A program made the translations under genes and the position numbers. Of a DNA stretch of 64,000 nt, positions 1-64,000 are shown in pieces. Position 1 is the stretch's first letter. Every line of letters begins with the position of its first letter. The DNA comes from Candidatus Gottesmanbacteria bacterium (GTDB lineage Bacteria; Patescibacteriota; Microgenomatia; UBA10105). The stretch is taken from NCBI GenBank assembly GCA_023245415.1, contig JAHFKJ010000001.1:32902-96901 (forward strand), written 5' to 3'. Below the pieces are notes generated by a model. It searched no databases, was not told the DNA's origin, and saw only the letters and a list, made by a program, of their open reading frames with translations.

Positions 1-672
1 CGGAGAAATAAATGGTTACTAGCAGGGATTTTGGGAATGCTTGCAAGCGCAACGAAAATAACCGGTATTTTACTATTACCTTCTTTAATTTGGGAATGGA
101 TAATAGCTAATAAATTACTGACTAGGCCGTTATTCAAAAATTACAAAATAAATTTTATTTTTAATATTTGTAAATCTCCGTTCTTATACTTGGTGCCACT
201 TGGACTATTGTTATATATGACTTACTTGTATATACAATTTAAAGATCCTTTATTATTTTGGCATGTTCAATCCGCTTTTGGTGCGTCAAGAAGTTCGAAT
301 TCTTTAATTTTTATACCACAGGTTATATGGAGGTATTTGAAAATTTTATCCCAGAATTCCTTCTATCACTATGATTATTGGGTAGCCTTAGTTGAATTCT
401 GCTCATTCATATTTGCTTTTCTAATACTTGTAGCTGGAATGAAATATAATATTAGAAAATCATACTTATTGTATAGCTGGTTACTTTTTTTAACACCTAT
501 TTTTACTGGAACATTCTCATCGCTTCCCAGATATATACTAATTATTTTTCCTATTTATATGATACTTGCAAAGATAAAAAATATATATATATGTAATTTT
601 ACCAAATTTATTTTTTTGGTACTTCTTATAATCTTAACTTCAAATTTCATCAGAGGGCTTTGGGTTGCATAA
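1..672 (+). CDS. 3' portion of a polytopic membrane protein, GT-C-like. The frame is open to the window start, so the gene is 5'-truncated. The listed 31..672 ORF begins at an internal TTG.
   Basis: No stop codon between nt 1 and 31 in this frame. Very hydrophobic, with several predicted TM segments. The segment 'LAGILGMLASATKITGILLLPSL' resembles the GxxxGLxxLTK-type segment of ArnT/PMT_2 glycosyltransferases. It lies immediately upstream of a DPM1-like GT2 gene. Confidence 0.35.
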   Translation, partial: RRNKWLLAGILGMLASATKITGILLLPSLIWEWIIANKLLTRPLFKNYKINFIFNICKSPFLYLVPLGLLLYMTYLYIQFKDPLLFWHVQSAFGASRSSNSLIFIPQVIWRYLKILSQNSFYHYDYWVALVEFCSFIFAFLILVAGMKYNIRKSYLLYSWLLFLTPIFTGTFSSLPRYILIIFPIYMILAKIKNIYICNFTKFIFLVLLIILTSNFIRGLWVA

Positions 673-708
673 TTATTGTTCATAGAAAGCGATGTTATAA
701 TATGAGAC

Positions 709-1392
709 GTGATAAAACTTTTAATTATATTACCTGCCTACAACGAAGAAAAAGTGATTGGGAAAGTACTTAAATCTTTGCCTAGAAAAATCAATCAAAT
801 CATTAAGGTTGATTTGCTTGTAGTTGACGATGGGTCTACAGATGACACACAAGAAATTTGTAGAAGCTGCAATGTGTTGGTAATTCATCATCTAATTAAT
901 AGAGGTTTGGGAGCCGCATTATGCACCGGGTTTACATATGCTGTCAATCATCATTATAATTATGTTGTAACTTTTGATGCCGATGGTCAACATAGTCCAT
1001 CAGATATTGGTCGATTGCTAAAACCTCTGCTTAGTAAAACTGCTGATGTTGTAATTGGTAGTAGAATGTTAAATCTTCAGTCAATGCCTCTGACTCGCAG
1101 ATTTGTGAATTTCTTCTCAAATTTAATTACCCTGCTTTTTTACAAGATCTGGACGACTGACTCTCAGTCAGGGTTGCGTGGATTTACTCTGTCAGCTTTA
1201 CAAAAAATTCGCGTTAGAACCCAACGTATGGAGGTTTCTTCTGAAATTTTTAAGGAAATATCCCGACACCATCTGATTTTTGCAGAAGTTCCAATTTCGT
1301 CATTATATACTAACTATTCATTGCAAAAAGGTCAAAGAATTACAAATGCACCGAATGTATTTTATAAGTTATTATTAAACAATTTTCGTTGA
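709..1392 (+). CDS. GT2 polyprenyl-phosphate sugar synthase (DPM1/GtrB/ArnC-like glycosyltransferase), GTG start
   Basis: N-terminus 'LIILPAYNEEKVIGKVLKSL...VVDDGSTDDT' with the DxD-type motif 'FDADGQH' and 'IGSRM'. This is the classic GT-A fold of dolichol/undecaprenyl-phosphate hexosyltransferases. Confidence 0.75.
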   Translation: MIKLLIILPAYNEEKVIGKVLKSLPRKINQIIKVDLLVVDDGSTDDTQEICRSCNVLVIHHLINRGLGAALCTGFTYAVNHHYNYVVTFDADGQHSPSDIGRLLKPLLSKTADVVIGSRMLNLQSMPLTRRFVNFFSNLITLLFYKIWTTDSQSGLRGFTLSALQKIRVRTQRMEVSSEIFKEISRHHLIFAEVPISSLYTNYSLQKGQRITNAPNVFYKLLLNNFR

Positions 1393-1398
1393 ATTAGA

Positions 1399-1761
1399 AT
1401 GATTATACAATTTGTATTGAGCTTTTTTCTTTTATTTGCTTTAAGTCGTGTCGTTTTGCAGGTGCGTTCAGCAAAAATTTCAATTGGAGCATTTTTATTT
1501 TGGTCGTCATTGTTCGTATTTGCATTGGTTGGCGTAGTTGATCCTAACGTAACCTCTTATTTCGCTAACTTTTTAGGTATCGGTCGCGGTTCAGACGTTG
1601 TGTTTTATATTTCTATTGCCCTGCTTTATTATCTTATATTTCGCTTTTCTATAGCTCTTGAAGACACCCGACGGGAAATAACAGAAATAGTTCGCAGAAT
1701 TGCTTTAAAAGATGATTTAGTTAAGAAAACATCAAGAATCAGATCTCATCGGAGAAAATAG
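1399..1761 (+). CDS. Small (120 aa) 3-4 TM membrane protein, DUF2304/GtrA-like, probable partner of the upstream GT2
   Basis: Hydrophobic, 120 aa, directly follows the GtrB-like GT2 and contains 'GIGRGSDVVFY'. Arrangement and size match the small membrane proteins that accompany polyprenyl-P-sugar GT2 enzymes. Confidence 0.4.
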   Translation: MIIQFVLSFFLLFALSRVVLQVRSAKISIGAFLFWSSLFVFALVGVVDPNVTSYFANFLGIGRGSDVVFYISIALLYYLIFRFSIALEDTRREITEIVRRIALKDDLVKKTSRIRSHRRK

Positions 1762-2909
1762 TGAAACTTCTTCTAATTACCGATTATTTTCCTTCATTAA
1801 CCTCTGTGGATATTCATGGAGGTGTCGAGAAAAGATCATATGAAATTGCCCGATATATTTCCAGAAATCACAACGTTACTGTAATTGCCTCTGGTGAGAA
1901 AGGTAAACCTAGATTTCAAAATTTGAGTGGTATTATTGTGAAAAGAGTAGGTTTATTAAGAGATTATACGCCTTTTGGCAGATATGTCGATTTGTTTAGC
2001 CGTACGGTTTTTCTAATCTTTGCTATATGTTCTGCATTATTTGAAGATTTTGATGTGGTTGAAGGAACAGGACATGTTGGTTGGTTTCCCGCATGGGTAT
2101 GTGCGAAAATTAAATCTAAAAAATCTGTTGCTTTTGTGGCTGATATAGCAGATAAATCTCTCGCTCCCTATATACACCCATTTTCACTTATATGTTTAGA
2201 GGTAGCTCAAAAGTTTATTCTCTCCAGAAGGTGGGATGTAATTATATGTATTAGTTACGCAGTCGCTCGAAAAGTTGATCCCTTAGTTTCTCCGAATGTG
2301 ATAATAAAAGTAATCTATTGTGGTACAAATTTGCATAAACTTCTCAAGCTTTCTGTAGTGAAAAAACGATTACACATCGTATGTGTAGCTAGATTGGTAA
2401 AATACAAAAGAGTTGATGTATTAATCAAAGCTGTCAAAAAAGTAAAAAAGATTTATAAAGGAATTTACCTTTCAATAATCGGCGTAGGCGAGGAACTTCC
2501 GTATCTAAAAAAACTCGCTGCACATCTTGATCTTAATAATAATATAAGTTTTAAGGGATTTGTTCCTGAACAAGTCGACGTGTGGAAAACTATAAAAAAA
2601 GCACAAATTTTCTGTTCACCGTCTGAAGTAGAAGGATTTGGAATTGTTACGGTTGAAGCTTTAGCATCAGGTGTGCCAGTTGTAATTGTAGATTTACCTA
2701 TAAATCATGAAATTACCCAAGAAAAAGGCGCGCTATTTTTTAAAGCCAGAAATGTGGATAGTTTGGCCATTCAGTTAACTCGTCTATTAAACAACAAACA
2801 ATTGTATAGGAAATTATCAAATCAGGCAAAAGCTATTGGCCAGAAATATAGCTGGGTAAATACAAATGTTCAGACGGAGAGATTATATGAAAATATGTAT
2901 GCTAATTGA
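1761..2909 (+). CDS. GT4-family (GT-B fold) glycosyltransferase
   Basis: C-terminal 'PSEVEGFGIVTVEALASGVPVV' E-x7-E-like motif. GTG start overlaps the upstream stop. Confidence 0.7.
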   Translation: MKLLLITDYFPSLTSVDIHGGVEKRSYEIARYISRNHNVTVIASGEKGKPRFQNLSGIIVKRVGLLRDYTPFGRYVDLFSRTVFLIFAICSALFEDFDVVEGTGHVGWFPAWVCAKIKSKKSVAFVADIADKSLAPYIHPFSLICLEVAQKFILSRRWDVIICISYAVARKVDPLVSPNVIIKVIYCGTNLHKLLKLSVVKKRLHIVCVARLVKYKRVDVLIKAVKKVKKIYKGIYLSIIGVGEELPYLKKLAAHLDLNNNISFKGFVPEQVDVWKTIKKAQIFCSPSEVEGFGIVTVEALASGVPVVIVDLPINHEITQEKGALFFKARNVDSLAIQLTRLLNNKQLYRKLSNQAKAIGQKYSWVNTNVQTERLYENMYAN

Positions 2910-4029
2910 CGTATGGAGGCCAATTTGGGGAGGGGGACAAACTCACGTTTGGGAATTGTCTAAAGAACTTATAAAGAATTATTCATGTGAGATCGATATA
3001 TTTACACGTGCATTAGTTGATAAGGACGGGAAGGTGTTTAATAAAACAGAATCTTACTTTAATAAGAAACTGACCATTTATCGTCTAAGTCCCGCCTCTG
3101 ATTTTTTTAATATTTCAATTCGGTTTTATTGGTTGATCGCAGTCGTTATTAAAGTTTTATCTGTATATCCAAATAAGAAATATAATTTACTTCATGCACA
3201 TGCATTTAGTGCGGGTATACCTGGGAAAATCCTAAGTTTCATACTAAAAATTCCACTAGTATTCACAGTTCATGGTAGCCATAATTTAGATCTTAATAAC
3301 AAAAATATTGTTTATTTTATTGAAAATTTTCTTCTAACGAAAATTCCTTACAGTCAGGAAATTACTGTAAGTTCAAAATTCTTAAAATATAAAAATGTAA
3401 ATAAAAACGTAAAAGTAATTCCAAACGGAGTCAATATATTGGATTTTAATAATTCGAAATCTCCTACTCTAAAGACAAATGGAAAACGTTTTTTTAAATT
3501 ATTATGGGTAGGCAGGTTTGACAAATTTAAGGGCTTAGAAATATTAACCCATGCATTTTATTTGGCACTACTTAACAAGTCGCAGATGGTTCTAACTTTA
3601 GTTGGAGATGGTCCTACTAAATCCAATATTAGGCATCTAGTGTCATGGTTAGGAATAAGATTAAGCGTCAAATTCATAAAAAAGCAACAGTTTAAAAAAC
3701 TCAGGAGTTATTATAATCAAACTGATATTTTTGTACTCCCCTCACTTGCTGAAGGCCAATCAATATCGTTATTAGAAGCTCTAGCTGCGGAAAAACCGGC
3801 CGTCGCGACAAATGTAGGAGAAAATTATCGCAGTGTAATAAATGGGTATAACGGGTATTTGATTAAGCCAAACGATGTCAATGAATTATGTACGGCTATA
3901 CAACAGGCAAATATGAATTCAAATTTAACAGCTTGGGGAAAAAGAAGTCAGAAAATCGTAGAAATAGATAATTCCTGGAAAGCAGTCTCATCAAAGACTT
4001 ATAAAACATATGAAAAACTAATTTTGTGA
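2887..4029 (+). CDS. GT4-family glycosyltransferase. Start chosen at MKICML; the ORF is open from 2866.
   Basis: 'LPSLAEGQSISLLEALAAEKPAVATNVGENYRSVINGYNGYLIKP' matches the GT4 C-terminal domain. Confidence 0.65.
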   Translation: MKICMLIDVWRPIWGGGQTHVWELSKELIKNYSCEIDIFTRALVDKDGKVFNKTESYFNKKLTIYRLSPASDFFNISIRFYWLIAVVIKVLSVYPNKKYNLLHAHAFSAGIPGKILSFILKIPLVFTVHGSHNLDLNNKNIVYFIENFLLTKIPYSQEITVSSKFLKYKNVNKNVKVIPNGVNILDFNNSKSPTLKTNGKRFFKLLWVGRFDKFKGLEILTHAFYLALLNKSQMVLTLVGDGPTKSNIRHLVSWLGIRLSVKFIKKQQFKKLRSYYNQTDIFVLPSLAEGQSISLLEALAAEKPAVATNVGENYRSVINGYNGYLIKPNDVNELCTAIQQANMNSNLTAWGKRSQKIVEIDNSWKAVSSKTYKTYEKLIL

Positions 4030-4829
4030 ATAAAACACCTGTGGTTAGTATTATTATGCCGGTATACAATGGAGGCTTTCACTTATTGGAAGCTATAAAT
4101 AGCATATTAAATCAAAGCTACTCAAATTTTGAGTTTATTATAATAAATGACGCGTCTACTGATGATTCGGGAAAGATTCTAAAAAAAATTGCCGACAATC
4201 GTGTAAAACTTTATAGTTTCACTAAACATCTTGGTGTGGCTAAATCATTAAATAAAGCTATATCCTTGGCTAAAGGAAAATTTATAGCCCGAATGGATGC
4301 GGATGACGTTGCCTACCCAGATCGTTTAATGTATCAACTAAACTTTATGAAAGTACACCCTAGAACTGTATTAGTGGGTAGTTGGGTAGAACTTATAAGT
4401 GACCAGGGTGTTTTTATAAGAAACAAATCCTATCCAATACTTTATGAACAGATTAAACGAATTATAATTAGTTACAATCCTTTTGTGCATCCGACTCTGT
4501 TAATGAAAAGTGACATATTTCAGACACTCGGTGGGTATGATGAAACCTTAAATGGTGCAGAGGATTATGATCTAGTATTAAGAATCTCTAAAAAATTCGA
4601 AGTACAAAATATCCCAAAAGTGCTGCTCAAATTTAGATTTAATATTAGTTCTGTTACATACAAAAATATTAAGCAGATTGAACTCCAATCATTTAAAGCC
4701 CGTCTTAAAGCTCTCAGTTTATATAAGTATTCCTTACTTCAAGGATTATTGTTGTTAAAGCCATTTATTTCGTTATGCGTGCCTGAGTTTATTAAGAAAA
4801 CTATTCTGCAAAAAAATAACTTTAAATGA
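4026..4829 (+). CDS. GT2 (GT-A) glycosyltransferase
   Basis: 'VSIIMPVYNGGFHLLEAINSILNQSYSNFEFIIINDASTDDS' and the DxD motif 'ARMDADDV'. GTGA overlap with the upstream gene. Confidence 0.75.
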   Translation: MNKTPVVSIIMPVYNGGFHLLEAINSILNQSYSNFEFIIINDASTDDSGKILKKIADNRVKLYSFTKHLGVAKSLNKAISLAKGKFIARMDADDVAYPDRLMYQLNFMKVHPRTVLVGSWVELISDQGVFIRNKSYPILYEQIKRIIISYNPFVHPTLLMKSDIFQTLGGYDETLNGAEDYDLVLRISKKFEVQNIPKVLLKFRFNISSVTYKNIKQIELQSFKARLKALSLYKYSLLQGLLLLKPFISLCVPEFIKKTILQKNNFK

Positions 4830-6058
4830 TCGTATTAATGTTGTGTGAATTCTTCTATCCCTTTGATAGGGGAGGAAGTGAGTGGAGTGTATTTTATTTA
4901 GCGAAAGGTTTAATCAATACAGGCCATAAAGTAACAATATGCACTCCAAATTACGGTTCAAAAAAAAACGACCTGTATAATTTAATTAGAATTTATCGTT
5001 TCCCGTTTTACATAAAATTAAAAAAAGTTTACTCTACTGTTACACCGCTTGTGTTTTCTACGCCAATTTGGTGGATATACTCCGGATTTTTTACAGTAAA
5101 AGCCATTTTAAAAATAAAACCGAATGTTATACATGTGCAAGGAAAATATTTTTTAGTCGCCGCGATTATTGCTAAACTTATATTCAAAGTGCCGATTGTA
5201 GTAACACTACGAGATTATATTCCATTGTGCCCCATAGGTTTCTGTTTAAGTAAATATCCTTACAAAAGCTGCAACTTAGGACATTTCATTTTTAATGAAA
5301 TACCAGATTATTTAAGAACCTACTCAAGTTCTGCAAATCCTATTTTCCTATCGGTGTTAATAGTGACTAACATATATGCAAAAATCTATTCGATGTTTTT
5401 AGTATTTCTATTGAAGAGGGTCAATAAAATTGTGGGTATAAGTTTTGCGCTGTCGTCAATATATCGAAAAAATTCAATAGATATCGATAACGTCATATAT
5501 AACTCGACAGATTTTTTCACTCCGGCTAAATCGATTCCTAAAAAATACTTGCTCTATCTGGGAAGATTAACGCCAGGAAAAGGAGTCGATTTGCTTATAA
5601 GATCATATCAGCTTGCATCTGATAGATATACGATACCAAAATTACTGATAGTTGGTGACGGTATTTTGAGAACAGAAATTAAGAAACAAAAAAACGTTAG
5701 TCTTCTCGGGCATGTTAAACATTCTTCGATTCGTAGTCTATTTAGGAAAGCATATTTAACAATAGTGCCTTCTGTTTGGCAAGAACCATTCGGTAGAGTT
5801 GCTTTGGAGTCTATAGCTCATAGAGTTCCTGTAGCGGGTACGCTAAGAGGAGGATTACCCGAAATTATAAATAATAATAAAACTGGAATACTGGTAAAGC
5901 CAGAAATATCCCAACTATCAAATGCAATTATTCAACTCTATATTCAAAGGAAGCGATTTTATTTTAATATTAAGCAGGACTACAAGAATTTAAGAAATAA
6001 GTTCGAAAAAAAACCGATTATGGAATATTCAAATATATATGAACATTTAGGTAATTAA
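4826..6058 (+). CDS. GT4-family glycosyltransferase
   Basis: 'GRLTPGKGVDLLIRSY' and 'QEPFGRVALESIAHRVPVAGTLRGGLPEII'. ATGA overlap with the upstream gene. Confidence 0.65.
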   Translation: MIVLMLCEFFYPFDRGGSEWSVFYLAKGLINTGHKVTICTPNYGSKKNDLYNLIRIYRFPFYIKLKKVYSTVTPLVFSTPIWWIYSGFFTVKAILKIKPNVIHVQGKYFLVAAIIAKLIFKVPIVVTLRDYIPLCPIGFCLSKYPYKSCNLGHFIFNEIPDYLRTYSSSANPIFLSVLIVTNIYAKIYSMFLVFLLKRVNKIVGISFALSSIYRKNSIDIDNVIYNSTDFFTPAKSIPKKYLLYLGRLTPGKGVDLLIRSYQLASDRYTIPKLLIVGDGILRTEIKKQKNVSLLGHVKHSSIRSLFRKAYLTIVPSVWQEPFGRVALESIAHRVPVAGTLRGGLPEIINNNKTGILVKPEISQLSNAIIQLYIQRKRFYFNIKQDYKNLRNKFEKKPIMEYSNIYEHLGN

Positions 6059-6061
6059 AAT

Positions 6062-7150
6062 ATGAATTTAGGCGTATTTCTAGCGATTGGAGAAAGTTGG
6101 GAAGATTTTAGATTTAAGGGGCAAGATAGATTATTGATTAATAACAATTATACTTACTATTCAAAATATTTTAATAAAGTGTTCGTTTTTTCATATGGAC
6201 AAAATAATTTAAATTTGCTCAAAAATGTTGATTTACTCGCGAATCCTTTAAGACTACATCGTTATTTATTCACATTTTTCATACCTTTACTTTATTCTTC
6301 CCAAATTAAGCAGTGTTCAGTATTACGCGGAATGCAGTTAACGAGTGCCTTGCCAGGACTTATCGCAAAATTTTTATATAAAAAGAAATTTGTCGTAAAT
6401 TACGGATATGACTATGTTAAAACTGCGTATATCGAGAGTAAGCCAATCCAGGCTGTTTGTTATAAAATAATCGAAAGGTTCTTATTGCGTTTTGTCGATA
6501 TTGTTATTGTAACAACCGAAAAATTAAATCATAAAGTTAAAACTTTAACCAAAAAACCCGTTGAGATTATTCCAAACAGCGTTAACACTCAATTATTCAA
6601 ACCCTTAGTACATCAAAAGAAAGATATAGATCTACTCTTTGTTGGTAGATTAGAGAAACAAAAAAACTTAGAATTCCTTTTAAAAACCATCAGTAAACTC
6701 AAGAATAAAGCTTCTTCAATTGTATTTGTGGGTGATGGAAGTTTAAAGCCGAAACTGTTGGAAATGGCTAAAAAATTGAAAATTAATCTAAGAATTACTG
6801 GTTTTGTGCCACATAATATTACAATTAATTATTATCAACGATCAAAAATTTTTGTATTACCTTCTTTAATTGAGGGTCATCCTAAGGTATTGTTAGAAGC
6901 GATGAGTTGCAGCTTAGCAGTTGTAGGGTCTGCACGAGAAGGGATTAAAGAGTTGATCACACATAATCATGACGGAATATTAGTCGATAACAACACAAGA
7001 GAGTATGTGAAAGTTATGAATAATCTAATAGAAAACGCAATTTTAAGAAATAAAATAGGAAAAATTGCGCGACAAACGATTTTACGTAAATTCGATCAAA
7101 AAAGACTATTTCTGCGGGAAATACAGTTATTAAAAAACTTAAATAAGTAA
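6062..7150 (+). CDS. GT4-family glycosyltransferase
   Basis: 'FVGRLEKQKNLEFLL' and 'VLPSLIEGHPKVLLEAMSCSLAVVGS'. Confidence 0.65.
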   Translation: MNLGVFLAIGESWEDFRFKGQDRLLINNNYTYYSKYFNKVFVFSYGQNNLNLLKNVDLLANPLRLHRYLFTFFIPLLYSSQIKQCSVLRGMQLTSALPGLIAKFLYKKKFVVNYGYDYVKTAYIESKPIQAVCYKIIERFLLRFVDIVIVTTEKLNHKVKTLTKKPVEIIPNSVNTQLFKPLVHQKKDIDLLFVGRLEKQKNLEFLLKTISKLKNKASSIVFVGDGSLKPKLLEMAKKLKINLRITGFVPHNITINYYQRSKIFVLPSLIEGHPKVLLEAMSCSLAVVGSAREGIKELITHNHDGILVDNNTREYVKVMNNLIENAILRNKIGKIARQTILRKFDQKRLFLREIQLLKNLNK

Positions 7151-7152
7151 TT

Positions 7153-8370
7153 ATGAATATTGTTTTTGTATGTTCTGAATATCCTATAGCTGGTAGACCA
7201 ACTGGGGGATTTGGTTCTTATGTTAACAATATTACAAATATAATAATTAAAGATAATAATCGAGTTACTGTTTTATGTAGAGGTCAAAGATCACAATCGT
7301 TTTTATCTCATGGGAAAAAAGTTATCGTTATAGATTCGAAATTGAATTTAATACGAAGTATGAGTGCATTTCTTCTGAAAGTTAACTTTTTGAATAAAAT
7401 ATTAAGTTTTGTTGAGTACCCACTCTATTATAGTTTCTTGGTATACAAAAAGATACGCATCATGCAACAATTCGAACAAATTGATTTAATTGAAGGCGGT
7501 GATTTTGGTGGTGAATTATTCTTTCATTTACTTTTGAAAAGTAGATCTACTGTTCGAAATATAATTAAACTTCATACTCCAAGCTATCTGATCCGACAGT
7601 TCAATGATGAACCAAATAACGTATTTTATAAAGTTATGAATTTTATTGAGAGTTATTGTTTGATTCACGTAGATTATCTTTATTCACCTTCAAAAGCTTT
7701 GGCGAAGCTGGTAAGTATCAAAAAAAAAGTTAAAACTGCAGCAATTATTCCTTATCCATTTGAAAAGGGGCTTAGTAATGTAAGCATAAAAAAAGTTAAA
7801 AAAAACAATAACCTTATTCTCTATGTCGGTAAAATTCAGAAAAAAAAGGGCGTATATGATATTATCGACGCTTTCTCTTTAGCTGTCGAATCTAATCCTT
7901 TAATTGAACTTATTTTAGTAGGACCCGACACGAAGATTAATGGTTTGTCTTCGCGTATGGAGTTGGAAGAGTGTATAACTAAGAAGGGTATAAAGAACCA
8001 TGTAAGTTTTATAGGAGAAGTTAATCAGATGATTTTATCAAGATACTATAGAAAAGCAATTGCAGTGCTAGTTCCATCGCACTGGGAGAATTTTCCGAAT
8101 GTAATACTGGAAGCTGTCAAGTATCATTGTTTAGTGATAGCTACAAAGGTAGGAGGAATTTCAGAAATGATTGAAGATGGTCAAAGTGGGTTACTGGTTG
8201 ATGTAGGTAACGTAAAGCAACTTGCCATGTCAGTTTTAAAGGCTGTTTCAAACAAAGAACTAAGAATAAATCTTACTAAGAACGCAAAGTCGATGTTTAT
8301 GAAAAGATATAGTCCTATTAATATAGGAAAACTGACTACTGATTTTTACGATAAATGTTTAGCAAACTGA
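7153..8370 (+). CDS. GT4-family glycosyltransferase
   Basis: 'YVGKIQKKKGVYDIIDAF' and 'VPSHWENFPNVILEAVKYHCLVIATKVGGISEMIEDGQSGLLV'. Confidence 0.65.
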   Translation: MNIVFVCSEYPIAGRPTGGFGSYVNNITNIIIKDNNRVTVLCRGQRSQSFLSHGKKVIVIDSKLNLIRSMSAFLLKVNFLNKILSFVEYPLYYSFLVYKKIRIMQQFEQIDLIEGGDFGGELFFHLLLKSRSTVRNIIKLHTPSYLIRQFNDEPNNVFYKVMNFIESYCLIHVDYLYSPSKALAKLVSIKKKVKTAAIIPYPFEKGLSNVSIKKVKKNNNLILYVGKIQKKKGVYDIIDAFSLAVESNPLIELILVGPDTKINGLSSRMELEECITKKGIKNHVSFIGEVNQMILSRYYRKAIAVLVPSHWENFPNVILEAVKYHCLVIATKVGGISEMIEDGQSGLLVDVGNVKQLAMSVLKAVSNKELRINLTKNAKSMFMKRYSPINIGKLTTDFYDKCLAN

Positions 8371-9592
8371 CTAGAGGTATTACTGGTTCAACAAACCGTT
8401 CAAGAAGTATAATAAAAATTAATCCTATAATTCCAAATCGCGGTATAACGAAAATAAAAAGAATTAATTTTCCAATATTAGGAACAAAGGACATGATTAA
8501 TTGTGGTTTTTTCAACTTTTGATAGATTACCATATCAGTATAGGCGAGCGTTAACGGAAAAGGAATAAGAGTTAAACTTAACCATTGCCCATAAATTATA
8601 GCTTGTGTATAGTTTTTATTAAAAAATGAATTTATTAAAAATGGTGTTGTAATCCATAGTGTTAAACAAAGCAGGCATCCGATAAGAAGCAGTTTTATAG
8701 AATGTTTGAATATAGTCTCCAAATGCTGAGTACTTGTTTGTTCTGCTAAACGTGCAGTAATTGGTTTGTAGAACACTCCAAAATTTTTTTGTACCGCAGT
8801 TAAAAATCTGCTCGCAACTGCCATAAGCGCAAGTTGTTCAACTCCAATCGCATTTCCGAGTAAAAAATTTCCTAAGTTTCCGCTAATCCAAGGAAGAATA
8901 CTTAAAAAGGTAATAAATTCGCCGTACTTCGGTAAATCGCGATCAATTCTACTTTTCTTATTTATATATCGCTTACTATAATTAAAACCAATTAGAGAAG
9001 GAATTATGAGGGCTAATAAATAGCCAACAGTTATGCCAACAGTATTAGATTGCCAGCGAAATGATGCCAATATTATTAGAAAATAAAAAATAGAAGAGAA
9101 ACCTGAAATTAATGCCAGGTCTAGAAATTTTTTTTTTGCAGTTAAAAAAGCTGGAAAATTGGAAAAAGCATTGAGAAAAGGAAAGAAACTGCTCGCAATT
9201 AATAAACTTAAAGCAATACTGTTTTGCCTGAAGGAAAAATAATAAAAAGAGAAACCTAATAAGATAGGTATACCTAAAAAAGAAAATTTAAATTTCTGAA
9301 TCATGCTTTGATTGAAAGATTTATCATAACCATGAGCTATTGATTGGATTAGAGCAAAATCTAGTCCGGGAAGACTCAAGAATGTAATCATGCCTAAAAT
9401 AGATAGAATCAAGTTATATTCGCCGAAGACTTTTTTCGTTACAAAGTGTCCAAAGAGGTAAGTTATCGAAAGGCCACAAGTAATTCCTACAATTTGTTGC
9501 AAAAAGGCAAAAATGCTACCTTTTAAGAAATACTTAATATCTAAATGCAAACGTTTAGTTAAACTGAAAATTATTTTTTTCGAGCGATTCAT
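8336..9592 (-). CDS. Wzx-like polysaccharide/oligosaccharide flippase (MOP superfamily), about 12 TM
   Basis: 418 aa, polytopic. N-terminus 'KRLHLDIKYFLKGSIFAFLQQIVGI' is typical of Wzx/polysaccharide-biosynthesis proteins. Convergent with the six-GT operon. Confidence 0.5.
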   Translation of the reverse strand: MNRSKKIIFSLTKRLHLDIKYFLKGSIFAFLQQIVGITCGLSITYLFGHFVTKKVFGEYNLILSILGMITFLSLPGLDFALIQSIAHGYDKSFNQSMIQKFKFSFLGIPILLGFSFYYFSFRQNSIALSLLIASSFFPFLNAFSNFPAFLTAKKKFLDLALISGFSSIFYFLIILASFRWQSNTVGITVGYLLALIIPSLIGFNYSKRYINKKSRIDRDLPKYGEFITFLSILPWISGNLGNFLLGNAIGVEQLALMAVASRFLTAVQKNFGVFYKPITARLAEQTSTQHLETIFKHSIKLLLIGCLLCLTLWITTPFLINSFFNKNYTQAIIYGQWLSLTLIPFPLTLAYTDMVIYQKLKKPQLIMSFVPNIGKLILFIFVIPRFGIIGLIFIILLERFVEPVIPLVSLLNIYRKNQ

Positions 9593-10382
9593 ACTTTTTA
9601 GCGATTAATAAAATCGATGATCTCTTATCAATCGCACCAGTTTCTCTTATAAACATATTTAGAAGCGGTACAAATGGTTTAATTAATATTTTTCTAAAAT
9701 TGGGAAATAATACCATCGAATCAGTGTATTTTTTGACTATTTTAGACAATACAGCAAAGGGAAGAAATAAATCATGTATCAAAATAATTTGTGGTGAATT
9801 ATAAAAAACCACATTTTCTAAGGAAAAATGGTTTTTCTCCAACTTTTTCTTCCACTGTTTCGGAGATAAAAGATGGTAATGCAAAAAAAGGCGGTTAATA
9901 AGTGAGGCATATTTTTTGGCGAGTATTGTTAACCCAAAATAATTTAGCAGTCGATAATAGCCCAGCTGTTTTGAATAAACATCTGATGGTGAAGTTGTAA
10001 TTAATTTACCACGCGGTTTTAATATTCTATTTATTTCCCCTAAAGCTGTGGACAATTCCGGTATATGTTCTAACACTCCGTTGATGAACACAGTTTTAAA
10101 ACTACAATTTTTAAACGGAAGATTAGTAACACTGGTACAGATGAGTCTATTATACATATTTGATTTTTTAGCTCTTCGTATTTCATTTTCATCAGAGTCA
10201 ATCCCGACGTCTATTTTAATATTTTTTTTAAACAAAACTTGTGCAAACAAGCCATCGCCACATCCGATTTCTAGTATCGGATGAATAAATTCTTCTTTTT
10301 CTAAAACTTGACATTCCCGGGCTCTAATTATTGCCCAAGATAGTGGTGCTTTGATCCAAAGATCATTTAAATAGTTATTCAT
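9555..10382 (-). CDS. Class I SAM-dependent methyltransferase
   Basis: Motif I 'ILEIGCGDGLFAQ' and motif 'VFINGVLEHIPE'. Confidence 0.6.
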   Translation of the reverse strand: MNNYLNDLWIKAPLSWAIIRARECQVLEKEEFIHPILEIGCGDGLFAQVLFKKNIKIDVGIDSDENEIRRAKKSNMYNRLICTSVTNLPFKNCSFKTVFINGVLEHIPELSTALGEINRILKPRGKLITTSPSDVYSKQLGYYRLLNYFGLTILAKKYASLINRLFLHYHLLSPKQWKKKLEKNHFSLENVVFYNSPQIILIHDLFLPFAVLSKIVKKYTDSMVLFPNFRKILIKPFVPLLNMFIRETGAIDKRSSILLIAKKYESLEKNNFQFN

Positions 10383-10395
10383 AATTAGACAAAAA

Positions 10396-11376
10396 TTAAC
10401 CGATATAATGAAACATTTTTTTTATACGATCGTGATACGTATGATGATTTTTAGTCTTTAACCAGCCTGAATAAGCAATTCTATTGCGAAGGTCTTCGTG
10501 TTTAAGGAAATAATCAACTTTTGAAATCATTTCAACTATAGATTTAAAATAAACCATTTCTATATTTTCTGTGAATAATTGACTCAAGGCAACATTATAC
10601 TCGCTAAGAACAAAAGCACCTACACCTGTGGACTCAAAATTTCTTAAATTGGCGATAACGACCGGTATACCTTCTTCTCCTGTTGAAACATTTATCACAA
10701 TTTTAGACTTGCGAAATACTTGCTTCATTTGTTGCTGATCTAGTTCACCATTGTAAAAATGCATAAGCGGGCTATTTTTCCAATTTGAGTAACCCCAAAG
10801 AGAGAAATTATAATCTTTGAGAGCGGAAAAATATTTGATTCTTCTTTGTGTTTTATGTCCGACAAATACAACATCAAAGTTTTTATAATTTACTTTAAAA
10901 TTAGTATCGGCTTCTCCTGCTACAGGTAAATATATAGTTTTTCTTCCAATTTTATTTAGTACTTGAGTTAAGTGTTTACATACTGAAAAATAATACTGGT
11001 AATATGGAGCAGTAGTGATTAAGAAATTCCACAAACCAATATTATCAGGGAACCAATTTATAGTAGGAATACCTAATGAATTTATTGCCTTTATTGTCGA
11101 AGGAAGAATTGTTTCACCTTTTATAGTGAGAAAGTAGTGAGGGTGTGTCTGCTTTATTTTTAATAATAGTTGATCATTTATCCAATTTATATACAAATTG
11201 GACATTTGCCTAATTGATGATAATATATTTTTAGACATTCCTAACCCGCTAGAAATAAAATCAGGTTTCAAATAATCGAAATGTACGACATGGTAATTCA
11301 GTTCATCTAATGCACGAGAAATAGGAGATAAGAAACGTGCCTGCTGAGGGATCGCAAATAGAATTTTATAAGTCAT
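10396..11376 (-). CDS. CgeB-like glycosyltransferase (Glyco_trans_1_2-like C-terminal domain)
   Basis: C-terminal pattern 'STGEEGIPVVIANLRNFESTGVGAFVLSEY...MVYFKSIVEMISKVDYFLKHEDLRNRIAYSGWLKTKNHHTYHDRIKKM' resembles CgeB-family proteins. Confidence 0.4.
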   Translation of the reverse strand: MTYKILFAIPQQARFLSPISRALDELNYHVVHFDYLKPDFISSGLGMSKNILSSIRQMSNLYINWINDQLLLKIKQTHPHYFLTIKGETILPSTIKAINSLGIPTINWFPDNIGLWNFLITTAPYYQYYFSVCKHLTQVLNKIGRKTIYLPVAGEADTNFKVNYKNFDVVFVGHKTQRRIKYFSALKDYNFSLWGYSNWKNSPLMHFYNGELDQQQMKQVFRKSKIVINVSTGEEGIPVVIANLRNFESTGVGAFVLSEYNVALSQLFTENIEMVYFKSIVEMISKVDYFLKHEDLRNRIAYSGWLKTKNHHTYHDRIKKMFHYIG

Positions 11377-11392
11377 CGAATTTTTTTTAAAT

Positions 11393-11773
11393 ATGCATGT
11401 TAGTAATAATAAATTATTAGCTTCAGATAACAGAGGATTAATATATTTTATAACAGCATTGAATTTTTCTATGAAGAATGCTTTATTTATTCTTTCAAAG
11501 AAAGGTGCATTAAGAGCAAATCATTACCATCAAAAAGATACACACGTTACTTATTTAATCACTGGAAAGTTCGAATACTTTGAGAAAAAAGTTCAAAGTA
11601 ACAGGTTTGGTACTGTGTCTCGTATTATACATCCTGGTGAAATGGTAGAAACTTTACCCAACACGATACACGCCATGAAGTTTATGGAGGATTCGAGTAT
11701 GCTGGTATTAACAACCGAAAAAAGAGATCAAAAGAGCTACGAAGGAGACACTGTGAGAATTCAACTAATTTAA
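11393..11773 (+). CDS. Small cupin-fold protein, WxcM/FdtA-like (candidate NDP-sugar 3,4-ketoisomerase)
   Basis: 'DNRGLIYFITA', 'RANHYHQKDTHVTYLITG' and a C-terminal acidic tail. This is the only + gene between two - strand blocks, and the start is uncertain. Confidence 0.35.
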   Translation: MHVSNNKLLASDNRGLIYFITALNFSMKNALFILSKKGALRANHYHQKDTHVTYLITGKFEYFEKKVQSNRFGTVSRIIHPGEMVETLPNTIHAMKFMEDSSMLVLTTEKRDQKSYEGDTVRIQLI

Positions 11774-13011
11774 ATAATTTTTGGAGATGGAACAGGTAGA
11801 ATAAATTTTACTCCCTTGTTTCTCAGATAAGCATATTTATCCATAATTGTTTTTGCAAAGTTCCAAGCGAGAATTAAAATATAATCAGGTTTTTGTATTG
11901 ATAAAAATCGAGAAGATCGTACCTGTATATGTGATCCAGGAGTAAAAAGATTGTGTTTAAATTCACTGTCATCTACTATGTAGTCGAGATACTGAGTATT
12001 AATTCCAAAGTAATTAAGTAAAGTATTACCTTTAGCTGGAGCGCCATATCCGATAATTCGTTTATTTTTCTGCTTAAGTTGAGATAAGAGTTCAGTTAAC
12101 GCAAGTTTATTTATCTCAACTCGCTGCGCAAATTGGTGATATGTAGAAAGGTTGGTCAGTTTTTTAGACTTTTCATATTTTAACAGTTTATTTACTAACG
12201 AAGAAATCTTATGCGTAGAATTCTCTTTTGTTACAAAAACTCTGAGTGAACCACCATGCGTAGATACACGTTCTACATCAATTATTCGCATCTGCCAGCC
12301 TTTAAAGAAGGTTAACAGCGGAGTTAACGAAAAATATGATATATGTTCGTGATAAACAGTATCAAATAGGTTCTTATCCAGAAAATCTATCAGATAGGGA
12401 ACTTCAAGAATAAAAACACCATTAGTATCTAGCAGGTTGTAAACTCCCTTTGCAACTTCGTCTATATCATTGATATGAGCAAAAACATTTGTGGCTGTGA
12501 TTATTTCAGCCCTTCCATAAGAATTTATAATTTTATCTGTCAGTAACAAACTAAAGAAATCAGTGATCGTATTGATACTGTTATTACGAGCAATTTGAGC
12601 CACGTTTTCTGATGGTTCAATGCCCAAAACTTGAATTCCAAGTTTGTGGTAAGGCTTAAGTAATATCCCATCGTTGCTTCCGATGTCAATTACTAATGAT
12701 GTTTTCTTTAATGAAAACCGCTCTACTATTTTACGCGCGAATTCTTCGAAGTGTTTTATAAAGAGAGGTGAGGTTGATGAAACGTATACATAATCCTTAA
12801 ACAAGACTTTTGGAGAAACGATATCGATTAGTTGAAGAAGGTGGCAATTCCTGCAGAAATAAACATTCAAAGGGTAATATTTTTCTGATTGAAAATCTCG
12901 CTGAGATTTAAGAAACGCATTTGCTAAAGGTTGCGGTCCAAACTTAAATACTAAAGTTAATTTATTGCTTTTACAGATACGGCAAACTTGATTTATGCTT
13001 AAATCCTTCAT
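11770..13011 (-). CDS. Zn-ribbon plus SAM methyltransferase of the NDP-sugar C-methyltransferase (TylCIII-like) family; paralog of 25640..26884
   Basis: N-terminal 'CRICKSNKL...CRNCHLLQL' zinc ribbon. 'LVIDIGSNDGILL' SAM motif I. Conserved 'FDTVYHEHISYFS' and 'GGSLRV' blocks, and C-terminal 'KRIIGYGAPAKGNTLLNY'. Confidence 0.6.
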   Translation of the reverse strand: MKDLSINQVCRICKSNKLTLVFKFGPQPLANAFLKSQRDFQSEKYYPLNVYFCRNCHLLQLIDIVSPKVLFKDYVYVSSTSPLFIKHFEEFARKIVERFSLKKTSLVIDIGSNDGILLKPYHKLGIQVLGIEPSENVAQIARNNSINTITDFFSLLLTDKIINSYGRAEIITATNVFAHINDIDEVAKGVYNLLDTNGVFILEVPYLIDFLDKNLFDTVYHEHISYFSLTPLLTFFKGWQMRIIDVERVSTHGGSLRVFVTKENSTHKISSLVNKLLKYEKSKKLTNLSTYHQFAQRVEINKLALTELLSQLKQKNKRIIGYGAPAKGNTLLNYFGINTQYLDYIVDDSEFKHNLFTPGSHIQVRSSRFLSIQKPDYILILAWNFAKTIMDKYAYLRNKGVKFILPVPSPKII

Positions 13012-13133
13012 ATGTTGTATGTCAAAACTTTATGCAATCTAGGTAATTTATGTTAAAGAAAGTTTCGTCTAGTACATTAGTTGGTAAACAAATGTAATAT
13101 TTTCATGATACAATTTACGCCAAACTAAATTAT

Positions 13134-14195
13134 ATGAGTAGATCTATTTTTGAGCAAGACACCGGTAAAATTGCTAAAAGTATTCGTAAAATTTCCACTC
13201 AACTGTCTGGGTGCACGTTATTAATTTCTGGTGGTACCGGATTTATCGGGTCTTATATTTTACGCACGATTGCATATTTAAATAAAACAACTTTACCTCA
13301 AGCTTGTAAAGTAATTTCAATCGACAATTATCTCACAAGTACTAAAAAAGAAAATGATGATGAGTTTCCTAAAGAAGAATTTACTTTTCTAGAGCATGAC
13401 ATTAGACAGCCTTTAAGTTTATGGGAAAAAATTGATTTTATAATTCATGCTGCAGGTGTAGCATCACCGATTTATTATCAAAAATATCCTTTAGAAACGA
13501 TTGAAACTGCGATTTGGGGGGCAAAAAATCTTCTAGAGTTAGCGAAAATAAAAAAAAGTAAAAGTTTTCTCTATTTCTCATCTAGTGAGATTTATGGTGA
13601 TCCGGATCCATCAGCAGTACCCACTCCAGAAACGTACCGAGGTAATGTTTCTTCCATTGGTGACCGCGCTTGTTATGACGAGTCCAAACGATTGGGTGAA
13701 ACTTTGTGCATGACTTACTTTTTTTTACATAAGATTCCCCTAAAAATTGTCAGACCTTTCAATATTTTTGGACCTGGTATGAAAGCCAACGACTACCGAG
13801 TAGTTCCCACATTTATATACCGTGCGCTGACGGACAAATACTTACCTGTTCATGATAAGGGAAACCAAACTCGTACCTTTTGTTACATCACTGATGCAGT
13901 TACTGCATTTTTCCAGGTACTTCTTTCATCTAAAAATGGTGAAGTCTACAATGTGGGTAATGATACAAATGAAATCAATATGATGAGTTTAGCTGATACG
14001 GTAAGTCAGTTATTTAAAAAACGACCCGTCATTAAAATGATTGCATATCCAAATCATTATCCCTCAGACGAGCCTCGCCGGCGCTGCCCAGATTTATCAA
14101 AAATAAAAGCAGAATTTGGTTATACTCCGGAGGTGAATTTGTCTATGGGGCTTAAACGTACACTCACATGGTATAAATCAACCTATAAGTTATGA
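13134..14195 (+). CDS. NAD-dependent epimerase/dehydratase (SDR), UDP-glucuronate decarboxylase (UXS)-like
   Basis: 'LISGGTGFIGSY', 'YFSSSEIYGDP', catalytic 'YDESKRLGE', 'RPFNIFGPGM' and 'DKGNQTRTFCYITDAV'. Confidence 0.65.
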   Translation: MSRSIFEQDTGKIAKSIRKISTQLSGCTLLISGGTGFIGSYILRTIAYLNKTTLPQACKVISIDNYLTSTKKENDDEFPKEEFTFLEHDIRQPLSLWEKIDFIIHAAGVASPIYYQKYPLETIETAIWGAKNLLELAKIKKSKSFLYFSSSEIYGDPDPSAVPTPETYRGNVSSIGDRACYDESKRLGETLCMTYFFLHKIPLKIVRPFNIFGPGMKANDYRVVPTFIYRALTDKYLPVHDKGNQTRTFCYITDAVTAFFQVLLSSKNGEVYNVGNDTNEINMMSLADTVSQLFKKRPVIKMIAYPNHYPSDEPRRRCPDLSKIKAEFGYTPEVNLSMGLKRTLTWYKSTYKL

Positions 14196-15139
14196 TTAAC
14201 CTGGCGCTTGTCGGAGTGGGTAAGTGGGGGAAAAACTTTTTGACTACTGTCGATAAGGTTTCAGATTGTAGGATTAAATATGTTTGCGCAAAAACGCAAA
14301 ATACACTGCAAAATTTATCGGATTCTTTTTCAAAGACAATTTTATATGAGGAATTATTCGAAAAAAAAGATTTACACGGTGTAATTATCGCGTCGCCTGC
14401 AGTAACTCATTTTAGAATGGCATATGACTTTATATCGCATGGGATTCCTGTACTTGTAGAAAAACCATTTACTACAAATCTTATTGAAGCAATTAAACTG
14501 GAAAATCACGCAACTAAACTGCAAGTTCCCTTAATGGTAGGACATGAATTTGTGTATAATCCCGCTTTTCAAGTCTTTAAACGAATATTATCTGAAATTG
14601 GATCTGTGAAATATATATATACGGAAGCAGGAAATTATGGTCCCTTTAGACCAGATATCTCCTGTTTATGGGATTGGGGTCCTCACGATGTCGCTATGTT
14701 AATTGATCTATTCCAATTATTACCTCAAACTGTTCAAGCTTGGATTACCGGTGAAGATATAGTTATCGCCCGACTTGTTTTTAATAAAACCGTAGATGCT
14801 TTTATCAACATCAACCGATTGATGCATACTAAAATTAGAACTTTCAATGCCTTGAGCCGTAAAATTAGCATTAGATACGATGAATTTGCGAAACAAAAAC
14901 TTACGTTTTATAGCTATCAACCAGTAATGAATAATTCCCAAATTAAACCGATGATTTCTTACCCTGACTATGATTTAACACCAGCGTTGCAAAAAGAAGT
15001 CGAAACCTTTGTTCAAATTATTCAAAACCGTAAGCATCCGAATCTTACAAACGGTTCTCACGCAGTGTTAGTAATCAAAATTCTCGAGGCCTTAGAGAAT
15101 TCATCAAACAACTCAGGTAAAGCTATAGAAATTCATTAA
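14192..15139 (+). CDS. Gfo/Idh/MocA-family NAD(P)-dependent sugar oxidoreductase (WbpB/WlbA-like)
   Basis: N-terminal Rossmann 'LALVGVGKWGKNF', 'GIPVLVEKPFTTNLIEA' and 'WDWGPHDVAML'. ATGA overlap with the upstream SDR gene. Confidence 0.65.
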   Translation: MINLALVGVGKWGKNFLTTVDKVSDCRIKYVCAKTQNTLQNLSDSFSKTILYEELFEKKDLHGVIIASPAVTHFRMAYDFISHGIPVLVEKPFTTNLIEAIKLENHATKLQVPLMVGHEFVYNPAFQVFKRILSEIGSVKYIYTEAGNYGPFRPDISCLWDWGPHDVAMLIDLFQLLPQTVQAWITGEDIVIARLVFNKTVDAFININRLMHTKIRTFNALSRKISIRYDEFAKQKLTFYSYQPVMNNSQIKPMISYPDYDLTPALQKEVETFVQIIQNRKHPNLTNGSHAVLVIKILEALENSSNNSGKAIEIH

Positions 15140-16946
15140 ATTCTAATACGTCTATATACGGACCAAATCTATTTACATGAAGCAGTTCGTAAACATTTGC
15201 AGATCCATGAATTAAATTTGTTAAAGGTTCTAACGAAGTCGTATGACGAGGAGTGATATGTTTAATTAATCGCCAGTGTGGAGGAGCATGGGTTACTAAT
15301 CGCTTTTCGGAAGTCCAAAATAATTGAATGATATATTTAATTTTCTGATTTTGAGCATACGCAAAAGTTTTATCAGGATCATCTCCTTGCTTGGTTATTT
15401 CGAGATAAACAACATTTCTTACAGTTTCCGGGTAGTCTTTCGGGGTTAAGACTTTAGCAAGTTGACCCCAAGCACTAGGTTTAAACACCTGCATAACTTT
15501 CATGGCTTCTCTATCGGGGACAAATGGAGAAAAACGAATAGATGTTAATGCAATCTGTAAGTTTGGATCAATATGTCGATTCAGCCAAGTCTGCATTTCA
15601 ATAAATGTAGGCGTATTGTTGTAACGTGATAACCATAAAAGAGATGGAAATATAAGTAATAATATGATTAAGCCAGTAGAGATAGTTAAAACATATTTAT
15701 TCTTAACGCTAACAAGAATATGATTCAAAACAAATGCTGCCGGAATTGATAAGAGGGGAATTATCGGAAGTAAATATCTGAGTGACTGATAAAATGTAAT
15801 CGCCATAATTAGAAAATAAATAGTTGAATAACTCATTATTGGTAAGAGTAATTTTGGCCAATGTTTTACCATGAAAATAGAAATTAAAAGTAATATAAAC
15901 AACATTGGTTCTGTAAGAATAAATTCTTTTGTATAAAACCCTAACCCGCTCAAAAGACCTTGGTTAATATTAGCGGTAAGTATATTTTGAAACTCTGATA
16001 GTTGATATGTATAAGTCATCAGCATTTTATATAAGCTTAACGAGACTAAAGGTATCCCGATAAGTACAGTGAGAGTAAGTAATGATTGGTTGTAAGGTAA
16101 AATTTTTCTTTTAGATTGCAAAAAAAGCAGCAAGAGTAGTAATAATCCATAAATGGCAGAAAAATGAAATCCAATAGCCAATACGAACGAAAGGGCAGAA
16201 AAAAATATAAATTTAATTTGTTGTTGAACTTTATCCAAACTTTTATAGCACCAGTAGATTCCCAACAAGTAAAAAAACTGTGAAGGCATCCACGGTTTCC
16301 CAATATGAGACAGTTGCACATGAGTTGTTGAAAATGCCACTATGAACGTAGCCCAAAAAGCAACGTTGGGTCGTTTGGGAAGTATTAATCTTGTTAACTT
16401 ATAGACAATTAGGAGTGAAGCTGTCCCAAATAAAGCTGAAATAAGTCTTGGAATAAATAATAAGTAGCCTTCGTGAGTTAATATAAAAAGTTCAAATTGA
16501 GAAATGTTGGATACGTGGTGAGTTAACCACAGGAACAGATAAGTAGCACCGAAGAATGGAATTAAAACATAAGAACCTAGTGGAGGATATTGAGAAGAAG
16601 TTATAAGTGTTTTTTGTGATAGCATTTCAAATGCCGCAAGGTAATTAGGAACTTCATCTGGAACGGTATAAAGTGCAGGACTACCAAAAGTTGGATTTAT
16701 AATTCTAATTGTAAACGCTAAAATAATAATAAATATTAGATTAATCATTGATGAATTCATAAATGTAAGGGGTAGTATAATTACACTAATCGATGGGAGC
16801 AAATAATGTGTTAAAAATAAAAAGCCAAATACCATACGGTAAACAGCAAATATTCTCTGATGATGTTGAAGCAGTTGTAAGAGTTTTAAATTCAGATTAT
16901 CTGACACAAGGACCTTGTATTGAAAAATTTGAATATGCAATCGCAC
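15123..16946 (-). CDS. Large polytopic membrane protein with a C-terminal soluble domain, GT-C-like. GTG start at 16946; an alternative ATG start sits near 16760.
   Basis: 607 aa, more than 10 predicted TM segments. First loop carries the 'YTVPDEVPNYLAAF' acidic motif resembling ArnT/PMT family. The long form overlaps the divergent aminotransferase start by about 150 nt, so the downstream start (MNSSMINL) is more plausible. Confidence 0.4.
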   Translation of the reverse strand: MRLHIQIFQYKVLVSDNLNLKLLQLLQHHQRIFAVYRMVFGFLFLTHYLLPSISVIILPLTFMNSSMINLIFIIILAFTIRIINPTFGSPALYTVPDEVPNYLAAFEMLSQKTLITSSQYPPLGSYVLIPFFGATYLFLWLTHHVSNISQFELFILTHEGYLLFIPRLISALFGTASLLIVYKLTRLILPKRPNVAFWATFIVAFSTTHVQLSHIGKPWMPSQFFYLLGIYWCYKSLDKVQQQIKFIFFSALSFVLAIGFHFSAIYGLLLLLLLFLQSKRKILPYNQSLLTLTVLIGIPLVSLSLYKMLMTYTYQLSEFQNILTANINQGLLSGLGFYTKEFILTEPMLFILLLISIFMVKHWPKLLLPIMSYSTIYFLIMAITFYQSLRYLLPIIPLLSIPAAFVLNHILVSVKNKYVLTISTGLIILLLIFPSLLWLSRYNNTPTFIEMQTWLNRHIDPNLQIALTSIRFSPFVPDREAMKVMQVFKPSAWGQLAKVLTPKDYPETVRNVVYLEITKQGDDPDKTFAYAQNQKIKYIIQLFWTSEKRLVTHAPPHWRLIKHITPRHTTSLEPLTNLIHGSANVYELLHVNRFGPYIDVLEFNEFL

Positions 16947-17986
16947 AATATTGTCAAGTCAAATACGCTGTAGCTTTTTCATCCGGTACCGCAGCTCTTC
17001 ATGGTGCATGTTTTGCTGCAGGAGTCGGAAATGGAGATGAAGTCATTACATCACCGTTAACTTTTGCAGCTTCAGCAAACTGTGTATTGTATTGCGGAGG
17101 AAAACCCGTATTTGCTGATATAAAATCCGATATTCCCTTGATAGATCCAAAACAAATATTTTTAAAAATTACCGATCGGACAAAAGCTGTTATACCTGTT
17201 GACTATTCTGGTATGCCAGCAGATTACCATGAAATAAATATTCTTGTTAGAAAACATAAATTAATAGTTATTGCGGATGCGGCGCATTCTTTCGGGGCAA
17301 CTTATAAGGATAAGAAAGTTGGCAGCTTAGCTGATATGACAGTGTTTTCTTTTCATCCAGTGAAACTTATTACTACAGGTGAAGGTGGAATGGTTGTAAC
17401 TAATAATCAAAAATTTTATGAGCGATTATTACTTTTTCGAAATCATGGGATTACAAAAGACCCGCGATTATTAAAAAGAAAAAGTGAGGGCCCATGGTAT
17501 TATGAAATGCAAGAGTTGGGTTTTAATTACCGACTAACCGATATACAGGCTGCGTTGGGTTTGATGCAACTTAAAAAAATTAATCGGTTTTTGGTTCGAA
17601 GGACTGAGATTGCTTCCGTATACACAAATTTTTTAAAAAATGAGATAAATATTCGTTCGCTGAGTGTTTCAAATGATCGCACATCCGCCTGGCATTTATA
17701 TCCGATTCAGCTGCAAGGAAAACTTCGAAATCTTAGAAAAGATATTGTAAATTTACTCCATAAGAGGGGGGTGATGGTACAAATTCACTACATTCCTGTA
17801 CATTTACATCCTTTTTATCACGAGCAGTTTGGGTTTAAAAAGGGAGATTTTCCCAACGCAGAAGCATTTTACGAAGGCGAAATTTCATTACCAATTTTTC
17901 CTAAACTAAAAACTAGAGAGCAATTTTGGGTTTTAAAAACACTCAAAAACGTCCTTACGTCTTTTTCTTCACTTAGTAAACATTGA
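16793..17986 (+). CDS. pseC: DegT/DnrJ/EryC1-family PLP-dependent sugar aminotransferase, PseC-like
   Basis: N-terminal 'IPYGKQQIFSDDVEAVVRVLNSDYLTQGP' is characteristic of PseC-type 4-aminotransferases. 'DAAHSFGATYKDKKVGSLADMTVFSFHPVKLITTGEGG' retains the PLP-binding lysine. Confidence 0.65.
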   Translation: MGANNVLKIKSQIPYGKQQIFSDDVEAVVRVLNSDYLTQGPCIEKFEYAIAQYCQVKYAVAFSSGTAALHGACFAAGVGNGDEVITSPLTFAASANCVLYCGGKPVFADIKSDIPLIDPKQIFLKITDRTKAVIPVDYSGMPADYHEINILVRKHKLIVIADAAHSFGATYKDKKVGSLADMTVFSFHPVKLITTGEGGMVVTNNQKFYERLLLFRNHGITKDPRLLKRKSEGPWYYEMQELGFNYRLTDIQAALGLMQLKKINRFLVRRTEIASVYTNFLKNEINIRSLSVSNDRTSAWHLYPIQLQGKLRNLRKDIVNLLHKRGVMVQIHYIPVHLHPFYHEQFGFKKGDFPNAEAFYEGEISLPIFPKLKTREQFWVLKTLKNVLTSFSSLSKH

Positions 17987-18012
17987 TTTTATCACTGTGG
18001 GAATATCAAATT

Positions 18013-18798
18013 TTAGCGGACATCAATTCCTTTTAGGCGCATATATTCTTTTGCATGTCGGGTGGATTGTTCAGTAAAGTGAAAAATGTTTGCTGCGGCT
18101 ACAGCCGATGCATGACCGTTCACAATTCCGTCAAATAAATGTTGCCATTCACCTACACCGCCGGCGGCAATTACTGGTATATCAACATTATCAGCAATAT
18201 TTCTAATTAAATTCAAATCATATCCGGAAAGTGTGCCGTCTTTATCCATTGATTGTAAAAGTATTTCTCCGGCTCCTCTGTTGGCCACTTCTTTTGCCCA
18301 ATAAATCGGATCCAAACCTGTTGCAACTTGGCCGTAACTTGTGATGACTTCATATTTATCATTTATTTTCTTAACATCAATTGACACAACGATACACTGT
18401 CTACCGAATATTTTAGCAGCCTCAGTTATAAATTCAGGTTTTTTAACAGCTTGTGAGTTGATCGAAATCTTATCGGCGCCGGCATGTAGATATTTTCTAA
18501 TATCAGCAATCGTATTGATACCACCACCAACAGTCAGCGGTACGAAACATCTAGTAGAAATATATTCTGTGTATTCAATCAATTTGGAGAAATTTTCTAA
18601 ATTAATATCCTGTCGACCTCGTATATACTTCATTTCTGGGGTGATGTCTAAAAAAACTATTTCGTCTACTTCCCATGCATTGAAGTATTCAATTGCAATT
18701 TTTGGGTTTCCTACAGGACGAAATGTTTTAAATTCAATACTCTTAACAAGCATACCTTCGCGCAACAACAGAATTGGGATCAGACGCTTTTTTAACAT
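18013..18798 (-). CDS. HisF-like cyclase/ammonia-channel subunit (WbuZ/AglY-like) of an acetamidino-sugar amidotransferase complex
   Basis: 'DEIVFLDI', 'AGADKISINS', 'DGTLSGYDLNLI' and 'IPVIAAGGVG' (TIM-barrel HisF signature). Lies in a sugar-modification context rather than a histidine operon. Confidence 0.7.
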   Translation of the reverse strand: MLKKRLIPILLLREGMLVKSIEFKTFRPVGNPKIAIEYFNAWEVDEIVFLDITPEMKYIRGRQDINLENFSKLIEYTEYISTRCFVPLTVGGGINTIADIRKYLHAGADKISINSQAVKKPEFITEAAKIFGRQCIVVSIDVKKINDKYEVITSYGQVATGLDPIYWAKEVANRGAGEILLQSMDKDGTLSGYDLNLIRNIADNVDIPVIAAGGVGEWQHLFDGIVNGHASAVAAANIFHFTEQSTRHAKEYMRLKGIDVR

Positions 18799-18799
18799 A

Positions 18800-20029
18800 T
18801 TACATGAATTGATATTCTTTTGGTTCTGGAAGAGGAGGGTTAGGCTGTAAAATATAGTAAGAATCAGGATTTAAGGGCAATCTAGAGACCTCGACGCCTG
18901 GATCATCAAGATGATTAGTAATAGAGTCAATCAGCTTCCAGTCACCAGATGATATTTTTTTCCATGCCTGTCGATCGCGCATTTTCTCAACTGCTTCAAA
19001 CAAATCTTTCTTGACTAGACCTGTCCATTTCAAGTATATATCCAGGTCATATGGTTCCTGGTGGTCATATTTTTCAACCATTGCAATTCCTTGCTCCCGG
19101 CTCATTCTACCGAAGCGAATATCAATACTGGCGTGATCCGTTGCTCGACCGTATCCAAATTTAAGATAGCGGAGATAGTCGTTTAGTCCGTTTGAAACAT
19201 GATCTTCGACATTTTCATATAAATTAAACGACCGATGCGGCGGTCCAGATTCAAAGCCGTATTTTTTTATCATCAGTTCCGTTTGTATTTTATGATTCCA
19301 GGGTATGAAGTTCCCTAAATAAATACCGCGAACATCGACACGATCAATTTCTTGATCGGTAGGATACATGGCCCAAAATAAATCCTTAGGTGTAATATCA
19401 TTTTCTTCTGAGAGCATATCCTGCCAATCATAACCGCGAAGTCCGTGTTCTACACGAAACTTTTTTGTCATTTCCACCATATCAAAATGTGAAAACATAC
19501 CTCCCAAGTCCATAAAACCTTGCTCACCCCAAATTATAAGCGGTATATTGTATTTTACGGCAATTTGCACAGGATAAGTGTAGATTCCACAGTGACTGTG
19601 CCAAAACATATCCCCCATTCTTCTTATAGTATAGATGGATAATTTTTTGATAGCAGCTGGATTGGGAGTGAAACGGAGATGGTCTAACTCAAATCGTTTG
19701 ACTAAGTTAGTCAAGTTTCTTAAACCGCGTTTGGTATTCATCTCGTGGTTAAATGTCACGAGCAACGGATTCATCCCGTAAATAACTTTAATGAGATAGG
19801 TTTGATAATGGCTATCTTTGCCGCCGGAAACAGGAATAATACAATCATAGTTTTTACCATTAGTGCTGCGATACTTGTCTAGAATAGTTCGAAGTTTATT
19901 CTCGCGCTCCTTCCAGTCGATGCTTTCTTTTTCTTCATGTACCCGACATGCACTACATACACCTTGTTCATCAAAGGTGAGCGGAATGGCATAATTTTCC
20001 GGACAGACGCAGCGTTGACAGTAGCGCAT
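18800..20029 (-). CDS. N-acetyl sugar amidotransferase (WbuX/WbpG/PseA/AglZ-like PP-loop ATP pyrophosphatase)
   Basis: N-terminal Cys-rich ribbon 'CQRCVCPENY...CSACRVHEE' and PP-loop 'IIPVSGGKDSHYQ'. Adjacent to the HisH-like and HisF-like genes. Confidence 0.7.
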   Translation of the reverse strand: MRYCQRCVCPENYAIPLTFDEQGVCSACRVHEEKESIDWKERENKLRTILDKYRSTNGKNYDCIIPVSGGKDSHYQTYLIKVIYGMNPLLVTFNHEMNTKRGLRNLTNLVKRFELDHLRFTPNPAAIKKLSIYTIRRMGDMFWHSHCGIYTYPVQIAVKYNIPLIIWGEQGFMDLGGMFSHFDMVEMTKKFRVEHGLRGYDWQDMLSEENDITPKDLFWAMYPTDQEIDRVDVRGIYLGNFIPWNHKIQTELMIKKYGFESGPPHRSFNLYENVEDHVSNGLNDYLRYLKFGYGRATDHASIDIRFGRMSREQGIAMVEKYDHQEPYDLDIYLKWTGLVKKDLFEAVEKMRDRQAWKKISSGDWKLIDSITNHLDDPGVEVSRLPLNPDSYYILQPNPPLPEPKEYQFM

Positions 20030-20034
20030 AAAAT

Positions 20035-20643
20035 TTAAGACTCCATCATAACAAAGTTTTTCAAGAGTTGCAATCCGTTTTTCTGGCTTTTTTCCGGATG
20101 AAATTGGACTCCGTAAATATTATGAAATTTGACACTGGATACAAACGTTTCTCCATAATCACAAGTGGAAGTGACAATTGGTTTCTCTTTTGGATCTATC
20201 ACATAGCTGTGGGCAAAATAAAAGGTTGGATTCTCTGGCAAATCTTTAAACAGACTAGTTTTATCCTTTACCAAAACATTATTCCAACCAACGTGTGGTA
20301 ACTTCTCTCGAGTGTTAATTTTTCTGACAATTCCCTGAATCCAATTTAATCCTTCATATTTACCATCTTCAAAACCGGTTTGGGCCAATAGCTGCAGTCC
20401 TAAACATATACCTAAATATAGTTTACCCTTGATTAACACTTCATCACGCAAGCAGTGAATAAGCTGACTCTTACGTATGGCTTTCATTCCGTCACAAAAC
20501 GCACCCTGGCCGGGAAAAATTAACTTATCAGCTTGTTGAATATACTTGGGTTCGGTTGTAATTTGATGCGGAGCTTTAAGATAGGCTAAAGCGTTTGCTA
20601 CTGATTTGACATTACCGATTCCCGAGTCAATGATTGCGATCAT
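20035..20643 (-). CDS. HisH-like class I glutamine amidotransferase subunit (WbuY/AglX-like)
   Basis: 'GICLGLQLL' catalytic Cys region and 'VQFHPEKS' His/Glu region. Confidence 0.7.
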   Translation of the reverse strand: MIAIIDSGIGNVKSVANALAYLKAPHQITTEPKYIQQADKLIFPGQGAFCDGMKAIRKSQLIHCLRDEVLIKGKLYLGICLGLQLLAQTGFEDGKYEGLNWIQGIVRKINTREKLPHVGWNNVLVKDKTSLFKDLPENPTFYFAHSYVIDPKEKPIVTSTCDYGETFVSSVKFHNIYGVQFHPEKSQKNGLQLLKNFVMMES

Positions 20644-21154
20644 ATTTAATTTTTTTTAACGTGCGTACCAGTACCTCGGTGTATAACGGATACAACTGTG
20701 CATACACTTCGGCCTCGGTTTTAATTTCTATGTTTTCAATCATTTTATATTCTTCGAAAAGTATTTCACCAGCATCGATTTTCTCCACCATCCAGTGTGA
20801 AGCGACAGAGGCTTTAGGATTGCCGTCGGCGATAAGTCTTTTTATCGGATTGACGCCTTTATACCTGTAAAGACAAGGGTGAAGATTTATACATGGTAAA
20901 GTTTCTACGAACTGTCTAGATAAAATTTTACGTCCGTGACAACAAATGAAAAGATCTATGTTAGCTGCGATTTCTTTGGGAAACGCGGGGTCATCTAAGA
21001 TTGAGGGTGGAAATGTGCGTAATTGAAAGCTGTTTGCGATTTGCTTAATGCCCTCGTCAACATATATTACATTACGTATGTCATGTTTTGATGCTAAAAG
21101 TGTTAATAATGTAATAACACCGGCAGTTTGGCCGCCATAGAATGCAATCCTCAC
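20627..21154 (-). CDS. Formyltransferase-fold protein (Formyl_trans_N-like), candidate sugar N-formyltransferase
   Basis: 'INLHPCLYRYKGVNP' matches the HxSLLPxxxG catalytic motif of formyltransferases, with a downstream Asp in 'VEKIDAGEIL'. Only about 175 aa, so N-domain only. Confidence 0.5.
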   Translation of the reverse strand: MRIAFYGGQTAGVITLLTLLASKHDIRNVIYVDEGIKQIANSFQLRTFPPSILDDPAFPKEIAANIDLFICCHGRKILSRQFVETLPCINLHPCLYRYKGVNPIKRLIADGNPKASVASHWMVEKIDAGEILFEEYKMIENIEIKTEAEVYAQLYPLYTEVLVRTLKKIKYDRNH

Positions 21155-21174
21155 GAAGGTATTGTATCAAAAAA

Positions 21175-22227
21175 TCACGCAAGTATTTCTCGAGTAAGTG
21201 GCGTTCCTCGTTGGATATCAAGTGCAGCTTTTCTTCCTAAAACTTCATCCAAATATTTTGGGTGTAATCCATATCCGGGGCGGATACAACGGACATTTTC
21301 TTGAGTAAATCTTTCACCTTTCCTGACGTTTTTGACAATAAAAAGTGAGCGACGGAAGACAATATTTTCTGATTCACGTTTGTCTGGTTTATATGTCGGC
21401 TTGCCAATAGCTTTTTCGACTTGGCGAATTTCTTGAACCAGCCGTTTGAACTCTAAAGGCTCTAATGAAAACGTGCAATCTGAACCACCTTCTTTACGCG
21501 AAAGTGTCAAATGTTTCTCGATGATTTTCGCTCCTAGTGCCACCGCAGTTATGGATGCAGTTAGACCTAAACTATGATCGGACAATCCCGGAATTACTTT
21601 AAATTTTTTTTGCAGATCCGGGATTGTCGCAATATTCATTTGTTCCAAAGTTGCTGGATAGGAACTGATGCAGTGGAGTACGGCGACCCCTGCTGCACCG
21701 TTTCTTTTAAGGGTGTTTATAGCCGTGATTATTTCTTCTGGTGAGGCTAACCCACGTGAGATTAATACCGGTTTTTTTGTTTGGCCAATCCGCTTGAGTA
21801 AGTCTACATCAATATTTTCAAATGACGCAATCTTGTATAGAGGCGGAGTTAATTCTTCTAAAAAATCAACCGCGGTGATATCAAAAGGCGTGGAAAAAAT
21901 GATTAAGCCTTTTTTTCGAGCATAAGCAAAAAGTTGCGGATGCCATTCCCAAGGAGTGTATACAGATTTATATAAGTCATAAAGTGTTTGGCCGGCCCAG
22001 GCATTGGCTTTGCCAATACGAAACCATTTTTTATCCGAATCAATTGTCAAGGTATCGGGTGTATAAGTTTGTAATTTGACTGCATCGACGCCTGCTTCTT
22101 TTGCAGCATCAATCAATTGATAAGCCCGATTAAGATTTTGTTTATGATTTCCCGATAGCTCAGCAACAATAAAACACGGCTGTCCAGCGCCAACTTTCCG
22201 TTTGTCTATTGAAAAAATATTCTGCAT
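21175..22227 (-). CDS. pseI: N-acetylneuraminate-synthase-family nonulosonic acid synthase, PseI-like
   Basis: 'CFIVAELSGNHKQNLNRAYQLIDAAKEAGVDAVKLQTY' TIM-barrel signature and a C-terminal SAF domain 'RRSLFIVKNVRKGERFTQENVRCIRPG'. Confidence 0.7.
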   Translation of the reverse strand: MQNIFSIDKRKVGAGQPCFIVAELSGNHKQNLNRAYQLIDAAKEAGVDAVKLQTYTPDTLTIDSDKKWFRIGKANAWAGQTLYDLYKSVYTPWEWHPQLFAYARKKGLIIFSTPFDITAVDFLEELTPPLYKIASFENIDVDLLKRIGQTKKPVLISRGLASPEEIITAINTLKRNGAAGVAVLHCISSYPATLEQMNIATIPDLQKKFKVIPGLSDHSLGLTASITAVALGAKIIEKHLTLSRKEGGSDCTFSLEPLEFKRLVQEIRQVEKAIGKPTYKPDKRESENIVFRRSLFIVKNVRKGERFTQENVRCIRPGYGLHPKYLDEVLGRKAALDIQRGTPLTREILA

Positions 22228-22241
22228 AAGAATTCATTATA

Positions 22242-22970
22242 TCATTGACCAAAATGCTTTCGTGGTATATGATTATTAATTGCTGGGAGTTCCGGGTGAG
22301 AGTCCAACAAAGAAATGATTTGCTGACAATTTAATGAATCTGCATGGTAATTCTCGATGAGAATTTTTATGAGTTGGTAATCTTCCTGAGTGTCAACTGA
22401 AAGTTGATAGGCAGATTTATCAATCCTTTGTACGAATTGACTTATTTTAAATTCCTGCCGGTGAGTTCGATAAATATATGGTGTTACATGTTCACGTTCC
22501 ACAGTATCGTGGGCGTTTTTATAAGCCGTTTCAAGCGCCTTAAACGTAAAAATTTCGAAATCAAACCCGCGGGGAAAAGTGCGTTTGATGGTATTTGATA
22601 GATAGTCAGAATTCTCTTCAAGATATTGTTCTAGGCCTTGGGAGATTAAATCTCCATCAATTAGAGGACAATCTGAAGTGATTCGAATAACTGTGTCAGC
22701 TTTAAATTCCTTTGCAGTTTCGTAATAGCGACTTAAAACATCATCTAATTTTCCTCGAAAGACTGTATACTGTTGTTTTTGACAATAGATATATAATTTA
22801 TCATCCGATGCGTTTGTGGATGTAGCAATCACAACTTGATCAATGTGTTTTGTACATTTAATTCGATTAACCACATACCACAATAACGCTTCACCATTTA
22901 TGGGTAATAAGACTTTACCTGGAAGTCTTGTTGAACTCATTCTGGCTTGAATGATTAAAACTATTTGCAT
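22242..22970 (-). CDS. pseF: Acylneuraminate cytidylyltransferase family (PseF/NeuA-like CMP-nonulosonate synthetase)
   Basis: 'IVLIIQARMSSTRLPGKVLLPINGEALL' and 'VVIATSTNASDD'. Confidence 0.7.
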   Translation of the reverse strand: MQIVLIIQARMSSTRLPGKVLLPINGEALLWYVVNRIKCTKHIDQVVIATSTNASDDKLYIYCQKQQYTVFRGKLDDVLSRYYETAKEFKADTVIRITSDCPLIDGDLISQGLEQYLEENSDYLSNTIKRTFPRGFDFEIFTFKALETAYKNAHDTVEREHVTPYIYRTHRQEFKISQFVQRIDKSAYQLSVDTQEDYQLIKILIENYHADSLNCQQIISLLDSHPELPAINNHIPRKHFGQ

Positions 22971-22976
22971 AAGATA

Positions 22977-24014
22977 CTATATCTTATAAAGTGCATCAAA
23001 AAACATTTTTTGTATCGGATGCGGACTCCGTCTATAGATTAAGCGCCAATTTTTCGGAAACTGATAATCAAATTCCTTAATATAAGAATTAACTGAAGTT
23101 CTGGATTTACGCCATTGTTTTAGATAAAAAAAACCATGAGTAAGTCGATCGATTAAACTCACAAAATTTTTAATTTGTTCTCTCGTCATCTCATGAAAGG
23201 AACTGATGTTTATCATTAAATTATAATATTTTTTAGGTAAGTATTCTAATTGATGCGGGAGTATGAAGCGTATTCGTGCAGAGATAAATTCTTTCTTAAT
23301 TTGGTTAAAAGACTTAAACGAATGGAAGAAAAATATCCTATCGTTTGGAAAAACTGCCGATATATATTTTTGAGATACATGAAGTGCTGGTGGTATATCG
23401 ATAATTGTATAAGTGCATTGTGGTAGTACCTTCAGGAATACAGTTGCTAATCTACCGTATCCGGCCCCGATTTCTGCAATATTCATTTTACTCTGGCCGG
23501 CTATTTTATTGGTTATACTATAAAATTCATGAATTGAATTACATAAATCCTGAGATAATAATTGATTTTTGTATTCAACTATAAATGGATTGCCGATTTT
23601 TGGTTCGGAGGCAATGTTGAAAATTTCTTTAATGTCTGTTGCTTTCAAATAGTCGGCATAAGACGCTACAAATATTCTGTATATAAAAGCTGAGATAGCA
23701 TTGAAATGTTTAATATTTCCCGCTTTCGTATTATTGTAATTTCTAAATCTACTCAAATAAAGTGGTTTCAGATTTCCCTGAAAAAGTTGAGATAATACTA
23801 TATTTAGTTGCTGTCTGATTATCCCTAAAGTTCCCCAGTTAAAATATTTCATATTAACAGTGCGTTTGAAATTCTTAAACCCATAATGTATCAATTGGTC
23901 AGTATGTTTACTATTTAATTCTTCCCAAAATTGAGAAGGAAAATAAATTGGCTTACTAGAACGAAGCTCTTTATGCATGCTGGATTGTTGCAGTTTATCC
24001 GAGTTGCTAGTCAT
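22977..24014 (-). CDS. SAM-dependent methyltransferase, putative sugar O-methyltransferase
   Basis: 'EIGAGYGRLATVFLKVLPQCTYTIIDIPP' SAM motif I. N-terminal 'FWEELN...GFKNFKRTVNMKYFNW' block. Confidence 0.45.
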   Translation of the reverse strand: MTSNSDKLQQSSMHKELRSSKPIYFPSQFWEELNSKHTDQLIHYGFKNFKRTVNMKYFNWGTLGIIRQQLNIVLSQLFQGNLKPLYLSRFRNYNNTKAGNIKHFNAISAFIYRIFVASYADYLKATDIKEIFNIASEPKIGNPFIVEYKNQLLSQDLCNSIHEFYSITNKIAGQSKMNIAEIGAGYGRLATVFLKVLPQCTYTIIDIPPALHVSQKYISAVFPNDRIFFFHSFKSFNQIKKEFISARIRFILPHQLEYLPKKYYNLMINISSFHEMTREQIKNFVSLIDRLTHGFFYLKQWRKSRTSVNSYIKEFDYQFPKNWRLIYRRSPHPIQKMFFDALYKI

Positions 24015-24023
24015 ATATGCGGA

Positions 24024-25643
24024 TTATTTTTTTTGCGCGACGATTAGTTGTATTGGAGATCCTTTGCATAAATAAAATAGATATGAAATAGGTACGAGGA
24101 TAATTCCTAACATCCCTATAATAATAGGCAATATTAACTTATATTTATGAGTGTATTTTAGAGCAAAAATATTTAGTTTTGGTGAAATGCGATATAATAT
24201 GCTTTGTGTCAATCCGATGGGGATATATTCAATTGCATAAATAGTTCTTTTTTTAATGATTCTGAATCCTACATCCTCAATTATTTGTGTTAGTCCATTT
24301 GGGGTAAAGTGAAAGAGATGTCTAGGCGGGTCTAGATGAAACCAGCTCGAACCAAATAAAATTCTTTCCCATGAGTTGTAGTTCGGGCATTCTATTATCA
24401 GAATTCCACCTTTTTTTAAGTATATAGATACCTTTTTAAGTGTTTGTAAAGGATTTTTTAGATGTTCAAAACTTTCCCAAAAAGTAACTAGATTGTAAGA
24501 CATAGGCTTTTCATTCATTTTTTCTACTCCTACGAGCTTAACATTTGAACTTTTAGAATCAGAGAATGGGGTTTCTATACATTGATAGAAGTACTTATTA
24601 GAATCTAATTGACCTCCTATTTTTCCGTCACCGCAGCCAATGTCTAAAATTTTTCCCGCAGGTAAAAAGCTTTTAATTATTTTTGGGCGTCGAACTTGCA
24701 AAAGACTGTATATAAAGGTTTTTAAAAAAATAAAGTATATTTTAGGGTAAAAAGTATGCAAACCATTAGGCTTTGGGTGTGTAAATCCAATATTGCAGGG
24801 AGTACAATAATATATTGAAAATATATTATTGCTGACAGCATCGCGAACATTATACTCTAAACGAGTTATGGATCGTCTACACAAAGGGCATTGTTGTACG
24901 GAAACTTTACTAAAAGGTCCGGAAGGCTTTTTGACAAATTTTGATATTACATATTGAGTGAGCGTCTTGAAAGTCCCTAATGCATAAATCGTACTATTTT
25001 TTAAGTTCGCCGTATGCATTTTCGGATGATAATCACAGGATACTTGTATTTCAGCTATTTTAAATTTATAAAATACTGCCTGTACGATAATTTCGAAGCT
25101 AAAAAGATAATCATCGGAATTTTGGTAAAAAGGAATTGATGTAAGTAATTTTCGTGTGTATAGTCTAAATCCTGAGTGGAATTCTGAAAGCTCTAACCCG
25201 AGTAGTAAATTATCTACATACGAAAGGCCACGATTTGCAATAAACTTATGGATAGGCATTTTTCGATCAAGAGCATCTTTCGGGTGAATAAACCTTGATC
25301 CGAGAGCCAAATCATAACCCCGGGAGATTTTTTTGAGGAACAAAGGTAAATTTTGCGGATCGTATTGATTGTCCGGATGGAATTCAATTATTATATCAGC
25401 ACTAGCTTCTAGAGCACGTGAAAGGCTAACTTTGAGGTTTCCACCGTATCCCAAGTTTAGAGAATTACGAAATACTGTGATTGGAAGTTCTTTCGCAACT
25501 TTATAAGTATTGTCCGTAGACGCATCATCTACGAGTATAATTTGGTCTATAAGTTTTTTAGGAAGTCTATTGTAAGAATCAACTAAAGTTTTAGCTGCAT
25601 TGTGTGCAGGCATAACTACAATGATTTTAGGTTTTTTGGTCAT
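24024..25643 (-). CDS. Fusion protein: N-terminal GT2 (DPM1-like), central Cys4 ribbon, C-terminal class I SAM methyltransferase, and a C-terminal TM anchor
   Basis: N-terminal 'KIIVVMPAHNAAKTLVDSYNRLPKKLIDQIILVDDASTDNT'. Central 'CPLCRRS...CTPCNIG'. C-terminal 'ILDIGCGDGKIGGQL' and the hydrophobic tail 'LILPIIIGMLGIILVPISYLFYLC'. Confidence 0.6.
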   Translation of the reverse strand: MTKKPKIIVVMPAHNAAKTLVDSYNRLPKKLIDQIILVDDASTDNTYKVAKELPITVFRNSLNLGYGGNLKVSLSRALEASADIIIEFHPDNQYDPQNLPLFLKKISRGYDLALGSRFIHPKDALDRKMPIHKFIANRGLSYVDNLLLGLELSEFHSGFRLYTRKLLTSIPFYQNSDDYLFSFEIIVQAVFYKFKIAEIQVSCDYHPKMHTANLKNSTIYALGTFKTLTQYVISKFVKKPSGPFSKVSVQQCPLCRRSITRLEYNVRDAVSNNIFSIYYCTPCNIGFTHPKPNGLHTFYPKIYFIFLKTFIYSLLQVRRPKIIKSFLPAGKILDIGCGDGKIGGQLDSNKYFYQCIETPFSDSKSSNVKLVGVEKMNEKPMSYNLVTFWESFEHLKNPLQTLKKVSIYLKKGGILIIECPNYNSWERILFGSSWFHLDPPRHLFHFTPNGLTQIIEDVGFRIIKKRTIYAIEYIPIGLTQSILYRISPKLNIFALKYTHKYKLILPIIIGMLGIILVPISYLFYLCKGSPIQLIVAQKK

Positions 25644-26884
25644 GGAACAATGCTTACGGAAGGGACAGGTATAATAAATTTACCTCCTTGAGTTATATAA
25701 TTTTTTTCTTTATCCATTATCTCTTTCGCAAAGTTCCAGGCTAAAAGTAAAATATAGTCAGGTTTTCGCTTGGATATTTCGACTTCAGGATAAATTCTGA
25801 TATGAGATCCGGGGGTATATAATCCTTGTTTATATGGAGTTGAATCAACTGCAAAATCAATAAGCGTATTATTAATACTGCAGTAATTAAGTAGAATATT
25901 GCCTTTTGCTGCAGCACCGTAGGCAGCGATAGTTTTGCCGTTATTTTTCAGTTTTTGTAATGTCATCTTCAGTTCTCTGCGTAATCTTTTTATACGTTTT
26001 GCGAATAAATTTAATACTGACAAATTGCCCAGGCCAAATTTCTCTTCGGCGGCAATCATGTCCTTGATTTTGTCGTTTATTGTATTATTATTCTGGTTTT
26101 CCTTTTTACCGATATAGACCCGTAATGATCCGCCATCTATAGACGTCCGTTCGATGTCTATTAAATGAAGATTTACTTGTGAAAGCAGGTTTAATAAAGG
26201 TTTTACTGAAAAGTAGGAAAGATGCTCATGATAAATCGTGTCGAATTGATTTTTTTCAATTAAATCCATTAGATACGGAAATTCACATATAAAAGCTCCG
26301 TTATCAGAAAGAAGTATTTTGATTGAATTAAATAAGTCATGTAAATCCTGTATATGGGCAACCACATTTGTTGCGGTGATAATTTTAGCGGTACCTTTTG
26401 CGGAGCGTATTTTTTTCGCCAGTTTTTGAGAAATATAATCATTGATTGTTTCTATACCTTTTAACTGGGCTATTTTTGCTAAATTGGTCGCCGGGTCAAT
26501 TCCTAAAGTTTTAATACCATAACCTCTAAAATAGGAGAGCAAACTGCCATCGTTGCTTCCTATATCAATCACTAAAGATTCAGTTGAAATGTGAAAACGA
26601 TTACGGATAGTAAAAGCTATATCTGCAAAGTTGCTCATTCTGGTTTTCGAACTTGAAGGTATATACACATAGTTTTTAAACATTGCTTCAGGGTTTACTG
26701 TCTCTGCCAGTTGGACAAGACCGCAGTCCATACAATAGGCGGTGTTTAATGGGTATTTATTTTCTTTCTTTTTTAGATCTTCCAATTTCAAGAATCCATT
26801 AGGGAGAGGAATCGTTCCTAGATTTAAAAATGTAAACAGTCTTTTTCCTTTACAGATTCTACAGTGAACTAATTTTTTAGTCAT
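25640..26884 (-). CDS. Zn-ribbon plus SAM methyltransferase of the NDP-sugar C-methyltransferase-like family; paralog of 11770..13011
   Basis: 'CRICKGKRL...CMDCGLVQL', 'LVIDIGSNDGSLL', 'FDTIYHEHLSYFS', 'GGSLRVY' and 'KTIAAYGAAAKGNILLNY'. Colinear with 11770..13011 over the full length. Confidence 0.6.
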   Translation of the reverse strand: MTKKLVHCRICKGKRLFTFLNLGTIPLPNGFLKLEDLKKKENKYPLNTAYCMDCGLVQLAETVNPEAMFKNYVYIPSSSKTRMSNFADIAFTIRNRFHISTESLVIDIGSNDGSLLSYFRGYGIKTLGIDPATNLAKIAQLKGIETINDYISQKLAKKIRSAKGTAKIITATNVVAHIQDLHDLFNSIKILLSDNGAFICEFPYLMDLIEKNQFDTIYHEHLSYFSVKPLLNLLSQVNLHLIDIERTSIDGGSLRVYIGKKENQNNNTINDKIKDMIAAEEKFGLGNLSVLNLFAKRIKRLRRELKMTLQKLKNNGKTIAAYGAAAKGNILLNYCSINNTLIDFAVDSTPYKQGLYTPGSHIRIYPEVEISKRKPDYILLLAWNFAKEIMDKEKNYITQGGKFIIPVPSVSIVP

Positions 26885-26916
26885 ACAAATAAGAAAACAA
26901 TTTTATATTGAGTAGT

Positions 26917-28476
26917 TTACTTCGACAAGCTGTATAAATATAGACTTTTAGTTCTTGCGCCATCTGATAAGTTGCTTTCGGAAAATTCTTTAATTAAGGA
27001 ATAGTTTTTTTTAATTTCATTTAATATCTCAAGTCGCTGTAATTCGGTTCTCCCGAAATAATGTGTATAAGAATCATTATAGATAATCATTGCTATTCTT
27101 TTATTGTGTATCATATCTTTAAATTCTTCTAAAGATGTCAAATGGTACTTTTGAGCAGATTGCGTGTCTAATATTGATAATGATCCGGCACCTTCATTCA
27201 TACGAATTGGTACGCTTCTATTTATTTCAGCGACAACTGGTAGGTAAAAAGTGATGATTAAGTCATCTATGTTTGTATTATTTTCTACAAATGCTGATAT
27301 CTCGCGAACGTAGTCATGAGGGTTTTTTTGTATAGTACTTAAGGACGTTTTAAGAAATTTGTAATGGGGAAAAGCAACAAAATTGGAAAATAGTATAAAA
27401 ATTAGTAGTGCGTAAAGAAATTTCCTGGTACTAACTCCAGAAATTTTTTGGCTGGTTATTATAACATAGTTGCTTGCCATTATTGATAATAAAGGTACAA
27501 CTGGATATAAATATGAGGAGTCCATGGGGTGATGAATTAAAGCGGTTAAAAGATATATAAAAATTATCATCCGGCAAAACAGAGAAAAGAGATAGTTTTT
27601 TTTAGAAGTTACTGTTTTTGTGAACAAAATTTCACTCAATATTATTATTAGAAATATTCCATAGTCTCTGATCGTTAATATAATAAATTCAATTATATTA
27701 GTTAAATTATACCTAGGGATATCTGAAACATATATAAGAATTTTTTTTGAGAAAAAAGGCCAAATAAGAGCATAAAGAGTTAGCTGAACACTTTTAAATA
27801 AAAAGGGCAGATATACACAAGTCGCTGTAAGAAGTCCAATTCCAGTCACCTTAATCAAATAATTCCTATTCTGCCTATGTCTGTATAAAGTATAAAACCA
27901 GCATAAAAGTAAGATTGGAATAGTTTGCGATCGTACAGCGGTATTAATTACAGCGAACATAATTGCAGCTGAGTTCCAATGAAGGATATGCCTTTTGGAT
28001 TTCAAAGACTTTGAGATGCAAAAAATGGTCAATATCAAAAATAATGACATTATTTGACTTGAATACGGGATATTTGAGTTGTAAAGATAGGTAATACTGC
28101 CAAACGTCAAAAATAAACCAGTTAATAAAACTTGTTTTCCGGATCCTAATGTTCTGCTGATTATTAAACACAGAATCAAGACTATCAAAGCTATTAGAAA
28201 TCCGATTACACGTTGAGAAAATATTGTTGGAAGTGTAAAAAGTGATGAGAATCCAATCAGATAATCAGTGAGAAGACTATTCCATCCGTTATAATCTATA
28301 AAAGGAATATGACCTGAATAAGCCAATTTTGCATTATAAAGTGCGATACCTTCATCGGTTGTTATATATCCGTATACTATAAAAATTAACCGTAAAATTA
28401 TATTTATACTCAATATTACAGAAAATAAAAGCATCCCACGGTTGCGAAGTGACTTAGTAAAATTAATAAATTTCAT
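26917..28476 (-). CDS. Large polytopic membrane protein, GT-C-like (ArnT/PMT-like acidic loop motif)
   Basis: 519 aa, many TM segments. First loop 'GYITTDEGIALYNAKLAYSG'. C-terminal soluble domain. Confidence 0.4.
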   Translation of the reverse strand: MKFINFTKSLRNRGMLLFSVILSINIILRLIFIVYGYITTDEGIALYNAKLAYSGHIPFIDYNGWNSLLTDYLIGFSSLFTLPTIFSQRVIGFLIALIVLILCLIISRTLGSGKQVLLTGLFLTFGSITYLYNSNIPYSSQIMSLFLILTIFCISKSLKSKRHILHWNSAAIMFAVINTAVRSQTIPILLLCWFYTLYRHRQNRNYLIKVTGIGLLTATCVYLPFLFKSVQLTLYALIWPFFSKKILIYVSDIPRYNLTNIIEFIILTIRDYGIFLIIILSEILFTKTVTSKKNYLFSLFCRMIIFIYLLTALIHHPMDSSYLYPVVPLLSIMASNYVIITSQKISGVSTRKFLYALLIFILFSNFVAFPHYKFLKTSLSTIQKNPHDYVREISAFVENNTNIDDLIITFYLPVVAEINRSVPIRMNEGAGSLSILDTQSAQKYHLTSLEEFKDMIHNKRIAMIIYNDSYTHYFGRTELQRLEILNEIKKNYSLIKEFSESNLSDGARTKSLYLYSLSK

Positions 28477-28540
28477 AAAATACTGAGCATATTCTACTTA
28501 AAATATTGTGGATAGGCCAGTATTATGATATCTTTGTCGC

Positions 28541-29527
28541 ATGTTTGAATGGTCAAAACAAGTAATACTTCTTACTGGTGGGACAGGTTCTTTTGGTCAA
28601 GCTTTTACTAAGTATTTATTAAAAAAACAACCACCTAAATCACTACGGATTTATAGTCGTGATGAGTATAAACAATATTTGATGCAGCAAAAATTTAACC
28701 ATCGTGCATTACGCTATTTTTTAGGAGATGTACGTGATATCGATCGGTTACGCAGAGCAATGTCTGGGGTATCTTTAGTAATTCACGCAGCGGCTATGAA
28801 ACAAATTGTAGCTTCCGAATATAATCCCACTGAAGCAGTAAAAACTAATATATTCGGGACTATGAACGTTTTAAACGTGGCTCTTGATTATGATATTGAA
28901 AGAGTATTTGGACTAATCACCGACAAAGCAGTCAGTCCGATAAATCTATACGGTGCTACAAAGTTGTGTATGGAGAAACTGCTTATTCAAGGTAATGCTT
29001 ATCGAGGAAAATGTAAAACAAAATTAAGCTGCATACGGTATGGGAATGTTGCAGGCAGCCGTGGAAGTATTATTCCTCTATTTTCGAAACAGCAAAGAAA
29101 AGGATTTATAACGCTTACCCATCCCGAGATGACAAGATTCTGGTTGACATTGGAAGACGCTGTCAGTTACGTAATTAGATCGATTGAGATTATGAAGGGC
29201 GGAGAGGTGTTTATACCCAAGATGCCCAGTTTTAAAATAATTGATCTCATTAAAGCAATAAATCCAAAACTAAGGCATAAATTGATAGGGGTAAGACCAG
29301 GAGAAAAAATACACGAAGACTTAATTAATATTCATGAGTCTAAAAACATTAGAGAACTTCCCAAACATTTTGTACTTTTGCCAGAGTTTGATTTTTGGGA
29401 TGATCCCGGAAAAGAATATAAAGTTGGGAAAAATGTATCCGCGACATTTTCATATAGTAGTAATAATAATTCTCATTTTTTGTCACATACGCAACTTGCT
29501 CAGTTGTTAAAAACAATTGAGTTATGA
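28541..29527 (+). CDS. pseB: UDP-N-acetylglucosamine 4,6-dehydratase (inverting), PseB/FlaA1-like short CapD-family SDR
   Basis: 'ILLTGGTGSFGQAF', 'GDVRDIDRL', 'HAAAMKQIVASEYNPTEAVKTNIFGTMNV', 'ITDKAVSPINLYGATKLCMEKL' and 'IRYGNVAGSRGSIIPLF'. Confidence 0.75.
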   Translation: MFEWSKQVILLTGGTGSFGQAFTKYLLKKQPPKSLRIYSRDEYKQYLMQQKFNHRALRYFLGDVRDIDRLRRAMSGVSLVIHAAAMKQIVASEYNPTEAVKTNIFGTMNVLNVALDYDIERVFGLITDKAVSPINLYGATKLCMEKLLIQGNAYRGKCKTKLSCIRYGNVAGSRGSIIPLFSKQQRKGFITLTHPEMTRFWLTLEDAVSYVIRSIEIMKGGEVFIPKMPSFKIIDLIKAINPKLRHKLIGVRPGEKIHEDLINIHESKNIRELPKHFVLLPEFDFWDDPGKEYKVGKNVSATFSYSSNNNSHFLSHTQLAQLLKTIEL

Positions 29528-31425
29528 AAATTCCTACGGTTATTTTTGCTTTAAGTCAATCAGAGGCGATTAGTGCAATTGATTATAAAAAAAAACATCC
29601 GAACGAAAATGTCATCATACTTTCACCTGATCTGTCCGTTCAGATAATCTTACGCTCTGCCAATTTAAAACCACTCGAATATTTTAATAATTCCTACTAT
29701 AAAAACCGTCACTACTATACTGATTACTACTGGAAAGTAGAAAAGGAAGCTGTCAGGTTGACTCAACTAGTATTAAGTTTGTTATGTCGATTTAATACGA
29801 AGAGTAAAGATTACCTAATGCCTTTTCAAAATAGGCTAGAAATGGCTTATTTTGAAATACTCCAAACTTATACATTTTATCAATCACTTGAAAAAAAGTG
29901 GCATCCCAAAAATTATATCATTTCAGATATTTATAAAAATCAAAATACTAATTTATACACTCCATTTGCAAGTCTGTGGGAATTACTTCGAACTTTTTTT
30001 ATTCCTGTAAAGAAATTGAAATATTTACGAAGTTTTCCGCAGCCAAAAATACGAGTAAGGTTAAAATCATTATTATCAAATATTTATTCTACGAATTTAT
30101 CAATTACTCTCTTTCTGGTATTAATAGATCGTGTCAAAAATTATTTTATTAAGTATAAATTCAAAGAAGGTAATAATAGCGATGTGTTGATTTTCTCAGG
30201 AGGAAGAAATTTATACATTTATCAGGAACTTTTAAGTTTATTATTTAATAATAAACATATAAAATTCACAATAATTACAAGTCCGTTAACACTAAATGAT
30301 GAGATAAACTTTCGCCAGAAAAAAATTCCGTTTATACCTCTAGCCCATTATTTTACATCAGAATTGAACATTCTACAAAATAAAATAGCTGAAAAATTAA
30401 TTCCGCAAATGTTGTCTAACTTATTGAAAAGTAGATACAAAAATATATTTAGTTCGTATCCAATTTCGATGCAATCTGCGTTTCGTAAAAAAACTGAGCA
30501 AATTATTGGAGAAAACATGCACAAAAACATTAAACAGACATTATTAGCCAGAAAATTAATGACTATTTTTTCACCGCATCTTGTGATCACTACTCATGAT
30601 CCAGGTCCTACTGCCATGCCGTTTGCTTTAGCCGCAAAGCGTCGTGGCTTATCTTCACTTGTCTTAATGCACGGTTGGCAGGATACAATATTAGGCGTTA
30701 ACCATGAGAGTGAGAACATTGCTGTTTGGGGAGAATATGTGGCTAAGTGGTATAGGCGTAAACTGCATAATAAAAATACGCGTGTCTTTTCTCTTGGATA
30801 TCCGGTATTTGACGTGTTTTTTAAAGAACAGAGATTAAAAGTTAAAAACGATACTAAATTTCAAAAAATAAACCCAAAATTAAAAATTGCTGTTCTTCTT
30901 ACTATGTATCTTCCTAGTACTGCTCAAATAAGCAAATTTCTATTCGAACTGTTCAGTGAATTTTCAGAGGAAAAAGATAATTATGAGATTTCTCTGCGAA
31001 CTCATCCGAGTCAACCTACGAAAGGTATACTTGAGTTAGCAGAATCCTTAGAGATTGCCGTTATTCTAAATCCACCAGTATCATTAGAACAGTATATATT
31101 AAATAGTGATGTCATACTTTCATGGGATACCACAGCGATGTTTTGGGCTATGGTATATGGAAAGCCTTTATTTTATTGTACCCCTAATTGGTCAGAAGGT
31201 ATTACTCCGATAAGAAAGCTGGGAGGAGCCTGGATGGTAAAAAGCAGTAAAGATTTTTTTACTCAACTAAAAAGGTTGAAAATGTCGACACTTCTACTTA
31301 AGCAACTGCGTAAAGAACAAAAAAACTTCCTAAAAGAAATTATTGGTGTCACTGACGGTTCTTCTTCGCAAAAACATTATGAACTGATTATGCGTCTACT
31401 GAAAGAATCAACGGGAGTCAATTAG
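29524..31425 (+). CDS. Large soluble GT-B-like protein (capsule-polysaccharide-biosynthesis/TagF-like); candidate nonulosonate or other sugar transferase
   Basis: 633 aa. C-terminal region 'RTHPSQP...ILSWDTTAMFWAMVYGKPLFYC' resembles CDP-glycerol/capsule (KpsC/KpsS/TagF-type) GT-B transferases. ATGA overlap with pseB-like gene. Confidence 0.3.
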   Translation: MKIPTVIFALSQSEAISAIDYKKKHPNENVIILSPDLSVQIILRSANLKPLEYFNNSYYKNRHYYTDYYWKVEKEAVRLTQLVLSLLCRFNTKSKDYLMPFQNRLEMAYFEILQTYTFYQSLEKKWHPKNYIISDIYKNQNTNLYTPFASLWELLRTFFIPVKKLKYLRSFPQPKIRVRLKSLLSNIYSTNLSITLFLVLIDRVKNYFIKYKFKEGNNSDVLIFSGGRNLYIYQELLSLLFNNKHIKFTIITSPLTLNDEINFRQKKIPFIPLAHYFTSELNILQNKIAEKLIPQMLSNLLKSRYKNIFSSYPISMQSAFRKKTEQIIGENMHKNIKQTLLARKLMTIFSPHLVITTHDPGPTAMPFALAAKRRGLSSLVLMHGWQDTILGVNHESENIAVWGEYVAKWYRRKLHNKNTRVFSLGYPVFDVFFKEQRLKVKNDTKFQKINPKLKIAVLLTMYLPSTAQISKFLFELFSEFSEEKDNYEISLRTHPSQPTKGILELAESLEIAVILNPPVSLEQYILNSDVILSWDTTAMFWAMVYGKPLFYCTPNWSEGITPIRKLGGAWMVKSSKDFFTQLKRLKMSTLLLKQLRKEQKNFLKEIIGVTDGSSSQKHYELIMRLLKESTGVN

Positions 31426-31460
31426 ACTTGAAAAACTTATACTGATCAGGTTGTGTAAAC

Positions 31461-32561
31461 TCAATGTACAAGTTGCTGAAAAATAGAAATATACTGGTTT
31501 GCGATGATTTTATAGTTATAAAATGTTCGAATTAAAGTTGATGCATTTTTACCGATATGTTCTTTCAAATCATCTTGCTGATTAAGAGCGTTGATGTGTG
31601 ATACTATTTGTTTCAAGTTACCTGGATCGACCAGAATACAGTTGATTAAATGTTTAAATCTAAACTCTTCGACACCCGGAGTTTTAGTAAGAATTACAGC
31701 TTTGCTACAACTCATACAGCGCATAGCACTCGCCTGACCGCTAAAATGCTGATTTTGATTATTTAAGATTAGAACGATTTTGGAATTTCTAATTTTTTCA
31801 ACTAAATTGGCATTCTCAAAGTATTGTAGCCGAACGTTTTTTGGCATAGTTAGTTTAACCAAAGCAGGTTGAGTCGCAAATAAAAATTTTTCATTCGGAA
31901 AACTTAAAGCTACTTGGCGATATAGCTTCCAGTCGCGGGCCGGGTCAATTCCGATTCCAAGAATATATTTATCAGCGGAAGTTATAGCCGGTTTAAAAAA
32001 GTCTATATCAATTCCGCTATACGGCGCGAATCTAAAAAGAGTTATATCTAAATTAAAATTACTGGCCAGTAATTCGCATTCATGCCAACTGCTACCGGAA
32101 ATAAATAAGTCAACTTCAAGAAGCCAAGATTTTAAAACCCTTTTGTTAAATGAATTCTGTTTATTTATGAACTGATCGTACAATCCACAGATATTCATGA
32201 CTATTCTTGGTTTATTAATTAATCTCAACTTTTTTAATAATCCTAATGAAAGCCCAGTTTTAGGGGTGGTAGCAAATACAAACTGACTTCGATTAATTCT
32301 TTTTAGCAGTGGCAATATAGTTATTAAGGGAAAATTTATTCCGATTATTAAATTAAGAGTGTGATCTATAACTAAATGAAATAGTTTTACGAAAAAATTA
32401 TCTGAAGCAACAGTCGCAAAATCAAGGTTAAATTTTTTTTTAAATTCATGATAGAAATAGAAGTAGTCTTTTGGAATTTGACCGTTTTTAGCTTTAGACA
32501 GATCATTTTTGATAGAATTACGAAATAAATAAAGTAATTTTGTTTTATTTCTTTTCATCAT
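31461..32561 (-). CDS. Divergent GT-B-fold glycosyltransferase (GT4-like C-terminal domain)
   Basis: C-terminal 'FSGQASAMRCMSCSKAVILTKTPGVEEFRFKHLINCILVDPGNLKQIV' follows the GT1/GT4 donor-binding pattern. Lacks the canonical E-x7-E motif. Confidence 0.3.
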   Translation of the reverse strand: MMKRNKTKLLYLFRNSIKNDLSKAKNGQIPKDYFYFYHEFKKKFNLDFATVASDNFFVKLFHLVIDHTLNLIIGINFPLITILPLLKRINRSQFVFATTPKTGLSLGLLKKLRLINKPRIVMNICGLYDQFINKQNSFNKRVLKSWLLEVDLFISGSSWHECELLASNFNLDITLFRFAPYSGIDIDFFKPAITSADKYILGIGIDPARDWKLYRQVALSFPNEKFLFATQPALVKLTMPKNVRLQYFENANLVEKIRNSKIVLILNNQNQHFSGQASAMRCMSCSKAVILTKTPGVEEFRFKHLINCILVDPGNLKQIVSHINALNQQDDLKEHIGKNASTLIRTFYNYKIIANQYISIFQQLVH

Positions 32562-32600
32562 TCAGCATTTTATTGATTAAGTTATTTTTGCAAAAAAACT

Positions 32601-34034
32601 ATGCATATAAAATATATACTCGTTAGTCTGGCATTTACATTATTAGCTTCATGGATTATTCCTACTGAATTTACTACAGAAGATACCGCTATTCATGTAC
32701 CTTTTATCAAAAAAATTCTTACTCCAGAATTATATGAAGGCGATTATATATTTTTATCTAAATCACCTCAGGCAGAAATTTCATTCTATTATTTAAGTTT
32801 GGCTTTTGTGTCAAAGCAATTTAATTTAACAATTAAAGCACTTTACGAGTATGGTCGTAACATTTATTTCTTTTTATTTTTCATTACACTTTTTGTGTAC
32901 AGTCAAAAATTTTTCACCAGAATATCAATTGGTATGATTTTAGGGTTAATAGTCTTCTTTCACATACCAATAGGGGGGACTGCAACATTTCATTTGGAAG
33001 CAGAGATTATACCCAGGGCATTGGGAATGCTCATGAGTCTAATTATTCTATATTTGATTTTAACACAAAGGAAACGCCAGGGAATCTTGTTTGTGGGTGT
33101 AGCTTTTGCGGTTCATCCGTTATCAGCATTTTATACTTTGTGTTTGATCGGGGTTTACATGCTATATAAGGAGCAGTTTATGTCTCCGTCTAGAATAATT
33201 TATTTTTTTTGCACTATTTTAGGATTGCTAATTTTCTTAAACCTGATTAATTTCAATTTATTATCGATTGATAGATTCTGGTTATCTATCATACGCTTTA
33301 GGAATAGTTATGCTTTTCTTGATCTTTGGAATATAGTTGCCTGGTTCAATCTGCTAGTAACTCTTGTTCCAGGACTTATTTTTTTAAATCAGAAGAAAAC
33401 TAGACTTCATAAATGGAAATTTATATTACGGGTAACATACTTTACTGCAATCATTATCACCTTTGTACATATCTGCTTCGCCCTGATATATCCTATAGAT
33501 TTTGTAATATCTCTGCAACTTTTGCGAATATGGTATTATCCAACTGCATGTTCATTGGCTTGTTTTGCTTATTATGTGACCAATTACTTTAAGTCAAGAA
33601 TCTCAAAATCGGTATTACTGGGTATTTTTTTATTTGTGGCTGTGGTTTTTTTAAGTAATAAGTCAAACCACACGAGTAGTCAGTGGTTAGAAGTTGGAGA
33701 CTGGGTAAGTATAAACATCAAGAAGAATTGTACATTTTTAGTTCCATTTTATTCCAAAGGATTTAGAGCGATTTCAAATAGATCTTCCAGCGGAGAGTTT
33801 AAAGATGGAGCACTAAGTTTCTACTCAAAAGAATTTGCATTGTCCTGGTACAAAAGATATCAGGATCTTCATAATTGGGAAACTCTAACTACTGCTCAAA
33901 TTGGAGAATTAAGTTACAAATACCATTTTCAATATATTGTAGAATCCAAAAATCAAGAGCGTAATCTGACAAAAGTTTATTTTAATGATAACTATCAGAT
34001 CTACCAAATAAGTCCCCTTACGATCTGCAAATAG
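32601..34034 (+). CDS. Polytopic membrane protein with a C-terminal soluble domain (possible GT-C-like or Wzy/ligase-like)
   Basis: 477 aa, more than 10 hydrophobic segments. 'TTEDTAIHVPFIKK' acidic motif after the first TM. Confidence 0.3.
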   Translation: MHIKYILVSLAFTLLASWIIPTEFTTEDTAIHVPFIKKILTPELYEGDYIFLSKSPQAEISFYYLSLAFVSKQFNLTIKALYEYGRNIYFFLFFITLFVYSQKFFTRISIGMILGLIVFFHIPIGGTATFHLEAEIIPRALGMLMSLIILYLILTQRKRQGILFVGVAFAVHPLSAFYTLCLIGVYMLYKEQFMSPSRIIYFFCTILGLLIFLNLINFNLLSIDRFWLSIIRFRNSYAFLDLWNIVAWFNLLVTLVPGLIFLNQKKTRLHKWKFILRVTYFTAIIITFVHICFALIYPIDFVISLQLLRIWYYPTACSLACFAYYVTNYFKSRISKSVLLGIFLFVAVVFLSNKSNHTSSQWLEVGDWVSINIKKNCTFLVPFYSKGFRAISNRSSSGEFKDGALSFYSKEFALSWYKRYQDLHNWETLTTAQIGELSYKYHFQYIVESKNQERNLTKVYFNDNYQIYQISPLTICK

Positions 34035-34036
34035 AT

Positions 34037-35104
34037 ATGCGAGTGTGTTTTTTCGGGTCTTATGATCCGCGTTATTCAAGAAATAAAATTCTTATCGACG
34101 GGTTAGAAAAAAACAACGTATTAGTATTGCATTGTCGATCAACTCACCCAAGTGTATTCACTCGCTATCCTGAGCTTATTAAACAGTTCTTAAAAATTGG
34201 GATGAATTATGATATTTTATATGTTGGATTTGTTGGGCATTTAGATATGCCGCTCGCATTCGTTTTAGCTAAACTCACCGGTAAAAAAGTAGTTTTTGAT
34301 ATGTTTTATTCAATGTATGATACGTATGTTTACGATAGACAAAGTGCTAAGTCAGAAAGTTGGCGGGCAAAATCCTACTACTGGATTGATAGGATTGCTG
34401 CTGTACTTGCAGATTTAATCATTACCGATACCCGAGCGCATACGCAGTATTTTATCAAAAATTTTCATATAAATCGTCGAAAATTTCAACGAATATTCGT
34501 CGGTGGAGATGATACTCTATTTAAACCTTTCGTAAGAAGTAAGAGATTGCCTATTGTAATTGAATTCCATGGAATGTTTACTCGACTTCATGGAGCAGAA
34601 TATTTTGTTAAAGCCGCTAAGTTATTAGAGAATAATAAGAGTCTCTGTTTTCTTTTAATAGGGAGTACCTCAAATTATCCGCTGCCTATTGAAATTTATA
34701 AGAAACTTAGACCTAAAACTATGAAGTATATTCCTGCGCTTTCACTGACTAAACTCGCTAAAACCATAGCCGAAAGCGATATATGTATTGGTCATGTTGG
34801 GATTACTCAGAAAGCAAAACGTGTCATCACGAATAAAATGTATCATGGAATATTCTGTAAAGTTGCCGTAATTGCCGGAAATTGCCAAGCAAGTAGAGAG
34901 CTATTTACAAATCGAAAGACTGCCCTTTTTGTGAAAATGGGTGATGTAGTAGATTTAGCTGAAAAAATTAAACTGCTGGCATTTAATTCTAAATTACGAA
35001 ATGATATTTCAGAAAATGGTTATAAATTGGCGAAATCTAATCTGACAAATTACCAACTGGGAAAAAAATTATTGGGATATATGAATCATTTAATTAGATC
35101 GTGA
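34037..35104 (+). CDS. Putative GT-B-fold glycosyltransferase
   Basis: N-terminal 'MRVCFFGSYDPRYSRNKILIDGL' and overall Rossmann-like alternation. No strong motif. Confidence 0.3.
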   Translation: MRVCFFGSYDPRYSRNKILIDGLEKNNVLVLHCRSTHPSVFTRYPELIKQFLKIGMNYDILYVGFVGHLDMPLAFVLAKLTGKKVVFDMFYSMYDTYVYDRQSAKSESWRAKSYYWIDRIAAVLADLIITDTRAHTQYFIKNFHINRRKFQRIFVGGDDTLFKPFVRSKRLPIVIEFHGMFTRLHGAEYFVKAAKLLENNKSLCFLLIGSTSNYPLPIEIYKKLRPKTMKYIPALSLTKLAKTIAESDICIGHVGITQKAKRVITNKMYHGIFCKVAVIAGNCQASRELFTNRKTALFVKMGDVVDLAEKIKLLAFNSKLRNDISENGYKLAKSNLTNYQLGKKLLGYMNHLIRS

Positions 35105-36415
35105 GTGTCTGCTAAGAAATGCATCAAATGTTTCTTGAATATATTGAAGATGTGAATATGTAATGTGTGGACCGATTCCGATAAAAAAAGTATCTTTTAA
35201 CACTTTATCAGAATTGGTAAGTAAATTGCTGATTTTATATTTTACACGTCGTAATGCCGGTTGGCGAACGATATTTCCGGCGAAGACTGTTCGCGTTTCG
35301 ATAAGGTGTCGTTCCAGGTATTGGGTGATTTGGCTACGGGTAAAAGTTACTTTGTCACGAATGGTTAGAGGGAAGCTGAACCAGCACGGGTTAGCTTTTG
35401 GTAAACTTCGAGGAAGGATAAATAAATTTTCATAGGTTTTAAAAAATCTTAGTAACTGGGCGAAATTTCTTCGTCTGGCAGAAGCCATTGTCGGAAAACG
35501 GTGAAGCTGTGCAAGACCCATTGCAGCCTGTATTTCTACCGGTTTCAAATTGAAGCCGAGCGTTAGAAACAAGTATTTATGATCAATGGGAATATCATCA
35601 ATTTTAAAATTGAAACGATTCCGACAGGCTCCGTTCCGATCTTTTTCAAGAGAAGTACACCAGCAGCCTCTCCCCCAATTTCTGAACGATAGTATAACTC
35701 TGTGCAAACGGGGATCGTTAATAAACACAGCTCCTCCTTCACCAGCCATTGTGATGTGATGCGCGGGATAAAATGAACAAGTAGCTAATATTCCAAAGCT
35801 GCCGGTTTTTTTACCATCATACTCAGAGCCTAATGCATCGCAGTTATCTTCGATAACGAGTAGTTTATGTTTTTGAGCAACTTTCATAATTTTCTCCATT
35901 TCATTCGGGTTTCCCAGCGTATGTGGAATAAAAATAGCTCGGGTAATGGGAGTAATAGCTTCTTCTATCATTTGTATATTGGGATTGTATGTTCCCAAAT
36001 CTATATCAGTAAACACTGGCGTCATACCCATGTGAACTATCGCGGCCGCCGTAGTGGCGAAAGTACAGGCGGGAGTAATAATCTCGGCACCTTTTTCTAT
36101 TCTGTCTGAATACAAATCACTCGTAATACTCGCCATACAAAGTAAACTCGCAGACGAACCTGAATTGGTTAGTAATGTACTGTTTGAACCGATATATAGG
36201 CTTAAAGCTTTTTCGAGCATGTCACCTTTTATACCCAAACCGAACCAGCCACCCAACATAGTATCGGTCATTTGAATTAACTCTTCTGATCCATAGAATG
36301 AACCGGAATAACGTACTTTATGTTTACCAGGAATAAATTTTTTTTCCAACTGCGTGATTTTATAGTACTGTCGAAGCAATTTATGAACCTTGTTTTTTAA
36401 AAGATGCTTTTTCAT
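35090..36415 (-). CDS. DegT-family PMP-dependent sugar 3-dehydrase, RfbH/E1 (CDP-6-deoxy-D-xylo-4-hexulose-3-dehydrase)-like
   Basis: 'DNCDALGSEYDGKKTGSFGILATCSFYPAHHITMAGEGGAVF': the position normally holding the PLP lysine is His, the hallmark of E1/ColD dehydrases. The 441 aa length fits RfbH. Confidence 0.55.
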   Translation of the reverse strand: MKKHLLKNKVHKLLRQYYKITQLEKKFIPGKHKVRYSGSFYGSEELIQMTDTMLGGWFGLGIKGDMLEKALSLYIGSNSTLLTNSGSSASLLCMASITSDLYSDRIEKGAEIITPACTFATTAAAIVHMGMTPVFTDIDLGTYNPNIQMIEEAITPITRAIFIPHTLGNPNEMEKIMKVAQKHKLLVIEDNCDALGSEYDGKKTGSFGILATCSFYPAHHITMAGEGGAVFINDPRLHRVILSFRNWGRGCWCTSLEKDRNGACRNRFNFKIDDIPIDHKYLFLTLGFNLKPVEIQAAMGLAQLHRFPTMASARRRNFAQLLRFFKTYENLFILPRSLPKANPCWFSFPLTIRDKVTFTRSQITQYLERHLIETRTVFAGNIVRQPALRRVKYKISNLLTNSDKVLKDTFFIGIGPHITYSHLQYIQETFDAFLSRHSRSN

Positions 36416-36430
36416 AATAAAATCAATAGA

Positions 36431-37303
36431 TTAGTAAATAACATGAGTTATGTATTCTTCAAGCGATACTTTCCAATCGCGCATCTGATCTAGTCCTAAT
36501 TCGATGAGTTTTCCATTTCGTACTTCAAGCTTTCGGCTTCTTGGCGCGGCTTCTATAAACGTATCTGCAGGTATGGCAGAGAGTTTTATGTTTCGAATAC
36601 GGGCAAAGTCTAATATGGTTTTTGCATATTCAAAATAACTTGTAATTCCGTGGCCTACCATATTATATGTTCCATAAATCTGGTTATCAATTAATGTAAG
36701 CAAGTTTTTTATACTGTCTCGGCTATAACTGGGCTGAATAAATCTGTCAGAAACAACGGATATTCTATTACGAATCTTTGCGAGTTCTAATATTTTATGA
36801 ACAAATTTTTTATCTTTATTTTTTCCACCAAACAACGAACCTAATCGCACAACTAACTTTTTATCAATATCTAATTCCTCTAGCATCTGTTCTGCGATTA
36901 ACTTATGTTTTGCGTAAATACCAAGAGTTTCACTTAGAATAGGTTGATCAAATCGATCATCGATTGGAGATTTATTTAACCCTGAAAATACATAGTAAGT
37001 ACTCGGAAAAACAAATGTGCTGTCAATTTTTTTACAAGCTTTGGCGATATAAAAAACGGCTTGAGCATTTACTAAGAAACTTTGGTCAGGGTGATTTTCA
37101 CACCAATCAACATCCGTTTTGGCAGCGAAATGAAATACAATTTTTGGGTTTAAACGAAGTATTTTTTCGTGAACGTCATATTTATTAGTAACGTCTAATT
37201 CTTTTGCAGTCCACTTAATTAAACAGTATCTTTCTGGATTAAGCAAATCTATAATTTCTTGAGCTAAAGCTCCATTGGCTCCAGTTAATAACGCGGTCTT
37301 CAT
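36431..37303 (-). CDS. RmlD-like NAD(P)H-dependent sugar-nucleotide reductase (SDR, RmlD substrate-binding type)
   Basis: 'MKTALLTGANGALAQEII', about 290 aa. Position directly downstream of the RfbH-like gene. Confidence 0.45.
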   Translation of the reverse strand: MKTALLTGANGALAQEIIDLLNPERYCLIKWTAKELDVTNKYDVHEKILRLNPKIVFHFAAKTDVDWCENHPDQSFLVNAQAVFYIAKACKKIDSTFVFPSTYYVFSGLNKSPIDDRFDQPILSETLGIYAKHKLIAEQMLEELDIDKKLVVRLGSLFGGKNKDKKFVHKILELAKIRNRISVVSDRFIQPSYSRDSIKNLLTLIDNQIYGTYNMVGHGITSYFEYAKTILDFARIRNIKLSAIPADTFIEAAPRSRKLEVRNGKLIELGLDQMRDWKVSLEEYITHVIY

Positions 37304-37355
37304 AGCATTAAACTGCTTTTTGTGATAAGTTCCAAAAATTATGAAAATACTAAAA

Positions 37356-38933
37356 TTATGTTTTTACACCCATATACAATACTTTATGAGAAGGCGAATA
37401 AATTACAAAATTGGTCTTAACATCAAAAGGAAATTCTGCTGGTGGTCCAATGTATAAAGTATTCTGCTGATGTGATATTGAATTCCAATTCTGACCTGTA
37501 AAATCATACTTTCCAAAAGCATTGAATCCTATAAAAGAATTCCGTTTTTTTAGTTGATTTTTTAGCCACAGCGGATCCTTTTTATTATATAAAAGTACAT
37601 AAATATATGCTTGTTTTATATTCTGTGATATAATAATTTTGTCGACAGATGTTTCATATTTATTTGCTTCAACAGCTAATTCTTTAACGCCATACTCCCA
37701 AGAATCATAAAACCTGATCGGACTATTTATAAAATATTGATTAGAGAAATATATAAGATTTAAAGCAAATAATCCGCAAATTAAAGAATAAAGATAACGT
37801 AAGATAGGACGTCTATTTATCATTTTTAGGAAATAAAGTAGTCCGAGAGAAATTACAAGCTGAAGAACAGGTAATAGAAGTAAGATGCGTCCTGCATTGG
37901 GTGGACCCACAGTTAAGGCTCCTGGTAAAGGAGCGATAAGAATCCAGAGGAATATAAATGATTTAAGTGACCTTAATTTCCAAAGAGTGTACATCCCGAT
38001 TAATAAAAACGGAAATTCAATTACAAATAAAAGACCAATGTCCTGGACTTGAAAATAGCGCATAGTACTGGTGTCAAAGAATAAGTTATGCGGGTTAAAT
38101 TGATTTATGTAATTTAATGAAAACTTAAAGAAGATTTTAGGAATTGATAGAGATTTTTCTTCCTTTTCACGGACGAAAATATTTATACCTCCAAATCGAG
38201 TTTGAGCAAGGGGCTTAGAGAAAAAATCGAAGACGATAGGTAATGTAACAATAATAAATATTAGACAGCAAAAAATTAAATATAGAATTTTTTTATAAAA
38301 AAAATGCCTGCAATGATAAATAAGCAGTAATAGTAATATAGGAGACGTAAGTCTTGGAGCATGATATGCATAAAATGTACTCCCCATAATTAGAAAACTC
38401 ATAGAAACTGCAAAACGATTAGATTTTCTAATCCCTAATAAAAATGTCCACATTCCTAAAAATTGGAGCACTAACCCATAAATAGCATCATGGGCTATTC
38501 GTGAAAATTGAATATGCCATGGAGAAAACGCAATCAGGGTAGTACATAGGAGAGCAATTTTGTATGGATGTTTTGAAATAATTATATTGTTAGAATCGAA
38601 TAGCTCAGAAATGAATAAAAATATTATTGCAAGTGAAAGCATGCTAACGATTACTGATGGGAAACGTACTGTAAAATCATTCAAGCCAAGTAGTGCAATA
38701 GCAGGAACGGTTGAATAAAAAATGAGCGGACTTACATCAGCACGAAGTATTAAAGGCCACGTTTTTCCGTATTCATCGATGCCGGACTTAAGCAGACTAT
38801 AAGCGTTATATCCAACTCCAACTTCATCACCGTGGAGTGAAATCGGAATTTTTCCTAGTTGCCACAGATTCAAACATAATGATAACGCGGAAATGCCAAA
38901 GAAAAATAATAAAATCTTATTTTTGCGTCTCAT
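37356..38933 (-). CDS. GT-C glycosyltransferase, ArnT/PMT_2-like polytopic membrane protein
   Basis: 525 aa. First periplasmic loop 'SLHGDEVGVGYNAYSLLKSGIDEYG' matches the DE/DExxYA motif of ArnT/PMT. Immediately upstream of a DPM1-like GT2, as in the ArnC-ArnT pairing. Confidence 0.5.
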   Translation of the reverse strand: MRRKNKILLFFFGISALSLCLNLWQLGKIPISLHGDEVGVGYNAYSLLKSGIDEYGKTWPLILRADVSPLIFYSTVPAIALLGLNDFTVRFPSVIVSMLSLAIIFLFISELFDSNNIIISKHPYKIALLCTTLIAFSPWHIQFSRIAHDAIYGLVLQFLGMWTFLLGIRKSNRFAVSMSFLIMGSTFYAYHAPRLTSPILLLLLIYHCRHFFYKKILYLIFCCLIFIIVTLPIVFDFFSKPLAQTRFGGINIFVREKEEKSLSIPKIFFKFSLNYINQFNPHNLFFDTSTMRYFQVQDIGLLFVIEFPFLLIGMYTLWKLRSLKSFIFLWILIAPLPGALTVGPPNAGRILLLLPVLQLVISLGLLYFLKMINRRPILRYLYSLICGLFALNLIYFSNQYFINSPIRFYDSWEYGVKELAVEANKYETSVDKIIISQNIKQAYIYVLLYNKKDPLWLKNQLKKRNSFIGFNAFGKYDFTGQNWNSISHQQNTLYIGPPAEFPFDVKTNFVIYSPSHKVLYMGVKT

Positions 38934-39661
38934 GCATTTAGCCGTAATTTGAGAGCAGTAGATGAATAGGAAAGAAACATCTGGAAAAAATTCGATTTGC
39001 TGGTTCCATAAATACGATTTTTGTAAAATACCGGTGTTTCAACTATGGATACATTTTCCAAGCAACAATAATATATTAGTCGAATAAAATAATCTCCAAA
39101 GCCGTAAAAAATTTTTTGTGGTGTGAACTGATTTAAAACATTTTTCTTAATCGCAAAAAACCCACTTAAATTATCATGCACGTGATGCCCTAAAAGTATT
39201 CTTAAATATAGATTAAATACCAAACTAAATGCGTTACGGAGTTTATTTTCCATCCCGCCACCATTAATAAACCGTGATCCAATAATAAAAGAGTATTGAT
39301 TCATTAGCATAATAAATTTAAGAAGTACATTTGGGTCATGATTAAAATCGGTATCCATTATGATAAGCCACTTCCCTTTACTTTTAGAAATACCAAAAAA
39401 GATTGCGGATGCAAGTCCGCGTTGATTTTTTCGAACGTGTATTTTCACGAATTTTTTCGCAAAAAAAAAGTTGCGGGCATTTTTGGCAGTTTGATCAGGA
39501 CTGTTATCGTCAACCAATATAATTTCATGAGATTGTCTACTGGTTACGAGAATTTTATGTAATTCACAAATTAAACGTATAATGTTGCCTGCTTCATTAT
39601 AGGTAGGTAATATTACGGATATTTTTGGATTCATAAGAAAAAGTATTAGGGATAATAACAA
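38930..39661 (-). CDS. GT2 polyprenyl-phosphate sugar synthase (DPM1/ArnC-like)
   Basis: 'KISVILPTYNEAGNIIRLICEL...ILVDDNSPDQT', 'IIMDTDFNHDP' and 'IGSRF'. Confidence 0.7.
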   Translation of the reverse strand: MLLSLILFLMNPKISVILPTYNEAGNIIRLICELHKILVTSRQSHEIILVDDNSPDQTAKNARNFFFAKKFVKIHVRKNQRGLASAIFFGISKSKGKWLIIMDTDFNHDPNVLLKFIMLMNQYSFIIGSRFINGGGMENKLRNAFSLVFNLYLRILLGHHVHDNLSGFFAIKKNVLNQFTPQKIFYGFGDYFIRLIYYCCLENVSIVETPVFYKNRIYGTSKSNFFQMFLSYSSTALKLRLNA

Positions 39662-39692
39662 ACATATATATAACTGGCAACCGTAACGCAGA

Positions 39693-41447
39693 ATGAAAAT
39701 ATTTAATAAATTTAAGGTGATTCTTATTCTTGCTTCAATCTTTGTTGGAATTATATATTTATATCCTTATAGTTATTATAATTTACTCAAACACGAAGAT
39801 AGAGTGCTTTACCCTTTTTCGTTTGCTGAAACTTTATACGCAGCACAAGTTAAGGAAATAATAGACGGTAATTTCAGTGTAGGTGATCCTCAATTCTTCG
39901 AACATAAACAGGTAACTCCATCAGTTTTTCCGTATATCTGTGTGTTTTTGATCGCGACAGTGAGTTATATAACAGGGTCAATAGTTTGGGGATTTTTGGT
40001 GAGTGATTTCATTTTTCCGGTTATACTTTTCTTACTATTATATACATTCGGAATCTTACTAACTCATAATCGGTTATGTGCGTTGCTTGCGAGTTTCTCC
40101 ACGCTTTTTTTGTATCACCTTCTTGCCAAATTTCCTCCTATTTCAATAGAAGGAATACGCGAATTCTTGAAGATAGTTACATGGCAGCAGGTTAGTGGAC
40201 CACTGCCATTCTATCGCACGCCAAATCCACAAATAAGTTTTATTTTTTTAGCTTTATCATTATTTATACTCTATGGATTATGGTTAAAGCCTGATTGGAA
40301 AATAACATCAGTGCTAATAGTTGCAGCAAACTTATTATATTCAGTTTATTTTTATCACGTGACTTATTTTATTTTTATCACATTAATTCTTCTTTTTACT
40401 ACGTTATTTAAACGCGATAAGAAGCAGTTTATTTCGCTTTTTACACTTCTTTGCTCCCTTTGCATTACAGGAATCGCTTATCTGCAAATTTCCAAAATTT
40501 ATCCATATCAAACTCTACAAGTTACGGGTGGAAAATTTGAAATGCGTTATTTCGACTGGATATATAGTTTGCGTTATGGAATCTTTTTTATAATATTATT
40601 GTTTTTAACAAATGGCATTAACAACTCACAAAGAGTTTTTTCAGGTAGTTTAGTTTTAGCCGGATTAGGCGTCATGAACTTTCAAGTGTTGACTGGATGG
40701 ACCATACAGCCTGGGCATTGGCCGCAAACAACTGTTGAACCTGTTATTACATTTTTACTCTGTCTTTATATCGGGCGTTTACTAATTACGAAAATTTCGT
40801 CCTTCTCTATGTGTATATTAATACTATGTATTTGCATTTATGCAGTAATATGGCAAATACATTTTTCGCAACGTGCAGTGAAAGATTGGAGTATCCCTAG
40901 AGATTTAAATAATGTGCTAATTTGGTTAAATACCAATTCAACAACTCAAACTGTTGTGTTGGCTCTTGATATTGAAGTATCTGCTTATGTACCTGTCTTA
41001 ACTTCAGCGAACATTTTTTTACCCGTTGAAGAATATCATTATGCAACTGTCGATGAAATTTGGCAAAGAATTTTACTTGCTTATAAGATATATAAAGTAC
41101 CTAAATATTTTTTTAATCCAAGTGTTTTACCTTTGGTCACTTATTTTGAGTTAACATATAATTTAAATCAATACAAACATGAAGATTTTAGAGAATATGA
41201 TCAGCTAATCCGTCAGCGTATTAAAAATTGTTATCCGTCATTATGCGCTAGTCTTTATAGCTTGCCAATGAGAATTAAAGATTATTGGGTTGAACAATTC
41301 GCATTAAAAATAGATTTAGAAAAAAATCCATTTCGGTTAGACTATATAATTTATTCCCCTAATGATAAAAAGAAGCACGCGCTTTTTCCTACCGGGACAC
41401 TTGTCTATCGGTCCGGTGAATATCGAGTATTTGCCTATAAGAGATAA
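39693..41447 (+). CDS. Large polytopic membrane protein (584 aa), function unknown, possibly GT-C-like
   Basis: More than 10 hydrophobic segments plus a C-terminal soluble domain. No clear catalytic motif. Confidence 0.3.
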   Translation: MKIFNKFKVILILASIFVGIIYLYPYSYYNLLKHEDRVLYPFSFAETLYAAQVKEIIDGNFSVGDPQFFEHKQVTPSVFPYICVFLIATVSYITGSIVWGFLVSDFIFPVILFLLLYTFGILLTHNRLCALLASFSTLFLYHLLAKFPPISIEGIREFLKIVTWQQVSGPLPFYRTPNPQISFIFLALSLFILYGLWLKPDWKITSVLIVAANLLYSVYFYHVTYFIFITLILLFTTLFKRDKKQFISLFTLLCSLCITGIAYLQISKIYPYQTLQVTGGKFEMRYFDWIYSLRYGIFFIILLFLTNGINNSQRVFSGSLVLAGLGVMNFQVLTGWTIQPGHWPQTTVEPVITFLLCLYIGRLLITKISSFSMCILILCICIYAVIWQIHFSQRAVKDWSIPRDLNNVLIWLNTNSTTQTVVLALDIEVSAYVPVLTSANIFLPVEEYHYATVDEIWQRILLAYKIYKVPKYFFNPSVLPLVTYFELTYNLNQYKHEDFREYDQLIRQRIKNCYPSLCASLYSLPMRIKDYWVEQFALKIDLEKNPFRLDYIIYSPNDKKKHALFPTGTLVYRSGEYRVFAYKR

Positions 41448-42935
41448 TTAACAGTCTTTATAGATAAAAATTTGATTATCTCCAATTTGCACCGTTCTTT
41501 TAGCCTTAAGCTTCGCTTTTTCGATAACGAGTGGATTGATTTGAGGTACATGAATATGTATTAATACTACTGCGTTATCCAAATATCCTTTCAGGAATTG
41601 TTTCACAGCTTCTTCCTTCGTCCAATCTTCATTTTCTACAGCCGGTAGCATACTTTGGCCAAAATAGTAACGAGCCCTCCATGCATCTTCTGTACTAATG
41701 TATGTTTGACTTCCTTGGAAACAAGGCTTAACTATTTTTCCTACTTCTCTGATGCGATCGTTTTTAAAGGTCCAGTTGCGATATATTAGTGGATTTGGCG
41801 CACCCAATAACAGCGGTTTAGTGGAAATTAAATTAATAATAATTATAACTGACAAAAAAACCGATGTTAAGGGAAGGATTACTACAGTTTCTGCGGCGAT
41901 TAGAGCGACTGGCCCTAATATATTAAGATATACAGTACAACAGGGAATTATCGGAACTTCGATTAGTAATACTGCGATGAGCATTAACCACAAAAACAGG
42001 ATACTTTTTCTTTTATTAAAAATAAGAGCCGGTATTAAAAACGGCCACATGACAATAATTCCAGGTTGACCCAAGAAACGATCCCATTTTTCTCGTAAGA
42101 AATAATTTAACCCTTGTTTATATTGTCCAGTGACCTGTTGAGATCGGTTAATAGTGAAATAACTTCTATAATGGATAAAGCCTGCCCCTTTAGGGCTTTT
42201 GGGAAGAAAACTATAGCCGATATAAGGAACGTAATAAACTGATACGATAAGAATGAATAAAATACTGGTTCGAATAATCTCTCCTGATTGTAAAAATTTT
42301 CTTTTTTGAAAAATAAGTAAAAGTAATGATGGCAGAAATAATATAAAATCTATCGATATAAATAAACAAAATGTTAGAGTTGCGAAAAGTATGCTAAGTG
42401 ATCTCCTTGAAGGAAATTCATAAAAATACAGCACTCCTATACTAGCTAATAATCCGCCGGAAATATTTAAACCAAAAGTAATGGGTTGGCTAAACCACAC
42501 AATATAAGTAGAAATTGAAAAAAAACTTAAAAAAGCTAAGGCTACTTTTTTTCCACGAATCCTCTTGATACTGAAAAATCCTAATAGAAGCGCGCCGATT
42601 GAAACAGAGACGTAAATAAGTCTTGCTGTAAATTCGCGAGGTTGAAAAGGTACAGCAGGTAGAAGTATTAAAAATTCGACCGGCGGATGATTATGCTGGA
42701 GCAGCGGATAAAAAATATTCTGTAGAGCAACCCGTGGGTTTTTGATCAGTAATAAATCTGCTAAACCCCGGACCATTTGTACTGCTTTAGTCATGTGACC
42801 TGCCTCGTCTCCGGTAAAACTTGGTCTCCAAAATCCCCACATTCTAAGTAGTGTTCCAATTAATATTAGAAATACTACTACAGCAACATAGATCGAAGAA
42901 TACCCTTGTGGTATAGTACGTTTAATTATTTGCAT
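41448..42935 (-). CDS. Large polytopic membrane protein, GT-C-like
   Basis: 495 aa. First loop 'SFTGDEAGHMTKAVQM'. C-terminal soluble domain. Confidence 0.4.
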   Translation of the reverse strand: MQIIKRTIPQGYSSIYVAVVVFLILIGTLLRMWGFWRPSFTGDEAGHMTKAVQMVRGLADLLLIKNPRVALQNIFYPLLQHNHPPVEFLILLPAVPFQPREFTARLIYVSVSIGALLLGFFSIKRIRGKKVALAFLSFFSISTYIVWFSQPITFGLNISGGLLASIGVLYFYEFPSRRSLSILFATLTFCLFISIDFILFLPSLLLLIFQKRKFLQSGEIIRTSILFILIVSVYYVPYIGYSFLPKSPKGAGFIHYRSYFTINRSQQVTGQYKQGLNYFLREKWDRFLGQPGIIVMWPFLIPALIFNKRKSILFLWLMLIAVLLIEVPIIPCCTVYLNILGPVALIAAETVVILPLTSVFLSVIIIINLISTKPLLLGAPNPLIYRNWTFKNDRIREVGKIVKPCFQGSQTYISTEDAWRARYYFGQSMLPAVENEDWTKEEAVKQFLKGYLDNAVVLIHIHVPQINPLVIEKAKLKAKRTVQIGDNQIFIYKDC

Positions 42936-43010
42936 AGAAATTACGCCATTTTACGCTAAGCTTCATTAAATAAAAAGGTCAAATTCTTTTATATAAAATG
43001 AGTGCTTAAT

Positions 43011-44000
43011 ATGAAAAAGAAATCAATTTTAGTTACAGGCGGTGCAGGATTTATTGGCAGTCATTTAGCAGATGCATTAATTCATAAATTTAGAGTAATT
43101 GTCTTAGATAATTTTTCTTCTGGAAAACATGAAAACCTACGTGAATTTATTTCAAAAGGTGGAGAAGTATGTGTTGGTGATATATTAAATTATAAGAATG
43201 TGGAGAAATTAGTCTCTCAAGTGGATGTAATTATTCATTTGGCAGTTCAATGCGTCAGACTTTCTTTTAAAAATCCCCATTTCGTACACGAAACAAATAT
43301 CACCGGTACTCTTAATTTATTGGAGGCTGCCAGAAAAAAACGTCTAATGAGATTTCTTTATGTATCTTCATCAGAAGTTTATGGTAATTCTAAACAGAAA
43401 AGACTAAGGGAAGTTGACGTGACTAATCCTTCCACTATCTATGGTGCAAGTAAACTTGCGGGAGAATACTATTGTCGAGCGTATTTACAGTCATATAATC
43501 TACCTATAGTAATAGTGCGACCGTTTAATACATATGGTCCTAGATCGCATTTTGAAGGTGTATATGGGGAAGTAATACCCAAATTTTTTATACGACTCAT
43601 TAATAAAAAAAGGCCGATAATTTATGGTAATGGGTATCAAACCCGGGATTTTACGTATATTTCAGATACGGTAAATGGATTGATCTTAGCTCTTGATAAT
43701 ACTGAGGTTATAGGCGAGGTTATAAATATTGCCCACGGTGTCGAGGTGAGTATAAACGAGTTGGCAGAATTAATTAGCGGTATTACTCGAAAAAATAATC
43801 TCTTACCGATATACAGTCAGAATCGTCCGGCCGACTTACTGCACCTTAAAGCCAATATTCAAAAAGCTCGGAAGCTGCTAAATTTTAATCCGCAAGTCTC
43901 AATTAATAAGGGTTTACAAAAATATTATGATTGGCTTATGAGCTCGAAAATTGATTTTAATAATGCTTTTAAGCAAGACGAACAAGAAAATTGGAAATGA
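43011..44000 (+). CDS. NAD-dependent epimerase/dehydratase (SDR). The ORF is open from a GTG at 43002.
   Basis: 'ILVTGGAGFIGSHLADAL', 'YVSSSEVYG', 'YGASKLAGEYY', 'RPFNTYGPRS' and 'GNGYQTRDFTYISDTV'. Confidence 0.7.
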   Translation: MKKKSILVTGGAGFIGSHLADALIHKFRVIVLDNFSSGKHENLREFISKGGEVCVGDILNYKNVEKLVSQVDVIIHLAVQCVRLSFKNPHFVHETNITGTLNLLEAARKKRLMRFLYVSSSEVYGNSKQKRLREVDVTNPSTIYGASKLAGEYYCRAYLQSYNLPIVIVRPFNTYGPRSHFEGVYGEVIPKFFIRLINKKRPIIYGNGYQTRDFTYISDTVNGLILALDNTEVIGEVINIAHGVEVSINELAELISGITRKNNLLPIYSQNRPADLLHLKANIQKARKLLNFNPQVSINKGLQKYYDWLMSSKIDFNNAFKQDEQENWK

Positions 44001-45136
44001 AGATACCTTTAACTAAACCATTGTTTAATTTGGCGGAGATTAATGCCGTTAAAAAAGTTCTCGCATCAGGTTGGGTGACTCAAGGTCCAATTACTGCTAA
44101 GTTTGAAAGGAATTTGGAAAAATATATTAACGCCAAGCATGTTGTTGTCGTGTCAAATTGTACAAACGCATTGCATTTATGCCTGCTAATAGGGAGCGTC
44201 AAGCCAGGGGATGAAGTGATAGTTCCTTCACTCACCTATATTGCAACTATCAGCGCCATTCGATATGTAGGCGCAGTGCCTGTGTTTGCAGATATTGATT
44301 TGAAAACTTTTACATTGGATCCTCAAGCGACATCAAATAAAATTACCAAAAAAACAAAATTTATATTGCTAGTCCATCAGATTGGAATTTCTGCTGATTT
44401 AGATCCTTTAAGATCAATTGCACGCAAAAATAATCTTATACTGATAGAAGATGCTGCGCCTGCACTAGGTGCAACATACAAAGAGAAAATGGTTGGACAA
44501 AATGGTAAATTTGTCGCATTTAGCTTTCATCCGCGTAAAAGTATAACTACAGGTGAAGGCGGAGCTATCGCAACCGAGGACGATGAAACTTATTCAAGAT
44601 TGAAAATTCTTCGTTCACACGGATCTTCAATTTCTGACTATTATCGCCATAAAGGAAAAGCACTCAATTTCGAAAAATTCGAAGTTCTTGGGTTCAATTA
44701 TCGATTATCAGACATTAATGCTGCTATAGGAATAGAGCAACTTAAAAAATTGCCAGGATGGATCATATTAAGAAGAAGATTGGCAAAAAATTACCAAAAA
44801 GAATTTAAAAGGATGTCAAATCTAATCCCGCCGTTCGAGCCGAATTACACTCGACACACATTTCAATCCTATCAAATAAGAGTAAGGGGGATTTCATCAG
44901 AGCGCAGAGATGAATTAATACAACGTCTATTACGAAAAAACATTGCAACAAGGAGAGGTGTAATGGCATCTCATCTGGAACCGTTGTATATCAAGTATCC
45001 GTCACAAGATCTTATAAATACAGAGATTGCCTACAGGGAATCATTATTATTGCCAATGTATCCAGATATGACACAACTTGAACAAGAGTATGTAGTAGAT
45101 TCTGTGAAAAAAGTTTTTGCCCAGATGCATCTTTAA
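43991..45136 (+). CDS. DegT/DnrJ/EryC1-family sugar aminotransferase
   Basis: 'DAAPALGATYKEKMVGQNGKFVAFSFHPRKSITTGEGGAI' with lysine present. N-terminal 'VLASGWVTQGPITAKFE'. Confidence 0.75.
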   Translation: MEMKIPLTKPLFNLAEINAVKKVLASGWVTQGPITAKFERNLEKYINAKHVVVVSNCTNALHLCLLIGSVKPGDEVIVPSLTYIATISAIRYVGAVPVFADIDLKTFTLDPQATSNKITKKTKFILLVHQIGISADLDPLRSIARKNNLILIEDAAPALGATYKEKMVGQNGKFVAFSFHPRKSITTGEGGAIATEDDETYSRLKILRSHGSSISDYYRHKGKALNFEKFEVLGFNYRLSDINAAIGIEQLKKLPGWIILRRRLAKNYQKEFKRMSNLIPPFEPNYTRHTFQSYQIRVRGISSERRDELIQRLLRKNIATRRGVMASHLEPLYIKYPSQDLINTEIAYRESLLLPMYPDMTQLEQEYVVDSVKKVFAQMHL

Positions 45137-46076
45137 TATGAGATCAAAACTAAAGGTTGCAGTTATTGTACCTTTACTAAACGAATCACAAAATATTTCT
45201 CGTTATTATTACGAATTAAAAAAAACCACCACTGAACTTAAAAAGTACAAATTTTCCTACTTATTTGTAGATGATGGTTCCTCAGATGATTCATGGGATA
45301 AAATAATTTATTTGACACAACATGATAAACAGGTATCTGCAATTAAGTTTTCACGAAATTTTGGTAGTCATTCCGCCTGGTATGCTGGAATTAAAGCTGT
45401 GAAAGAAGTTGATGCCTGTATATTAACGACGATTGATTTGCAGGATCCACTAATTTTAATTCCTGTAATGTTAGAGAAATTTCAAAACGGAGCTAAATTA
45501 GTTTGCGCTGTTCGTAGAGACAGGAAAGATATATTGCTGACTAAAATTCTATCTCAATGTTACTATTTCTTAGTTAAAAAATTTGCGCTACCAAACATGC
45601 CATCAGGAGGTGTTGATTTTTGCCTTATTGCTAAAAAAATTATTCAAGACCTTATAGAAATGGGTGAAAAAAACACATCGCTGATTGGGCTTATTTTATG
45701 GTTAGGCTACTCATATGCGGAAGTTTTTTATGTCAGAAATAAAAGAAGATTCGGAAAATCCAAATGGACAATTTTCAAGAAAGTAAAATTATTTATTGAT
45801 ACATTCGTAGGATTTTCGTTTATGCCAATTCGACTAGTTTCATATTTAGGTTTTCTATTTTCTACTTTAGGTTTTTTGTATGCAATTATCATTTTCGTTC
45901 GTAGAATTATATATGGAGCACCAATTGAAGGCTGGTCTTCGTTAATGCTTGTAGTGTTGATACTTTCTGGCGTGCAACTGATCACATTAGGAATTGTGGC
46001 AGAATATTTATGGAGAACGCTGGATGCTTCAAGACAAAGACCATTGTACGTAATAGAAAAACAAGTAAATCTCTAA
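45117..46076 (+). CDS. GT2 polyprenyl-phosphate (amino)sugar synthase with two C-terminal TM helices (GtrB/ArnC-like)
   Basis: 'VAVIVPLLNESQNI...FVDDGSSDDS', 'TTIDLQDP', then C-terminal hydrophobic helices 'LVSYLGFLFSTLGFLYAIIIF' and 'LMLVVLILSGVQLITLGIV', typical of GtrB/ArnC. Confidence 0.7.
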   Translation: MPRCIFNMRSKLKVAVIVPLLNESQNISRYYYELKKTTTELKKYKFSYLFVDDGSSDDSWDKIIYLTQHDKQVSAIKFSRNFGSHSAWYAGIKAVKEVDACILTTIDLQDPLILIPVMLEKFQNGAKLVCAVRRDRKDILLTKILSQCYYFLVKKFALPNMPSGGVDFCLIAKKIIQDLIEMGEKNTSLIGLILWLGYSYAEVFYVRNKRRFGKSKWTIFKKVKLFIDTFVGFSFMPIRLVSYLGFLFSTLGFLYAIIIFVRRIIYGAPIEGWSSLMLVVLILSGVQLITLGIVAEYLWRTLDASRQRPLYVIEKQVNL

Positions 46077-46079
46077 CAA

Positions 46080-46598
46080 TCACATTCTCTTATTCAATAC
46101 TTTTGCGGGTATGCCAACTGCAACTGAAAATTCAGGGATATTCTTTGTGACTACGGCACCAGCACCTATTTGAGAATATTTACCAATGGTAACTCCCGGT
46201 AATAGTATTGCACCTATACCGATATCACAACCTGTTTTAATATAAATTGGTGCGTACTTTTGAGATCTTTCGATTATGGGAACAGTGCGTTTATGGACCT
46301 CATGGGATAATGTTAAAAGTTTCACAAATGGCCCAATGCCTACAGAATCTTCGATTGTAATTCCACCACCGCTATGTAAAAAACAATTTTGGCCAATCCA
46401 AACATTGTTGCCAATCGACATCGTATTTCTAAAATAGCCTTTTAGAATAGTTCGGTGTCCAATATAAACATTATCGCCAATTTCAATATTTTCCGGATGA
46501 AAAATTAAAACTTCTGGTTCAAATATGACATTGTCGCCCAAGTGTTTAAAGCTCTTTCTTGTAAATCTACCATCGCCGTGAGAGGTGAATAATTTCAT
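46080..46598 (-). CDS. Hexapeptide-repeat (left-handed beta-helix) acetyltransferase. The ORF is open to 46643, but the start at MKLF is more plausible.
   Basis: Repeated [LIV]G-x4 hexapeptides: 'IGDNVYIGHRTIL', 'IGNNVWIGQNCFL', 'IEDSVGIGPFV', 'IGIGAILLPGVTIGKYSQIGAGAVV'. Confidence 0.6.
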   Translation of the reverse strand: MKLFTSHGDGRFTRKSFKHLGDNVIFEPEVLIFHPENIEIGDNVYIGHRTILKGYFRNTMSIGNNVWIGQNCFLHSGGGITIEDSVGIGPFVKLLTLSHEVHKRTVPIIERSQKYAPIYIKTGCDIGIGAILLPGVTIGKYSQIGAGAVVTKNIPEFSVAVGIPAKVLNKRM

Positions 46599-46641
46599 GT
46601 TTACATTGTAGCAAATATGAAATCTGGCTATAATTACCCCC

Positions 46642-47664
46642 ATGCCGGTAAAACTTGGTCTTATAGGTCTTGGATATTGGGGGCCTAATTTATTGCGGAA
46701 CTTTCAGAATACACATTATGCAAGTGTTATAGCTTGTGCTGATTTAGATAGTCAAAAAATAAAAAAAATTGCCCAGAAATATCCGAACATTTCTTTTTAT
46801 AAGAACTATAGAAAATTACTTTTAGAAGACCTGAATGCTGTCATAATAGCTACTCCTCCAAGTTCGCATTATGAAATTATCAAAGCCGCGCTGCAAAGCA
46901 ATAAACACGTCTTTGTAGAAAAACCAGTAACTACGAATTATTCTCAAGCGCTGGAAATTGCTAAGATTGCTCAAGCAAAACGTAAAATTCTTATGGTAGA
47001 TCATATATTTGTCTATTCAAATGCTGTTGAAAAAATTAAAGGATTAATCGACAAAAAAAAACTTGGCGATCTATACTATTTCGATTCAACTCGTGTAAAT
47101 TTAGGTCTACTTCAATCGAATACCAGCGTGTTATGGGACTTGGCAAGCCACGATGTTTCAATTTTAGAATATTTGATCAATGACAGGCCCCTAAGTATTC
47201 ACTGCGTTGGATCTTCTCATACCTTAAGCCGACAAGAAGATATTGCTTTCGTAACCATAAAATACCCAGGTAATTTTATTGCGCACATAAACGTTAATTG
47301 GTTGGCTCCATCAAAAATTCGTCGGATTGTTGTCGCCGGAAGCAAAAAAATGGTAGTTTACGATGAAGCAAGTGTAGAGGAAAAAGTAAAAATTATCGAA
47401 AAGGGTATTAGTGAACTTACGGGTCACCACCGACATGAGGTTTTAACCAATTATCGAATAGGCGATAGCATCTCTCCTTATTTACCGGCTAGAGAGACAC
47501 TTGTAGACGTATGCGCACATTTTATCAATTGCATACTAAAAAACAGACGGCCAATAACAAATGGATTCTCAGGCGCGCGAGTCGTTAAAATTTTGGAGAA
47601 AGCTGAATTCTCTTTAATTTCCGGGATGACATATAAATTTTCAACGGCAGATTTCAAAATTTGA
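46642..47664 (+). CDS. Gfo/Idh/MocA-family sugar oxidoreductase (paralog of 14192..15139)
   Basis: 'LGLIGLGYWGPNLL', 'VFVEKPVTTNYSQALEI' and 'WDLASHDVSILEYL'. Confidence 0.65.
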   Translation: MPVKLGLIGLGYWGPNLLRNFQNTHYASVIACADLDSQKIKKIAQKYPNISFYKNYRKLLLEDLNAVIIATPPSSHYEIIKAALQSNKHVFVEKPVTTNYSQALEIAKIAQAKRKILMVDHIFVYSNAVEKIKGLIDKKKLGDLYYFDSTRVNLGLLQSNTSVLWDLASHDVSILEYLINDRPLSIHCVGSSHTLSRQEDIAFVTIKYPGNFIAHINVNWLAPSKIRRIVVAGSKKMVVYDEASVEEKVKIIEKGISELTGHHRHEVLTNYRIGDSISPYLPARETLVDVCAHFINCILKNRRPITNGFSGARVVKILEKAEFSLISGMTYKFSTADFKI

Positions 47665-48232
47665 AAAGATACGAATTCCAATGCTGGTGATAAAGGTAAA
47701 ACTCTCCGATTAGTTTTCCATTCAACTTCTGATAAAACAGATTAGCCCGGAGATTTTTTTGGTACACGTTTACAGAAAAACACTTAATACCTTTTTGTTT
47801 AAAATCACGAAACAACTGTTCGATCAATCTATTCCCAACTTCGTTTCTCCGCCATTTTTCACTGACACCAATAAATAATAATTCTGACTCACATTTATGC
47901 GGTTGTCGAGAAGAATAGAATAGAGTATCTAGTAAATTGAATATTATCAAAGGATTTACTATCAGCTTGAATGTTAGCCATAAAACTAACTCTTTGAAAT
48001 TTTTTCTAAGAATTCTTATAGTCATAGTGGAGCTGTCACTTATCCCAATTACAAAGCCAGTCAATTCAGATTTATAAAAAATTCCCCAGGCTGAAATGTC
48101 ATCGAGTTGTAACATGGATTTATAAAGAGAGTATAAAAACTTGTAACCCAGACTCGCCAAAAAATCTTCGGGTAAACATTTTAGATGAAGACGTGCACAA
48201 GATGAAGCGTTTATCGCAGTGAGCTTTTGCAT
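47654..48232 (-). CDS. GNAT-family N-acetyltransferase (possible PseH-type or other aminosugar N-acetyltransferase)
   Basis: 'LLFIGVSEKWRRNEVGNRLIEQLFRDFKQKGIKCFSV' acetyl-CoA binding motif A region. About 190 aa. Last gene of an aminotransferase/epimerase operon. Confidence 0.5.
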   Translation of the reverse strand: MQKLTAINASSCARLHLKCLPEDFLASLGYKFLYSLYKSMLQLDDISAWGIFYKSELTGFVIGISDSSTMTIRILRKNFKELVLWLTFKLIVNPLIIFNLLDTLFYSSRQPHKCESELLFIGVSEKWRRNEVGNRLIEQLFRDFKQKGIKCFSVNVYQKNLRANLFYQKLNGKLIGEFYLYHQHWNSYLFKF

Positions 48233-48233
48233 T

Positions 48234-49331
48234 TTACAAATATGAACATAGTGTACTTGAAATGTAAGAAATTTCCTTGTTTGTTAGTTGGGTATGAGTC
48301 GGCAGGGTAATGCCGGTACGAGAAAGTTTTTCCGATACAGGATACGCATTCTGATTTCTGTACATCGGAAAATGCGAGATTGGATAAAAAACGGGTCGGC
48401 TTTCAATTCCTTTAGCAGATAGTTTTAAAATGATCTGGTTGCGCTTTTGAGCAGTGACATTATTTATTAATAGCGTGAAAAGCCAATTGACGCCTTGTGT
48501 ATCATGAGTGTTGTTGGGAGGAAATATGATATTTTTTTGATACCGCAGTTTTTGCCTATAAAGGGTGTCAATATTTTTCCGTATCTTTAGGAAGGTTTCG
48601 ATTTTTTTAAGCTGAGCAAGACCAATTGCTGCTTGTATATTGGTCATACGGTAATTATACCCGACAACCGGGTGCCAATATTTTTTAAATTTTGACATCC
48701 CGTGGTTTTTTAGGAGTCTGATCTTTTCTGCTAGTTTCAAGTTATTTGTTGTTAACATACCGCCTTCACCGGTGGTAATAATTTTATTGCCGTAAAAAGA
48801 AAAACAACCGATATCTCCGATAGATCCCACGAGTTTCTGATTAACCTGAGCTCCATGCGCTTCGGCAGCATCTTCAATAATGAATAGGTTATATTTTTTT
48901 GCAATTTTTGTAATTCGATTCATTTGCGCTGGAAATCCATATAAGTGGACGGGAATAACTGCTTTAGTTTTTCCCGTAATGGATTTTTCAATTTCTGTTG
49001 GATCAATATTCCAAGTTGCTTCATTTACATCGACGAGAACAGGTTTAGCTCCAATATAAGAAACGGCATTTGCAGTAGAGATAAACGTAAAATTTGGGAC
49101 TATTACTTCGTCATCCGGCTTTATGTTTATAGCCATCAACGCCAGATGCAAAGCCACAGTACCGTTACTGCAACTAATGGCATATTTAACCCCGCACCAC
49201 TTGGCGAAATTTTCTTCAAATTTTGAAATAAACTCTCCAGTTGACGAAATCCACGAACTTTTTAGGCAGGTTACGACATTCTGCAATTCTTCTCTCTTTA
49301 ATTCGGGGTATGCGATTGGGATTCTATTCAT
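48234..49331 (-). CDS. DegT/DnrJ/EryC1-family sugar aminotransferase
   Basis: 'DAAEAHGAQVNQKLVGSIGDIGCFSFYGNKIITTGEGGML' and N-terminal 'SSWISSTGEFISKFEENFAKWCGVKYAIS'. Confidence 0.75.
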   Translation of the reverse strand: MNRIPIAYPELKREELQNVVTCLKSSWISSTGEFISKFEENFAKWCGVKYAISCSNGTVALHLALMAINIKPDDEVIVPNFTFISTANAVSYIGAKPVLVDVNEATWNIDPTEIEKSITGKTKAVIPVHLYGFPAQMNRITKIAKKYNLFIIEDAAEAHGAQVNQKLVGSIGDIGCFSFYGNKIITTGEGGMLTTNNLKLAEKIRLLKNHGMSKFKKYWHPVVGYNYRMTNIQAAIGLAQLKKIETFLKIRKNIDTLYRQKLRYQKNIIFPPNNTHDTQGVNWLFTLLINNVTAQKRNQIILKLSAKGIESRPVFYPISHFPMYRNQNAYPVSEKLSRTGITLPTHTQLTNKEISYISSTLCSYL

Positions 49332-50293
49332 TCTTGTTGTAGTCGGGTTGTTTTATACCAATCGATAAATTGTTTGATTCCTGAGTCAAAATTTATTTTA
49401 GGTTGCCACTTTAACGTTTTATAAGCCTTCGAATTGTTGGCATAGGTAATTATAGCTTCTTCGGAGCGTGATGATTTTATTTGCTTTTTAATGATTTTCC
49501 CGGTGTATTTTTCTATATGCATAATCATATCCTTAAGTTTTATCGGATGAGAATTGCCAATATTGAGTATTTCAAATTGAGATTTTTGATAAAGACATAC
49601 ACACAAAGCGTTCAAAACATCATCTATATAAGTATAGTCTCGAGCAGAATTACCGTCACCAAATTGGTCTATCTTTTTACCGTGAAAAGCCGCTTTTGTG
49701 AAAATGTATGGAGCTAAATCAGGCCGGCTTTTGGGACCGTATACTGAAAAAAGTCTTAATATTATTAAAGGGATCCGATTCGTGTTGTACAGTTCTTGTA
49801 AAACATACTCGCCCTGCTGTTTCGTTTTTGCGTATGGTGACTGTGGAGTCAAAATTTGCTTTTCTTCAAACGGAACCAAAGAGCTGTTTCCATAAACGCT
49901 TGAAGAAGAAGTAAATATAAACTGTTCAACATTCGCATGTTTTGATATTTGGTATATATTTTTCACGCCTACTACATTGTTTTCAAAATACTTTTTAGTT
50001 TGACGTAGAGATTGACGAACTCCGGTGAGAGCAGCTAAATGAAATACTGTTTTAGGCAAATATTTAGAAAAAATGTTCGAAATTTTAGATTTATCTAATA
50101 TGTCAACTTTATGAAAATAGAAATTTGGATATTCAAGTAGTAGATTTATGTTTTCCTGCTTATATTTTTGAGGATAGTTACTTGCGAAGTTATCTATACC
50201 GATTATTGTAAAATTGCGCCTCAATAATTTAGAAGCCAGCGATGAACCTATAAAACCAGCGCATCCTGTAATACAGATAAGTGAGCGTCTCAT
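49328..50293 (-). CDS. NAD-dependent epimerase (SDR), UDP-glucuronate/UDP-GlcNAc 4-epimerase-like
   Basis: 'CITGCAGFIGSSLASKLL', 'FTSSSSVYG', 'YAKTKQQGE', 'RLFSVYGPKSRPDLAPYIF' and 'GDGNSARDYTYIDDV'. Confidence 0.6.
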   Translation of the reverse strand: MRRSLICITGCAGFIGSSLASKLLRRNFTIIGIDNFASNYPQKYKQENINLLLEYPNFYFHKVDILDKSKISNIFSKYLPKTVFHLAALTGVRQSLRQTKKYFENNVVGVKNIYQISKHANVEQFIFTSSSSVYGNSSLVPFEEKQILTPQSPYAKTKQQGEYVLQELYNTNRIPLIILRLFSVYGPKSRPDLAPYIFTKAAFHGKKIDQFGDGNSARDYTYIDDVLNALCVCLYQKSQFEILNIGNSHPIKLKDMIMHIEKYTGKIIKKQIKSSRSEEAIITYANNSKAYKTLKWQPKINFDSGIKQFIDWYKTTRLQQE

Positions 50294-51483
50294 GCGCGAT
50301 AATAGCGAGTTATTTTCAGTACTGATTTAATAACGTCATCTACATCCTGCTTCGTCATTGCCGGTGATAAAGGTAGTGATAAAGTTCTTTCACCGATAAA
50401 TTCACTGTTGGGATAGTCACCGGGTTTAAATCCGAAAGTTGTTTGATAATAGCGGTGTAGGTGTAGAGCCGTGAAATGGATTCCGGTTCCTATACCTTCT
50501 AGACGTAAACCTTCTATGAATTGACTTCGATTAATTTTGAGCTTTTCCAAATTAAGGAGTATCGCGTACAAGTGTCGGGCATGAGTTAAATCTTTCGGAG
50601 TTGGGGCAGGAGTAATAATCTCTGGAAGATCTTTAAATGCTTCATCATACATCTGCCAATACGTATTTCTTACAATTAAATTTTTGGATACATTTTTCAA
50701 TTGATGTAGGCCAAATGAAGCGACTAAATCCATCATGTTGTATTTATAACCAGGATAGAGCGTTTCATAAGGCTGAAAACCGCTGCTTGAATAGCGTTTC
50801 CAGGCATCTTTGGAGATTCCATGCAGACTTCTGGTGCGGGCTTCTTCCGCCCATTGTTGATGATTCGTAGTGAGCATACCGCCTTCACCAGTCATGATAT
50901 TTTTGGTCACATAAAATGAGAATGCAGTAAAGTCAGTGATGGTTCCGATTTTGTTACCTTTGTAAACAGCTTCAGCTGCATGAGCTGCGTCATCTACGGT
51001 AAAGAGGTGATATTCATTGGCGAGTTTTTTAATTCTGTCATATTCACAAGGTCTACCATGAAGATCTACTGTTATTATTCCTTTAGTATTTGACGAAATT
51101 TTTCTCTCAATTTGCAATGGATCGATATTCCAGGTTTCCAGATCTATATCTGCAAATACTGGTTTTGCCCGGTGATGAACTATAACATTTGCAGTTGAGG
51201 GAAAAGTGAGGGGAGTTGTGATGACTTCATCGTTTTCGTGTACACCTAACACGTCCAAAGCTAAATGCAAACCAGCGGTACAAGAATTCAAGGCAATCGC
51301 ATATCGTGCACCGATATATTTTCGAAATTCTTCTTCAAATTGCTTAGTCTTGGGACCGGTACCTAACCAGCCGCTTTTTATGGTTGAGATAACTTCTTTG
51401 ATTTCTTGTACGGTGATTTTCGGTTTTCCAAAGACTAAGAAATTTTTCCTAACTGGTTTTCCACCCTCTAATGCGGGTTTCAT
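50290..51483 (-). CDS. DegT-family sugar aminotransferase, ArnB/WecE-like
   Basis: 'DDAAHAAEAVYKGNKIGTITDFTAFSFYVTKNIMTGEGGML'. C-terminal 'GIGTGIHFTALHLHRYYQTTFGF...LSLPLSPAMT' resembles ArnB. Confidence 0.75.
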   Translation of the reverse strand: MKPALEGGKPVRKNFLVFGKPKITVQEIKEVISTIKSGWLGTGPKTKQFEEEFRKYIGARYAIALNSCTAGLHLALDVLGVHENDEVITTPLTFPSTANVIVHHRAKPVFADIDLETWNIDPLQIERKISSNTKGIITVDLHGRPCEYDRIKKLANEYHLFTVDDAAHAAEAVYKGNKIGTITDFTAFSFYVTKNIMTGEGGMLTTNHQQWAEEARTRSLHGISKDAWKRYSSSGFQPYETLYPGYKYNMMDLVASFGLHQLKNVSKNLIVRNTYWQMYDEAFKDLPEIITPAPTPKDLTHARHLYAILLNLEKLKINRSQFIEGLRLEGIGTGIHFTALHLHRYYQTTFGFKPGDYPNSEFIGERTLSLPLSPAMTKQDVDDVIKSVLKITRYYRA

Positions 51484-51580
51484 AATGGGGTACAGTATAA
51501 CATATTAAACTCATTCGGCTCCTAGGTGTATTGATATAATTATTGTTTTAACTCTTACGGTAATCGAATATAATCAAAAT

Positions 51581-52792
51581 ATGACTATATTTACGCTTTT
51601 GACCGTTACTTATATTTACTGGAAAACATTATTTACATATTTTGCGCAGGATGATTTCTACTTACTTTTAGTAAGTAAAGCCAGGAATATTATTGAAGTT
51701 TTCCAATTTTTCCTGCCAAGAACTGATGCTGTTTGGTATCGACCCTTGTCTTCTCACGTCTTCTTTTTTGTTTCGTATTCATTTTTTGGCTTACAACCGT
51801 TTTTCTACCATATTATAGTATTCGGAACTCATTTAACGGCATGTTGGTTATTAATTTGCTTTGTAAGTGATCAAGCTCATACTCAGAAAGTAGGACTGCT
51901 AGTTGGTTTTATCTATGGAATTTATCAAATTCATACAATATCTCTTTCATGGCTTTCTTCGTACTCTTTCGTTCTTGGACCTTTGTGGCTTATTCTTTTG
52001 ACCAAGTTTTATTTTGAAAAAAAGTATTTTAAATCCAACATAATATTTTTGCTTGGATTATTGACTACGGAAGTATTTATCATTTATATTCCTTTTTTAT
52101 TTTGTTTAGAATTGATTTTTGAAAAACCAATTTATATTGGTCGGATTATTCCTTTTATGCTTACAGGTATTACTGTACTTCTCATGCGTTTCGTCTTTTT
52201 TCCCACTACGATATCTAATTATCAATATGGGTTTAGTTTAAACTTAAGTATTTTATCAAACGTCAAATTTTACTTATTTAGATTAATAGGTATACCCTTG
52301 GCAGTTGAGCAAATGTCTTGGATGGAAAAAATAATTTCCTTAACTTCAACAAGCCTGATAATCTGCATATGTATGTATGGAGGGTTGGTAAATTTTAAAA
52401 ATTCGAGTTTTCGAAATCTAAATAAATTTGTTGTTGTGTGTCTGATGTTAAGTATATTCGGAGTTTTGCCTTTTTTACCATTGACTAATCATGTAGCTCC
52501 GTATTATTTAACATTTACATTAGTAGGATTTGCTCCACTTATGGCTTTATGTTTAATTAAAGCTCAGTCTCGGCTTCCTAGATTAGGGAGATCTATTTAT
52601 TGGGGATTAATTATTGGAATTTTAATTTTAACTAACATTATTGGCATTGAGTATACAATGCGAACGCATTGGATTTTTCGACGCGCAAAAATGGCCCAAG
52701 TTCTGATTTCGCAAAAAAATTTACATCATCCAGTCGGCAGTGAGGAATATTTCACATTAGGGGCAGATGCAGCTGAAAAATTTCTGCGGTAG
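51581..52792 (+). CDS. Polytopic membrane protein (403 aa), possibly GT-C-like or Wzy/ligase-like
   Basis: About 10 or more hydrophobic segments. 'YFAQDDFYLLLVSK' acidic motif after the first TM. Confidence 0.3.
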   Translation: MTIFTLLTVTYIYWKTLFTYFAQDDFYLLLVSKARNIIEVFQFFLPRTDAVWYRPLSSHVFFFVSYSFFGLQPFFYHIIVFGTHLTACWLLICFVSDQAHTQKVGLLVGFIYGIYQIHTISLSWLSSYSFVLGPLWLILLTKFYFEKKYFKSNIIFLLGLLTTEVFIIYIPFLFCLELIFEKPIYIGRIIPFMLTGITVLLMRFVFFPTTISNYQYGFSLNLSILSNVKFYLFRLIGIPLAVEQMSWMEKIISLTSTSLIICICMYGGLVNFKNSSFRNLNKFVVVCLMLSIFGVLPFLPLTNHVAPYYLTFTLVGFAPLMALCLIKAQSRLPRLGRSIYWGLIIGILILTNIIGIEYTMRTHWIFRRAKMAQVLISQKNLHHPVGSEEYFTLGADAAEKFLR

Positions 52793-52797
52793 CTATT

Positions 52798-54369
52798 ATG
52801 AAAAAAATAAAAATCTTTATTATCTTTACACTTTGTGTAAAGCAATTGGTTTGGGCGTCTTATATTCCTCCGTGGCAGTTTCCGGATGAACAGGCTCACT
52901 TTGCACAAGTACAGAATTTCGCACAGCGGGGTTTGACAGCTTTTTCGGGGCCAAATACTTCACAGGAAATCTACGAATCAGAGAAACTTTTAGGAACTGT
53001 CAGAGATGGATTTGGTAATAACAGTTTTACATATCATCCCGAGTACAAATTAGCCTATTCAGATGGAAAAGATGGATTGAATGAAGATTTGATTAGAAAT
53101 TTTCCGCTGAGAATGCAACAAAAGTACGTAATTTTTGAAGCGACTGTTTATCCACCATTTTATTACACTCTTTTAGTTCCATTTTACAATTTAGGTAGAC
53201 AGAGCGATTTACTAACAAGAATTTTTTGGGTTCGCCTGGGAAATATCCCGATTTTTTTAGGAATGATTTTTTTAGCAAATAGAATTGGAAAAGTACTTTT
53301 TAAATCTTCACAGTTGGTATGGACATTGACTTTAATAGTAAGTTTTCATCCCATGTTCTCTTTTGTAAGTGCCGGGACGACAAGTGATAACATATTTACA
53401 CTTCTAGTTACATTAACTCTCTATGTATCACTGCAAACACTACGGAATGGTTTACGGCCCAGATATATTCTGGGGATGATAGTGGTATTAATATTAGGTA
53501 TTTATTCAAAGCCTCAAGGAAGACTTGTAGGACTTATATTTTTATATCCTTTAATTAATAATTTATTAAATAAAAGCCGGAAATTCCAGAAATCAAACTG
53601 GGTAATAATAAGCGTATTATTAGTAGCGATTTTTGGATTTATGATTTCAAATATTTTCTCTGGTAGACAGATGTTGCCAGAAATACCAACACTAAATGAC
53701 TTTATCAATCATGATTCTATTTCTATTCAAAGCCATTTTCTATGGACATTTTGGCATACATATCATGAAATTTTACCGTGGTATTGGGGAGTCTATAGGT
53801 GGCTTAGTTTAACTTATCCCCGGCCTATACACCGGATAATTAATTGGACAGTTCTATTAGCTGGTTTTGGAGTGATGATCACGTTAGGGAAAAGTATAAG
53901 AAATAAACAAACTCTCGTTTTGAGATCAAACTTGTTTTTTTTAATTTATGCGTCTTTAATATATTTTTTGAGCATTACATTTTACGATTTTATTTTTTTC
54001 AAAACTCATGGTTTTTCTTTTGGAGTGCAAGGTAGGTATTTTTTTCCAGTCATTGTTGCGCATATGGCACTTCTTCTTGTTGGTTTCGTCAGCATAGCTG
54101 AGTTATTGAAAATGTTGTTAAGAAATTTAAATATTAAAGTATTAGGCTTGTTTATGATAATTCTGCACGTATACGCGCAGTGGTATGTCGTCAGATCATA
54201 TTATGATGCCTCGTCACTTAAAATATTTTTTAACCAAGCGAGTCAATACAAACCCTACTTTTTAAAAAGTCCTTTTTTGGAATTGATCGCAATTACCTAC
54301 GGGATGTGTTTGTTAATATTAGTATGGTACTATTTGAAACGCGTGCACGAGCCGTATGAAAAAGCGTAG
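52798..54369 (+). CDS. Large polytopic membrane protein, GT-C-like (ArnT/PMT-like)
   Basis: 523 aa. First loop 'PWQFPDEQAHFAQVQNFAQRG'. Followed directly by a DPM1-like GT2. Confidence 0.4.
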   Translation: MKKIKIFIIFTLCVKQLVWASYIPPWQFPDEQAHFAQVQNFAQRGLTAFSGPNTSQEIYESEKLLGTVRDGFGNNSFTYHPEYKLAYSDGKDGLNEDLIRNFPLRMQQKYVIFEATVYPPFYYTLLVPFYNLGRQSDLLTRIFWVRLGNIPIFLGMIFLANRIGKVLFKSSQLVWTLTLIVSFHPMFSFVSAGTTSDNIFTLLVTLTLYVSLQTLRNGLRPRYILGMIVVLILGIYSKPQGRLVGLIFLYPLINNLLNKSRKFQKSNWVIISVLLVAIFGFMISNIFSGRQMLPEIPTLNDFINHDSISIQSHFLWTFWHTYHEILPWYWGVYRWLSLTYPRPIHRIINWTVLLAGFGVMITLGKSIRNKQTLVLRSNLFFLIYASLIYFLSITFYDFIFFKTHGFSFGVQGRYFFPVIVAHMALLLVGFVSIAELLKMLLRNLNIKVLGLFMIILHVYAQWYVVRSYYDASSLKIFFNQASQYKPYFLKSPFLELIAITYGMCLLILVWYYLKRVHEPYEKA

Positions 54370-55081
54370 TTTATCACTTATACTACCGTGTTACAACGAA
54401 GCCGAACATTTTAGAAAAAGTGCCGACTGGATACTTAATGTTTTAGAAAATTGCGGTACACAGTTTGAAATTATTTTTGTTGAGGATTGTAGTAAAGATA
54501 ATACAAAACAAATTATAGAAAATTACTTAAAAAATAAAAAAGATGATAGTTTAAAAGTTTTTTACCACAACGATAATCAAGGTAGAGGAAAAACAGTATG
54601 CGATGGCATACTAAAAGCGAAAGGTGATTATGTGGGATTTATGGATATCGACTGTGAAATTTCGCCTGAGTATATACCCGCTTTCCTAAACCGATTGAAT
54701 GAGGGTTATGCTGTAGTTAACGCGGAAAGATTTTATCCAGTTTCTGCTCAGAGTATCTTAAGAGCTATGGTAAGTAAATTATATAGTTTTTTGGTACGGT
54801 GGATACTGAAAACTAATTTTACTGATACAGAGGCAGGTTTTAAATTCTTTAACCGGAAAATAATCTTACCTCTTGTTCATATGACTCAAGATCCAGGATG
54901 GTTTTGGGATACAGAAATTATGTTATTGTCCCAGCGGCTAGGATTAAAAATTAGTTTTATTTCAGTTTTATTTAAACGGCGCACCGATAAAACCTCAACT
55001 GTAAAACTTTGGTCAGATTCATTTGATTATTTCAAAAAATTACTTGAATTTAAAGTAAAGCTTAAATCAATTAAATCATGA
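54356..55081 (+). CDS. GT2 polyprenyl-phosphate sugar synthase (DPM1-like)
   Basis: 'LSLILPCYNEAEHF...IIFVEDCSKDNT' and 'GFMDIDCEISPEY'. Confidence 0.7.
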   Translation: MKKRSLSLILPCYNEAEHFRKSADWILNVLENCGTQFEIIFVEDCSKDNTKQIIENYLKNKKDDSLKVFYHNDNQGRGKTVCDGILKAKGDYVGFMDIDCEISPEYIPAFLNRLNEGYAVVNAERFYPVSAQSILRAMVSKLYSFLVRWILKTNFTDTEAGFKFFNRKIILPLVHMTQDPGWFWDTEIMLLSQRLGLKISFISVLFKRRTDKTSTVKLWSDSFDYFKKLLEFKVKLKSIKS

Positions 55082-55749
55082 AAAATAACCCGACGATAAA
55101 AAACTATTGGGACAGAAATTCGCCAGCTTTTACCAATCAATATAGGACTATCTTCGGAATGCCGGTGTCTATGGTTGGTATATTTTTACGCTTACGCCAG
55201 AATAAAATTACTAAATTACTGGCAGGATTATCCGGAAAAAATGTTGCGGATATAGGTTGCGGATCCGGGGTGTTTATGGTCGAAGCAGTTAAACAGCAGC
55301 GTTATGTTTATGGAATAGATTACTCTGATCAGATGCTTGATATTGCAAGATTAAAGTTAAAAGCATATTCATCTCATAGGTTTAAATTGATTCGGGCTGA
55401 CGCAGTGTGTTTACCTTTAAAAACAAACGATATTGACATCGTTATCGCAAGTGGACTCACAGATTATTTAACAACTTTAAACCTGGCCAAGTTTTTAGAT
55501 GAAGTTGCAAGAATTCTTAGAATAAAAGGATTTATTATCATAACTTTTCCTAAAAAAGATAGTCTGCTTGCATTTTTGAGAATTGGAGTAGGGCTTAAAC
55601 TGCGAAAAATCTTCCTCAAATTACCGCCGATGGAGAATTCTTATAGAAAACTGGATATTGAGAAAGTATTAAAAGAGAGAGGGTTGCATATTCAAAAACT
55701 TGATGAAGTTTTCGGTACGATGTGGATAGTTTTAGCTCAAAAACTATGA
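55078..55749 (+). CDS. Class I SAM-dependent methyltransferase
   Basis: 'VADIGCGSGVFMVEA' motif I and 'IDIVIASGLTDYL'. ATGA overlaps on both sides. Confidence 0.6.
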   Translation: MKNNPTIKNYWDRNSPAFTNQYRTIFGMPVSMVGIFLRLRQNKITKLLAGLSGKNVADIGCGSGVFMVEAVKQQRYVYGIDYSDQMLDIARLKLKAYSSHRFKLIRADAVCLPLKTNDIDIVIASGLTDYLTTLNLAKFLDEVARILRIKGFIIITFPKKDSLLAFLRIGVGLKLRKIFLKLPPMENSYRKLDIEKVLKERGLHIQKLDEVFGTMWIVLAQKL

Positions 55750-56315
55750 TTCTTTCCCTTCTGCGTCATTTAATGTTGCCGCTTAGGCAAATTAACGACT
55801 TTATTCCCGATAGCGGTTTAAATTATGAACTAGGGTCGGGATATGGAGTCATCAGTACGTATTTAGCTAATTCTCATAGTCAAAGAAGTGTTATCGCAGT
55901 GGATATCGATTCGCAAAAGATCAATCTAGCTCATAAAAAAAACATTAACAAAAATCTTGATTTTGTGGTAGCAGACATACATAAATTTAAACTGGAACTG
56001 TGCCATGGCGTTGTGTTGTCTGACTTTTTACACCATCTTGCCTATGCTACTCATGAGGATGTTATAAAAAAAATTTATTCAAGTTTGGTTAGGGGAGGCG
56101 TATTAGTGATTAAAGAAATCGATGATAATGACGGACTACGTAAATGGTTAAGTCGGTTTTGGGATATGCTACTTTATCCTAAGGACAGGATTTATTACCG
56201 TTCAAAAGCTGAATGGAGTAGTTTACTCAGAAAATACGGATTTACGATATCAATTATGAGAACTGTTTGGTGGTTTCCCGGATCCAGCTACTTATTTATA
56301 TGCAAAAAAAATTAA
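55746..56315 (+). CDS. Class I SAM-dependent methyltransferase. Start chosen at the ATGA overlap; the ORF is open from 55722.
   Basis: 'YELGSGYGVISTYLAN' motif I and 'GGVLVIKE' post-II region. Confidence 0.55.
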   Translation: MILSLLRHLMLPLRQINDFIPDSGLNYELGSGYGVISTYLANSHSQRSVIAVDIDSQKINLAHKKNINKNLDFVVADIHKFKLELCHGVVLSDFLHHLAYATHEDVIKKIYSSLVRGGVLVIKEIDDNDGLRKWLSRFWDMLLYPKDRIYYRSKAEWSSLLRKYGFTISIMRTVWWFPGSSYLFICKKN

Positions 56316-57871
56316 ACAATTGGATTCTTCCATTTATTTTTTTACTAATTATTGCAGTTTTAACTTTTGTGGTGAGAACAATTCGGCTTGAGGAGTTATA
56401 TCATTTTACCTATGACGAAGAAGTTTTTGCGTTTGTCGGAAAACGCATGTTTATAAATCATCATATACCGCTAATCGGGGGTGTAACTCCAATGCACTTC
56501 CACGTTGCACCTTACTTTTATTGGCTGTCGGCAGTTGTACTTTTTATATCAAAGCTTAATCCGGTGGGGTGGGGTATCGCTGCGGCGGTTTTATCGGTTG
56601 TTACGGTTGGTGTTTTATTTTTTGTTTCCAGAAAATTATTTAACACAAAAACTGCCGCGTTGACTGTCGGATTATACTGTCTATCATTTTATCAAAACAT
56701 TTACGATCGACATTATTGGGGACTAAGCTTCGATGGATTAATATCAATCCTGACTATCTATTTTTTATACAAAATGGTAATGGGGGGTAAGAATTATGTA
56801 TTTGTGTTAGCGCTTATCATAGCCTTTGGATTTCACACCGATCTTTCAACTTTAAACTTATTCCTGCTTTCGTTATTTGTAATCGTGGGTATGAAAGTTA
56901 GACTCGCGAAAAAACAAATATTCTTCGCGAGTGCATTATTTGGTATTACCTTTTCGCCGTTAATTCTATTTGATATTAGACATGATTTTTCCAATAGCAG
57001 GGGGATTATTCAGTATTTTAATGAAATAAGTTCTAGTAGAAAAGGAGTTATAAATCAATCAGCAGTTGACAGTGTATTATTCGTTCCCCGGAGTTTGGTT
57101 CGCAGTTTGTATGTATTTGGCAATACAGATTTAGCCAGACAATATTCTTATTGTCCAGTTCATGCTCTAGGTAGGCTTCAAGATGTGCCCAATTTATTTG
57201 CGCTACTAGTCACTGCAATAATTGCATATTTCTTTTTTATACATCGAAGATCTTATACACAGATTCAGATGAAACTTATAATTGCATTGTTTGCTTTAAC
57301 TTATATGGGCCTTTCTATTTATGGGGTAATATTAAAAGGCGATCTTTTCGACCATTATTTAGGTACGTTATATCCGATATTTTATTTGATTGTATCTAGT
57401 GTTTTAATAAACTTTTTTCAAAAAAAACAAATTATTATTGTACTTTTGGTGACAGTTTATACTGTATTTAATCTCCAACTTTTAAGTAAAGTTCAAAATC
57501 GTTTTGGATACAGTTTAAAGCAAGAGGCAGTTAGATGGGTGATTGCAGAAACTGGAGCTGAGCCTTTTTCATTGGATGTGATTAGTAGTTGTTTTCGCTA
57601 TAACGGTTATCGCTACTTATTTTATCTTTATGGTAAAGAACCGGCAAAAAGCTATGTAGATGCAAATTTTACCTACTTATATGACATTCCCCCGGTCGAA
57701 AAACATCCCAAAACGCTCGTGGTTATCACAAATCCAGATTATACAGAAACCAAGGAATATTTTTATGAGTACGAAAAATATGTACGCAAACTGGTTAAGA
57801 AAAAAAACTTTGGTAATATTGAAATACTCATAATAGATAATAGTAATTTAGATTTTGTGGGGAAATTTTAA
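56267..57871 (+). CDS. Large polytopic membrane protein, GT-C-like. The real start is probably near 56300 (MQKKLNNW).
   Basis: 534 aa. First loop 'YHFTYDEEVFAFVGKRM'. C-terminal soluble domain. Confidence 0.4.
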   Translation: MVVSRIQLLIYMQKKLNNWILPFIFLLIIAVLTFVVRTIRLEELYHFTYDEEVFAFVGKRMFINHHIPLIGGVTPMHFHVAPYFYWLSAVVLFISKLNPVGWGIAAAVLSVVTVGVLFFVSRKLFNTKTAALTVGLYCLSFYQNIYDRHYWGLSFDGLISILTIYFLYKMVMGGKNYVFVLALIIAFGFHTDLSTLNLFLLSLFVIVGMKVRLAKKQIFFASALFGITFSPLILFDIRHDFSNSRGIIQYFNEISSSRKGVINQSAVDSVLFVPRSLVRSLYVFGNTDLARQYSYCPVHALGRLQDVPNLFALLVTAIIAYFFFIHRRSYTQIQMKLIIALFALTYMGLSIYGVILKGDLFDHYLGTLYPIFYLIVSSVLINFFQKKQIIIVLLVTVYTVFNLQLLSKVQNRFGYSLKQEAVRWVIAETGAEPFSLDVISSCFRYNGYRYLFYLYGKEPAKSYVDANFTYLYDIPPVEKHPKTLVVITNPDYTETKEYFYEYEKYVRKLVKKKNFGNIEILIIDNSNLDFVGKF

Positions 57872-58656
57872 TGAATACGCCAATTACTGTACATATGATC
57901 GTAAAAAACGAAGAGCAGTGGGTTTGGTATTCGATAATGTCGGTATTACATTTTGTCCAAAAGATCGTAATCTTCGATACAGGATCTACAGATAATACTA
58001 TCTCAATTATAAACAAGATTGATTCAGACAAAATCGAGCTTGAAACTTTTCCGGACATATCTGGGCAAGATTTGGTATCGATTCGAAATGAACAAATTGA
58101 TAAAACCCTAACCGATTGGTTTATGTTATTGGATGGAGATGAAGTTTGGCCAATAACGGCAATGCAAGATTTCTTAGCTGTTGTTACTGATTCAAATTCA
58201 CAATTTGATGCAATTGCACTACCTGTGATCATTCCGGTTGGAAACCTATTTCACGCACAACCCGAGTCCGCAGGCCGTTATGAGATTCAAGGAAATTACG
58301 GGCATTTCAATATCCGCGGGTATCGAAAAAGTAGTCAATATAAGTGGATGGGAGTATTTCCATTGGAGGCTTACACTGATAAAGTTGGTCGTACTATACA
58401 AAGCAAAAATAAGCGCATACATCTGTTAAAACGTAGTTATTGGCATATGACACATATGCGACGTTCAAAAATTGATACGCATAATAAATTTAAGCTCGAA
58501 ATTGGAGAACATATATTTACTCCTTTGCCTGAAGTATTTTTTCTCACGCGGCCGGTAATGGTTCCAACTCCCTGGATAACATATTCAGCCTATGATCTAG
58601 TTTGTGCTCAAATTCGAACGCCAATCGTTAAAATAAAACGGATATTAGGGCTATAA
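57871..58656 (+). CDS. GT2-like (GT-A) glycosyltransferase
   Basis: 'ITVHMIVKNEEQWV...IVIFDTGSTDNT' and the 'LLDGDEVW' DxD-type motif. Confidence 0.4.
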   Translation: MNTPITVHMIVKNEEQWVWYSIMSVLHFVQKIVIFDTGSTDNTISIINKIDSDKIELETFPDISGQDLVSIRNEQIDKTLTDWFMLLDGDEVWPITAMQDFLAVVTDSNSQFDAIALPVIIPVGNLFHAQPESAGRYEIQGNYGHFNIRGYRKSSQYKWMGVFPLEAYTDKVGRTIQSKNKRIHLLKRSYWHMTHMRRSKIDTHNKFKLEIGEHIFTPLPEVFFLTRPVMVPTPWITYSAYDLVCAQIRTPIVKIKRILGL

Positions 58657-58658
58657 TT

Positions 58659-59876
58659 GTGCTTAATAAAATTAAATCGCATATCAGAAACAATTCCATA
58701 TTTTGGGTAATAATTGTACTCGGAATATGTGTAAGAATTTTATTAAATAGTGCAGTAGATTCGTTCGATTTTCATGCTTTTGTCATGTGGGCTAACTATC
58801 TAACTGTGCATCGTATTGCTGATGCGTTTACCTATCTTCCTGAAGGTTACACTCCCTATCCGCCGCTATATTATTATATTCTGTGGTTTTTAGGTCGAAC
58901 TATAAGTTTTTTGGGTGTTTGGGAAAATAAATGGCTGACCTATCTCATAATCAGAATACCGGTAATTGCTGCAGATACCTTAATCGCATACTTGATCTAT
59001 TTATTTACTCAAAAAAACATGTCCAAAAAGGAGGCTATAATTGCAGTTATATTTTATTTTCTGCATCCGGCAGTAATTTATAATACTTCAATTTGGGGTC
59101 AGATTGATGCAATCGTGACATTATTGGGCTTTTTAAGCGTGGTTGCCTTTTTGTCTAAGCAAAATTTTTGGGGAATAGGTCTTTATATACTAGGTGTGAT
59201 TACTAAATTGCAGATTCTTGCACTGCTCCCACTGATAGTATTTTTAAGTTTGAATAAAAAGCCGGGAATTCATAAGTTTTTTACATCACTGCTGGTTTGG
59301 GGTGCTATCGCATTTTTACCCTTTGTACCAATTGTTTATGTAAACGGATTTAAATGGACTTGGGATTATTTTTTTACTATACCCAACTGGTATGCATATA
59401 CCTCGATATATGCATACAATATCTGGGCGCCATTTGGATTTATAGTATCTGACAACACAAAGTTGTTTGGGCTAATCGCTTATAAATTTATCGGCATCGG
59501 ATTATTTTGGTTTGTAGCTTTTATTATTCTTTATCCATTATTTAAGAAAGTCAATCGTACACCACAAGCGATAATGTACGCAGCATTTTTATTGTGGTTC
59601 GATTTCGCCTTTTTTGCTACCCGCATTCACAGTCGATATCTTATTTATAGTTTCGGATTTTTCGCGCCATTTAGCGCAAAATTTCCGAAATTAGCTGCAC
59701 TTATCAGTATCATTATGATTGGTAATTTGCTCTTGCCCAATAAAAACGTTGTTTTGTCAGCGTTTGTCTATTGGTTGAATCAACCAATTGTTATTGCAGG
59801 TATAGTTATTTTTGCTTTTTGTATATTTATTTATAGCTATAAACTGTATATAAAAAGGATATTACGTAGAGTATAG
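58659..59876 (+). CDS. Polytopic membrane protein (405 aa), GT-C-like (PMT 'DE-HF'-like loop motif)
   Basis: 'SAVDSFDFHAFVMWANYL' in the first loop region resembles the D-E/D-x-HF motif of PMT-type mannosyltransferases. About 10 or more TM segments. Confidence 0.3.
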   Translation: MLNKIKSHIRNNSIFWVIIVLGICVRILLNSAVDSFDFHAFVMWANYLTVHRIADAFTYLPEGYTPYPPLYYYILWFLGRTISFLGVWENKWLTYLIIRIPVIAADTLIAYLIYLFTQKNMSKKEAIIAVIFYFLHPAVIYNTSIWGQIDAIVTLLGFLSVVAFLSKQNFWGIGLYILGVITKLQILALLPLIVFLSLNKKPGIHKFFTSLLVWGAIAFLPFVPIVYVNGFKWTWDYFFTIPNWYAYTSIYAYNIWAPFGFIVSDNTKLFGLIAYKFIGIGLFWFVAFIILYPLFKKVNRTPQAIMYAAFLLWFDFAFFATRIHSRYLIYSFGFFAPFSAKFPKLAALISIIMIGNLLLPNKNVVLSAFVYWLNQPIVIAGIVIFAFCIFIYSYKLYIKRILRRV

Positions 59877-59902
59877 AATCGGCTTAATCGGTCTCATTAT
59901 CT

Positions 59903-61270
59903 ATGAAATTGCGCCGTACTGATGGATACCACTTCCTTTTTTTAGGAGCATTGTTGATTTTTCATATTTGTCTTCTTCTGCTTACTAAATTTACTGCTTG
60001 GCCGGAAATGCTTATTTATCCATTTTTAATGGAGAAGGGATTTAAATTATATTCAGATATTATTCAACCATACATGCCCATACTGCCATATACGCTTTTG
60101 TACTGGTTTCATCTAAGCGGGTTTTCAGTATGGTCACTTCGCATATTTACGATATTGCTAATACTAATTTCAGATGTTTTATTTATTAAGATCGCCAACA
60201 ATATATTTAAACTGAAGACTTCCTTAACGGCGTTACTGATTTTTATCGGCTTTCAGGTTTATTTTGAAGGTAATGGACTCTGGTTTGATTTATTTGCAAC
60301 TCCGTTTATGCTTTTTTCAGCACTAATCTTCATCAGAGTTAAAACACCTAAATTTTTAGACATAATTTGGATTGGTATATTATTAGGAACGAGCTTTATC
60401 GTAAAACAGTCTACAGCTTGGGTAATATTGGGGATATGTTGTTTGTTGGTGGGAGGAAGAAAAATAAAATTGGTGGGAATAATTTTGTTTGTCTCTCTTA
60501 TTCCGGTTTTCCTGGTAATGGTTATTTTTGGTTTCGTACCAATATATCAATGGGCTTTACATTATCCTTTTTTTGAAATGACTAAATCTCCTGGTTTTAT
60601 GGTTCTTCCTAGTTTTAAACAATTGATTCTTATAATAATATTTTTTTCACCAGTATTTCCAGCTCTATCATCAAAAAATCCCGCGGTACCCGTACTTATA
60701 ACTTTTTTTCTGGGATCTCTTGGTTTTCTAATTCCCCGATTTGCCATGTTTCACTTTCAACCTCTTGTTCCATATTTTGTTTTGTTGCTATGTATCGCTT
60801 TTTCCGAGCATAGTGATAAATTGTTCCGATTATTTATTGGGTTATATATAATATTTTCATTATGCCTGTTAACTAAATTTTTTCTGCAAAACACCCTTCG
60901 TCCAGTGAGATTTTTTGAACCTGAGGTATATGCTTGGGCAGCACTTATAAAGCAAAAAATACCGTCTTCGAAACCAATCTTTTTCTATAACGTTATTGCA
61001 AACGAAATATTATTGACTGGTTTTACTCCAGTTAAACCATGGGTTGACAACTTTCCCTGGTATATGGAAATACCCGGAATACAAAATAGAATTATCGACG
61101 AAATCGAAGTCGAAAGTACCGAATGGGTAATTGCTGCGCCATTTAAGTCAGAGGGGAAGTATGTTCCCGGTTCATATAAACCAGCAGAAATTGACGTATA
61201 TCTTCACCAAAAGTACATCAAAGTAGATAATATTTCACCTGAATTAGAGTTTTGGAAACGCATTCGTTAA
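59903..61270 (+). CDS. Polytopic membrane protein (455 aa) with a C-terminal soluble domain
   Basis: Highly hydrophobic over most of its length. No clear catalytic motif. Confidence 0.3.
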   Translation: MKLRRTDGYHFLFLGALLIFHICLLLLTKFTAWPEMLIYPFLMEKGFKLYSDIIQPYMPILPYTLLYWFHLSGFSVWSLRIFTILLILISDVLFIKIANNIFKLKTSLTALLIFIGFQVYFEGNGLWFDLFATPFMLFSALIFIRVKTPKFLDIIWIGILLGTSFIVKQSTAWVILGICCLLVGGRKIKLVGIILFVSLIPVFLVMVIFGFVPIYQWALHYPFFEMTKSPGFMVLPSFKQLILIIIFFSPVFPALSSKNPAVPVLITFFLGSLGFLIPRFAMFHFQPLVPYFVLLLCIAFSEHSDKLFRLFIGLYIIFSLCLLTKFFLQNTLRPVRFFEPEVYAWAALIKQKIPSSKPIFFYNVIANEILLTGFTPVKPWVDNFPWYMEIPGIQNRIIDEIEVESTEWVIAAPFKSEGKYVPGSYKPAEIDVYLHQKYIKVDNISPELEFWKRIR

Positions 61271-62379
61271 ACTCGCTGAAAAAAACAGGGAGATGTTACA
61301 ATAACAGTGTGAAGATAGCTTTTTTGTCATTTTATAGTGGTCATATAGATCGAGGTGTGGAAGTGGCTGTTTTTGAATTAGCAAAGCGTCTCGGTAGAAG
61401 TCATCGGGTTACACTTTTTCAAGCGGGGAAGCGTCAAGAAGATGATGTATCGACTCTCATTCTGGACGTTGAAAAAAAGTGGCCACAAGATACAAGCGGA
61501 TCAATATTCAGGTTGATTTATTTTGATTATTACAGTCGCAAAATCGCCTGGTTTACACTGAAGTTCTTACCATATTTATTTAACGAGAAGTATGATGTGG
61601 TTATTCCAACAAACGGTGGATGGCAGGTATTATTCTGTCGTTTGGCCACATGGTTTTTAGGTAAGAAGTTGTTAGTTCAAGGAAATGCAGGAATAGGCAG
61701 AGATGATTTTTGGCAACTTCTGATGCACCCTGACGTTTATATCGCGATATCTCCGGCAGGGTATAAATGGGTTCAAAGTAAACTTAGTTGGATAAAAAAA
61801 ACATATATCCCATATGGTGTTGATTGTCAGATGCTTAAATCTATCAAAACCGCAGATATCAAACTTACAAGTCCAATTATTTTATGTGTTTGTGCTTTCT
61901 CGCCATTTAAACGAGTGAGGCTATTAATTGATGCCGTTGCCAAGCTTAAGAACGTAAGTTTATTACTTATAGGTCAAGGCCCCGACGAAGAAACTTTACG
62001 AACTACTGCTAAAAAATTAATCGGCACCAAACGATTTTTAATGTTGACTGGGATTACACACGAAGAATTGTGGCCATATTACAAGGCAGCAGACATTTTT
62101 TCATTACCGAGTTCTAAAACGGAAGCGTTTGGAATTGTACAAATTGAGGCTATGGCCATGGGACTTGCAGTCGTGGCTACTGATGACTTTAATCGTCAAG
62201 AAATTATTGGTGAAGCTGGAATTTTAGTCGATCCAACGAACACCGATGCCTATGCTCAGGCCTTAAGACTTGCTCTGAATGTAGACTTTGGACAAAAACC
62301 GCAAATTCAGGCTCAAAAATTTTCTTGGGACAAAATTATAAGAGACTATAATCAGTTATTAAATCAAATTAAAATATGA
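61252..62379 (+). CDS. GT4-family glycosyltransferase
   Basis: 'LPSSKTEAFGIVQIEAMAMGLAVVATD'. Start uncertain, because the 5' end overlaps the upstream gene. Confidence 0.65.
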   Translation: METHSLNSLKKTGRCYNNSVKIAFLSFYSGHIDRGVEVAVFELAKRLGRSHRVTLFQAGKRQEDDVSTLILDVEKKWPQDTSGSIFRLIYFDYYSRKIAWFTLKFLPYLFNEKYDVVIPTNGGWQVLFCRLATWFLGKKLLVQGNAGIGRDDFWQLLMHPDVYIAISPAGYKWVQSKLSWIKKTYIPYGVDCQMLKSIKTADIKLTSPIILCVCAFSPFKRVRLLIDAVAKLKNVSLLLIGQGPDEETLRTTAKKLIGTKRFLMLTGITHEELWPYYKAADIFSLPSSKTEAFGIVQIEAMAMGLAVVATDDFNRQEIIGEAGILVDPTNTDAYAQALRLALNVDFGQKPQIQAQKFSWDKIIRDYNQLLNQIKI

Positions 62380-63215
62380 AAGTATCTGTAATTATACCTA
62401 GTTTCAATGAGGAACAAAATATTGTCGAGTGTATCACATCTCTTGGGCAGCAAACTAAACCTCATGAACTTATCATCGTTGACGATTGTTCAACAGATGA
62501 TACCGTTGCCACCTTAAAGCGATTACACTTTCTTAATTCAAAATTGGTATTGTTGCAACAAAACCATCTAGGTCCGGGTGCAGCAAGAAATATGGGAGCG
62601 AAACAGTCAACAGGTGAGATTTTGGTTTTTGTTGATGCAGACATGTCGTTTGCTCCAGATTTCCTAGAAGAATTAGTCGGACCAATTGAAGACGCTAGAA
62701 CAAAGGGTACGTTTACGAGAATCGAATATGTAAAAAATTGGGATAATGTTTGGGCTCGTTGCTGGAATTACAATCAGGGCATTAGAATAAATATTCGAAT
62801 ACCCCAAAATTATCCTAATACTTCACCTGTGTTTCGTGCCATCCTCAAATCAGAATTTATTCGAGTCGGTGGATTTGAGCACCATGCAGGTTGGACAGAT
62901 GACTGGTCGTTATCGCAAAAACTTAATTACAAAGCAACAGAAACACCGGCAGTATGTTTTCATATAAACCCAAAAACTTTGATTGAAGTCTTTATTCAGG
63001 CGCGTTGGGTAGGAAAAAATACTTTTATGTCGAGAAATATACTTACTATTTTCATGAGTTTAATAAAGTTTTCATTCCCTGTTTCGTTTTCTGTGGGGAT
63101 TTGCAAAGCAATTATTTATAGGCAGCCAAAATTTCTATTTTTTAAACTCATACATGATTTGGGTATATATTTAGGTCTAACATCTGCTTTGTCCGGTGGG
63201 CACAGAAATAAATGA
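62376..63215 (+). CDS. GT2 (GT-A) glycosyltransferase
   Basis: 'KVSVIIPSFNEEQNIVECITSLGQQTKPHELIIVDDCSTDDT' and 'VFVDADMSFAPDF'. Confidence 0.7.
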   Translation: MKVSVIIPSFNEEQNIVECITSLGQQTKPHELIIVDDCSTDDTVATLKRLHFLNSKLVLLQQNHLGPGAARNMGAKQSTGEILVFVDADMSFAPDFLEELVGPIEDARTKGTFTRIEYVKNWDNVWARCWNYNQGIRINIRIPQNYPNTSPVFRAILKSEFIRVGGFEHHAGWTDDWSLSQKLNYKATETPAVCFHINPKTLIEVFIQARWVGKNTFMSRNILTIFMSLIKFSFPVSFSVGICKAIIYRQPKFLFFKLIHDLGIYLGLTSALSGGHRNK

Positions 63216-64000
63216 ACCTCAAAATAATCATCCGCGATTTACTTCTGATATTGCTTCTCTACTTAGGATTATTAAATGGTACGAATCAAATTGATACGAT
63301 TATCGGATTTATATTGTTTATATATGTGTCAAGTGTGTTATTTCTAGGACTCAGAATTAATTTAATGAAGCGTTGGCTTATTCTTCCATTACTTCTTATG
63401 TTTGTGCTCACGAGCCAGTTAAACAGCTCTAAAATTAAAGATTATTTAAGTCGAGAGCCGATTAATAAGTCATATCGAACTGATATGGATGATTTTTTAA
63501 AAACATTTTATCGTATGAAGCAGGGTGGTGATTATTATTCAAGTTACAAGTACTCAATCGAACAAAATCCTTTCAAGGGTTTAGTTTCAACCAACCTTTG
63601 GTCGTGGAGATTACCCACTCTATTCTTAATTTGGACCTGGTTTACTGGAAAAACTGGTTTATTTATTTACTATTTATTTCTCCTAAATTGTATTGGTGTT
63701 TTATTTTGCAGTTATAAATTAATTGAGAAATTACTTCATCCAAAAGTTCAACATTTTGCAATCCTTGCTCCGTACTTACTCTTTCCTTATTTGCACTTCG
63801 CAAATCGCGATACCACACTTTTGCAATCTGAATGGTGGGGAATGTTTTTTTATATATATGGTGTTTGTTTTCTAATTATAAAAAAGAGAAAAATATCGCT
63901 ACTGTGTTTTGTTCTTGCAATTTTAAGCCGTGAACTTTTTATTTCCCCTTTAGCACTTAGTTTGATGTATAGTTTGTTTTCCGACAGGAAAAACATTTTT
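63212..64000 (+). CDS. 5' portion of a membrane protein; runs off the 3' end of the window. It is absent from the ORF track because it has no stop codon.
   Basis: ATG at 63212 overlaps the upstream stop (ATGA). The frame is open for 263 codons to nt 64000. The translation 'MNLKIIIRDLLLILLLYLGLL...' is hydrophobic with several TM segments. Confidence 0.35.
   Translation, partial: MNLKIIIRDLLLILLLYLGLLNGTNQIDTIIGFILFIYVSSVLFLGLRINLMKRWLILPLLLMFVLTSQLNSSKIKDYLSREPINKSYRTDMDDFLKTFYRMKQGGDYYSSYKYSIEQNPFKGLVSTNLWSWRLPTLFLIWTWFTGKTGLFIYYLFLLNCIGVLFCSYKLIEKLLHPKVQHFAILAPYLLFPYLHFANRDTTLLQSEWWGMFFYIYGVCFLIIKKRKISLLCFVLAILSRELFISPLALSLMYSLFSDRKNIF

Follow-up and report, generated by a model that had tools for sequence, protein, structure and literature searches.

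A reduced copy of a conserved sugar-modifying cassette may provide an N-acetylated amino sugar on polyprenyl phosphate for extracytoplasmic glycosylation

Systems that combine a polyprenyl-phosphate sugar with a GT-C transferase are of a known type. In the Arn pathway (PmrHFIJKLM), which places L-Ara4N on lipid A, an SDR forms a 4-keto sugar, a DegT enzyme aminates C4, the product is N-acylated, a two-TM GT2 loads it onto polyprenyl phosphate, and a GT-C enzyme transfers it outside. In the GtrA/GtrB/GtrC, CsbB/GtcA/YfhO and GacI/GacL systems, a GT-C transferase works together with a Pren-P glycosyltransferase of the GtrB type. LegB/LegC/LegH and PglF/PglE/PglD combine a 4,6-dehydratase, a C4 aminotransferase and an LbH N-acetyltransferase to make 2,4-diacetamido-2,4,6-trideoxyhexoses, which pass to a phosphoglycosyltransferase or nonulosonate synthase and not to a GtrB-type GT2. 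The O-glycosylation system Pgf of Streptococcus mutans uses the GT2 PgfS, the SDR-family enzyme PgfE and two GT-C proteins, PgfM1 and PgfM2, which act outside the membrane (PMC12041528).

The locus described here lies at 39.7-47.7 kb of the window, the whole 64,000-nucleotide stretch of DNA that was analysed. On balance, we think it probable that the locus serves extracytoplasmic glycosylation by an N-acetylated amino sugar on polyprenyl monophosphate, as a reduced copy of a conserved cassette. Five genes form its core: SDR1, an extended SDR (43002..44000, plus strand, likely ATG 43011; Pfam Epimerase, 2e-62); DegT1, a DegT-family PLP aminotransferase (43991/43997..45136, plus; DegT_DnrJ_EryC1, 1e-108); a membrane-anchored GT2 (45117..46076, plus, likely ATG 45138, 312 aa; Glycos_transf_2, 6e-15); an LbH (hexapeptide) acetyltransferase (46080..46643, minus, likely ATG 46598, 172 aa; Hexapep, 5e-15); and a Gfo/Idh/MocA oxidoreductase, here Gfo (46642..47664, plus; GFO_IDH_MocA, 9e-27). 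The Pfam matches are all far beyond chance, and the open reading frames confirm the five genes of the first-pass annotation. SDR1, DegT1 and GT2 overlap or abut on one strand, with the DegT1 ORF overlapping the SDR1 stop codon, which is consistent with the operon proposed there. The LbH gene had been placed downstream of it but is on the minus strand and is not transcriptionally downstream; it converges on the GT2 gene, with 3 bp between the two stops, and diverges from the Gfo gene.

The order of chemistry resembles that of the Arn polymyxin-resistance pathway, and to this extent the Arn logic first suggested for the locus stands. ArnT is the top structural match of the neighbouring 495-aa protein, and the GT2 is alignable to ArnC over its full length. 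However, none of the five genes is an Arn orthologue. Their scores are far under the curated cut-offs (ArnA 82 against 777 bits, ArnB 286 against 631, ArnC 146 against 529), and none of the five reaches any curated equivalog cut-off, those for PgfS and UDP-GlcNAc 3-dehydrogenase included. Acylation would be carried out by a hexapeptide acetyltransferase and not by a domain of the formyltransferase kind, neither a deacylase like ArnD nor an ArnE/F flippase was found, and there is an additional Gfo, joined in the full form by a second aminotransferase and acetyltransferase. With Pgf the window shares its GT2, a sugar enzyme from the SDR family and a pair of GT-C membrane proteins (PMC12041528). 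Pgf, however, supplies GalNAc by a simple epimerase and does without an aminotransferase, acetyltransferase or Gfo, and its GT-C proteins are YfhO-type whereas those of the window match no Pfam family. Unlike GtrA/GtrB/GtrC-type systems, the window has no GtrA-like flippase, and the cassette has a built-in nucleotide-sugar modification pathway.

Neighbourhoods were counted in 82 GT2-anchored loci. Of the 82, 62 have a DegT gene no more than 4 kb from the GT2 and 51 an LbH gene within the same distance; a Glu-type SDR is present within 5 kb in 25 and a Gfo within 7 kb in 26. The proposed tie between the GT2 and sugar-modifying genes is thus borne out across phyla. The full cassette consists of Gfo–LbH–DegT (C3 type), SDR–DegT (C4 type)–LbH and GT2 in Nitrospirota, Verrucomicrobiota and uncultured relatives, and the order Gfo-LbH-DegTa-SDR-DegTb-LbH-GT2 runs along a single strand in Nitrospirota, Opitutaceae, Verrucomicrobiaceae and low-GC uncultured relatives. 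The closest relatives of the window, loci L002 and L004 (GT2 54-56% identity), keep GT-C, GT-C, SDR, DegT, GT2, LbH(-) and Gfo(+). From these comparisons the five genes are one conserved cassette across several phyla and not two pathways; the cassette itself is uncharacterised. The separate WbpB/D-like route first proposed for Gfo and the acetyltransferase does not hold up, as both belong to the same cassette.

The window contains a reduced and rearranged copy from which the WbpE-type (C3) aminotransferase and the second LbH acetyltransferase are gone, leaving a WbpB/E/D-like branch incomplete. In full cassettes, the adjacent Gfo, QdtB/WbpE-clade aminotransferase and LbH, sometimes fused, are reminiscent of WbpB/WbpE/WbpD (WlbA/C/B) and GnnA/GnnB, and in L088 and L089 the C3 amination and acetylation steps are joined by LbH-DegTa fusion proteins. 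Neither the window nor the loci searched yielded a UDP-GlcNAc 6-dehydrogenase. The Gfo of the window is left unexplained without its cognate aminotransferase and second acetyltransferase. In L087, L088, L023 and L052 the SDR slot is filled by another SDR that lacks the Glu (SSxSVYG, 29-36% identity), yet DegTb is still present, so that coupling of SDR to DegTb is not proven. Beyond Gfo lie a GNAT (47654-48232), DegT2 (48234-49331), the epimerase-type SDR2 (49328-50293, motif SSSSVYG) and DegT3 (50290-51483), all on the minus strand and assigned to families by profile searches. DegT2 and SDR2 orthologues are retained in L002 and L004. These four genes may help, or may form a separate amino-sugar or nonulosonate branch; their membership of the cassette is not supported.

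SDR1 carries a Ser-Ser-Glu motif (SSSEVYG) and YxxxK, and in an alignment of 25 sequences (the window SDR1 and 24 cassette orthologues) residues S122, S124, E125, Y147 and K151 reach a conservation of 95% or more. The Glu is that of dehydratases and decarboxylases; the best-scoring PDB epimerases carry SSSAVYG, SSAAVYG or STSSVYG, without it. LegB 4,6-dehydratase is the best curated model, below its cut-off (205 against 475 bits), and RmlB (193 bits) also falls short. We predict a 4-keto-forming nucleotide-sugar enzyme of the 4,6-dehydratase or decarboxylase type; ranked by total score, the top PDB matches are 4-epimerases, which counts against our reading. A plain GalE, which would have undone the Arn analogy, was rejected on the motif and on a GalE score of 146 bits, well short of the 262 that its cut-off requires.

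The PDB matches of DegT1 are led by perosamine synthetase (226 bits) and ArnB (219), followed by QdtB (187) and WbpE (140). DegT1 groups with aminotransferases acting at C4 (perosamine synthase, ArnB), in keeping with the Arn analogy, and it is the orthologue of DegTb in the Nitrospirae cassette (45% identity, 338 bits). DegT2 is also C4-like, scoring 368 bits as perosamine synthase and 373 as LegC. The DegTa of full cassettes falls in the C3 clade (QdtB 376, DesV 324 and WbpE 250 bits).

The LbH enzyme is predicted to N-acetylate the newly made amino group. Its PDB matches include SACOL2570 (3e-20) and WlbB 3mqg (3e-15), and its highest scores are against O-acetyltransferases, which counts against N-acetylation. 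An LbH of the same type lies directly upstream of the GT2 in L024, and tblastn also finds it in L019 and L068. Gfo is a predicted nucleotide-sugar 3-dehydrogenase. Among curated models it scores highest with the archaeal UDP-GlcNAc 3-dehydrogenase (9e-49, 167 bits, cut-off 450), the PDB search returned GnnA 7bvj (2e-12), and neither WbpB nor WlbA is among the best 60 PDB matches, so that Gfo appears closer to archaeal/GnnA-type UDP-GlcNAc 3-dehydrogenases than to WbpB. It is 46% identical to the Gfo of the Nitrospirae cassette (tblastn).

The top PDB match of the GT2 is GtrB 5ekp (9e-52), to which it aligns full-length (query 6-314, chain 20-327) with both C-terminal TM helices included; the ArnC alignment is also full-length (1e-33). 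Hydropathy also places two helices there, at about residues 243-294, and the GtrB/ArnC/DPMS-type architecture first assigned is supported. The best curated NCBIfam family is PgfS (186 bits, cut-off 500). Read with the published fold description, the alignment points to a polyprenyl-phosphate glycosyltransferase of the GtrB/ArnC/PgfS type. The motif TIDLQD aligns with DADLQD of GtrB, and the replacement of the first Asp by Thr, Ser or Ala, a difference from GtrA/GtrB/GtrC-type systems, is a distinctive motif common to all 82 members of the subfamily. That Asp is the proposed catalytic base in ArnC, and its loss counts against our reading of the GT2. The donor sugar is not revealed by sequence alone.

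The chemistry could be truly Arn-type, with SDR1 as a UXS/ArnA-like UDP-uronic acid decarboxylase, DegT1 as an ArnB-like enzyme and a 4-amino-pentose as product; full cassettes would then make a 2,3-diacetamido-Ara4N derivative that is N-acetylated and, in the manner of ArnC, placed on polyprenyl phosphate. UXS and ArnA share the Ser-Ser-Glu motif, human UXS matches SDR1 at 158 bits in the PDB search, and ArnB is the second-best PDB family of DegT1. A literature search turned up a single natural 2,3,4-tri-N-acetyl sugar, and it is also a pentose, the 2,3,4-triacetamido-2,3,4-trideoxy-L-arabinose of Psychrobacter cryohalolentis. We consider this route unlikely, since LegB and RmlB outscore both ArnA and UDP-4-keto-pentose synthase (72 bits) for SDR1, and Gfo lies nearer to UDP-GlcNAc 3-dehydrogenases than to WbpB. 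L002 and L004 do have a UDP-glucose 6-dehydrogenase at a distance of 6-7 kb, but it is Ugd-type and not a UDP-GlcNAc dehydrogenase. The window itself yielded no sugar 6-dehydrogenase, and neither did the 10 kb around the cassette in the other GT2-anchored loci that were searched, except for one weak match (26%) in L052.

It is distinctly unlikely that the adjacency is incidental, with the sugar enzymes feeding cytoplasmic glycosyltransferases or a nonulosonic-acid pathway and the GT2 independently making ordinary Pren-P-Glc or Pren-P-HexNAc. The window does hold NeuB, a CMP-transferase, a PseB-like enzyme and further DegT/SDR genes that need similar intermediates, and the GT2 sequence is silent on its donor. 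However, in unrelated phyla where the remainder of the island is absent, the GT2 still adjoins DegT, LbH, SDR and Gfo genes of its own strand, and both its motif (82/82) and its proximity to DegT (62/82) recur throughout the subfamily.

GT-C partners had also been proposed, and models of the two polytopic membrane proteins directly upstream (39693–42935) show GT-C folds; the corresponding activity is presumed. Neither has a Pfam match. The 584-aa protein (39693..41447, plus strand) has only 14 homologues, among them one under the name Candidatus Microgenomates. Its AF2 model (pLDDT 80, pTM 0.84) finds STT3/OST, AftA, PglB, DPY19 and ArnT as top Foldseek PDB matches (E 8e-7 to 6e-4); the similar E-values for STT3, AftA, DPY19 and ArnT establish a GT-C fold but do not single out one family. 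The protein is a candidate for an outward-facing transferase that would draw on the lipid-linked sugar. The 495-aa protein (41448..42935, minus strand) is divergent from SDR1 across a gap of ~70 bp and has only 9 homologues, one annotated PMT_2. Its model (pLDDT 81, pTM 0.82) best matches ArnT 5f15 (E 2.9e-6, TM 0.64/0.59), then STT3, ALG12 and Pmt4, and an 'FTGDEA' motif follows TM1. Both positions are kept in L002 and L004, that of the 495-aa protein at 49-50% identity. Cassette-flanking GT-C genes in other phyla are PMT_2 (L087-L089, L010) or, in Opitutaceae, YfhO-type.

Archaeal AglK and AglJ prime oligosaccharides on dolichyl phosphate, and bacterial N-glycans have bacillosamine, which the predicted di-N-acetyl sugar resembles, at the reducing end. 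A chain primed by the GT2 on polyprenyl monophosphate, extended by GT4 and GT2 enzymes of the island and transferred en bloc by a GT-C protein would suit the many soluble GT4 and GT2 genes and Wzx-like flippase of the window and the oligosaccharyltransferases (STT3, PglB) that best match the 584-aa fold, yet it is very improbable, as the cassette occurs in other phyla without further Leloir glycosyltransferases, the 584-aa sequence lacks WWDxG and its fold matches are all alike in E-value.

For the favoured route, delivery of an N-acetylated amino sugar on polyprenyl monophosphate, SDR1 would oxidize a nucleotide sugar at C4, most simply UDP-GlcNAc or a 3-modified derivative, with its conserved Glu driving 4,6-dehydration or, on a uronic acid, decarboxylation. 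DegT1, translationally coupled to SDR1, would transaminate the 4-keto group, and the LbH enzyme would N-acetylate the new amine, a step formally analogous to the N-formylation by ArnA that precedes ArnC. The GT2, with its aligned architecture, would then move the sugar onto polyprenyl phosphate at the cytoplasmic face and, after flipping, the two adjacent GT-C proteins would pass it to an acceptor outside the membrane. ORFs of 100 aa or longer include neither a flippase nor a deacylase for this scheme, no formyltransferase is adjacent to the module, and no deformylase was found.

We infer that sugars are delivered as lipid-phosphate monosaccharides. Lipid A is an unlikely acceptor in what is probably a Microgenomates-like CPR host. 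In full cassettes elsewhere, the Gfo 3-dehydrogenase, a QdtB/WbpE-type aminotransferase and the second LbH would add a 3-acetamido group, which would predict a 2,3,4-tri-N-acyl sugar. Since the window keeps Gfo alone of this trio, its product is more likely 2,4-di-N-acetyl (bacillosamine-like), unless another aminotransferase substitutes.

All five open reading frames that the first-pass annotation had placed in this module are present, with Pfam E-values of 1e-108 to 6e-15. On the forward strand, SDR1 (an SDR-family gene; 43002 or 43011 to 44000), the aminotransferase gene DegT1 (43991 or 43997 to 45136) and the glycosyltransferase gene GT2 (45117 or 45138 to 46076) overlap or abut one another. 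They are followed by a hexapeptide (LbH) acetyltransferase gene on the reverse strand (46080 to 46598 or 46643), convergent with GT2, and by the Gfo/Idh/MocA oxidoreductase gene Gfo on the forward strand (46642-47664).

We searched 80 genome loci anchored on GT2 with the proteins of the window; association counts are given over 82 loci. In Nitrospirota, Opitutaceae and Verrucomicrobiaceae the cassette genes are clustered on a single strand. The closest relatives of the window locus, L002 and L004 (GT2 identity 54-56%), have the gene order GT-C, GT-C, SDR, DegT, GT2, LbH (reverse strand) and Gfo (forward strand). The full form of the cassette is seen in the Nitrospirae operon L007, which encodes two polytopic proteins, Gfo, LbH-1, a first aminotransferase (DegTa), an SDR with the motif SSSEVYG, a second aminotransferase (DegTb), LbH-2 and GT2. 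Three low-GC metagenomic loci, L087-L089, carry the same seven cassette genes downstream of a PMT_2 GT-C gene, and in two of the three LbH-1 and DegTa are fused (529-536 aa; L088 3919-5529 and L089 4795-6384). A DegT gene lies within 4 kb of GT2 in 62 of the 82 loci and an LbH gene within the same distance in 51; Gfo is found within 7 kb in 26, and an SDR with a catalytic-motif Glu within 5 kb in 25. GT-C genes flank the cassette in diderm lineages and are of the YfhO type in Opitutaceae and the PMT_2 type in Nitrospirae. The first-pass annotation had likened three of the genes to the Arn pathway and the other two, together with a DegT enzyme, to a Wbp-like route. Two independent pathways are ruled out because the genes are co-linear in a single cassette across phyla.

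Downstream of the cassette, L087-L089 encode large discoidin-domain proteins and further PMT genes. The F5/8 type C (discoidin) proteins, of 870-912 aa, directly follow GT2 (L087 9956-12670, L088 9998-15483, L089 9896-12511) and are possible acceptors or glycan-binding surface proteins. No discoidin-domain protein was seen in the window.

The two aminotransferases of the full cassette differ in type. DegTa is C3-type, scoring 376 bits against QdtB, 324 against DesV and 250 against WbpE, compared with 203 against perosamine synthase. At 45% identity, DegT1 and DegTb are orthologues. The structures nearest to DegT1 are those of perosamine synthetase (226 bits) and ArnB (219 bits), above the C3 enzymes QdtB (187 bits) and WbpE (140 bits). 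Given a C3-type DegTa and the orthology of DegT1 with DegTb, the cassette can be divided into two trios and a loader: Gfo, LbH-1 and DegTa form the first trio, SDR, DegTb and LbH-2 the second, and GT2 is the loader. The LbH enzyme of the window matches both O- and N-acetyltransferases (SACOL2570, 3e-20; WlbB, 3e-15). We assign it to the second trio because an LbH of the same type sits immediately before GT2 in L024, and also in L019 and L068 by tblastn.

LbH-1 and the WbpE-type DegTa are absent from the window locus and from L002, and present in L004. Pairing of Gfo with DegTb, an arrangement hinted at by locus L023, is not favoured, as DegTa groups clearly with QdtB and WbpE, and DegT1 resembles the C4 enzymes. 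The window's best match to DegTa is the neighbouring DegT2 (48234-49331); this protein is perosamine-synthase/LegC-like and thus C4-type, which rules it out as the absent C3 partner of Gfo. With LbH-1 and DegTa missing and DegT2 of the C4 type, the window retains the second trio and GT2, along with two GT-C genes and a Gfo left without the rest of its trio. The best curated model for Gfo is the archaeal UDP-GlcNAc 3-dehydrogenase (9e-49; 167 bits against a cut-off of 450), and a PDB search returned GnnA at 2e-12, with WbpB outside the best 60 matches. The WbpB/WbpE/WbpD-like route to 3-acetamido sugars suggested earlier is incomplete in the window: Gfo and one LbH enzyme are present, the C3 aminotransferase is not, and both DegT1 and DegT2 are C4-like.

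GT2 has the architecture that the first-pass annotation assigned to it. GtrB/ArnC/DPMS-type enzymes comprise an N-terminal GT-A domain, juxtamembrane helices, two C-terminal transmembrane helices and a C-terminal hairpin (bioRxiv 10.1101/2025.01.29.634835). GT2 aligns over its full length with Synechocystis GtrB 5ekp (residues 6-314 against 20-327, E 9e-52) and with ArnC (E 1e-33), and its hydropathy profile places two C-terminal transmembrane helices at about residues 243-294. In the published DXD signature, DADLQ(D/N/H), the role of catalytic base in ArnC has been proposed for the first Asp, and metal binding falls to the second Asp and the Gln. The corresponding motif of GT2 is TIDLQD, which retains the metal-binding Asp and Gln and replaces the first Asp with Thr. 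All 82 related GT2 proteins have Ala, Ser, Thr, Pro or Met here, and never Asp. The equivalent of GtrB D157 is conserved, and the subfamily carries the signatures SRNFGS[HY]xA and EYLWR. The best curated family for GT2 is PgfS (NF047588), at 185.7 bits against a cut-off of 500, and the ArnC model (NF007986) gives 146.3 bits against 529. Since both scores fall below their cut-offs, GT2 is an orthologue of neither PgfS nor ArnC.

The Arn analogy also supposed that SDR1 is something other than a plain UDP-Glc 4-epimerase (GalE). By total score, the top PDB matches of SDR1 are 4-epimerases. Its motif is SSSEVYG, compared with SSSAVYG, SSAAVYG or STSSVYG in the aligned epimerases. Glu at this position of the catalytic motif is typical of 4,6-dehydratases and UDP-GlcA decarboxylases. 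SDR1 contains both the Ser/Thr-x-Glu motif of 4,6-dehydratases and YxxxK, and an alignment of SDR1 with 24 orthologues shows conservation of 95% or more at the Ser, Glu, Tyr and Lys. The GalE model (TIGR01179) gives 145.9 bits against a cut-off of 262.3, and together with the Glu motif this sub-threshold score excludes a plain GalE. Decarboxylase and dehydratase models also fall short of their cut-offs: the ArnA C-terminal decarboxylase model (NF005998) gives 81.9 bits against 777, LegB, the best curated model, 204.9 against 475, and RmlB 193.3 against 365. A C-terminal tail with (E/F)NW at its end is conserved among the cassette SDRs of the Glu type (window 43011-44000, L007 7412-8407, L089 6374-7360). 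The tail is absent from the SDRs lacking the Glu that take this place in L087, L088, L023 and L052. These four loci keep DegTb beside a different, Glu-less SDR, which is a caveat on the source of the DegTb keto substrate.

Directly upstream of SDR1, the window encodes two polytopic proteins of 584 aa (39693-41447, forward strand) and 495 aa (41448-42935, reverse strand). Neither has a Pfam match, PMT_2 not being reached, and homologues are very few. Among those of the 584-aa protein, one carries the annotation Candidatus Microgenomates, which, taken with the low GC content of the window, suggests a CPR host. AlphaFold models built from small alignments are confident, with pTM values of 0.84 (584 aa) and 0.82 (495 aa), and for both the Foldseek matches are exclusively GT-C glycosyltransferases. 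The best match of the 495-aa protein is ArnT (5f15; E 2.9e-6, TM 0.64), and those of the 584-aa protein are STT3, AftA, PglB, DPY19 and ArnT. Searches of the PDB with the 495-aa protein, by single sequence and by profile, found nothing, so its fold was identified solely through structure prediction followed by Foldseek. The acidic motif sought in the first extracytoplasmic loop is present in this protein as GDE after TM1. Pairwise phmmer comparison among the polytopic proteins of the window detected no similarity. On these models both proteins have a GT-C fold, and the assignment is one of fold.

We envisage a pathway in which SDR1 would generate a 4-keto sugar nucleotide, DegT1 would aminate it at C4, and the LbH enzyme would N-acetylate the new amine, in formal analogy to the formylation that ArnA carries out. 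GT2, judged by its aligned architecture, would then load the sugar onto polyprenyl phosphate; after flipping across the membrane, the sugar would be passed to an acceptor outside by an enzyme with the GT-C fold. We predict a 2,3,4-tri-N-acyl sugar as the product of the full cassette. For the window, a 2,4-di-N-acetyl sugar is more likely. The sole natural 2,3,4-tri-N-acyl sugar that we found in the literature is the 2,3,4-triacetamido-arabinose of Psychrobacter cryohalolentis; searches on tri-amino hexoses and on PDB entries 8VR2, 8VR3 and 8VR6 returned nothing usable.

C6 of the cassette's sugar could be lost, kept or deoxygenated, and a 6-deoxy route is the most parsimonious. It is favoured because SDR1 scores highest against LegB and RmlB among the curated models, because the window and the other loci searched contain no 6-dehydrogenase save a weak 26% match in L052, and because L002 and L004 have a nearby dehydrogenase of the Ugd type. 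The two dehydrogenase observations also leave a route through UDP-GlcNAcA unsupported. The Ugd-type UDP-glucose 6-dehydrogenase lies with a 350-aa SDR 6-7 kb from the cassette (L002 16545-18928, L004 16781-19182) and has no tblastn match in the window.

The surrounding window (GC about 33%, no tRNA) forms a dense glycan island that encodes no fewer than eight probable GT-C proteins, together with numerous GT4 and GT2 genes and five DegT genes. It also carries a nonulosonic-acid (pseudaminic/legionaminic-like) branch spanning 18013-29527, with a HisF-like cyclase (18013-18798), a glutamine amidotransferase (20035-20643), a short formyltransferase (20627-21154), NeuB (21175-22227), a CMP-sugar cytidylyltransferase (22242-22970) and a PseB-like dehydratase (28541-29527). 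The presence of a HisH/HisF-like pair points to a possible modification of the acetamidino type. Two paralogues resemble NDP-sugar C-methyltransferases (11770-13011 and 25640-26884; Methyltransf_13 zinc finger plus Methyltransf_14), and 24024-25643 encodes a GT2-methyltransferase fusion. A second SDR-Gfo pair (SDR 13134-14195, motif SSSEIYG; Gfo 14192-15139) adjoins an Alg9/GT22-like GT-C gene (15123-16946, reverse strand) and a DegT gene (16793-17986), the last two overlapping by about 150 bp as listed. The interval 13134-17986 may thus be a second oxidoreductase-aminotransferase-GT-C unit. GT-C-like membrane proteins (PMT_2 or DUF2142) are paired with short GT2 proteins of about 240-260 aa at 37356-39661, 52798-55081 and 56267-58656 (short GT2 genes at 38930-39661, 54356-55081 and 57871-58656), which suggests several parallel Pren-P-sugar/GT-C systems. 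At 709-1761, a GT2 gene (709-1392) precedes a 120-aa DUF2304 protein (1399-1761), the sole small membrane protein noticed in the window as a potential flippase-type partner of a GT2.

In its proposed working the cassette resembles the Arn pathway and Pgf and similar three-component systems, but by the tests applied its proteins lie outside the Arn, PgfS, GalE and Wbp families. No cassette gene of the window reaches a curated cut-off; for DegT1, the ArnB model (NF008658) gives 285.9 bits against 631. No ArnA formyltransferase adjoins SDR1, and the window's sole formyltransferase is the one 22 kb away in the nonulosonic-acid branch. Among the scanned window ORFs of at least 100 aa we found no flippase or deacylase, including the ArnD-type deacetylase and ArnE/F small-flippase families. 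The reading of the first-pass annotation is partly supported. The GT2 architecture, the non-GalE SDR and the upstream GT-C fold closest to ArnT agree with it; the equivalog cut-offs of the Arn models were all missed. The searchable literature yielded neither a description of this cassette nor papers on CPR glycosylation with GT-C enzymes.

A bolder and less likely reading is that an undescribed, GT-C-flanked cassette found across phyla builds a 2,3,4-triamino (tri-N-acyl) sugar and presents it on polyprenyl monophosphate for extracellular glycosylation. This class of sugar is so far known only from one Psychrobacter O-antigen. On this reading the candidate acceptors would include the large discoidin-domain proteins adjoining the cassette in some relatives, and the window would represent a natural reduction of the system, found in a CPR bacterium and making a di-N-acyl sugar. 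To our knowledge, few polyprenyl-monophosphate donors have been described for GT-C enzymes, namely those of Glc, Man, GlcNAc, GalNAc/GalN, Ara4N, GalA and arabinofuranose. The conserved cassette would extend this list by a further class, with an amino-sugar pathway of several steps feeding a GtrB-type enzyme of its own. Its natural variants, including full and reduced cassettes, Glu and non-Glu SDRs, and LbH-DegT fusions, would allow the pathway to be dissected, and the cassette would give a handle on the targets of GT-C glycosylation in CPR bacteria, Nitrospirota and Verrucomicrobiota.
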